DNA from: Escherichia coli
GTDB taxonomy: Bacteria; Pseudomonadota; Gammaproteobacteria; Enterobacterales; Enterobacteriaceae
DNA length: 64,000 nt
Direction: 5' to 3' (one strand)
Assembly (NCBI RefSeq): GCF_001677475.2
Contig: NZ_CP015229.1
Below are positions 1-64,000 of the stretch, piece by piece. The notes beneath the pieces are model-generated. The model was not told the DNA's origin. It saw nothing but the letters and a program-made list of their open reading frames with translations, and did not search any database. A program made the translations under genes and the position numbers. Positions within the stretch are counted from its first letter, which is position 1. Each line of letters opens with the position of its first letter.

Positions 1-19381: not shown

Positions 19382-20326
19382 ATGATGAATAATGCTTCAC
19401 AACCGACAGTACTGCTTTTTGCCGGTCAGGGTAATCCGGTTATTGGTATGGGCAGCGATCTTTGGGATCTCAACGCCAGTACAAAACATATCTGGGATTG
19501 TGCCAGCGATATTTCCGGGCTGAACCTGCGTCGCCTGTGTCAGAAAGGGCCGATGAATCGCCTTATTCAAACGACGGTACAACAACTGGCGGTGACCGCA
19601 ATTAATGTAACGCTCTATACCCTGTGCCGCGAGCGTCTTGAGAATTTAACGGTTGTGGGCTCCTGCGGACACAGCGTTGGTGAATACAGTGCGCTCTACG
19701 CCGCTGGAGCTCTTTCTCTTGAGACGCTATTTGGCATGATTCACTTCAGAGCCAGCCTGATGCATGACGAAAGCCAGAGAAATAAAGGCGCAATGCTGGC
19801 GGTTAAAGGCATCAACCGCGAACAACTGCAGACGATGATTACGGAATCAGGCATTGCGCTGGATATTAGCTGTGATAACACGCCGCGCCAGCAGGTTATT
19901 GGGGGAACGCAGGCTGCGTTGAATGAATTTGCCACGCTGCTGATGTCCGCTGGATACGAACCGGTTAAACTCGGTGTGAGCGGTGCCTGGCACACGCGTT
20001 TGATGGAAGACGGCGTTCAGGCAATGCGCGATTATCTTGCCGGACTGGATATCGCTTCGCCAGAGCATCAGGTTCTGATGAACGTAACAGCAAAAAGCGA
20101 GGTCGCTCCGTCAATTATCAAAGAAAATCTCTCATTACACTTAACTCATACGGTGAAATGGACTGAATCTCTCGATACATTTCTGAATATGCCAACCCCG
20201 GTAGCTTTCCTTGAAATAAGTAATAAGCCCTATTTGGGGAATATGTTAAATGATTTTGCTGGCGTGGATCAGCAACGAGTTATGCATTGTCGTAAAGCAT
20301 TTAGTGATGCAAAGGTATTCAAATGA
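19382..20326 (+). CDS. FabD-like acyl-CoA:ACP transacylase (malonyl transferase family)
   Basis: 314 aa; [14 protein letters not shown] active-site Ser motif, LFAGQGNP, conserved His in [10 protein letters not shown]. Confidence 0.8.
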
Positions 20327-21309
20327 TTCCTGATTATTTAACTTTTATTCGCTTTCAGGATAAACGAAATCTGATATACATTTATGCTATTGGACTTATT
20401 CTGATAGGCTTTTATTGGAAAAATGCAGGGTTTACTTTTCCATCAGAGGATATTGGTGTCGTTAGTGGGATTCTGGCCCTGGTGCTGTATAATTTTATTT
20501 TTGATCTCAAGGCGTACTGGGCTTATAAATGCGTCACGAAGAATATCGATTTTTCGTGGTTTAAGAAAAAGCAGAACCACAAAATAGAATTATTTCTTAC
20601 ACAACCTCTGGTGGCAGGATTTCTGTCGTTAATCATGTTGAGTGCAATGAGTTGGGGGCTATACCAGCTTCTACCCTCGTTATATGCGCTGTTCCTGATT
20701 TCGTTACTTGGGCTGTTGGTCATCTTTCTGCTGTTTCGGATGATCCGCACCAGTTATGTCAAGCAGGTCGCTATTTCAGTAGCGAAAAAAGTAAAATATA
20801 AAAGTCTGACTCGCTATGTGCTGCTTTCGGTGTGCATCTCAACGGTTGTTAACCTGCTTACTATCAGCCCGTTGCGTAACAGTGATTCTTTTGTGACAGA
20901 GGGGCAGTGGTTAACGTTTAAATCGATAATTGCATTGCTCATTCTTTGTGGCGTAGTGTTGGCGATTAATCTGTTTTTTCTGCGCTTCTCCAAGCGGTAC
21001 GCTTTTCTGGGTAGGCTTTTTTTGCAGGAAATCGATCTGTTTTTCTCCAGTGAAAATGCGTTGTCGACCTTTTTTGCCAAGCCGCTTTGGCTTCGGTTAT
21101 TCATATTGCTGGTTATTGAAGTGATGTGGATTACGCTGGTGTCGGTATTGGCAACGCTTGTGGAATGGCGGATTTGGTTTGAAGCCTATTTTTTACTCTG
21201 CTATGTACCATGCTTAATTTACTATTTTTTCCATTGTCGATGCCTCTGGCATAACGATTTTATGATGGCATGTGACATGTATTTCCGTTGGGGGCATTTT
21301 AATAAGTGA
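20323..21309 (+). CDS. Polytopic inner-membrane protein of unknown function (Phe/Leu-rich, AT-rich coding sequence)
   Basis: 328-aa ORF with about 8 hydrophobic segments; ATGA overlap with FabD-like gene. Confidence 0.55.
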
Positions 21310-21502
21310 GGAAGTTACAGGAAGTGACCAGATAACGCATATATGTTCTGTACTCTCTTGCGCATTTTGATTGTTGACTGAGCAATCAGACAGTTGATGT
21401 GCACGATTTCCCCTCGCCCTAACAGACGTGGGCGGGGGGGACCCAGTGTGTGCAATATACGAAAAAAAAGCCCATACTTTCGTACGAGCTCTTCTTTAAA
21501 GA

Positions 21503-21590
21503 TGGCGGTGAGGGGGGGATTCGAACCCCCGATACGTTGCCGTATACACACTTTCCAGGCGTGCTCCTTCAGCCACTCGGACACCTCACC
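21503..21590 (-). tRNA. serX: tRNA-Ser (anticodon GGA), serX-like
   Basis: Reverse complement reads GGTGAGGTGTCCGAGTGGCTGAAGGAGCACGCCTGGAAAGTG...GGTTCGAATCCCCCCCTCACCGCCA with a long variable arm and encoded CCA. Confidence 0.9.
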
Positions 21591-21784
21591 AAATTGTCGT
21601 TCCTGTCTTGCTGGAACGGGCGCTAATTTAGGGAAATCATGACCTGAGGTCAACAAACTTTTTTAAAAAATCGCGCGTTTATTCAAACTTCAATCAATGT
21701 GCAGTTTTAATAAGCGAAATCTGCTTTTTTTGCCACCGACCACGGATTTGTTATGCTGGTGGCTTTTGTAGATCATAACGATAA

Positions 21785-22762
<978 letters not shown>

Positions 22763-22816
22763 TAAAGCATCAGGATTCCTGCTATCCTTGGCGGGAATTG
22801 AATACAGGAGAGAGTT

Positions 22817-23554
22817 ATGTATCCCGTCGACCTTCATATGCATACCGTTGCCAGCACGCATGCATATAGCACATTGAGTGATTACATTGCCCAGGCCAAA
22901 CAAAAGGGCATTAAACTTTTTGCGATCACCGATCATGGCCCGGATATGGAAGATGCGCCGCATCACTGGCACTTCATTAACATGCGTATCTGGCCGCGAG
23001 TGGTTGATGGGGTAGGGATCCTGCGCGGCATCGAAGCTAACATTAAAAATGTTGATGGTGAAATTGATTGCAGCGGTAAAATGTTTGACTCGTTGGATCT
23101 GATTATTGCCGGTTTTCATGAGCCGGTTTTTGCGCCACATGACAAAGCGACCAATACGCAAGCGATGATCGCCACTATCGCCAGCGGCAATGTGCATATA
23201 ATAAGCCATCCCGGAAATCCGAAATATGAAATAGATGTTAAAGCCGTTGCTGAAGCAGCTGCGAAACATCAGGTGGCGCTGGAAATCAATAATTCCTCAT
23301 TTTTACACTCACGTAAGGGCAGTGAAGACAACTGTCGTGCGGTAGCCGCAGCGGTACGTGACGCTGGAGGTTGGGTGGCATTAGGCTCGGATTCTCACAC
23401 CGCGTTTACCATGGGTGAATTTGAAGAGTGTCTTAAAATCCTCGACGCGGTAGATTTTCCGCCAGAGCGCATTTTGAATGTTTCTCCGCGCCGCTTACTG
23501 AACTTCCTTGAATCTCGCGGTATGGCACCGATTGCGGAATTTGCAGATCTTTAA
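22817..23554 (+). CDS. ycdX: PHP-family phosphatase YcdX
   Basis: [20 protein letters not shown]; 245 aa; conserved K-12 order. Confidence 0.93.
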
Positions 23555-23577
23555 TTACTAGTAATGGAAATATATTA

Positions 23578-24132
23578 ATGAACGAGTTTTCTATCCTCTG
23601 TCGTGTGCTGGGTTCGCTCTATTACCGCCAACCACAAGATCCTTTACTGGTGCCGCTGTTTACCCTGATTCGTGAGGGGAAACTGGCTGCGAACTGGCCA
23701 CTGGAGCAGGATGAGTTGCTGACACGTTTGCAGAAAAGCTGTGATATGGCGCAAGTCTCTGCCGATTACAATGCGATGTTTATCGGCGATGAATGTGCCG
23801 TGCCGCCATATCGTAGCGCATGGGTTGAGGACGCAACGGAAGCGGAAGTGCGCGCTTTTCTTTCTGAACGAGGGATGCCATTAGCAGATACGCCAGCCGA
23901 TCACATCGGCACATTGCTGCTCGCGGCTTCCTGGCTGGAAGATCAGTCCACGGAAGATGAGAGCGAAGCACTGGAAACACTGTTCAGTGAGTATCTGTTA
24001 CCCTGGTGTGGCGCGTTCCTTGGCAAAGTGGAGGCCCATGCAACCACGCCTTTCTGGCGCACCATGGCACCGCTAACCCGTGACGCCATTAGTGCAATGT
24101 GGGACGAGCTGGAAGAGGATTCTGAAGAGTAA
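23578..24132 (+). CDS. ycdY: Redox enzyme maturation chaperone YcdY
   Basis: 184-aa ORF following ycdX; conserved order. Confidence 0.9.
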   Translation: MNEFSILCRVLGSLYYRQPQDPLLVPLFTLIREGKLAANWPLEQDELLTRLQKSCDMAQVSADYNAMFIGDECAVPPYRSAWVEDATEAEVRAFLSERGMPLADTPADHIGTLLLAASWLEDQSTEDESEALETLFSEYLLPWCGAFLGKVEAHATTPFWRTMAPLTRDAISAMWDELEEDSEE

Positions 24133-24233
24133 ATGTGATCTGCGTCACTCATGACTGCAACGGATAATTTGTTGTTGCATAAAATGTGTGCTCGATCTCA
24201 TTCATGACCGCGTTTTCTGCTATCATGCGCGGC

Positions 24234-24725
24234 ATGAACATACTTCTCTCTATTGCAATCACAACAGGCATTCTCTCCGGTATCTGGGGATGGGTGGCTG
24301 TTTCCCTGGGCTTACTAAGCTGGGCGGGCTTCCTGGGCTGTACGGCCTACTTTGCTTGCCCGCAAGGTGGGCTGAAAGGGCTGGCGATCTCCGCTGCAAC
24401 CCTGCTTAGTGGCGTGGTGTGGGCGATGGTCATTATTTACGGTAGTGCACTGGCACCACATCTGGAAATTCTCGGTTATGTCATAACCGGTATTGTCGCG
24501 TTTCTGATGTGTATTCAGGCGAAACAGCTGCTGCTTTCATTTGTTCCGGGGACGTTTATAGGCGCATGCGCGACGTTTGCCGGGCAGGGTGACTGGAAAC
24601 TGGTGTTACCTTCGCTGGCGCTCGGGTTGATATTTGGTTACGCAATGAAAAACAGCGGCCTGTGGCTGGCGGCGCGTAGTACGAAGACCGCTCACCGTGA
24701 GCAGCAAATCAAAAATAAAGCGTGA
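24234..24725 (+). CDS. ycdZ: Inner membrane protein YcdZ
   Basis: Hydrophobic 163-aa protein starting MNILLSIAITTGILSG. Confidence 0.85.
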   Translation: MNILLSIAITTGILSGIWGWVAVSLGLLSWAGFLGCTAYFACPQGGLKGLAISAATLLSGVVWAMVIIYGSALAPHLEILGYVITGIVAFLMCIQAKQLLLSFVPGTFIGACATFAGQGDWKLVLPSLALGLIFGYAMKNSGLWLAARSTKTAHREQQIKNKA

Positions 24726-24789
24726 GGGGCACTCACGCTTTCGCTTAAACAGTAAAATGCCGGATTATTAATTCCGGCATTTTTATCTA

Positions 24790-25623
24790 TCAGGATTCCG
24801 GTGGAACCGACATATGGCGGTATTTCACCAGAATGTCATTCTGCCGTTCTGCTTTATTTTGCAAATCCCACAGACCACGGTCAATACCATCATTAATCAG
24901 GAAAATGACCCCTGTTTCGATAGCCGACATCAGGCACAGCATAACGGGTTCGTTCGAGGTGTAACCCACTTCCCCTTCCAGCAAGCGCTGGTAGTCAATA
25001 AAGCGGAAAACCCCGGCCTGAACTTCATAGGAAAGTATCGTCTTACTGGTGTTCACCGAGGAGAGGATCTCGCCGGTACTCACATTGACGACGCGCAGGT
25101 TCACGGCAATCTGATCAAGCTGGTATTGCGTGTCGGCACCGATCCCAAAATATCTTGCCCCAACCCCGCCCGATTTGACGTTGCTTTCATAACCGATAAT
25201 CGAACCTTCAACCATGATATTTGCCGCCGTTAAAGATTGCAGCGGGATTCGGTTATTAATGGCAACCGTGCCGTTTTCTTGTGCTGCACGAATAATCTTG
25301 CGCTCGTTAAGCAGGTTTTGTAAGCCCTGGCGCTCCAGCGGTATAAACCAGCGAGAATCTTTTAATGCCGTGACCAGCATTGCCGTGGCGCTTTGCGGAA
25401 CAGCAGTGGAGAAGTTACTTGCCGGGTAGGGTTTAAATTGCCCGGTTTCGTCCTGAATGTTGTATACCGAAACAAAGATCTTACCCGTCGGCGCTGGCAG
25501 ATGGGTCAAATCTTTGTAGCTCTGAGCACGAGGCATTAATGTCGGTCTGGCGGCTTCTTTAGGCGGGGCGGTTAAGCATCCGCTCAGTAACATGACGGCA
25601 ACCAAAAGAAATAAGCGCTGCAT
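24790..25623 (-). CDS. csgG: Curli secretion channel lipoprotein CsgG
   Basis: 277 aa with lipoprotein signal LLSGC; position in csgDEFG operon. Confidence 0.95.
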   Translation of the reverse strand: MQRLFLLVAVMLLSGCLTAPPKEAARPTLMPRAQSYKDLTHLPAPTGKIFVSVYNIQDETGQFKPYPASNFSTAVPQSATAMLVTALKDSRWFIPLERQGLQNLLNERKIIRAAQENGTVAINNRIPLQSLTAANIMVEGSIIGYESNVKSGGVGARYFGIGADTQYQLDQIAVNLRVVNVSTGEILSSVNTSKTILSYEVQAGVFRFIDYQRLLEGEVGYTSNEPVMLCLMSAIETGVIFLINDGIDRGLWDLQNKAERQNDILVKYRHMSVPPES

Positions 25624-25649
25624 GATTATTTTCCTTATGAAGCTGGGGC

Positions 25650-26066
25650 TTAAAAATCGGTTGAGTTATTTTGTAAACCCGAAACCTGGATGGTCGAGGT
25701 TTGTCCGGTTTTACGATCTGTCACGTTCAACTGCAATTGACCATCGCGGTTGGCAATATCGACAATATAATCGTTGGTCACCATGCGGCCCGGTTTGCCG
25801 GTATTAATATTCGACAGTAGCCCACCTAAAATTTGTGACTGGATGGCCTGAGTAAAGTTATCTAACGCTGAGGGCGTTTCAATACCAAAGTCATCGTTAT
25901 AGCTCGGATCTTTATAAGAGTTTTGGGCCTGGGCGCTATTTAATAAAAAAGCGCCATTATTTGGGTTGCCACCAAAGTTTGGATTACGGAACTGGAAAGT
26001 CATGGTTCCAGCCCAACTTAAAGGCGAAATAAGCATGAGTAGAACTACTGCATGTTTGACACGCAT
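25650..26066 (-). CDS. csgF: Curli assembly protein CsgF
   Basis: 138 aa; operon position. Confidence 0.95.
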
Positions 26067-26090
26067 TGCAGCCTCCGAACAATTTTTTAT

Positions 26091-26480
26091 TTAAAATTCA
26101 TCATGCGCCAAATCGCCCGTACCCAATAACGCCTGATTTATCTGGCGACGATTTAGTGCTTCTTCAGTTTGAATCAGTGCAAAGACGACAGTTTTCTCGA
26201 AGTCTCTTTTCAACGGAAATAAAAAAGTCTGGAAAATAACGTCCTGATTGACCGTTATAGTGATCCAACTTCCCCATCGTGCACTGGGCCTTTCATTAAT
26301 CGTTAAGTTACCCGTATAGTCACTTTCCCATTTATCACTAAAGGCTCGGTAAAAATCATGGCCAATAGATGAAACAGTATGGTCAGTTAACAATCCCGGG
26401 ACTTCTACCTCAACGGCGTGAAGATTCCCTGCGGCGAACAGAAATTCTGCCGCCACAATCCAGCGTAAATAACGTTTCAT
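26091..26480 (-). CDS. csgE: Curli assembly/transport protein CsgE
   Basis: 129 aa; operon position. Confidence 0.95.
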
Positions 26481-26484
26481 GGCT

Positions 26485-27135
<651 letters not shown>

Positions 27136-27889
27136 GATGAAACCCCGCTTTTTTTATTGATCGCACACCTGACAGCTGCCTCTAAAATAGAAGCACCAGA
27201 AGTACTGACAGATGTTGCACTGCTGTGTGTAGTAATAAATCAGCCCTAAATGGGTAAAATATAAAACTAATGGATTACATCTGATTTCAATCTAGCCATT
27301 ACAAATCTTAAATCAAGTGTTAAACATGTAACTAAATGTAACTCGTTATATTAAAATGTTAATCTTAAGGTTTTATTAAGTTTAGAAATGATAGAAAAGT
27401 TGTACATTTGGTTTTTATTGCACAATTTTAAAAAATCATACAAATGGTGCTAACTTACTAATAATGCATATAAAAAATATTTCGGTGTAGTCCTTTCGTC
27501 ATGTAAAACGTTCTTGTTTTTTCTTCACACCTCCGTGGACAATTTTTTACTGCAAAAAGACGAGGTTTGTCACGGCTTGTGCGCAAGACATATCGCAGCA
27601 ATCAGCGACGGGCAAGAAGAATGGCTGTCTGGTGATTTTTGATTGCGGAAAACGGAGATTTAAAAGAAAACAAAATATTTTTTTGCGTAGATAACAGCGT
27701 ATTTACGTGGGTTTTAATACTTTGGTATGAACAAAAAAAGAAAAATACAACGCGCGGGTGAGTTATTAAAAATATTTCCGCAGACATACTTTCCATCGTA
27801 ACGCAGCGTTAACAAAATACAGGTTGCGTTAACAACCAAGTTGAAATGATTTAATTTCTTAAATGTACGACCAGGTCCAGGGTGACAAC
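27136..27889. promoter_or_regulatory. csgD-csgB divergent intergenic regulatory region
   Basis: 754-bp AT-rich non-coding interval between divergently oriented csgD and csgB; known complex control region in E. coli. Confidence 0.8.
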
Positions 27890-28345
27890 ATGAAAAACAA
27901 ATTGTTATTTATGATGTTAACAATACTGGGTGCGCCTGGGATTGCAGCCGCAGCAGGTTATGATTTAGCTAATTCAGAATATAACTTCGCGGTAAATGAA
28001 TTGAGTAAGTCTTCATTTAATCAGGCAGCCATAATTGGTCAAGCTGGGACTAATAATAGTGCTCAGGTACGGCAGGGAGGCTCAAAACTTTTGGCGGTTG
28101 TTGCGCAAGAAGGTAGTAGCAACCGGGCAAAGATTGACCAGACAGGAGATTATAACCTTGCATATATTGATCAGGCGGGCAATGCCAACGATGCCAGTAT
28201 TTCGCAAGGTGCTTATGGTAATACTGCGATGATTATCCAGAAAGGTTCTGGTAATAAAGCAAATATTACACAGTATGGTACTCAAAAAACGGCAATTGTA
28301 GTGCAGAGACAGTCGCAAATGGCTATTCGCGTGACACAACGTTAA
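27890..28345 (+). CDS. csgB: Minor curlin nucleator CsgB
   Basis: MKNKLLFMMLTILGAPGIAAA plus curlin repeats; 151 aa. Confidence 0.95.
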   Translation: MKNKLLFMMLTILGAPGIAAAAGYDLANSEYNFAVNELSKSSFNQAAIIGQAGTNNSAQVRQGGSKLLAVVAQEGSSNRAKIDQTGDYNLAYIDQAGNANDASISQGAYGNTAMIIQKGSGNKANITQYGTQKTAIVVQRQSQMAIRVTQR

Positions 28346-28385
28346 TTTCCATTCGACTTTTAAATCAATCCGATGGGGGTTTTAC

Positions 28386-28841
28386 ATGAAACTTTTAAAA
28401 GTAGCAGCAATTGCAGCAATCGTATTCTCTGGTAGCGCTCTGGCAGGTGTTGTTCCTCAGTACGGCGGCGGCGGTAACCACGGTGGTGGCGGTAATAATA
28501 GCGGCCCAAATTCAGAGCTGAACATTTACCAATACGGTGGCGGTAACTCTGCTCTTGCTCTGCAAGCTGACGCCCGTAACTCTGATCTGACCATTACCCA
28601 GCACGGCGGCGGTAACGGCGCAGATGTTGGCCAAGGTTCTGATGACAGCTCAATCGATCTGACTCAGCGTGGTTTCGGCAACAGCGCTACTCTTGATCAG
28701 TGGAATGGTAAAGATTCTACTATGACTGTTAAACAGTTCGGTGGCGGTAACGGTGCTGCTGTTGACCAGACTGCATCTAACTCCAGCGTTAACGTCACTC
28801 AGGTTGGCTTTGGTAACAACGCGACCGCTCATCAGTACTAA
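28386..28841 (+). CDS. csgA: Major curlin subunit CsgA
   Basis: 151 aa with Q/N/G-rich curlin repeats (SELNIYQYGGGNSA...). Confidence 0.97.
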   Translation: MKLLKVAAIAAIVFSGSALAGVVPQYGGGGNHGGGGNNSGPNSELNIYQYGGGNSALALQADARNSDLTITQHGGGNGADVGQGSDDSSIDLTQRGFGNSATLDQWNGKDSTMTVKQFGGGNGAAVDQTASNSSVNVTQVGFGNNATAHQY

Positions 28842-28863
28842 TACATCCTCTGTATTAAAGAAA

Positions 28864-28887
28864 CAGGGCGCAAGCCCTGTTTTTTTT
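28864..28887 (+). terminator. Rho-independent terminator after csgA
   Basis: cagggc-gcaa-gccctg hairpin followed by T8. Confidence 0.8.
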
Positions 28888-28899
28888 CGGGAGAAGAAT

Positions 28900-29283
<384 letters not shown>

Positions 29284-29284
29284 G

Positions 29285-29664
<380 letters not shown>

Positions 29665-29758
29665 GTTTCTGAACAACTCACCTTGCTGAGCAGAAAAATG
29701 CGATTTAACCAAAAAGCCTGCTGTACACTTAAGAAACAAGAAGGTGTAAGGAGGCGTT

Positions 29759-30292
29759 ATGAAAACGCGTATTCATGTTGTGCAGGGTGATATTACCAAA
29801 CTGGCCGTTGATGTGATTGTGAATGCGGCTAATCCGTCATTAATGGGAGGCGGCGGCGTCGATGGGGCCATTCATCGCGCAGCGGGTCCGGCGCTGCTGG
29901 ATGCCTGTTTAAAAGTCAGGCAACAGCAGGGCGATTGCCCTACGGGGCATGCCGTTATTACACTTGCAGGCGATCTTCCCGCTAAAGCCGTAGTGCACAC
30001 CGTCGGGCCAGTCTGGCGTGGTGGTGAACAAAACGAAGACCAGCTTTTGCAGGATGCCTATCTCAATAGCCTACGACTGGTGGCGGCAAACAGCTATACG
30101 TCAGTGGCTTTTCCTGCAATTAGTACTGGGGTTTATGGTTACCCTCGTGCGGCAGCGGCTGAAATCGCAGTAAAAACCGTTTCAGAATTTATTACCCGTC
30201 ACGCTTTACCCGAACAGGTATACTTTGTCTGTTATGATGAAGAAAACGCCCACCTCTACGAAAGACTCCTTACTCAACAAGGAGATGAATGA
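29759..30292 (+). CDS. ymdB: Macrodomain protein YmdB (O-acetyl-ADP-ribose deacetylase)
   Basis: 177 aa; macrodomain motifs ([23 protein letters not shown]). Confidence 0.93.
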
Positions 30293-30293
30293 T

Positions 30294-31715
30294 TTGCCCC
30301 GGCTGGCGAGCGCGGTGCTGCCACTGTGTTCGCAACATCCCGGTCAGTGTGGCCTTTTTCCTCTGGAGAAAAGTCTGGATGCGTTTGCCGCCCGGTATCG
30401 TCTGGCCGAAATGGCAGAGCATACGCTGGATGTTCAGTATTACATCTGGCAGGACGATATGTCGGGTCGGTTACTGTTTTCCGCCCTGTTAGCCGCAGCA
30501 AAGCGTGGCGTTCGCGTCCGTTTGTTGCTGGATGACAACAATACGCCCGGACTTGACGACATTTTACGCTTGCTTGACAGTCATCCACGCATTGAAGTCC
30601 GGCTTTTTAATCCTTTCTCGTTTCGCTTGCTGCGTCCGCTTGGTTATATCACCGACTTTTCCCGTCTCAATCGCCGTATGCACAATAAAAGTTTCACTGT
30701 CGATGGCGTGGTTACCCTGGTGGGAGGACGAAATATTGGTGATGCCTATTTTGGTGCAGGGGAAGAGCCACTTTTTTCGGATTTAGATGTCATGGCAATA
30801 GGACCCGTGGTAGAGGACGTTGCCGATGATTTCGCCCGCTACTGGTATTGCAAATCGGTTTCACCCTTACAGCAGGTGCTGGATGTCCCGGAAGGTGAAA
30901 TGGCGGATCGCATCGAGTTACCCGCCTCCTGGCATAACGATGCCATGGCGCATCGTTACTTACGTAAAATGGAATCCAGTCCGTTTATAAATCATCTGGT
31001 TGATGGAACGTTGCCGCTTATCTGGGCGAAAACACGTTTATTAAGTGATGATCCGGCGAAAGGGGAGGGCAAGGCAAAACGGCATTCACTGTTACCGCAG
31101 CGCCTGTTCGATATCATGGGCTCACCCAGTGAACGCATCGATATTATCTCTTCCTATTTTGTACCGACACGCGCAGGTGTGGCGCAACTCTTACGGATGG
31201 TGAGAAAAGGGGTAAAGATTGCGATCCTAACCAATTCTCTTGCCGCTAACGATGTTGCTGTCGTCCATGCCGGATACGCGCGCTGGCGCAAAAAATTGCT
31301 CCGCTACGGCGTGGAATTATATGAACTCAAGCCGACGCGTGAACAAAGTAGTACGTTACACGATCGCGGCATAACCGGTAATTCCGGTGCCAGCCTGCAT
31401 GCTAAAACCTTTAGCATCGATGGTAAAACGGTGTTTATCGGCTCTTTCAATTTCGATCCACGTTCGACATTGCTCAATACTGAAATGGGCTTCGTGATAG
31501 AGAGCGAAACGCTGGCACAGTTAATTGATAAACGCTTTATTCAGAGCCAGTATGATGCGGCCTGGCAGCTCCGTCTGGACAGTTGGGGACGGATCAACTG
31601 GGTTGATCGTCATGCAAAGAAAGAGATTGTTCTCAAAAAAGAACCCGCCACCAGTTTCTGGAAGCGGGTTATGGTCAAACTGGCGTCGATATTGCCCGTG
31701 GAATGGTTATTGTAA
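30294..31715 (+). CDS. clsC: Cardiolipin synthase C (phospholipase D family)
   Basis: Two HxK(x)4D motifs (MHNKSFTVDG, LHAKTFSIDG); TTG start at 30294 chosen for spacing from AAGGAG (alternative ATG 30285). Confidence 0.85.
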   Translation: MPRLASAVLPLCSQHPGQCGLFPLEKSLDAFAARYRLAEMAEHTLDVQYYIWQDDMSGRLLFSALLAAAKRGVRVRLLLDDNNTPGLDDILRLLDSHPRIEVRLFNPFSFRLLRPLGYITDFSRLNRRMHNKSFTVDGVVTLVGGRNIGDAYFGAGEEPLFSDLDVMAIGPVVEDVADDFARYWYCKSVSPLQQVLDVPEGEMADRIELPASWHNDAMAHRYLRKMESSPFINHLVDGTLPLIWAKTRLLSDDPAKGEGKAKRHSLLPQRLFDIMGSPSERIDIISSYFVPTRAGVAQLLRMVRKGVKIAILTNSLAANDVAVVHAGYARWRKKLLRYGVELYELKPTREQSSTLHDRGITGNSGASLHAKTFSIDGKTVFIGSFNFDPRSTLLNTEMGFVIESETLAQLIDKRFIQSQYDAAWQLRLDSWGRINWVDRHAKKEIVLKKEPATSFWKRVMVKLASILPVEWLL

Positions 31716-31722
31716 ACGCGGC

Positions 31723-32880
31723 TTAACGGGCTGGTGCTTTATCGTTCTCACGCTTAACAACCGGTTTACCAGAGAACAAAAACTTCAGTAATGGGATGCG
31801 TAAATGAATTTCATACAGAATTATCGCAATCCCTACTACGAATATCAGGCCACAGAGAAAACCAAGCCAGTTGGAGGTGATGTGCGGTGTAATGTACGCG
31901 CCGAAAAACAGAGTTAACGGGTGGTGAACCAGATAGATAAACAGCGATGCATTAACAAAGTAAGTCACCCGCGCTGACTGGAAGTTAAGCAAACGGTGGC
32001 CGAAGGAGAAGACCACATTCACCATCCACAGACCGAGGACCATGGTGATCACAGACTCGGTTTCGTACATCCAGGCATCGCCACTGCCATAGCGCTGGTT
32101 GAGTAAGTAAGCGACAAATGCCAATGCTGCTGCAAGGGTACAGCCACGAGACGGCGTGGTAAACAAGGCTTTAAGATGAGGGAAAATGAAAGCCAGTGCG
32201 CCGAGGATAAAGAACGGCAAATAAAATAGCGTTTGCATGACAATAAAATTGAACATGCCGTTACTCAGAATGGGCGGATACACAATAAAAATCGTTCTTC
32301 TTATTACCGCATAGCCGATGCCGAGGCACAAAAAAATCACCGATAGTTTTACCATCGAGAATTTTTTATTCGTTTTATCAGAATTTTCTAAATTATTTCT
32401 GATGCGTTTGAATATCCAGACGCACAGCGTCGTCATGACCACTAACACCAATAAAAACCACAGGTGCGATATTAATTCCCAGGCCAACGTATTATATTTG
32501 TCATACAATGACAGTCCAGGCCAACTTTCCGCTTTCCCTTTGACGTATTGCAGCATAATAAATTGCGGCAATGTCAGTAGGGGGATGGCTGTTAACATCG
32601 GGATCCCTACACGTTCGACACGTACTTTCCACCATTTTTTCAAGGGATAGCGTAAAAAAAGCATGTAGGAAAAGTACCCGGATATAACGAAAAATACCTG
32701 CATGCGGAACGAGTGGATGAAGTCATTAAAAAGGGTCAGCCATAATGACGGTTCGGCGCTATTCACATGCCATGTATGGCTTGAATAGATTAAAGAAATA
32801 TGAAAAGGGATCCCTAACAACATCAGCCAGGCGCGGATGGAGTCGAGGAAATATTCACGTTGCGCGGGTACTGGGTTCAT
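31723..32880 (-). CDS. opgC: Osmoregulated periplasmic glucan succinyltransferase
   Basis: 385-aa polytopic membrane protein at conserved position. Confidence 0.9.
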
Positions 32881-33162
32881 ATATGGTTAACTAATCTCGG
32901 ATTTTTCGTCTTATCCCTGTCGGGTTATGCCTTTAGGCTTGTTGCCATAGCGACACCGATCTGACCACGCCAGGCGCAGGCTTCAAGGTTTTTATGCATA
33001 GCATCATCGCTACCACTAACCAGAATGGAAGCGTCTGTAAGACGGTTGATAAATAAATTTGCTGGCAAACCCTACACGAAGTCGATGCTTCTGTCTTTAG
33101 GAGAAGCACGGAAAGTGAAAACGGTTGCAATCAGGTGCTTAATCCATGAGCCAGCGTGCTGA

Positions 33163-37345
<4,183 letters not shown>

Positions 37346-37355
37346 AAACGTAGTT

Positions 37356-37454
<99 letters not shown>

Positions 37455-37474
37455 AAAAAACGAGCCAATAAAAA

Positions 37475-37500
37475 TACCGGCGTTATGCCGGTATTTTTTT
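37475..37500 (+). terminator. Rho-independent terminator downstream of opgH
   Basis: taccggcg-ttat-gccggta hairpin followed by T7. Confidence 0.7.
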
Positions 37501-37516
37501 ACGGAAGAGGTATCAA

Positions 37517-37744
37517 ATGCGTTTAATTGTGGTGAGCATCATGGTGACCTTGCTGAGTGGCTGTGGCAGCATTATTAGTCGCACTATACCGGGGCAGGGG
37601 CATGGCAACCAATATTATCCCGGTGTGCAATGGGATGTGCGTGACTCCGCCTGGCGTTATGTCACGATCCTTGATCTGCCATTCTCCCTGGTTTTTGATA
37701 CTTTACTGCTGCCGATCGACATTCATCATGGCCCGTATGAGTGA
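37517..37744 (+). CDS. yceK: Lipoprotein YceK
   Basis: 75 aa with lipobox LLSGC. Confidence 0.9.
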   Translation: MRLIVVSIMVTLLSGCGSIISRTIPGQGHGNQYYPGVQWDVRDSAWRYVTILDLPFSLVFDTLLLPIDIHHGPYE

Positions 37745-38119
37745 TTAACGTTCATCCCACTCATCAGCTGCTGCGCGTCCTTCCTCGGTATCCAGCGGTG
37801 GCTCAAGCTGAAATTCCCCCTCGTCCCATTCATGTAATGTATTCTCTTCTTGCCACTCCTGGCGGATCTCTATCTCATCATAGTCGCCGTCAAAGACACT
37901 TTGCGCGGCTTCACCGCTAAGCATAGGTAAACATTCACCTTCTTCCCCTTCGTCGGCAAAAAACTCAACTTGCCACATGATGTCGCCGTCCTGCAAAACG
38001 TATTTTTGGGCATTGAACTGTTGCACATTCGCGTCTTCGGCGTCGATGCCGGGGTTGTCTGCAAGAAATTCTTCGCGTGCAGCGTCAATGGCTTCTTCAA
38101 GCGTTGCGTACATGGTCAT
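37745..38119 (-). CDS. msyB: Acidic protein MsyB
   Basis: 124-aa highly acidic protein MTMYATLEEAIDAAREEF. Confidence 0.93.
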   Translation of the reverse strand: MTMYATLEEAIDAAREEFLADNPGIDAEDANVQQFNAQKYVLQDGDIMWQVEFFADEGEEGECLPMLSGEAAQSVFDGDYDEIEIRQEWQEENTLHEWDEGEFQLEPPLDTEEGRAAADEWDER

Positions 38120-38201
38120 CACGATTCTCCCTTTGAGTTGATGAGGTTTCAGGGAAAAGGATAGCTGATTCTCCGCTTTTGCAAGTATGAAAGGCGAAAA
38201 A

Positions 38202-39428
38202 TCAGTTCGATACCTGGGGTATTCGACGACGACGTAGACTGTTCCATGAATAGATTGCGTTGAATAACACTACGCCAGCGGTGACGAGAAATACCGCTCT
38301 GAAACCGTAGTTCGCTGAAATCGCTGCTCCCATCAATGGTCCGGTAACGTTGCCAATATCACGAAACGATTGGTTATAGCTGAAGATACGCCCGGCGATC
38401 TGGTTGCTCGAGTTATAAACTAACAGTGTCTGTACGGCGGGGAGTAGTGCACCATCGGCGGCACCGAGCAAAAAACGTAAAATCCCAAGTTGTAATGGCG
38501 TCTGAACGTAAGACATTGGGATCAACAGCAGTACAGAAAAGATCAGCGCCGTAATCAGGATCTTTTCGGGTCCGATTCGATCGCCAAGTTTGCCGAGTCG
38601 TGGTGCACTTAGCAGAGCCGCCACGCCTGGCACCGAGGCGATCATGCCACTGATAAAGGCGACGTTACTGACGTTACCCGCCAGTTCGCGGACATACAGC
38701 GTCAGAATGGGGGCAATTGAGCCCGTCGCCACCTGGATGATTAACGTGGTGACAAACAGGCTGAGTACCAGTTTCGGGTTTTTAAGTGATGTCACCACTT
38801 CCCGCATGTGCAGCATCTCTTTTTTGCTGACCGGCTGGAATTTTTCTCTGATGCAGAACAGGGTGACGAAAAAGCAGAGTATGAGCACACTGGCGGTAAT
38901 AAAGAATACCGGACGTAAGCCGTAGCTATCGGCGAGCAAACCGCCAGCCATTGGGCCGAGCAACGCGCCGCTAACGCCGCCTGTGGAGAGCGTACCCAGC
39001 GCCCAGCCGCTTTTATTACGCGGTACTTGTGTGGCGATAAGAGCATTAGCGTTGGGGACAAATCCGCCAAGTAAACCAAGAAGCGCCCGCAGGATCAAAA
39101 ACTGCCAGATATTTTGTGCCAGTCCCATCAACACCATCACGATGCCCATGCCGAGAGCAGAGCGTAATAGCATGAGTTTTCGGCCTTTACGGTCGGCGAG
39201 TCCACCCCAAAACGGTGAGGCGATGGCCGAAAATAAAAATGTAATGCTGAAGACAATACCGGACCACATATTCAGGGCGGAGTGGCCGGTAACGCCAAGC
39301 TGCTCAACGTAGAGGGGTAAGAAGGGCATTACCAGACTGAAGGCGGCACCGGTAAGAAAACAGCCTAGCCAGGCGACGATCAGGTTTCGTTTCCAGTTTA
39401 TAGGGGTGTCATTTTCACAGGGTGACAT
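38202..39428 (-). CDS. mdtG: MFS multidrug efflux transporter MdtG
   Basis: 408-aa MFS protein at conserved position. Confidence 0.93.
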
Positions 39429-39599
39429 AGCAATCCGCTGTTGGTGCGCCAGGCGCGGTGAACATAAGAAGAAAAGATAAGCACACTAATTATGCGCCCG
39501 ACTTCCAGGGGGCGCAATCCAGAGAGCTTTTATCGCTAAATCAGGGGGATTTGCTGTGGTAATGCCGGATGCCATTCTGAAGCATCCGGCATGGAAGAT

Positions 39600-40520
39600 T
39601 TAATAGCGTGAAGGAACGCCTTCCGGGCGTGTTTTAAAGCGACGGTGTAACCACATATACTGCTCTGGTGCCATCATGATGCATTTTTCGACCACTTTGT
39701 TCATCCACGCGGCGGTAGTTTCGGCATCATCCAGCGGCGGAGAACACTCTGGCGGCAGCATAATCAACTGATACCCTTTGCCATCTGGCTTACGGCGTGG
39801 AACAAAGGGCACCAGACATGCGCCGGACATCCGTGCCAGCATCCAGGTTCCGGTCGTGGTTGCAGCCTGCTCAACGGCAAACAACGGGACGAAAACGCTT
39901 GAGCGCGGGCCGTAATCATGATCCGGTGCGTACCAGACCACTTCGCCTTTTTTCAGGGCTTTAATCATGCCTTTTAAATCTTTGCGGTCGAGCATCGATT
40001 TATTTGAGCGCAAACGGCCCCAGGTTTGTAGCCAGTCAATCAGTGGATTATCGTTCGGGCGGTAAACGCCAATGCCCGGCTCCTGCATACCAAACTGCCG
40101 CGCACCCAGCTCCAGGGTCAGAAAATGGATGCCAACTAACAGGATGCCGCGTTTTTGCGCCTGCACGTCACGAATGTGTTCCATGCCGATCACTTCCGTC
40201 CAGCGGGCGATTCGGCGGTCCGGCCAGAACCACGCCATGCCGGTTTCCATCAGGCCCATGCCAACGGATTCGAAATTCTTCACCACCATTTTACGGCGTT
40301 CTTGTTCGCTCATTTCCGGGAAGCACAGTTCCAGGTTGCGATGCACAATTTTTGCGCGTCGTTTCATAAAACGTAACGCCAGTTTTCCTAATCCACAACC
40401 GAGGCGGTAGATAACCGGGTAGGGCAATTGCACGACCAACCAAAGTACGCCAATACCCAACCAGGTTAACCAATAACGCGGATGAAGCAGTGCGGTGGAG
40501 AACTTGGGTAGATTCGTCAT
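39600..40520 (-). CDS. lpxL: Lipid A biosynthesis lauroyltransferase
   Basis: 306 aa starting [17 protein letters not shown]. Confidence 0.93.
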
Positions 40521-40744
40521 ATCAATCCTGTTTTTCAACCTATACGGGCAATTGTATGTATTGTCGCATTTTTTCGTCCGCAACCAAAATTTGTGACTGA
40601 AGACTGGGCGAAATTGCCGCGCTTGTAAATAACAAATAATTTTTAATGCGCAAATGTAGCGTAAAATGTGTGGATGTTAATTATCGATAATTGCTATATC
40701 ATGCCGCGGATTTTTACTTTCCCATCTCGCAGGAACCGTACACC

Positions 40745-41797
40745 ATGCCAGTGTTACACAACCGCATTTCCAACGACGCGTTAAAAGCCAAAATGTTGGC
40801 TGAGAGCGAACCGCGAACCACCATTTCGTTTTATAAGTATTTCCACATTGCCGATCCTAAGGTGACCCGTGACGCTTTATATCAGCTGTTTACCGCGCTG
40901 AATGTTTTTGGGCGAGTGTATCTGGCGCATGAGGGCATTAACGCGCAAATCAGCGTACCTGCGAGCAATGTTGAAACATTTCGCGCGCAGCTCTATGTCT
41001 TCGACCCGGCGTTAGAGGGCTTACGCCTGAATATCGCGTTGGATGATGACGGGAAATCCTTCTGGGTACTGCGCATGAAGGTACGCGATCGCATTGTTGC
41101 CGACGGTATTGACGATCCTCACTTTGATGCCAGCAATGTTGGTGAGTATCTGCAAGCGGCGGAAGTGAACGCCATGCTTGACGATCCCGATGCACTATTT
41201 ATCGACATGCGTAACCACTATGAGTATGAAGTGGGGCACTTTGAAAACGCGCTGGAAATTCCGGCAGATACCTTCCGTGAGCAGCTGCCAAAAGCAGTCG
41301 AGATGATGCAGGCACATAAAGATAAAAAAATTGTGATGTACTGCACCGGCGGCATTCGTTGTGAAAAGGCCAGTGCCTGGATGAAACATAACGGATTCAA
41401 CAAAGTCTGGCATATCGAGGGCGGAATTATTGAATACGCCCGTAAGGCGCGCGAGCAGGGCTTGCCGGTGCGTTTTATTGGCAAAAATTTTGTTTTTGAC
41501 GAGCGGATGGGCGAACGTATATCTGATGAGATTATCGCGCATTGCCACCAGTGCGGTGCGCCGTGCGACAGCCATACCAACTGTAAAAATGATGGCTGCC
41601 ACCTGCTGTTTATTCAGTGTCCAGTATGCGCGGAAAAATACAAAGGTTGTTGTAGTGAAATTTGCTGCGAAGAAAGCGCGTTACCGCCAGAAGAACAGCG
41701 ACGCCGTCGGGCAGGACGTGAAAATGGCAATAAGATCTTTAATAAGTCTCGTGGACGTCTGAATACAACACTGGGCATTCCTGATCCAACAGAATAA
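40745..41797 (+). CDS. trhO: Rhodanese-domain tRNA uridine(34) hydroxylase YceA/TrhO
   Basis: 350 aa starting [17 protein letters not shown]; rhodanese CTGGIRCE motif. Confidence 0.9.
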
Positions 41798-41803
41798 ATA
41801 TCA

Positions 41804-41828
41804 TTGCCGGATGCGTGCCATCCGGCAA
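41804..41828. terminator. Hairpin (ttgccggatg / catccggcaa) between convergent yceA and yceI; putative bidirectional terminator
   Basis: 10-bp perfect stem seen in sequence; no strong T-run. Confidence 0.4.
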
Positions 41829-41838
41829 CATTTCACTC

Positions 41839-42414
41839 TTACTTCTGCTGTACGCCTTCCACTGAAATAATCAGATCCACTTCCTGAGAAGCTGGACCTA
41901 AATCTGTCTTGATATTGAAGTCTTTGAGCTTAATTTTGCCTTCGGCCTCAAAGCCTGCACGTTTACCGCCCCACGGGTCGTCGCCCTGACCAATTAATTT
42001 CGCTTCCAGCGTGACGGGTTTGGTTACGCCATTCAGCGTCAGATCGCCGGTAATATCCAGTTCGTCACCGTCTTTCTTCACGCTGGTGGAGGTGAATGTT
42101 GCCTGTGGATATTTTGCGGTATTGAGAAAATCCGCACTGCGAAGATGTTTATCGCGTTCGGCGTGGTTAGTATCGACGCTGGTGGTGTTAATTGTCACAT
42201 TCACTTTATCGGCAGCTGGATTTTTTTCATCAAAGGTAAAAGTACCGTCGAAATCTTTAAAGGTGCCATATAACCAGCTATAGCCAAGATGCTGGATGCG
42301 GAAGTTAACAAAGGCGTGCTGACCTTCTTTGTCAATTTTGTAATCGGCGGCAACCGCTGAACCGGCAGAGAACATCAGGGACGCGAAGGTTAAACTAAGC
42401 AGGCTTTTTTTCAT
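41839..42414 (-). CDS. yceI: Periplasmic polyisoprenoid-binding protein YceI
   Basis: 191 aa with signal peptide; conserved position. Confidence 0.93.
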
Positions 42415-42417
42415 TTT

Positions 42418-42984
42418 TTATACTCCATAGTCAGATGACGACTTTCCCAGCATGCGCTTCAGAGTGTCGTCTTTATCGATGAAATGATGCTTCAGGGCCA
42501 TAAATCCGTGCATAACAGACAGTACTACGACGCTCCACGCGAGCCAAAAATGCATGGCACCGGCAAAGTCTGCCTGTGCGCCAGCGTCGGCAAGGGTCGC
42601 GGGGACGTCAAACCAGCCAAAAACGCTGATCGGTTTACCATCGGCAGTTGAGATCAGATAGCCGCTGATGCCGATGGCGAACAGCAATAGGTACAATGCG
42701 AGATGTCCAGCTTTCGCGGCAAGACGAGTCATGGGCGAATAACTCGGCAGCGGACCCGGCGGTGGAGATATGACATGCCACAGAACGCGAATAACCAGCC
42801 CCATCATTAACAAAATACCGATGCTTTTATGCAGTTCGGGTGCTTTGTGATACCAGCCATCGTAATAACTGAGAGTGACCATCCACAGACCTAAAGCAAA
42901 CATGCCGTAGACAATAATTGCGCTTAGCCAATGGAAGGCCGCAGATATAACACCATAGCGTTCAGGGGTATTTGTGAATGACAT
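42418..42984 (-). CDS. yceJ: Cytochrome b561 homolog YceJ
   Basis: 188-aa membrane protein starting MSFTNTPERYGV. Confidence 0.9.
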   Translation of the reverse strand: MSFTNTPERYGVISAAFHWLSAIIVYGMFALGLWMVTLSYYDGWYHKAPELHKSIGILLMMGLVIRVLWHVISPPPGPLPSYSPMTRLAAKAGHLALYLLLFAIGISGYLISTADGKPISVFGWFDVPATLADAGAQADFAGAMHFWLAWSVVVLSVMHGFMALKHHFIDKDDTLKRMLGKSSSDYGV

Positions 42985-43245
42985 AAGTGCATCCAAAACG
43001 AATTTGCGAGAGAAAGAAAATGGCGTGTCGGAGAATGAATTGCAACACAAAAATAACAAATTGAATGATATTTATTTTTATTTCAATAATTTTGAATTAA
43101 TAATGAAAGAATCTTCATAAGTTTAGTGGGTTCAGCATCAGAGATGTCTGGTGAGTGCTGTAGAAGCAGGAAGAATCTCATTCAATTTTTCACGCTAAAT
43201 GAAAGGGAGATTAAATATTTGTCAGTTTATGTCAGTGCGGAAAGA

Positions 43246-43359
43246 CTAAAAATAAAACACGTAGATCAGGTCCATAATTGCCAATAGTCCCCAGAGAAAA
43301 AGATAAAGCATCAGATGCTCGCGAATATTATTGATGAGATAGTGCAACAGCCGACGCAT
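43246..43359 (-). CDS. yceO: Small membrane protein YceO
   Basis: Reverse-strand translation [37 protein letters not shown]; not in supplied ORF track (too short). Confidence 0.6.
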
Positions 43360-43406
43360 TAAATACTCCTGTAAAAACGGCCTCATTCTGGAGGCCGTAA
43401 TGATGA

Positions 43407-44525
43407 TTATTGGAAGCGGGAAAGCCTGAATGGCGTTAAATCAAAATCGCTTTTTTTGTCTTGCGCAAAATCGGCAGCTATTTCCCCTAAAACTGACGCA
43501 AATTTAAAACCGTGCCCACTCAGGCCGGTAATGAGCAGTGTATTATCGTGGCCGGGTAGGGTATCGATAATAAAATCTTCGTCAGGCGAATTATCATAGG
43601 TGCAGGCAGCGCCGTACAGGCAGCAACCGATACCCGGCAATACATTGCGCAAGAACGGGAAGGCTTCTGACCCATCACTGGCCACTTCCGCAAACGGAAC
43701 ACGTTCATCCGCTGAATGGATAACCTGGCCTCCGTTATGTTTGCCAATCTTCAACGCGTCGTTTTCTGCCGGAAAACCATAATATTGATCGCCATTGGGC
43801 AGTTCACCGGTAAACGCCGGGAATTTATTCTTCACGCTATAGCGGCCATCGGCCTGATACCAGGCAAATACTTTACGTACGGGCTGGACAGGCAGCTCCG
43901 GGAGCAGGTCTTTTACCCATGTTCCCGCGCAGACAATCGCTTTTTTCGCCTGATACTCACCGTCAGCTGTTTCAATAGTTACGCCATCATCGCCATGACG
44001 AATTGCGGTGACCGGGCAGTTGAACAGTTGCGCACAGCCCGCTTCCTTCGCCAGTTGGATCCAGGTTTTAATCGCCAGTTCGCTGCGCAAAAAACCGGAA
44101 TCAGTCTCAAATAAGCCGATGTAGTTGTCCGGGACGCGTATTTCTGGCCAGCGGGCCATAATCCCTTGCGCATCGAGCTTTTCAACGTTGAGTTGCCACT
44201 GTTCGGCGCTGTGGGCGACGTTGGCGAGAAATGCGGAGTCAGCCGGGCCGAGGTTAATGACACCAGAGCGTACAAAAATGGGATCATCTTCGTTGTGGCG
44301 GGAGAGATCATCCCACAGTGTTTGCGCGCGGAGGACCAGCGGGACATACTTTTCGCCTTCACCATAAGCATGGCGAATTAATCGCGTATCGCCGTGGTGG
44401 CTGCCGTGTTGATGCGGTGGCATATGGGCGTCGGTCATTAGCACGTTTAAACCGGCGCGGGTTGCATAATACCCGGCGGCAGCGCCTACGGAACCGCTGC
44501 CAATAATGATGAGATCGTATTTCAT
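43407..44525 (-). CDS. solA: N-methyl-L-tryptophan oxidase
   Basis: 372 aa; N-terminal FAD motif [15 protein letters not shown]. Confidence 0.93.
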
Positions 44526-44639
44526 TTTTTTCTCTCTGCTCTCATGGTTTAAGCAGAGTAATTAACTGAATGCAGATATACAACCCAGAAATGGTAAAGG
44601 CACCGGTGAGGTGCCTTTTGGGTGGATGGTCATGTCATG

Positions 44640-44894
44640 TTAATGACGCCGATACTCGTTTACCTGGAAATCACCGGATTCAATTTTGGCGATTCCTGCT
44701 TCTAATATCGAAATAAATTGTCTGGCAACATCAGTGGTTAACCAGAGCGTTTGACCAACTTCAGTCCCTTCCTGCTCGGACTTATTTGGGGTCTGGTAGT
44801 GCAAACGCAACATCAGCGCATCATAGCTATCAACGGTGCTGATGTCCCACCCTACGAGCGGATGAGTCTGAATGACTTCATTATTTTTTTCCAT
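44640..44894 (-). CDS. bssS: Biofilm regulator BssS
   Basis: 84 aa MEKNNEVIQTHPLVGW. Confidence 0.9.
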   Translation of the reverse strand: MEKNNEVIQTHPLVGWDISTVDSYDALMLRLHYQTPNKSEQEGTEVGQTLWLTTDVARQFISILEAGIAKIESGDFQVNEYRRH

Positions 44895-45183
44895 CATGGC
44901 CCCCTAATTCGTGTTACTAGACAACGTTATTCGAGGTTCAATGCGTTTTTATCTGAAGCAACTTCAGTATACCAATAAGTAAGGGTATTCACCGAATTTT
45001 TAAAGGGGGAAACAGATAAATTTTTGCTTTTAAGATTTATATGAACAATAAAACAGCATGTCATTCATATTTTTTTAGCATATTGTGCAATTATTTTGAG
45101 GAAGTGTAGAAATTTTGTGCTCGAAATTTGTAAGTAAAATAAAAAAGCCGGGGCGACCCGGCAAAAACAAAAATCACTGCGTA

Positions 45184-45429
45184 TTATTCGCTGACAAACC
45201 AGTCATCGGCGCTTTCCCACGTTTCCTGGAGAATTTCGCTAATGCGCTGTTTATCTTCTTTTGTCGCGCCAATAACCGATAAATTATTCGCTGCGGCATA
45301 ACGTACCGATACGTGGCCTTCATTGTCAGGAAACGCATACTGAATACGGCGGGAAAGTTCGCCAGCCAGGGCGTCAATAGCCCCAGCTGGCAATGGAGAA
45401 GTTTTCGCTATGGTGACTTCAATTCGCAT
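45184..45429 (-). CDS. dinI: DNA damage-inducible protein I
   Basis: 81 aa MRIEVTIAKTSPLPAGAIDALAGELSRRIQYAF... Confidence 0.93.
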   Translation of the reverse strand: MRIEVTIAKTSPLPAGAIDALAGELSRRIQYAFPDNEGHVSVRYAAANNLSVIGATKEDKQRISEILQETWESADDWFVSE

Positions 45430-45450
45430 AATAGCCCCCTGTTGAATATA

Positions 45451-45466
45451 CTGGTTATTTATACAG
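45451..45466. promoter_or_regulatory. LexA (SOS) box upstream of dinI
   Basis: CTGGTTATTTATACAG fits palindromic CTG-N10-CAG, located about 20 bp upstream of dinI start. Confidence 0.7.
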
Positions 45467-45502
45467 GTAAAATAACCTAATGACAACAGGAAGCTACGAT
45501 TT

Positions 45503-46549
45503 TTATTGTTTAACGGACCAGCGTACCGTTTCCCCGGCGAGGAATGGCACCAGTGTGTCATCAGTCAGTGCGATGCTTTCAGCAACCTGTTGCTCTTCAC
45601 GTACCAGTTCGATGAATGTGTCGTTGACCGGCAACCCATAGAACTGCGGGCCGTTTACAGAACAGAATGCTTCAAAGTGCTGCAAAGCATTCATCTCTTC
45701 AAAGACGGTAGCGTAACTGCCCAGCGCGGTTGGGGCGTTGAAGCAGCCCGCGCAGCCGCAACTGCTCTCTTTGCGATGACGTGCATGTGGCGCAGAATCC
45801 GTACCGAGGAATACTCGATTAAAACCGCTGGCGACCAGTTCACGCAATGCCTGTTGGTGAATATTGCGTTTGAGGATGGGTAAACAATACAGGTGCGGAC
45901 GCACGCCACCAACCAGCATATGGTTGCGGTTAAACATCAGATGCTGCGGAGTGATGGTGGCAGCCAGCCGTTCATTTCCGTCACGGACATAGTCGGCAGC
46001 ATCTTTGGTGGTGATGTGCTCAAAAACGACTTTCAGCGCAGTCAGGCGCTGGCGCAGCGGTTCCATCACGCTTTCTATAAAACGCGCTTCACGATCAAAA
46101 ATGTCGATATCTGCATGTGTCACTTCACCATGCACCAGTAGCGGCATACCGATTTTTTCCATGCGCTCAAGTACCGGCATGATTGCGTCAATTGACGTCA
46201 CGCCGTGGCTGGAGTTAGTGGTTGCGTTTGCCGGGTAAAGTTTTGCAGCGGTGAACACGCCTTCGTTAAATCCGCGCTCCAGCTCATTAGGATCCAGCGA
46301 ATCTGTTAAATAACAGGTCATCAATGGGGTGAAATCGTGCCCGGCAGGTACGGCGTCAAGAATACGCTGGCGATACGCCACGGCAGCCTCAACAGTGGTC
46401 ACGGGCGGAGCCAGATTGGGCATTACGATAGCCCGTCCATAAATTTCGCTGGTATATGGCACGACAGTTTTTAACATGTCGCCATCGCGGAGGTGAAGGT
46501 GCCAGTCATCTGGGCGGCGGATCTTTAATACCTGGGATGGTGCAGTCAT
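45503..46549 (-). CDS. pyrC: Dihydroorotase
   Basis: 348 aa; [23 protein letters not shown]. Confidence 0.95.
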
Positions 46550-46654
46550 TAATCTCTATGCTCCGGCTGAAGGGATGTTTTTGCCGGACACAAAGGATAA
46601 GCGGAAACGTTTTCCTTTGCACGAAAAATAAAGGGCGCGAATGCGCCCTCGTGA

Positions 46655-47215
46655 TTAATCAGTAAACGGAATGACAATTTCGCCTGGCTTCACTTCAATG
46701 CCTTTCGCCAGTTTCTTCGCCATTGCTTCGCCCTGGCTGCCATCTTCGCGCAGGACGTAAGCTGGTTGCTGGTTAAAGTAATTGCGTAATGCCTGGTTCA
46801 AATAGGGGAGCAACGTTTGCATCACCGTTTGCATTTTTTCCGGTTGTACCGTCGCATCGACCACTTCCATCTCTTTCAGGAAGATCGCACCTTTTTCTTT
46901 ATCAAACACGGGCAGCGCTTTCAGCTTCAGTTTCATGGTCGCTTTCTGGCTACCGAACAGGGAGTTCATGTCCAGATTGGCGTCTCCGGTTAGGGTAACC
47001 TTATTCGGCTCTTCGCGACCAATTTGGCTGGTCAGGTTTGTCAGAACAATATGGGCGTCAGCCACGCCGGGTAAACCGATATCTTTTGAGAAATTATTAT
47101 GTTTCGCAAGCGACTGGTTAATTTCTTGTTCGGTGATGGTGTATTGGGTGAGTTGATTACAGCCAACGAGCAGGCCACTGACGATCAATGCAGCGGCAAA
47201 TAAAAACTTGTTCAT
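46655..47215 (-). CDS. yceB: Lipoprotein YceB
   Basis: 186 aa; MNKFLFAAALIVSGLLVGC lipobox. Confidence 0.9.
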   Translation of the reverse strand: MNKFLFAAALIVSGLLVGCNQLTQYTITEQEINQSLAKHNNFSKDIGLPGVADAHIVLTNLTSQIGREEPNKVTLTGDANLDMNSLFGSQKATMKLKLKALPVFDKEKGAIFLKEMEVVDATVQPEKMQTVMQTLLPYLNQALRNYFNQQPAYVLREDGSQGEAMAKKLAKGIEVKPGEIVIPFTD

Positions 47216-47348
47216 GGTAGTCCTCGACATGAAATCTGCGTCAATATCCTGACACAACGCAGCATGTGTCACCAGCGATAAACGCGCCAGCAGAAAAAAC
47301 TGAAAACGGCGGCAACCCGCGAATACAGGCTGCCGCGGCGGGTCAGGA

Positions 47349-47996
47349 TTAAATCGCCATTGATGATAACAAATTGATTTGTGTCTGTTTCGCCATATTA
47401 TCGCGGTAATCAGCAACGCGGCTTGGCCAGTTGATTCCGGCTACCAGCGTCAGATTACGCAGCAGCGGAAATAGCTGAATATCATCTTCCGAAAGTTCGC
47501 CATTCACGGCGTTCGGTTTGACGATCAGTTTGTCCAGCGCACGTAAATCATCGCTGATATTCTTAATCAGACCGTCAGAGTGGGCCAGCAGGTCGGCAAA
47601 ATTACCCGCGCTGGCCTCTTTCTTGTCGACGAAATATTTGCGCGCGGCGGGAGTAGAAAACTCATCAAATGCCGATTTGGCAAAACGAGGCAACAGCAGT
47701 TTGTTGGCGTAGCCATTGACCTTGCGCAGCCACTCTTCAATGGCAGGGGAACGTTTGCCGGTCAGTAACGGTTTGCCGTCGAGTTTATCGACATAGTGAA
47801 CGATGTCCATGCTTTCTGGCATATAGCGGCTGTCATCTTTTTGCAGAATGGGAACCTGTTTTTGACCGACCATCCGGGTGGGTGTTTCTGCGTCGTCGTT
47901 GAGCAGAACATGTAATTCGACGGGGATATTTTTCAGGCCGAAAATCATGCGGGCTTTGAGGCAGTAAGGGCAGTGATCGTAAATGTATAGCTTCAC
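47349..47996 (-). CDS. grxB: Glutaredoxin 2
   Basis: 215 aa; MKLYIYDHCPYCLKARMIFGLK with CPYC active site. Confidence 0.95.
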   Translation of the reverse strand: MKLYIYDHCPYCLKARMIFGLKNIPVELHVLLNDDAETPTRMVGQKQVPILQKDDSRYMPESMDIVHYVDKLDGKPLLTGKRSPAIEEWLRKVNGYANKLLLPRFAKSAFDEFSTPAARKYFVDKKEASAGNFADLLAHSDGLIKNISDDLRALDKLIVKPNAVNGELSEDDIQLFPLLRNLTLVAGINWPSRVADYRDNMAKQTQINLLSSMAI

Positions 47997-48059
47997 GTGA
48001 CTCCTCCATTTGGCTGTCAGTTCACTTTCAGTATGGAGGAGTCAGGGGGGAGTATCAAA

Positions 48060-49268
48060 TCAGGCGTCGCGTTCAAGCAAACGACGCGCGGCGCGTTTCT
48101 GGCTAAACTGCCAACCCAGCGCAAGGAAAGTGAAGATGCCAATAATGCCCAGCATCATCCACGGAAGCTCTGGCTGGTGCGCCGATTTGCCTAGGTCAAA
48201 CAGCCAGCCACCACCGATATAACCAATAGCGCCGCCAATCGCCAGACCCAGACGGCTAAACCCCATATAGCTGCCGCGAGCTCTTGCGTCCGCCAGCGAA
48301 GCACTTAAGGTTTCTCGCGCAGGCTCGGCAATGATCGACCCGATATAAAACAGACAAATTAGAGTGAAAAGTTGTTGCAGGCCGCTGACCATGCCCACCG
48401 GCATCATGCTTAATGACATTATCAACAGCCCAGCCATCAACCGGTGTTCCAGACGAAAATGCTTTTCACTCCAGCGGGCGATAGGGTAGAGCAACGTTAA
48501 CGACAGACACGCTTCAATGGCATACATCCATTTAACGGCAGAGGGCGCGCCAGCCACGTCGTTGACCATAATTGGCAGCATCAGCATCACTTGTACAGCC
48601 AGCATGTAGTAACCCGCCAGCGTCAGAACATAGGTGACAAAACGCTTGTCGCGCATCACGCGGGTCATGCCTTCGCGAACGGGCGTGCGTACGGTGGAGA
48701 GTTTCCATGCTGGTAACAACCACGCATTGAACGCTGCACACAGCACAAACAAAACGGCCCCTGTGGCGCAGACCAGGCGAAAGTCGTATTGCAACAGCCA
48801 GCTCCCCAACAATGCGCCAATGACCGCACCGGCACTGTCCTGCATCATCAACAGCGAGAAAAAACGACCACGCTGTTGTGGACGGATTAGTTTCACCACC
48901 AGCGCCGAACGTGGCGGATCAAACAACGTGCCGCCGAGTCCCGAAAGCAGGCATGAAAACCATAATAGCCACGGTTCGTGGGCGATACCCATTGTGGCGA
49001 ATCCGGCGGCACGCATCAGCATACCGGTAACAATCATCGGTTTGGCACCAAAGCGGTCGGCAATTGCGCCGCCGAAAATACCCAGACCTTGCTGAATAAA
49101 CTGGCGTAGACCGAGAGCAATACCGACCATGACGGCGGCCCAGCCCATTTGATCAACGAAGCGGATAGAGATCAGCGGGAAGACAACAAAGAACCCCAGC
49201 ACGACCAGCATATTATCGATGAGCAGGAAATATTTACCCAGGTTCCTCGCCTGCGACACGCGGGACAT
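48060..49268 (-). CDS. mdtH: MFS multidrug resistance protein MdtH
   Basis: 402 aa starting [14 protein letters not shown]. Confidence 0.93.
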
Positions 49269-49503
49269 TTCCCCTCCCGGGAAATAAAAGATGAGCACTT
49301 TCTATTCTGCATTGCCGCTAAGACTTTTCCCATCACTTCGGGGACAATATTTTTTTATCAAAACGTCGCTTTGATAGAGAGTTTTTATCAAATATGTGAA
49401 TAATGCAGAAAATGGCATTTTGGACTTTTCACAGGGTCTGGTTGCGCAGGTATAGTAATACTTACAGCGTATTAAAGACGTTACGGGAAGGAGTAGGTAT
49501 AGA

Positions 49504-50746
<1,243 letters not shown>

Positions 50747-50747
50747 A

Positions 50748-51671
50748 GTGAAAAAATTACGTATCGGCGTAGTGGGATTAGGCGGCATTGCGCAAAAAGC
50801 GTGGTTACCGGTGCTGGCGGCAGCGTCTGACTGGACGATACAAGGAGCCTGGTCGCCTACGCGCGCGAAAGCCCTGCCAATTTGTGACAGCTGGCGCATT
50901 CCTTATGCTGATTCGTTATCCAGCCTTGCCGTCAGTTGCGATGCGGTTTTTGTGCATTCCAGCACCGCCAGCCACTTTGACGTGGTCAGTACGTTACTCA
51001 ATGCGGGGGTACATGTCTGTGTCGATAAACCGCTGGCAGAAAATCTGCGCGATGCTGAACGGCTGGTGGAACTGGCGGCGCGGAAAAAACTGACGTTGAT
51101 GGTCGGTTTTAACCGTCGTTTCGCACCACTCTACGGTGAGTTAAAAACGCAACTCGCCACCGCAGCCTCGCTAAGAATGGATAAACATCGTAGCAATAGC
51201 GTCGGGCCACACGATCTTTATTTCACGTTGCTGGATGATTATCTGCATGTGGTGGATACCGCGCTGTGGTTGTCGGGTGGTAAAGCCTCTCTGGATGGCG
51301 GTACGCTACTGACTAACGACGCTGGCGAAATGCTGTTTGCCGAGCACCATTTTTCGGCTGGTCCTTTGCAGATCACCACCTGTATGCATCGCCGTGCCGG
51401 AAGTCAGCGTGAAACCGTGCAGGCCGTTACTGACGGTGCGCTCATCGACATTACGGATATGCGCGAATGGCGTGAGGAGCGTGGGCAGGGTGTAGTGAAT
51501 AAACCGATTCCTGGTTGGCAGAGCACTCTTGAGCAACGTGGATTTGTCGGCTGTGCGCGGCACTTCATTGAATGTGTGCAAAATCAGACAGTTCCGCAAA
51601 CCGCCGGCGAACAGGCAGTGCTGGCGCAACGTATCGTTGACAAGATCTGGCGCGATGCGATGAGTGAATAA
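50748..51671 (+). CDS. yceM: Gfo/Idh/MocA-family oxidoreductase YceM (MviM)
   Basis: GTG start; KKLRIGVVGLGGIAQKAWLPVL Rossmann N-terminus; 307 aa. Confidence 0.9.
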   Translation: MKKLRIGVVGLGGIAQKAWLPVLAAASDWTIQGAWSPTRAKALPICDSWRIPYADSLSSLAVSCDAVFVHSSTASHFDVVSTLLNAGVHVCVDKPLAENLRDAERLVELAARKKLTLMVGFNRRFAPLYGELKTQLATAASLRMDKHRSNSVGPHDLYFTLLDDYLHVVDTALWLSGGKASLDGGTLLTNDAGEMLFAEHHFSAGPLQITTCMHRRAGSQRETVQAVTDGALIDITDMREWREERGQGVVNKPIPGWQSTLEQRGFVGCARHFIECVQNQTVPQTAGEQAVLAQRIVDKIWRDAMSE

Positions 51672-51693
51672 ACCCTGTAACATCTGGCGGTAG

Positions 51694-53316
<1,623 letters not shown>

Positions 53317-53355
53317 CAATGCATTCCGGCCTGCAGTGCAGGCCGGAGATAATCT

Positions 53356-53772
53356 TCAGATCGAAATCTTTTTACTGCCGCGATGGGGGGTTGAGGTCTG
53401 ACCGTTCGCCCCATATAGCGTCGGTTCCTGATGCGGTTTCAACATTTCCAGCGCCTGTTGATTGCGCTCAATCTGTCCTTCCAGTAACCAGCCGTTATGT
53501 TGATTCATTTGGCGTAGTTGCTGCGTTTTCACAGTAATTTCCTGCCAGCGTTGACTAATATCAACGCTATTTGCTGTATTGGGTTCTTTCCTGCGTAACT
53601 GTTCGAGGTAATCCAGCGTCGCCAGCAGTGAGCTTTTTTGTTCTGTAATCCATTGCAACTGGCTGCCGTTGATCTGCCCCATAGAGAGATGTTGCTGCTC
53701 TTGATCCATTACCGTTTTGAGATCGTTAAGCACAGCGGACATCTGGTCGAGGATCTCTGCAAGACGCGTCAT
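53356..53772 (-). CDS. flgN: Flagellar export chaperone FlgN
   Basis: 138 aa; conserved position. Confidence 0.95.
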   Translation of the reverse strand: MTRLAEILDQMSAVLNDLKTVMDQEQQHLSMGQINGSQLQWITEQKSSLLATLDYLEQLRRKEPNTANSVDISQRWQEITVKTQQLRQMNQHNGWLLEGQIERNQQALEMLKPHQEPTLYGANGQTSTPHRGSKKISI

Positions 53773-53776
53773 ACGA

Positions 53777-54070
53777 TCAGTTACTCTGCAAGTCTTGCTG
53801 AGCTTCGTTGATCAGCGCATCGGCAATTTTGCCGGTGTCCATTTTTAGTTCACCGTTACGAATCGCCAGTTTTAACGCTTCGACACGTTCAAGATTGATA
53901 TCACTGCTGCCGGGTTGCATCAGTTTTGCTTGCGCGTCGCTTAACGTCACACTGGTGCTGGTGGAGGCTGTTGTTTTTGCCGCCCGGGTGTTCGTTACCG
54001 GCGCGTCAGTGGTTTCGCGCGGTTGAACGGTGCTTACGGGCTTCAGAGGCGAAGTGCGATCAATACTCAT
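53777..54070 (-). CDS. flgM: Anti-sigma-28 factor FlgM
   Basis: 97 aa; conserved position. Confidence 0.95.
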
Positions 54071-54145
54071 GGTTTATTCCTCATTGAGGGCGCTTTTATC
54101 ATGTGTTGCTTATTTATCGGCAAGGGACGGGTAATCTTTAACAGC

Positions 54146-54805
54146 TTACAGGTTTATAAGAATATTCCCATCTGCATCAACAACGCCGCTGACCACCAGT
54201 CCCGATACCATGCGCACCCGCGCATTCTGTGCGACGGCTGCATTGTTTAGCGCCTGACCTTCTGCGTTGGCGCTAAACCCGTCACCGCTGGCGATCACGT
54301 TGACGCGTTGTCCCGCTTTTACCCGCCATGCCTGGCGAAACTGGGTTAACTGGATAGGTTGATCGGGTGATAGATCGCGCAGGCTAACGGCATCAACAAG
54401 TTGATTGATATCCAGCACCGTACGCGGTGGCAAGGTGTCCAGCCGTCCGCGTTTCAGTTTGACATTGCCAGCTTCCAGCTTTCCTCCCCGCACAATGGGC
54501 ATTGCGGCAACCACATAATTTCCTGTGGCCTGCACATTAACCTGTAAATATCGTTTGTCGTTACCGCAGCGTGCCAACACATTCACATTGCCCCACAGGC
54601 GGGAATTATTGCTCATCGAAAGCAATGGCTGCTCGCACGGCGGTAGTAGATTGGGCGCTGTACGAATAGAAACACGAACCTCATCACTTACCCCCGCGAG
54701 CTGGGCGCTAAAAAAGGTGTGCAATTGCGATGTGAGATTGCTCGCCGCACTTAACGGACTGAACAGTATCGCTATGATCGCCACGCTACGTTTTATTGCC
54801 AGCAT
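54146..54805 (-). CDS. flgA: Flagellar P-ring assembly chaperone FlgA
   Basis: 219 aa from MLAIKRSVAIIAILFSP. Confidence 0.9.
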   Translation of the reverse strand: MLAIKRSVAIIAILFSPLSAASNLTSQLHTFFSAQLAGVSDEVRVSIRTAPNLLPPCEQPLLSMSNNSRLWGNVNVLARCGNDKRYLQVNVQATGNYVVAAMPIVRGGKLEAGNVKLKRGRLDTLPPRTVLDINQLVDAVSLRDLSPDQPIQLTQFRQAWRVKAGQRVNVIASGDGFSANAEGQALNNAAVAQNARVRMVSGLVVSGVVDADGNILINL

Positions 54806-54960
54806 TTTCGCCCCCCAGCCATTTCTACAACGTGAATTGTACCTGTCCGCAATGACCATCAACGGCATAAATAGCGACCCATTTTGCGTTTATTCCGCCG
54901 ATAACGCGCGCGTAAAGGCATTTAAGCTGATGGCAGAATTTTGATACCTGCGGAGGAGAT

Positions 54961-55377
54961 ATGCTCGATAAGCTCGACGCCGCCTTACGTTTTCAACAAG
55001 AGGCGCTCAATCTGCGCGCCCAGCGTCAGGAAGTGCTGGCAGCAAACATCGCCAATGCCGATACCCCTGGTTATCAGGCTCGCGATATCGATTTTGCCAG
55101 TGAACTTAAAAAAGTCATGCAACGTGGACGGGATGCAACAAGCGTGGTTGCACTGACGATGACCTCAACGCAACACATTCCGGCGCAGGCGCTGACGCCT
55201 CCTACCGCAGAACTGCAATACCGTATTCCGGACCAGCCCTCGCTGGATGGTAATACCGTCGATATGGATCGCGAACGCACTCAGTTTGCCGATAACAGCC
55301 TGCAATACCAGATGAGCCTTAGCGCGTTGAGCGGGCAAATCAAAGGCATGATGAACGTTTTACAGAGCGGAAATTAA
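54961..55377 (+). CDS. flgB: Flagellar basal-body rod protein FlgB
   Basis: 138 aa. Confidence 0.95.
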
Positions 55378-55380
55378 CGG

Positions 55381-55785
55381 ATGGCACTGCTGAATATTTT
55401 TGATATCGCCGGGTCGGCGTTAACTGCCCAGTCCCAGCGCCTGAACGTGGCGGCCAGTAATCTGGCGAATGCTGATAGCGTGACCGGTCCCGATGGACAG
55501 CCATATCGGGCAAAACAGGTGGTATTTCAGGTTAACGCTGCGCCAGGTGCTGCGACAGGCGGCGTAAAGGTGGCCGATGTTATAGAAAGTCAGGCCCCGG
55601 ACAAACTAGTTTATGAACCGGGTAATCCGCTGGCGGATGCAAAGGGCTACGTGAAAATGCCAAACGTTGATGTCGTCGGGGAGATGGTTAACACCATGTC
55701 GGCGTCACGCAGCTATCAGGCCAATGTTGAAGTGCTCAACACGGTGAAAAGCATGATGCTGAAAACCCTTACGCTCGGTCAATAA
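55381..55785 (+). CDS. flgC: Flagellar basal-body rod protein FlgC
   Basis: 134 aa. Confidence 0.95.
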
Positions 55786-55796
55786 AGGAGAAAGCT

Positions 55797-56492
55797 ATGT
55801 CCATTGCGGTAACCACAACCGATCCGACAAATACCGGCGTCAGCACCACCAGCAGTAGTTCGCTCACGGGCAGCAACGCCGCAGATTTACAAAGCAGTTT
55901 TCTGACTTTGCTGGTGGCGCAGCTGAAAAACCAGGACCCGACCAATCCAATGGAAAACAACGAGCTGACGTCGCAATTGGCACAAATCAGCACGGTTAGC
56001 GGGATTGAAAAACTCAATACCACGCTCGGATCTATTTCCGGACAGATTGATAACAGCCAGTCGTTACAGGCCAGTAACCTGATCGGTCACGGCGTGATGA
56101 TCCCCGGCACCACTGTTCTTGCGGGAACCGGCAGTGAAGAAGGGGCTGTGACCACGACCACGCCGTTTGGTGTTGAGTTGCAACAGGCGGCAGACAAAGT
56201 TACGGCCACCATCACCGATAAAAATGGCGCGGTTGTGCGCACCATTGATATTGGTGAACTGACCGCCGGAGTCCACAGTTTCACCTGGGACGGTACGTTG
56301 ACTGACGGCAGCACTGCGCCGAACGGTTCTTACAACGTAGCGATTAGCGCCAGTAACGGTGGTACACAACTGGTTGCCCAGCCGCTGCAGTTTGCTCTGG
56401 TGCAGGGTGTGATCCGCGGCAACAACGGTAATACGCTGGATCTCGGCACTTACGGCACCACCACCCTCGACGAAGTACGGCAGATAATTTAA
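55797..56492 (+). CDS. flgD: Flagellar hook capping protein FlgD
   Basis: 231 aa. Confidence 0.95.
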   Translation: MSIAVTTTDPTNTGVSTTSSSSLTGSNAADLQSSFLTLLVAQLKNQDPTNPMENNELTSQLAQISTVSGIEKLNTTLGSISGQIDNSQSLQASNLIGHGVMIPGTTVLAGTGSEEGAVTTTTPFGVELQQAADKVTATITDKNGAVVRTIDIGELTAGVHSFTWDGTLTDGSTAPNGSYNVAISASNGGTQLVAQPLQFALVQGVIRGNNGNTLDLGTYGTTTLDEVRQII

Positions 56493-56516
56493 GCCTTCAC
56501 ATTTCAGGAGTCAGTC

Positions 56517-57722
56517 ATGGCCTTTTCTCAAGCGGTTAGCGGATTAAACGCTGCCGCCACCAACCTCGATGTTATTGGCAACAATATCGCCAACTCCGCC
56601 ACCTACGGCTTTAAATCAGGCACGGCCTCTTTTGCCGATATGTTTGCCGGTTCGAAAGTGGGACTGGGGGTAAAAGTTGCTGGTATCACTCAGGACTTTA
56701 CCGATGGCACGACCACCAACACCGGGCGTGGTCTGGACGTTGCTATCAGCCAGAACGGTTTTTTCCGTCTGGTAGACAGCAACGGTTCGGTGTTCTACAG
56801 CCGTAACGGACAATTTAAGCTGGATGAAAATCGTAACCTGGTGAATATGCAAGGTTTACAGCTGACGGGTTACCCGGCAACCGGTACGCCGCCGACTATT
56901 CAGCAAGGGGCGAATCCGACTAACATTTCGATCCCGAATACCCTGATGGCAGCGAAAACTACCACCACTGCGTCGATGCAGATCAACCTGAATTCCAGCG
57001 ATCCGCTTCCCTCTGTTAACGCATTTGATGCCAGCAATGAGGATAGCTATAACAAAAAAGGTTCGGTGACTGTTTTCGATAGTCAGGGTAATGCTCATGA
57101 CATGAGCGTCTACTTTGTGAAGACCGGGGATAATAACTGGGAGGTTTACACCCAGGATAGCAGTGATCCAACAGGCACAGCTGACCATGCAATGACGCTG
57201 GTGTTTAATGCCAATGGCGTTCTGACGTCAAATCCAACAGAGAATATTACAACTGGCGCAATTAACGGTGCAGAACCCGCCACGTTTAGCCTGAGCTTCC
57301 TCAACTCCATGCAGCAAAATACTGGCGCTAACAACATTGTGGCAACCACCCAAAATGGCTACAAACCGGGCGATCTGGTGAGTTATCAAATCAATGATGA
57401 CGGTACGGTTGTTGGCAACTATTCCAACGAACAAACCCAACTGCTGGGGCAGATTGTACTGGCGAACTTTGCCAACAACGAAGGTCTGGCATCCGAAGGC
57501 GACAACGTCTGGTCTGCGACGCAATCTTCTGGCGTGGCGCTGTTGGGGACAGCCGGGACGGGCAACTTTGGCACCCTGACCAACGGTGCGCTGGAAGCGT
57601 CCAACGTCGATCTCAGTAAAGAACTGGTCAATATGATCGTTGCCCAGCGTAACTATCAATCTAACGCCCAGACCATCAAAACCCAGGACCAGATCCTCAA
57701 CACGCTGGTTAACTTACGCTAA
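56517..57722 (+). CDS. flgE: Flagellar hook protein FlgE
   Basis: 401 aa; MAFSQAVSGLNAAATNLDVIGNNIANS. Confidence 0.95.
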   Translation: MAFSQAVSGLNAAATNLDVIGNNIANSATYGFKSGTASFADMFAGSKVGLGVKVAGITQDFTDGTTTNTGRGLDVAISQNGFFRLVDSNGSVFYSRNGQFKLDENRNLVNMQGLQLTGYPATGTPPTIQQGANPTNISIPNTLMAAKTTTTASMQINLNSSDPLPSVNAFDASNEDSYNKKGSVTVFDSQGNAHDMSVYFVKTGDNNWEVYTQDSSDPTGTADHAMTLVFNANGVLTSNPTENITTGAINGAEPATFSLSFLNSMQQNTGANNIVATTQNGYKPGDLVSYQINDDGTVVGNYSNEQTQLLGQIVLANFANNEGLASEGDNVWSATQSSGVALLGTAGTGNFGTLTNGALEASNVDLSKELVNMIVAQRNYQSNAQTIKTQDQILNTLVNLR

Positions 57723-57741
57723 TCGCTGACGGGATAGCTCA

Positions 57742-58497
57742 ATGGATCACGCAATTTATACCGCGATGGGAGCAGCCAGTCAGACGCTGAATCAACAGGC
57801 GGTAACCGCCAGTAATCTGGCCAATGCCTCTACGCCCGGTTTTCGCGCGCAGTTAAACGCCTTGCGCGCAGTGCCGGTGGAAGGGCTTTCACTGCCCACG
57901 CGCACGCTGGTAACGGCGTCAACACCGGGTGCAGACATGACGCCCGGCAAGATGGATTACACCTCGCGCCCGCTGGACGTTGCGTTGCAGCAGGATGGCT
58001 GGCTGGCCGTGCAGACCGCTGACGGCAGCGAAGGGTATACGCGTAATGGCAGCATTCAGGTTGATCCCACCGGGCAACTGACAATTCAGGGGCATCAGGT
58101 GATAGGCGAGGCGGGGCCAATTGCTGTGCCGGAAGGGGCGGAAATCACTATTGCTGCCGATGGCACAATCTCGGCGCTCAATCCGGGCGATCCGGCAAAT
58201 ACGGTTGCGCCAGTAGGGCGTCTGAAACTGGTGAAAGCCACGGGCAGCGAAGTGCAGCGCGGTGACGACGGCATTTTTCGTTTAAGCGCAGAAACCCAGG
58301 CCACGCGTGGGCCTGTACTGCAGGCAGATCCAACCTTGCGTGTGATGTCGGGTGTTCTGGAAGGCAGTAACGTCAATGCCGTTGCGGCAATGAGCGACAT
58401 GATTGCCAGCGCGCGGCGTTTTGAAATGCAGATGAAGGTGATCAGCAGCGTCGATGATAACGCAGGCCGTGCCAACCAACTGCTGTCGATGAGTTAA
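57742..58497 (+). CDS. flgF: Flagellar proximal rod protein FlgF
   Basis: 251 aa. Confidence 0.95.
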   Translation: MDHAIYTAMGAASQTLNQQAVTASNLANASTPGFRAQLNALRAVPVEGLSLPTRTLVTASTPGADMTPGKMDYTSRPLDVALQQDGWLAVQTADGSEGYTRNGSIQVDPTGQLTIQGHQVIGEAGPIAVPEGAEITIAADGTISALNPGDPANTVAPVGRLKLVKATGSEVQRGDDGIFRLSAETQATRGPVLQADPTLRVMSGVLEGSNVNAVAAMSDMIASARRFEMQMKVISSVDDNAGRANQLLSMS

Positions 58498-58571
58498 TTG
58501 AACGATTGATGACATTGCAATAAAAGCGAGCGGACTATTCCCTCGCCCCTTTGGGGAGAGGGTTAGGGTGA

Positions 58572-59417
<846 letters not shown>

Positions 59418-59469
59418 GGCATAACCGGTGGCAGGTTCACCGGTTTACTGATTTTTGAAGATGATAGCC

Positions 59470-60168
59470 ATGCAAAAAAACGCTGCGCATACTTATGCCA
59501 TATCCAGTTTGTTGGTGCTTTCACTAACCGGCTGCGCCTGGATACCCTCCACGCCGCTGGTGCAGGGGGCGACCAGTGCACAACCGGTTCCCGGTCCGAC
59601 GCCCGTCGCCAACGGTTCTATTTTCCAGTCTGCTCAGCCGATTAACTATGGCTATCAACCGCTGTTTGAAGATCGTCGACCACGCAATATTGGCGATACG
59701 CTGACCATCGTGTTGCAGGAGAACGTCAGCGCCAGCAAAAGCTCCTCTGCAAATGCCAGCCGTGACGGTAAAACTAATTTTGGCTTTGATACTGTGCCGC
59801 GCTATTTGCAGGGGCTGTTTGGTAACGCTCGTGCCGATGTCGAAGCCTCCGGTGGTAACACGTTCAACGGAAAGGGCGGGGCCAATGCCAGCAATACCTT
59901 TAGCGGCACGTTGACGGTGACGGTTGACCAGGTACTGGTCAACGGCAACCTGCATGTGGTGGGTGAAAAACAGATTGCCATTAATCAGGGTACCGAATTT
60001 ATTCGCTTCTCTGGCGTGGTTAATCCACGCACTATCAGCGGCAGCAATACCGTACCGTCTACTCAGGTGGCGGATGCGCGTATTGAATACGTAGGCAATG
60101 GCTACATTAACGAAGCGCAAAATATGGGCTGGTTGCAGCGTTTCTTCCTTAACCTGTCGCCAATGTAA
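59470..60168 (+). CDS. flgH: Flagellar L-ring lipoprotein FlgH
   Basis: 232 aa; [22 protein letters not shown] lipobox. Confidence 0.93.
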
Positions 60169-60179
60169 GTGAGGCTGTG

Positions 60180-61277
60180 GTGATTAAATTTCTCTCTGCA
60201 TTAATTCTTCTACTGGTTACGACGGCGGCTCAGGCTGAGCGTATTCGCGATCTCACCAGTGTTCAGGGGGTAAGGCAAAACTCACTGATTGGCTATGGTC
60301 TGGTGGTGGGGCTGGATGGCACCGGTGACCAGACAACCCAGACGCCGTTTACCACACAAACGCTTAATAACATGCTCTCACAGCTGGGAATTACCGTTCC
60401 GACGGGCACCAATATGCAGCTAAAAAACGTCGCTGCGGTAATGGTGACAGCGTCACTTCCGCCGTTTGGACGTCAGGGGCAAACCATCGATGTGGTGGTT
60501 TCTTCCATGGGTAATGCCAAAAGCTTGCGTGGAGGTACGTTGTTGATGACACCGCTTAAGGGCGTTGACAGTCAGGTGTATGCGCTGGCACAGGGCAATA
60601 TTCTGGTTGGCGGCGCAGGGGCCTCCGCTGGCGGTAGCAGTGTTCAGGTGAACCAACTGAACGGTGGACGGATCACCAATGGTGCGGTTATTGAACGTGA
60701 ATTGCCCAGCCAGTTTGGCGTCGGGAATACCCTTAATTTGCAACTTAACGACGAAGATTTCAGCATGGCGCAGCAAATCGCTGACACCATCAACCGCGTG
60801 CGTGGATATGGCAGCGCCACCGCGTTAGATGCGCGGACTATTCAGGTGCGCGTACCGAGTGGCAACAGTTCCCAGGTCCGCTTCCTTGCCGATATCCAGA
60901 ATATGCAGGTTAATGTCACCCCGCAGGACGCTAAAGTAGTGATTAACTCGCGCACCGGTTCGGTGGTGATGAATCGCGAAGTGACCCTCGACAGCTGCGC
61001 GGTAGCGCAGGGGAATCTCTCGGTTACAGTCAATCGTCAGGCCAATGTCAGCCAGCCAGATACACCGTTTGGTGGTGGGCAGACTGTGGTTACTCCACAA
61101 ACGCAGATCGATTTACGCCAGAGCGGCGGTTCGTTGCAAAGCGTACGTTCCAGCGCCAGCCTCAATAACGTGGTGCGCGCGCTCAATGCGCTGGGCGCTA
61201 CGCCGATGGATCTGATGTCTATTTTGCAATCAATGCAAAGTGCGGGATGTCTGCGGGCAAAACTGGAAATCATCTGA
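60180..61277 (+). CDS. flgI: Flagellar P-ring protein FlgI
   Basis: GTG start; 365 aa. Confidence 0.93.
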
Positions 61278-62218
61278 TGATCAGCGACAGCAAACTACTG
61301 GCAAGTGCGGCCTGGGATGCGCAATCACTCAACGAACTAAAGGCGAAAGCGGGCGAAGATCCGGCGGCAAATATCCGTCCGGTGGCCCGCCAGGTGGAAG
61401 GGATGTTCGTGCAGATGATGTTGAAAAGCATGCGCGACGCTTTACCAAAAGATGGTCTGTTCAGCAGCGAGCACACTCGCCTGTATACCAGTATGTATGA
61501 CCAGCAAATTGCCCAACAGATGACGGCGGGCAAAGGTCTGGGGCTTGCTGAGATGATGGTTAAACAGATGACGCCAGAACAACCATTGCCAGAGGAGCCC
61601 ACGCCAGCAGCACCGATGAAATTCCCGCTCGAAACCGTGGTGCGTTATCAAAATCAGACGCTTTCGCAGCTGGTGCAAAAGGCCGTACCACGTAACTACG
61701 ATGATTCGCTGCCGGGTGACAGTAAAGCATTCCTCGCGCAACTCTCGCTGCCCGCCCAACTGGCAAGCCAGCAAAGCGGTGTGCCACATCATTTGATCCT
61801 CGCTCAGGCGGCGCTGGAATCTGGTTGGGGGCAACGGCAAATCCGCCGCGAAAACGGCGAGCCGAGCTATAACCTGTTTGGTGTCAAAGCCTCTGGCAAC
61901 TGGAAAGGGCCAGTCACTGAAATCACCACGACTGAATATGAAAATGGGGAAGCGAAGAAAGTAAAAGCGAAGTTTCGGGTCTACAGCTCGTATCTGGAAG
62001 CATTGTCGGATTACGTTGGGCTGTTAACGCGTAACCCGCGCTACGCCGCCGTGACGACCGCCACGAGTGCGGAGCAGGGGGCGCAGGCCCTACAGGACGC
62101 GGGCTATGCCACCGATCCTCACTATGCCCGCAAACTCACCAACATGATTCAGCAGATGAAATCGATAAGCGACAAGGTGAGCCAAACCTACAGCATGAAC
62201 ATTAATAATCTGTTCTGA
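61277..62218 (+). CDS. flgJ: Flagellar rod assembly protein / peptidoglycan hydrolase FlgJ
   Basis: 313 aa; start overlaps flgI stop. Confidence 0.93.
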   Translation: MISDSKLLASAAWDAQSLNELKAKAGEDPAANIRPVARQVEGMFVQMMLKSMRDALPKDGLFSSEHTRLYTSMYDQQIAQQMTAGKGLGLAEMMVKQMTPEQPLPEEPTPAAPMKFPLETVVRYQNQTLSQLVQKAVPRNYDDSLPGDSKAFLAQLSLPAQLASQQSGVPHHLILAQAALESGWGQRQIRRENGEPSYNLFGVKASGNWKGPVTEITTTEYENGEAKKVKAKFRVYSSYLEALSDYVGLLTRNPRYAAVTTATSAEQGAQALQDAGYATDPHYARKLTNMIQQMKSISDKVSQTYSMNINNLF

Positions 62219-62283
62219 ATAATTCAAGTCCGGCGGGTCGCTGCCGATAATACTCTGTAATTGAAGGCTTATAAGGAACCTCC

Positions 62284-63927
62284 ATGTCCAGCTTGATCAA
62301 TAACGCCATGAGCGGACTGAACGCGGCCCAGGCGGCGTTAAATACGGCAAGTAATAATATTTCCAGCTATAACGTTGCCGGATATACCCGCCAAACCACT
62401 ATTATGGCGCAGGCCAATAGCACGTTGGGCGCTGGCGGCTGGGTTGGCAATGGTGTCTACGTTTCTGGTGTGCAGCGTGAGTATGATGCGTTTATTACCA
62501 ACCAGTTACGTGCGGCGCAGACGCAAAGTAGCGGCCTGACTGCCCGCTATGAGCAGATGTCGAAAATCGACAATATGCTCTCCACCAGTACCTCTTCGCT
62601 GGCAACACAGATGCAGGATTTCTTCACCAGCCTGCAAACGCTGGTGAGTAACGCGGAAGACCCGGCAGCGCGCCAGGCGCTGATTGGGAAATCAGAAGGG
62701 TTGGTGAATCAGTTTAAAACCACCGATCAATATCTGCGCGACCAGGACAAACAGGTCAATATTGCGATAGGTGCCAGCGTTGATCAGATCAACAATTACG
62801 CTAAACAAATCGCCAGCCTGAACGATCAAATCTCGCGCCTGACAGGCGTGGGGGCAGGGGCGTCACCTAACAATCTGCTGGATCAACGCGATCAACTGGT
62901 GAGCGAATTAAACCAGATTGTTGGTGTAGAAGTCAGCGTTCAGGATGGCGGTACTTATAACATCACGATGGCCAATGGTTACTCACTGGTTCAGGGAAGT
63001 ACGGCTCGGCAACTGGCGACAGTTCTTTCCAGCGCTGACCCTTCTCGTACGACTGTAGCTTATGTTGATGGGACGGCAGGCAATATTGAGATCCCGGAGA
63101 AATTACTGAATACCGGGTCGCTGGGCGGCATTCTGACATTCCGTTCTCAGGATCTGGACCAGACGCGTAATACGCTTGGACAACTGGCGCTGGCATTTGC
63201 CGAGGCTTTCAACACCCAACACAAAGCCGGATTTGATGCCAACGGCGATGCCGGTGAAGATTTCTTTGCTATTGGTAAGCCCGCGGTTCTGCAAAACACG
63301 AAAAACAAAGGTGACGTTGCGATCGGTGCCACGGTAACTGATGCCTCCGCGGTACTGGCGACAGATTACAAAATCTCGTTCAATAATAATCAGTGGCAGG
63401 TCACCCGCCTTGCCAGCAATACCACTTTTACGGTGACGCCGGATGCCAACGGTAAAGTGGCATTTGATGGTCTGGAGTTGACGTTTACAGGAACGCCTGC
63501 TGTTAACGACAGTTTCACGCTGAAACCGGTAAGTGACACCATCGTCAACATGGATGTATTAATCACCGACGAAGCGAAAATCGCCATGGCGAGCGAAGAA
63601 GATGCGGGTGATAGCGACAACCGCAACGGTCAGGCCCTGCTGGATCTGCAAAGCAACAGTAAAACGGTGGGCGGTGCAAAATCCTTTAACGACGCTTATG
63701 CCTCGTTAGTGAGTGATATCGGTAATAAAACCGCGACGTTGAAAACCAGTAGCACCACGCAAGGTAATGTGGTGACGCAGCTTTCCAATCAGCAGCAGTC
63801 GATTTCCGGTGTCAATCTCGATGAGGAGTACGGAAATCTGCAACGTTTTCAGCAGTATTACCTGGCGAATGCGCAGGTTCTGCAGACGGCAAACGCGATT
63901 TTTGATGCACTGATTAACATTCGCTAA
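62284..63927 (+). CDS. flgK: Flagellar hook-associated protein 1 FlgK
   Basis: 547 aa. Confidence 0.95.
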   Translation: MSSLINNAMSGLNAAQAALNTASNNISSYNVAGYTRQTTIMAQANSTLGAGGWVGNGVYVSGVQREYDAFITNQLRAAQTQSSGLTARYEQMSKIDNMLSTSTSSLATQMQDFFTSLQTLVSNAEDPAARQALIGKSEGLVNQFKTTDQYLRDQDKQVNIAIGASVDQINNYAKQIASLNDQISRLTGVGAGASPNNLLDQRDQLVSELNQIVGVEVSVQDGGTYNITMANGYSLVQGSTARQLATVLSSADPSRTTVAYVDGTAGNIEIPEKLLNTGSLGGILTFRSQDLDQTRNTLGQLALAFAEAFNTQHKAGFDANGDAGEDFFAIGKPAVLQNTKNKGDVAIGATVTDASAVLATDYKISFNNNQWQVTRLASNTTFTVTPDANGKVAFDGLELTFTGTPAVNDSFTLKPVSDTIVNMDVLITDEAKIAMASEEDAGDSDNRNGQALLDLQSNSKTVGGAKSFNDAYASLVSDIGNKTATLKTSSTTQGNVVTQLSNQQQSISGVNLDEEYGNLQRFQQYYLANAQVLQTANAIFDALINIR

Positions 63928-63938
63928 GGGGAGATAAT

Positions 63939-64000: not shown

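Follow-up and report, generated by a model that had tools for sequence, protein, structure and literature searches.

ycdU of Escherichia coli: obligatory last gene of a conserved synthase/export cluster

The ycdU gene (b1029) of Escherichia coli belongs obligatorily, as the last gene, to a conserved cluster that encodes a synthase together with an export system: a YcdU homologue closes the cluster in all 27 distinct copies found outside E. coli, in Enterobacterales, Acinetobacter, Neisseria and Paraburkholderia. Orphan copies of the gene, such as that of K-12, are left behind by IS3-associated deletions of the remaining cluster. Knowledge of the gene itself is old: ycdU is already catalogued with no function assigned, and the K-12 product has been annotated as a putative inner membrane protein with eight transmembrane (TM) helices and is uncharacterised (PMC4951805). 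One of the remaining K-12 genes annotated without a function is thereby placed, together with the neighbouring pseudogene ymdE (b1028), as the 3' stump of a 20-kb cluster.

Three elements of this picture appear to be new when set against the searchable literature, namely that K-12 ycdU and ymdE are the stump of a synthase/export cluster of the type assigned below to O-island 47 (OI-47) of E. coli O157:H7, that YcdU occurs in all cluster copies examined outside E. coli, which span two proteobacterial classes, and that the YcdU family seems to have no known relative in sequence or fold. We tentatively propose that YcdU is a dedicated inner-membrane translocator or hand-off protein feeding the MacB/Lol-type extractor that is encoded in the same cluster.

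Position of ycdU and the genes upstream of it

The window analysed here is a stretch of 64,000 nucleotides from an E. coli contig (NZ_CP015229.1), in which the ORF list gives a 328-codon frame with an ATG start at 20323-21309 on the plus strand. This frame matches a gene annotated "ycdU: protein YcdU" at 99.4% identity over 100% of its length, and K-12-type ycdU likewise shares 99.4% nucleotide identity with the window copy. Its chromosomal site, between FabD (or the ymdE remnant) and serX-ghrA-ycdX, is that of b1029, and the gene is the same as the K-12 ycdU that follows ymdE in the same position upstream of serX-ghrA-ycdX. With pairwise pN/pS values of 0.07-0.33 across all E. coli allele pairs compared, and with full-length homologues in other genera down to 19-25% identity, ycdU is a real gene under purifying selection, and no chance ORF. 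The window allele carries L131 at a site occupied by Pro in the other E. coli alleles and in more than 90% of the family. Matches on plasmids are mostly chromosomes or chromosome fragments filed as plasmids, with only a few megaplasmids among them.

As the earlier note had stated, ycdU overlaps the end of the preceding FabD-like gene: its start codon and the FabD stop codon share a four-nucleotide ATGA (20323-20326, plus strand), and tight spacing or overlap between FabD and the YcdU homologue recurs in other genera. A scan of the sequence between FabD and ycdU found no promoter-like or terminator-like site, and ycdU is predicted to be co-transcribed and translationally coupled with FabD. On its other side lies serX, a tRNA-Ser(GGA) gene at 21503-21590 on the minus strand and the sole tRNA that a tRNA scan detected in the window. 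Because the alignment of island-free E. coli genomes to the window begins only at about 21442, the right edge of the island falls some 60 nt past the 3' end of serX, and ycdU is the last island gene, the place that the earlier note had given it.

All genes of the cluster lie on the plus strand, and their assignments follow RefSeq annotation and Pfam/NCBIfam scans. The cluster is preceded by a two-partner secretion (TPS) pair that is conserved with it in other genera, consisting of TpsA (980-4792), labelled filamentous-haemagglutinin-type in RefSeq, and a ShlB-type TpsB (4881-6500). The synthase part then comprises acpS, encoding a holo-ACP synthase (6516-6884), an SDR ketoreductase (KR; 6898-7659), a FabZ/FabA-like dehydratase (DH; 7663-8211), an ACP (8233-8514), a GcvT-like aminomethyltransferase (8550-9710), an 852-aa KS-KS didomain protein (9784-12342), a second KS (12347-13570) and a cluster-specific thiolase-fold protein of 317 aa that is KS/CLF/KAS III-like (13567-14520). 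It is followed by an ABC ATPase of the LolD/MacB/DevA type (14531-15238; LolD match at 7.8e-68), a 218-aa protein with an N-terminal signal-like segment that falls into no family in the Pfam/NCBIfam scans (15222-15878), a MacB/FtsX-type (type VII) ABC permease (15879-17189; LolC/E at 1.2e-25, with the MacB_PCD and FtsX domains PF12704 and PF02687 on its homologues), a TP_0789-like (LolA-like) outer-membrane lipoprotein-sorting protein (17198-17986; PF17131 on its homologues) and a cluster-specific protein of 462 aa with a signal peptide, which has no family or PDB match and is presumed to be an outer-membrane component (17983-19371). The FabD-like ACP S-malonyltransferase (19382-20326; TIGR00128 at 2e-52), whose 3' remnant is the K-12 pseudogene ymdE, and ycdU complete the order. 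Apart from the ABC machine, YcdU is the only polytopic membrane protein that the cluster encodes. Among the cluster genes, RefSeq annotation and the Pfam/NCBIfam scans revealed no recognisable thioesterase, PlsC-type acyltransferase or glycosyltransferase. The genes other than ycdU have the look of a pathway for envelope lipids and not of one for a toxin.

In aryl-polyene (APE) clusters, a type II FAS-like synthase makes a lipid that a LolA-like protein and a membrane exporter then deliver to the outer membrane. The present cluster resembles them in its dedicated ACP, its several KS/CLF-type proteins, its combination of KR and DH without an enoyl reductase, its LolA-like carrier and its uncharacterised membrane proteins; homologues of the FabZ-like protein also give faint ApeI-like Pfam matches. 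Unlike APE clusters, it has an exporter of the MacB/Lol ABC type instead of MMPL, it encodes its own FabD, AcpS and GcvT-like protein along with the linked TPS pair, and it is devoid of an adenylating starter enzyme, a thioesterase and an LPLAT protein.

Linkage of YcdU to the cluster and extent of the family

In every locus retrieved through YcdU homologues (Klebsiella aerogenes, Pantoea, Kosakonia, Erwinia oleae, Entomohabitans, Paraburkholderia and two metagenome contigs), the homologue lies directly after FabD at the end of the cluster. Two further routes of retrieval, through the 462-aa protein and the 317-aa protein, do not select on YcdU. A genome scan with the 462-aa alignment returned 19 loci, and in each of them a YcdU-family HMM located a same-strand ORF where one was expected; an intact YcdU ORF followed FabD in all three loci reached through the 317-aa protein (Acinetobacter equi, Neisseria sp. 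and Utexia). The Winslowiella locus is devoid of FabD, and here the YcdU homologue stands directly 3' of the 462-aa gene. Flanking genes vary among the non-E. coli loci. After removal of loci retrieved twice, 27 distinct copies outside E. coli remained, and since every one of them ends in a YcdU homologue, YcdU is an integral component of the cluster and no hitch-hiker.

In every locus, no other protein of the cluster has diverged as far as YcdU; identities to the Klebsiella aerogenes proteins, for example, are 78% for KS-KS, 71% for the permease, 60% for FabD and 39% for YcdU. A word-indexed search of 5.8 billion proteins recovered 109 YcdU relatives, all unnamed or labelled hypothetical, of which those with a named source come almost exclusively from Enterobacterales (Enterobacter, Kosakonia, Mixta, Klebsiella, Pantoea, Izhakiella, Silvania and others). 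One relative from this search is labelled Vagococcus. An exhaustive phmmer search of 1.84 billion representatives yielded 46 YcdU representatives at E <= 1e-3, among them full-length members from Erwinia, Entomohabitans, Providencia, Rahnella and Paraburkholderia at 21-26% identity.

Scans of YcdU and 25 family members against Pfam, NCBIfam and PADLOC gave nothing consistent, in agreement with the earlier note, which had recognised no motif, and a YcdU-family profile found no match among all PDB sequences. One Paraburkholderia homologue bears an RDD-family label in UniRef; this assignment was rejected, as none of 25 members (including P0147 and P0167) matched PF06271 at E <= 1. Nor did YcdU display sequence-profile or fold similarity to known flippases and transporters (MOP/Wzx/MurJ, MFS, SMR-type ArnEF and the ABC protein MsbA), and it has no detectable homologue in characterised systems. 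The earlier note had named a common housekeeping membrane protein as the competing identity; ycdU is instead present in 2662 of 5426 complete E. coli genomes (49%) and belongs to no annotated family, with only the 46 representatives just described.

The YcdU protein and its possible role

With 56 Leu (17%), 33 Phe (10%) and 29 Ile among its 328 residues, YcdU is the Phe/Leu-rich polytopic protein that the earlier note had described. Kyte-Doolittle analysis gives eight hydrophobic segments, with which the secondary structure of a confident, all-helical AF2 model (pLDDT 89, pTM 0.85) agrees, and TM helices are predicted at about residues 17-33, 44-60, 95-115, 120-140, 165-184, 200-220, 256-279 and 286-306. 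Application of the positive-inside rule to 44 family members returns the same eight helices with both termini inside; in these members, each of the three cytoplasmic loops (26-36 residues) holds 5-6 Lys+Arg, and the periplasmic loops, of 4-15 residues, carry almost no charge. YcdU is thus predicted to be an eight-TM inner-membrane protein of N-in/C-in topology. An internal repeat of four plus four helices was considered and set aside, as the hhalign alignment, while in register, reached only P = 0.012 and was judged not significant.

Twelve positions are at least 95% conserved across the 44 members (M1, P3, N34, W66, Y68, P95, P183, L208, G230, W269, F286 and P296), among which N34 is the sole invariant polar residue of the family; semi-conserved polar residues lie within the TM helices at N57, N177, N216 and E/Q266. 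The N-terminus invariably reads M-[I/L/V]-P, and conservation across the 44 sequences extends to no His, Ser or Cys. In the alignment of the 317-aa thiolase-fold protein, by contrast, 28 columns are invariant, and many of these hold charged residues. Further motifs are conserved among Enterobacteriaceae: an N-terminal stretch of 26 residues, KRYIFLGRLFxxEID and a C-terminal WHxDFxxACDMYxRW. This conservation pattern argues against a classical enzyme active site, and a translocator, a scaffold or an immunity protein would fit it better.

In the mechanism that we favour, the cluster would build an ACP-bound lipid or polyene-like product in the cytoplasm, and this product would reach the outer membrane by a Lol-like route. 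The MacB/Lol-type (type VII) ABC machine would extract it only from the periplasmic face of the inner membrane. Because type VII ABC machines extract from that face only, a separate step would be needed that moves the product across the inner membrane or presents it there. YcdU would be this step, acting as a non-enzymatic, flippase-like translocator or as a hand-off from the cytoplasmic synthase to the ABC extractor; it is given this part because it is the sole polytopic non-ABC membrane protein in the cluster.

The argument that the substrate has to reach the periplasmic face beforehand is drawn from systems of the LolCDE and YbbAP-TesA type (PMC5985334; PMC8333309; PMC12646458). Passage across the inner membrane is not performed by MacB-family transporters themselves, and where a biosynthetic operon includes MacAB homologues, a further pump is said to be required for the cytoplasmic-membrane step (PMC5985334); LolCDE, for its part, takes up lipoproteins at the outer face of the inner membrane (PMC8333309). 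Like LolCDE-LolA and YbbAP-TesA, the ATPase and permease of the cluster are of the type VII ABC class, whose members draw hydrophobic molecules out of the inner membrane; a LolA-like periplasmic carrier is encoded beside them. Those systems work without a YcdU-like partner, and their cargo arrives at the periplasmic face through Sec/Lgt/Lnt or consists of membrane lipids, whereas the cargo here is presumably made on an ACP in the cytoplasm. If YcdU supplies the crossing step, it addresses a general question for biosynthetic clusters that use type VII ABC exporters. A broader version of this proposal, in which YcdU would be the founding member of a new family of lipid translocators in the inner membrane and would couple a type II FAS/PKS-like synthase to Lol-like export (type VII ABC machine, LolA-like carrier and outer-membrane protein) of an envelope lipid, possibly with the linked TPS protein, is more doubtful.

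A rather unlikely alternative is that YcdU transports nothing and serves as a dock, tethering the soluble synthase (FabD, ACP and KS) beside the ABC machine so that the product is released into the bilayer. The long basic cytoplasmic loops, the cytoplasmic orientation of the conserved N-terminus and of the loop motifs, the predicted translational coupling to FabD and the absence of conserved catalytic residues would all suit such a scaffold, as would the rapid divergence of YcdU, which is expected of a protein constrained mainly by its contacts. However, several conserved residues lie elsewhere, at the periplasmic ends of TM1 and TM5 (N34, P183 and F190) and inside TM6-TM8 (L208, W269 and P296). 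Moreover, eight TM helices exceed the needs of an anchor, and Winslowiella keeps YcdU at a locus that has no FabD to tether.

It is less likely still that YcdU is an integral-membrane transferase or off-loading enzyme that passes the finished chain from the ACP onto an acceptor in the membrane, for instance a lipid head group. The absence of a recognisable thioesterase, PlsC-type acyltransferase or glycosyltransferase from the cluster would leave room for such an activity, and the cytoplasm-facing C-terminal motif, together with R10, Q12 and R142, is conserved in Enterobacteriaceae. Chain transfer or release could, on the other hand, be covered by the 317-aa protein, the fourth of thiolase fold. 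WHxDF...CDM was rejected as a catalytic motif, since it is kept in close relatives and absent from members at 19-26% identity, and distant members that are linked to the cluster do not have H310, C317 or D318. Neither YcdU nor the 25 family members scanned match a membrane-bound acyltransferase (MBOAT, PlsC/LPLAT with its HX4D motif, or PlsY) in Pfam or NCBIfam, and the invariant acyltransferase His, with its Asp or Asn, is absent from YcdU, where H310 and D318 are conserved in close relatives only. Among the roles that the earlier note had offered, product handling stands as the most plausible class, and a membrane acyltransferase is weakened by the want of any conserved His, Ser or Cys.

Cluster distribution, orphan copies and base composition in E. 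coli

The synthase/export part of the cluster (window 6516-19371) is present in 390 of 5426 complete E. coli genomes (about 7%), O157:H7 included, and 378 genomes cover at least 80% of window positions 1-24000. O157:H7 genomes carry the cluster at 98% identity directly upstream of ycdU; there, the genes for the 462-aa protein, FabD and YcdU are followed by an OI-48-type integrase island that lies between ycdU and serX, and ycdU has been described as flanking OI-48 (PMC3064760). OI-47 of strain EDL933 is a 31.7-kb island spanning z1528-z1556 (PMC8565820), and from its position we infer that the cluster forms the right-hand end of this island. The OI-47 literature that was found treats only the regulator GrvA and not the cluster genes.

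In about 2270 E. coli genomes (about 42%), K-12 among them, ycdU is an orphan. The K-12-like order is dgcT (ycdT), IS3, the 5'-truncated FabD pseudogene ymdE, ycdU, RtT-like repeats, serX and ghrA, and the layout of the K-12 ymdE/ycdU region has been described (PMC5635171). Thus, where the window copy of ycdU is attached to a complete FabD and a whole cluster, K-12 has IS3 in place of the cluster and a FabD remnant of 342-357 nt. Given that ycdU occurs in 2662 genomes and the cluster in 390, most ycdU copies are IS3-truncated orphans. The truncated FabD genes fall into two classes, with starts at 417 and 602 of a query that covers window 19382-21700, and both spare ycdU. Twelve orphan alleles were sampled, of which eleven are intact and one (L041) is frameshifted. 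The intact ones represent five nucleotide alleles and four protein alleles and display six synonymous-only against four amino-acid-changing polymorphic codons, which are tiny counts; pN/pS between orphan copies is 0.07-0.29, from few substitutions. These values hint that orphan copies are still constrained.

The stump status of ycdU in K-12 explains why K-12 screens have been uninformative for this gene; strains with an intact cluster, O157:H7 and about 7% of E. coli, offer a background in which to study it. Since K-12 hosts have a ycdU of their own, heterologous expression of the cluster in them calls for caution; if the translocator reading is true, a functional K-12 orphan could silently complement the introduced genes.

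The abundance of orphans bears on a further, improbable reading, that YcdU confers immunity or self-protection against the cluster product or the linked TPS exoprotein and is useful on its own, which would explain its retention in about 42% of genomes. The excess of ycdU over the cluster, the two FabD truncation points that leave it untouched and the polymorphism among intact orphans would agree with this, as would its standing as the fastest-evolving protein of the cluster. In addition, a pan-genome study found ymdE-ycdU robustly co-maintained in mastitis-associated phylogroup A strains (PMC4951805). However, the orphan alleles may be older than the deletion or may have spread by recombination, one in twelve is already broken, and retention is also explicable if the deletion end-points simply fall within FabD. 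The envelope-lipid character of the remaining cluster fits a toxin and its antidote poorly, and read counts for ycdU in the RNA-seq table of a PhoB-regulon study are low, at 53 and 64 (PMC10294691).

The earlier note had rightly observed that ycdU is more AT-rich than its neighbours: its GC content is 0.406, against 0.454-0.525 in seven upstream cluster genes, about 0.49 over the 6 kb upstream and 0.484-0.541 in the downstream genes ghrA, ycdX and ycdY. The different evolutionary origin that the note had read into this, with ycdU a foreign gene merely sitting at the island edge, is refuted and has next to no probability, as GC at third codon positions is like that of the neighbours (GC3 of 0.480 in ycdU, 0.492 in FabD and 0.479 in ghrA), synteny is strict in every non-E. 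coli copy examined and the GC of the homologues follows that of their clusters. The deficit is seated instead at the first two codon positions (GC1 0.419, GC2 0.319), which are low because the protein is rich in Leu, Phe, Ile, Tyr, Lys and Asn. Across 16 non-E. coli loci, homologue GC tracks cluster GC from 0.28 in Acinetobacter equi to 0.64 in Paraburkholderia, and is usually 2-6 points below that of its own cluster.

Genes conserved with the synthase/export cluster

Upstream of acpS, the first gene of the synthase/export cluster that ends with ycdU, lies a two-partner-secretion (TPS) pair consisting of a 1270-aa TpsA and a ShlB-type TpsB (window 980-6500). Acinetobacter equi, Neisseria sp., and Utexia (comparison loci L035-L037, 1-2911) likewise have such a pair 5' of acpS, and in Erwinia loci a TpsA-like gene directly follows YcdU on its 3' side (L009 12019-14217; downstream in L024 and L027). 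Because TPS genes adjoin the cluster or YcdU across these taxa, the TPS exoprotein appears to have a conserved association with the synthase/export genes; such a partnership would raise the idea that the secreted protein is lipid-dependent or lipid-modified. The sequence 5' of tpsA (window 1-1000) is strongly AT-rich (34% GC), and its counterpart in strain Res13-Lact-PER13-34 adjoins a fimbrial chaperone-usher operon.

A GcvT-like protein of the folate-binding aminomethyltransferase family (window 8550-9710) is conserved within the FAS/PKS-like cluster. Its score of 136.7 bits falls far under the GcvT cut-off of 300 bits; candidate roles in the pathway include provision of a starter unit, C1 transfer, and demethylation.

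Variation and decay of ycdU

Codon 131 of ycdU (window 20713-20715) encodes Leu in the window allele. At this position, located in TM4, Pro is found in each of the six further E. coli alleles that were sampled, as well as in 41 of the 44 family members. The Leu131 allele may be mildly defective. Strain CFSAN004176 (L041 1841-2828) provides an example of orphan decay, in which an additional A near nt 685 puts a +1 frameshift into a ycdU copy separated from the rest of the cluster. No IS3 copy is present at this locus, and the FabD remnant adjoins dgcT.

The interval between ycdU and serX

Between ycdU and the tRNA gene serX (window 21310-21502) there are no "RtT sRNA"-like repeats, and the tRNA is the sole Rfam match in the window. 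In K-12-type strains this interval holds between one and three such repeats, each of 137 nt and arranged in tandem (L001 21180-21678; L038 3201-3699). The O157:H7 and O103:H2 strains have an OI-48-type island, headed by a tyrosine recombinase gene, inserted here, 3' of ycdU (L039 3795-4997; L040 3379-4581), and ycdU is thus flanked by two separate islands in those strains.

Follow-up and report, generated by a model that had tools for sequence, protein, structure and literature searches.

Published data on the regulation of dinI come from Escherichia coli, Salmonella and Klebsiella. AZT induces the E. coli gene 49-fold, with 39-fold lexA-dependent induction (LexA cleavage; PMC11228462), while nalidixic acid induces dinI of Salmonella 22.8-fold, the LexA box of this gene being placed 19 bp ahead of the ATG (PMC8072944). 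The Klebsiella dinI box overlaps the experimentally mapped transcription start site (TSS), and its occupancy by LexA in ChIP falls after mitomycin C (PMC10907235). The same study describes the cleavage of the 3' part of the dinI mRNA by RNase E, which gives rise to DinR, an Hfq-dependent sRNA that represses ftsZ. DinI acts on RecA filaments (PMC9926225). Furthermore, a SELEX peak of sigma-S RNA polymerase (RNAP) is located in the spacer between pyrC and dinI in K-12 (PMC5493296). The upstream gene pyrC has an RNA element of its own, the PyrC leader (RF02372), in which the start site determines whether a hairpin is formed that masks the Shine-Dalgarno sequence (SD) of pyrC.

The dinI locus considered here belongs to a stretch of E. 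coli DNA of 64,000 nucleotides (contig NZ_CP015229.1), hereafter called the window. The site flagged in it is the known LexA operator of dinI, a real site that had already been described. The probability that 45449..45468 acts as the LexA operator of chromosomal dinI is put at about 0.97, and for this strain the assignment is based on its sequence and on published data from other strains and species; nothing in the evidence speaks against it. The computation carried out here established that the site is identical to the published one, how it scores with a position weight matrix (PWM), where it lies with respect to the promoter consensus, and that it is conserved; lexA-dependent induction and the LexA ChIP data from Klebsiella come from the literature. 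What is fresh is the place of this operator inside a conserved hairpin, which may stop translation of dinI from transcripts reading through from pyrC.

The LexA Box and the dinI Promoter

Between 43.4 and 48 kb of the window, solA, bssS, dinI, pyrC, yceB and grxB are all carried by the minus strand. The elements next to the site are the following:

45137..45162, minus strand: intrinsic terminator of dinI, GCCGGGTCGCCCCGGC followed by a T-run (terminator scan)
45184..45429, minus strand: dinI coding sequence, 81 aa, Pfam DinI (PF06183), annotated as dinI in E. coli genomes
45503..46549, minus strand: pyrC (dihydroorotase), upstream of dinI and co-directional (list of open reading frames, annotation)
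46550..46599, minus strand: PyrC leader (RF02372), directly upstream of pyrC (gathering-level match in Rfam)

The product of dinI is a member of the family PF06183, which it matches with 102.1 bits (gathering cut-off 24.2; E 2.1e-29). By position, the counterpart of the DinR region of Klebsiella would be the 3' end of dinI together with its terminator (45137..45260, minus strand).

A 73-nt spacer, 45430..45502, separates the stop codon of pyrC from the ATG of dinI. Read on the minus strand as AAATCGTAGCTTCCTG-TTGTCA-(17 nt)-TATAAA-TAACCAGTATATTCAACAGGGGGCTATT-ATG, it contains these features:

45481..45486, minus strand: predicted -35 hexamer TTGTCA, 17 nt from the -10; its TTG is invariant or nearly so in orthologous spacers
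45449..45468, minus strand: LexA (SOS) box, the 20-mer ACCTGTATAAATAACCAGTA (match to the published dinI box, PWM, heterology index, conservation)
45458..45463, minus strand: predicted -10 hexamer TATAAA, wholly within the LexA box; its alignment columns are invariant or nearly so
45450..45452, minus strand: predicted transcription start of dinI, near 45451, about 7 nt downstream of the -10 from which it is placed, and inside the LexA box
45435..45439, minus strand: SD of dinI, the G-run GGGGG, 5 nt before the ATG, invariant or nearly so in the alignment

The 20-mer is an imperfect palindrome with a CTG-N10-CAG core and an AT-rich centre, as expected of a box of the Escherichia/Gammaproteobacteria type, and ends 19 nt before the ATG of dinI. 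It is letter for letter the dinI LexA box of PMC3009722 (Table 4), and the 25-mer that this table gives for dinI, TTACCTGTATAAATAACCAGTATAT, occupies 45446..45470 of the minus strand without a mismatch. The first-pass annotation, which had presented the site as a confirmation and not as a novelty, was thus right, since the site was already published. It had also located the site correctly: reading of the sequence and a motif search both find the 16-mer core CTGGTTATTTATACAG at 45451..45466 on the plus strand, and the interval that it had delimited is exactly the spacer running from the pyrC stop to the dinI ATG.

The same 20-mer, 25-mer, 73-nt spacer and gene order bssS-dinI-pyrC occur in K-12, so that the site itself shows no difference, whereas the surrounding genome is that of another E. 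coli lineage (about 98.4% identity). The spacer is 100% identical to that of K-12 derivatives and of 3740 E. coli records, and of 5426 complete E. coli genomes, 4692 have an identical copy of the LexA box together with the 10 nt that flank it on either side. Five of about 5400 E. coli matches to the spacer fall on records typed as plasmids, which could be due to mis-assembly or to chromosomal segments carried by plasmids.

With the other Gammaproteobacterial SOS boxes (recA, sulA, umuDC, lexA, uvrB, etc.), the dinI box shares the imperfect CTG-N10-CAG palindrome, the AT-rich centre and the overlap with the promoter. It differs from the consensus by its flanks (AC...TA versus TA...TA) and its 3' half (ACCAG versus TACAG), which is ordinary variation.

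In the strain studied here, the -35, the -10 and the transcription start are predictions based on consensus. On this same basis, the best -10 candidate of the spacer, TATAAA, is held by the LexA box. A consensus promoter scan listed only two matches, both on the plus strand and at chance level; it missed the dinI promoter because it requires a T at position 6 of the -10, whereas this -10 ends in A. Spanning both the predicted -10 and the predicted start, the LexA box has the layout that is classical for repression through promoter occlusion. The predicted start also agrees with the mapped TSS of Klebsiella dinI, which overlaps the LexA box of this species (PMC10907235).

The Surrounding Genome

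The window does not come from K-12. Positions 1..21400 are occupied by a variable island adjoining a tRNA-Ser gene (21506..21590, minus strand), which carries two-partner-secretion/filamentous-haemagglutinin, ShlB-type, beta-ketoacyl-ACP synthase and ABC transporter genes. K-12 lacks this island here, and among 5426 complete E. coli genomes only 378 contain it at full length (best identity 98.6%). Positions 21442..64000 share about 98.4% identity with K-12 BW2952 over the common 42 kb. Over the 901-bp dinI region, identity goes no higher than 99.0% in any complete E. coli genome, yet the pyrC-dinI spacer matches that of K-12 at 100%. Beside the tRNA-Ser gene, K-12 (L096:20722-21525) harbours a tandem array of 4.4 copies of a 181-bp unit, annotated as RtT sRNA repeats, whereas the window (about 20700..21525) has a single copy of the unit and no tandem array. 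Two other sRNAs give gathering-level matches in Rfam, ES056 (27191..27282, minus strand), upstream of csgD, and ES036 (CssrF; 37377..37419, minus strand), near the mdoH/yceK junction.

Conservation of the Box in Enterobacteriaceae and Phages

A scan of one genome per species yielded 80 chromosomal dinI loci, belonging to Escherichia, Citrobacter, Salmonella, Enterobacter, Lelliottia, Kluyvera, Kosakonia, Buttiauxella, Atlantibacter, Cedecea and other genera, with pyrC directly upstream of dinI in nearly all of them. A PWM was built from 17 published E. coli boxes, i.e., the 18 boxes located upstream of UV-induced genes in Table 4 of PMC3009722 minus that of dinI. With this dinI-free matrix, every one of the 80 orthologous loci has a LexA box of 21.0-27.9 bits that precedes dinI and keeps the same orientation. 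The gap between box and ATG, usually 19 nt, is 18-20 nt in 74 of these loci (75 with locus L066, where it reaches 21 nt). As a control, the 238 kb flanking the orthologous loci contain one site of at least 14 bits.

The box is also kept where the spacer has been enlarged. In two Buttiauxella species (gaviniae / brennerae; L076:1362-1488, L094), a 127-nt dispersed repeat lies between the LexA box and the SD, and this insertion places the box 145 nt from the ATG of dinI. This repeat, which appears to be ERIC/IRU-like, also occurs in E. coli, where genomes contain a median of 7 copies with 80-85% identity. In the same way, Trabulsiella (L047, L048) has about 43 extra nt between the LexA box and the SD.

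DinI homologues are encoded by 162 phage records. Among them, 14 diverse homologues (33-50% amino acid identity) were sampled, and all 14 are preceded by a LexA box of 16.6-27.9 bits, located upstream of the gene or of a small operon, whereas about 0.002 such boxes per locus would be expected. The prophage homologues of Gifsy-1/2/3, the tum operons of 186/P2-like phages and dinL of phi80 have a LexA box ahead of a DinI-family gene, and the annotation of phi80 includes a predicted LexA site upstream of its dinI homologue. The gap to the ATG is 19 nt in Gifsy-2 and in the Klebsiella phage Kpn_R1 and 18 nt in the Citrobacter phage Chris1. Some phages have two boxes, or else a box that precedes a small ORF and stands 200-300 nt upstream. 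The phage boxes are nearer to the consensus than the chromosomal dinI box, reaching 27.9 bits, and none of the phage loci has pyrC upstream or the context of a hairpin pairing with the SD. The occurrence of boxes in both the orthologues and the phage homologues indicates that LexA control is a trait of the whole DinI family.

A Conserved Hairpin around the Operator

The minus-strand RNA of the spacer is predicted to fold into a long hairpin (-33.3 kcal/mol; z -4.65; 0/200 shuffles). This conserved hairpin (45431..45497, minus strand) pairs the sequence found just past the pyrC stop with the SD of dinI. Its parts, identified from the RNA fold and as inverted repeats, are:

45484..45497, minus strand: 5' arm GUAGCUUCCUGUUG, starting 6 nt past the pyrC stop and overlapping the TTG of the -35
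45477..45470 with 45460..45453, minus strand: inner 8-bp stem GGUUAUUU/AAAUAACC
45431..45444, minus strand: 3' arm CAACAGGGGGCUAU, containing the SD of dinI and ending 1 nt before the AUG

Both the LexA box and the promoter fall within the 39-nt loop that separates the outer arms, and the half of the LexA box that is proximal to the promoter forms the 3' arm of the inner stem. Only the Escherichia clade has this inner stem, the apical stem of other genera being formed by the LexA palindrome itself. The outer stem is 14 bp long in E. coli, and most genera share a G-CCCCC-UGU / ACA-GGGGG-C core. Spacers of the Citrobacter freundii group keep a GUAGCC/GGCUAC pairing despite a 10-nt deletion.

Of the 74 distinct orthologous spacers, every one has a minimum-energy fold (mean z -4.2) in which the G-run of the SD is paired with bases that precede the LexA box on its 5' side, and in 48 the sense strand gives the more stable fold. 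On the alignment, the 9-bp core of the hairpin is 80-100% paired, and the variation of its 5' arm consists mostly of C to U changes that keep a U.G pair. Compensatory changes are absent from the core on this alignment, because the 3' arm is constrained as the SD. The outermost pairs covary weakly to modestly (30 cells versus 18.2 +/- 3.8; 31/5000 permutations). RNAalifold, applied to a MAFFT alignment of 76 spacers, found essentially no consensus structure, and the Rfam scan gave no family match for the pyrC-dinI hairpin. The weakness of covariation in fixed columns is due to the register of the hairpin, which differs between clades (bulges, 10-nt deletion of the Citrobacter freundii group). 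Alignment-free duplex tests of arm pairing therefore replaced fixed-column covariation. In these tests, the mean pairing energy of the two flanking segments is -20.0 kcal/mol, versus -8.3 when the 5' segment is shuffled. Furthermore, the pairing of each spacer's own arms (-19.98) is better than that of arms swapped between species (-18.83 +/- 0.18), and 0/2000 permutations were as good.

Such a structure raises the question of whether the palindrome could owe its conservation mainly to a role in RNA, as the apical part of a 3' hairpin or terminator of pyrC, and not to a role as a protein operator. The location of the LexA box in the loop of the conserved hairpin and the fact that its palindrome is the apical stem of the predicted fold in many genera would fit this explanation. 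However, conservation follows recognition by LexA, CTGTATA.A....CAG being invariant whereas the centre is not self-complementary. The box is moreover retained in Trabulsiella and Buttiauxella, where the geometry of the hairpin is disrupted, as well as ahead of phage homologues that have no pyrC upstream, and both ChIP (PMC10907235) and lexA dependence (PMC11228462) have been published. Conservation mainly as an RNA element is thus very improbable. The operator role and a role as an RNA element are mutually compatible.

Specificity of the Site in the Window

The bare CTG-N10-CAG motif is a poor detector of LexA sites in coding DNA, where it over-calls: the window contains 29 matches versus 11.3 +/- 3.8 in dinucleotide shuffles, an excess probably due to CTG and CAG being common, favoured codons. 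The 16-mer pattern is by itself inadequate evidence for a LexA site, and the PWM test was therefore run on the full site. The perfect consensus TACTGTATATATATACAGTA has no match in the window at up to 3 mismatches, since the dinI box departs from it at 5 of its 20 positions, which makes the consensus search uninformative. Such a departure is common among functional boxes.

With the leave-one-out PWM, the dinI site scores 22.28 bits and ranks first among about 128,000 positions (both strands of the window). This score was reached in 0/300 shuffles, and its exact tail probability is 1.4e-8 per position, i.e., 0.0018 expected per window. The next-best site (13.06 bits, 32869..32888) is at a level attained in 164/300 shuffles and thus corresponds to chance; on both strands of the window, the PWM detected no other LexA site above chance. 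Among the 18 known boxes, whose leave-one-out scores range from 10.7 to 28.1 bits, that of dinI comes 6th, a mid-range score. Its leave-one-out heterology index is 4.95 (0.6-12.8 for known sites), and a value of 4.8 is attributed to Courcelle et al. 2001 in PMC11228462.

The PWM scan was the test that the first-pass annotation had named as able to refute the site, and the box passed it as the best of the window. The SOS regulation of dinI that it had called known is borne out by the published lexA-dependent induction by DNA damage (PMC11228462) and by the box found in 80/80 orthologues. That the CTG-N10-CAG match is a mere chance occurrence in an AT-rich spacer, devoid of operator function, is the least probable explanation of all and is refuted by the PWM scan and by conservation: the abundance of the bare motif, above the shuffle expectation, and the lack of a match to the perfect consensus at up to 3 mismatches would speak for it, but against it stand the PWM score with its 0.0018 expected sites per window, the identity to the published dinI box, the retention of the box in every orthologue and in 14/14 phage homologues, and the published lexA dependence of dinI (PMC11228462).

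Proposed Regulation of dinI and Possible Role of the Hairpin

In the proposed mechanism, a LexA dimer binds the 20-bp imperfect palindrome ACCTGTATAAATAACCAGTA (45468..45449, minus strand). As this palindrome covers both the predicted -10 TATAAA and the predicted transcription start of dinI, bound LexA excludes RNA polymerase. After DNA damage, RecA filaments trigger the self-cleavage of LexA, the operator is vacated and strong transcription of dinI follows. DinI in turn binds RecA filaments and thereby modulates the SOS response.

The hairpin could add a second layer to this control. Since transcripts that begin at the predicted dinI start lack its 5' arm, it would form only in RNA reading through from pyrC. 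The median predicted probability of an unpaired SD is 0.001 in such read-through RNA versus 0.26 in RNA beginning at the predicted dinI start, with the higher value in the latter in 62 of 76 spacers. It is therefore conceivable, though the odds are put at somewhat under even, that the conserved hairpin blocks translation of DinI from read-through RNA and/or represents the 3' hairpin of the pyrC mRNA, LexA-controlled transcripts being translatable. The favoured guess is that a pyrC 3' hairpin would also block DinI translation from read-through transcripts.

The hairpin was also considered as a canonical intrinsic terminator. Its stem is G+C-rich, but the short loop (3-8 nt) and the immediate U-run typical of such terminators are lacking, the tail being UAUGCGAA on the sense strand. 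This candidate was rejected because of the 39-nt loop and the absence of a U-run. Likewise, the terminator scan listed nothing at the pyrC-dinI hairpin on the minus strand. The Term-seq supplement text that was searched has no 3' end at the hairpin, which is weak negative evidence, and the Term-seq, Rend-seq and TERMITe supplements provide no usable 3' end there. None of the papers searched links a pyrC terminator to dinI.

The closest parallel is the PyrC leader. As in this leader, the pyrC-dinI hairpin would sequester an SD only in those transcripts that hold the upstream arm. However, the leader discriminates between alternative starts of one promoter, whereas the pyrC-dinI hairpin would separate read-through RNA from promoter-initiated RNA.

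The value of the LexA site itself is that of a positive control, a real and published operator having been recognised from raw sequence alone. The hairpin, if true, would be of modest importance: a promoter and its operator would be nested in an RNA structure that would insulate a dose-sensitive modulator of the SOS response from the transcription of its metabolic neighbour.
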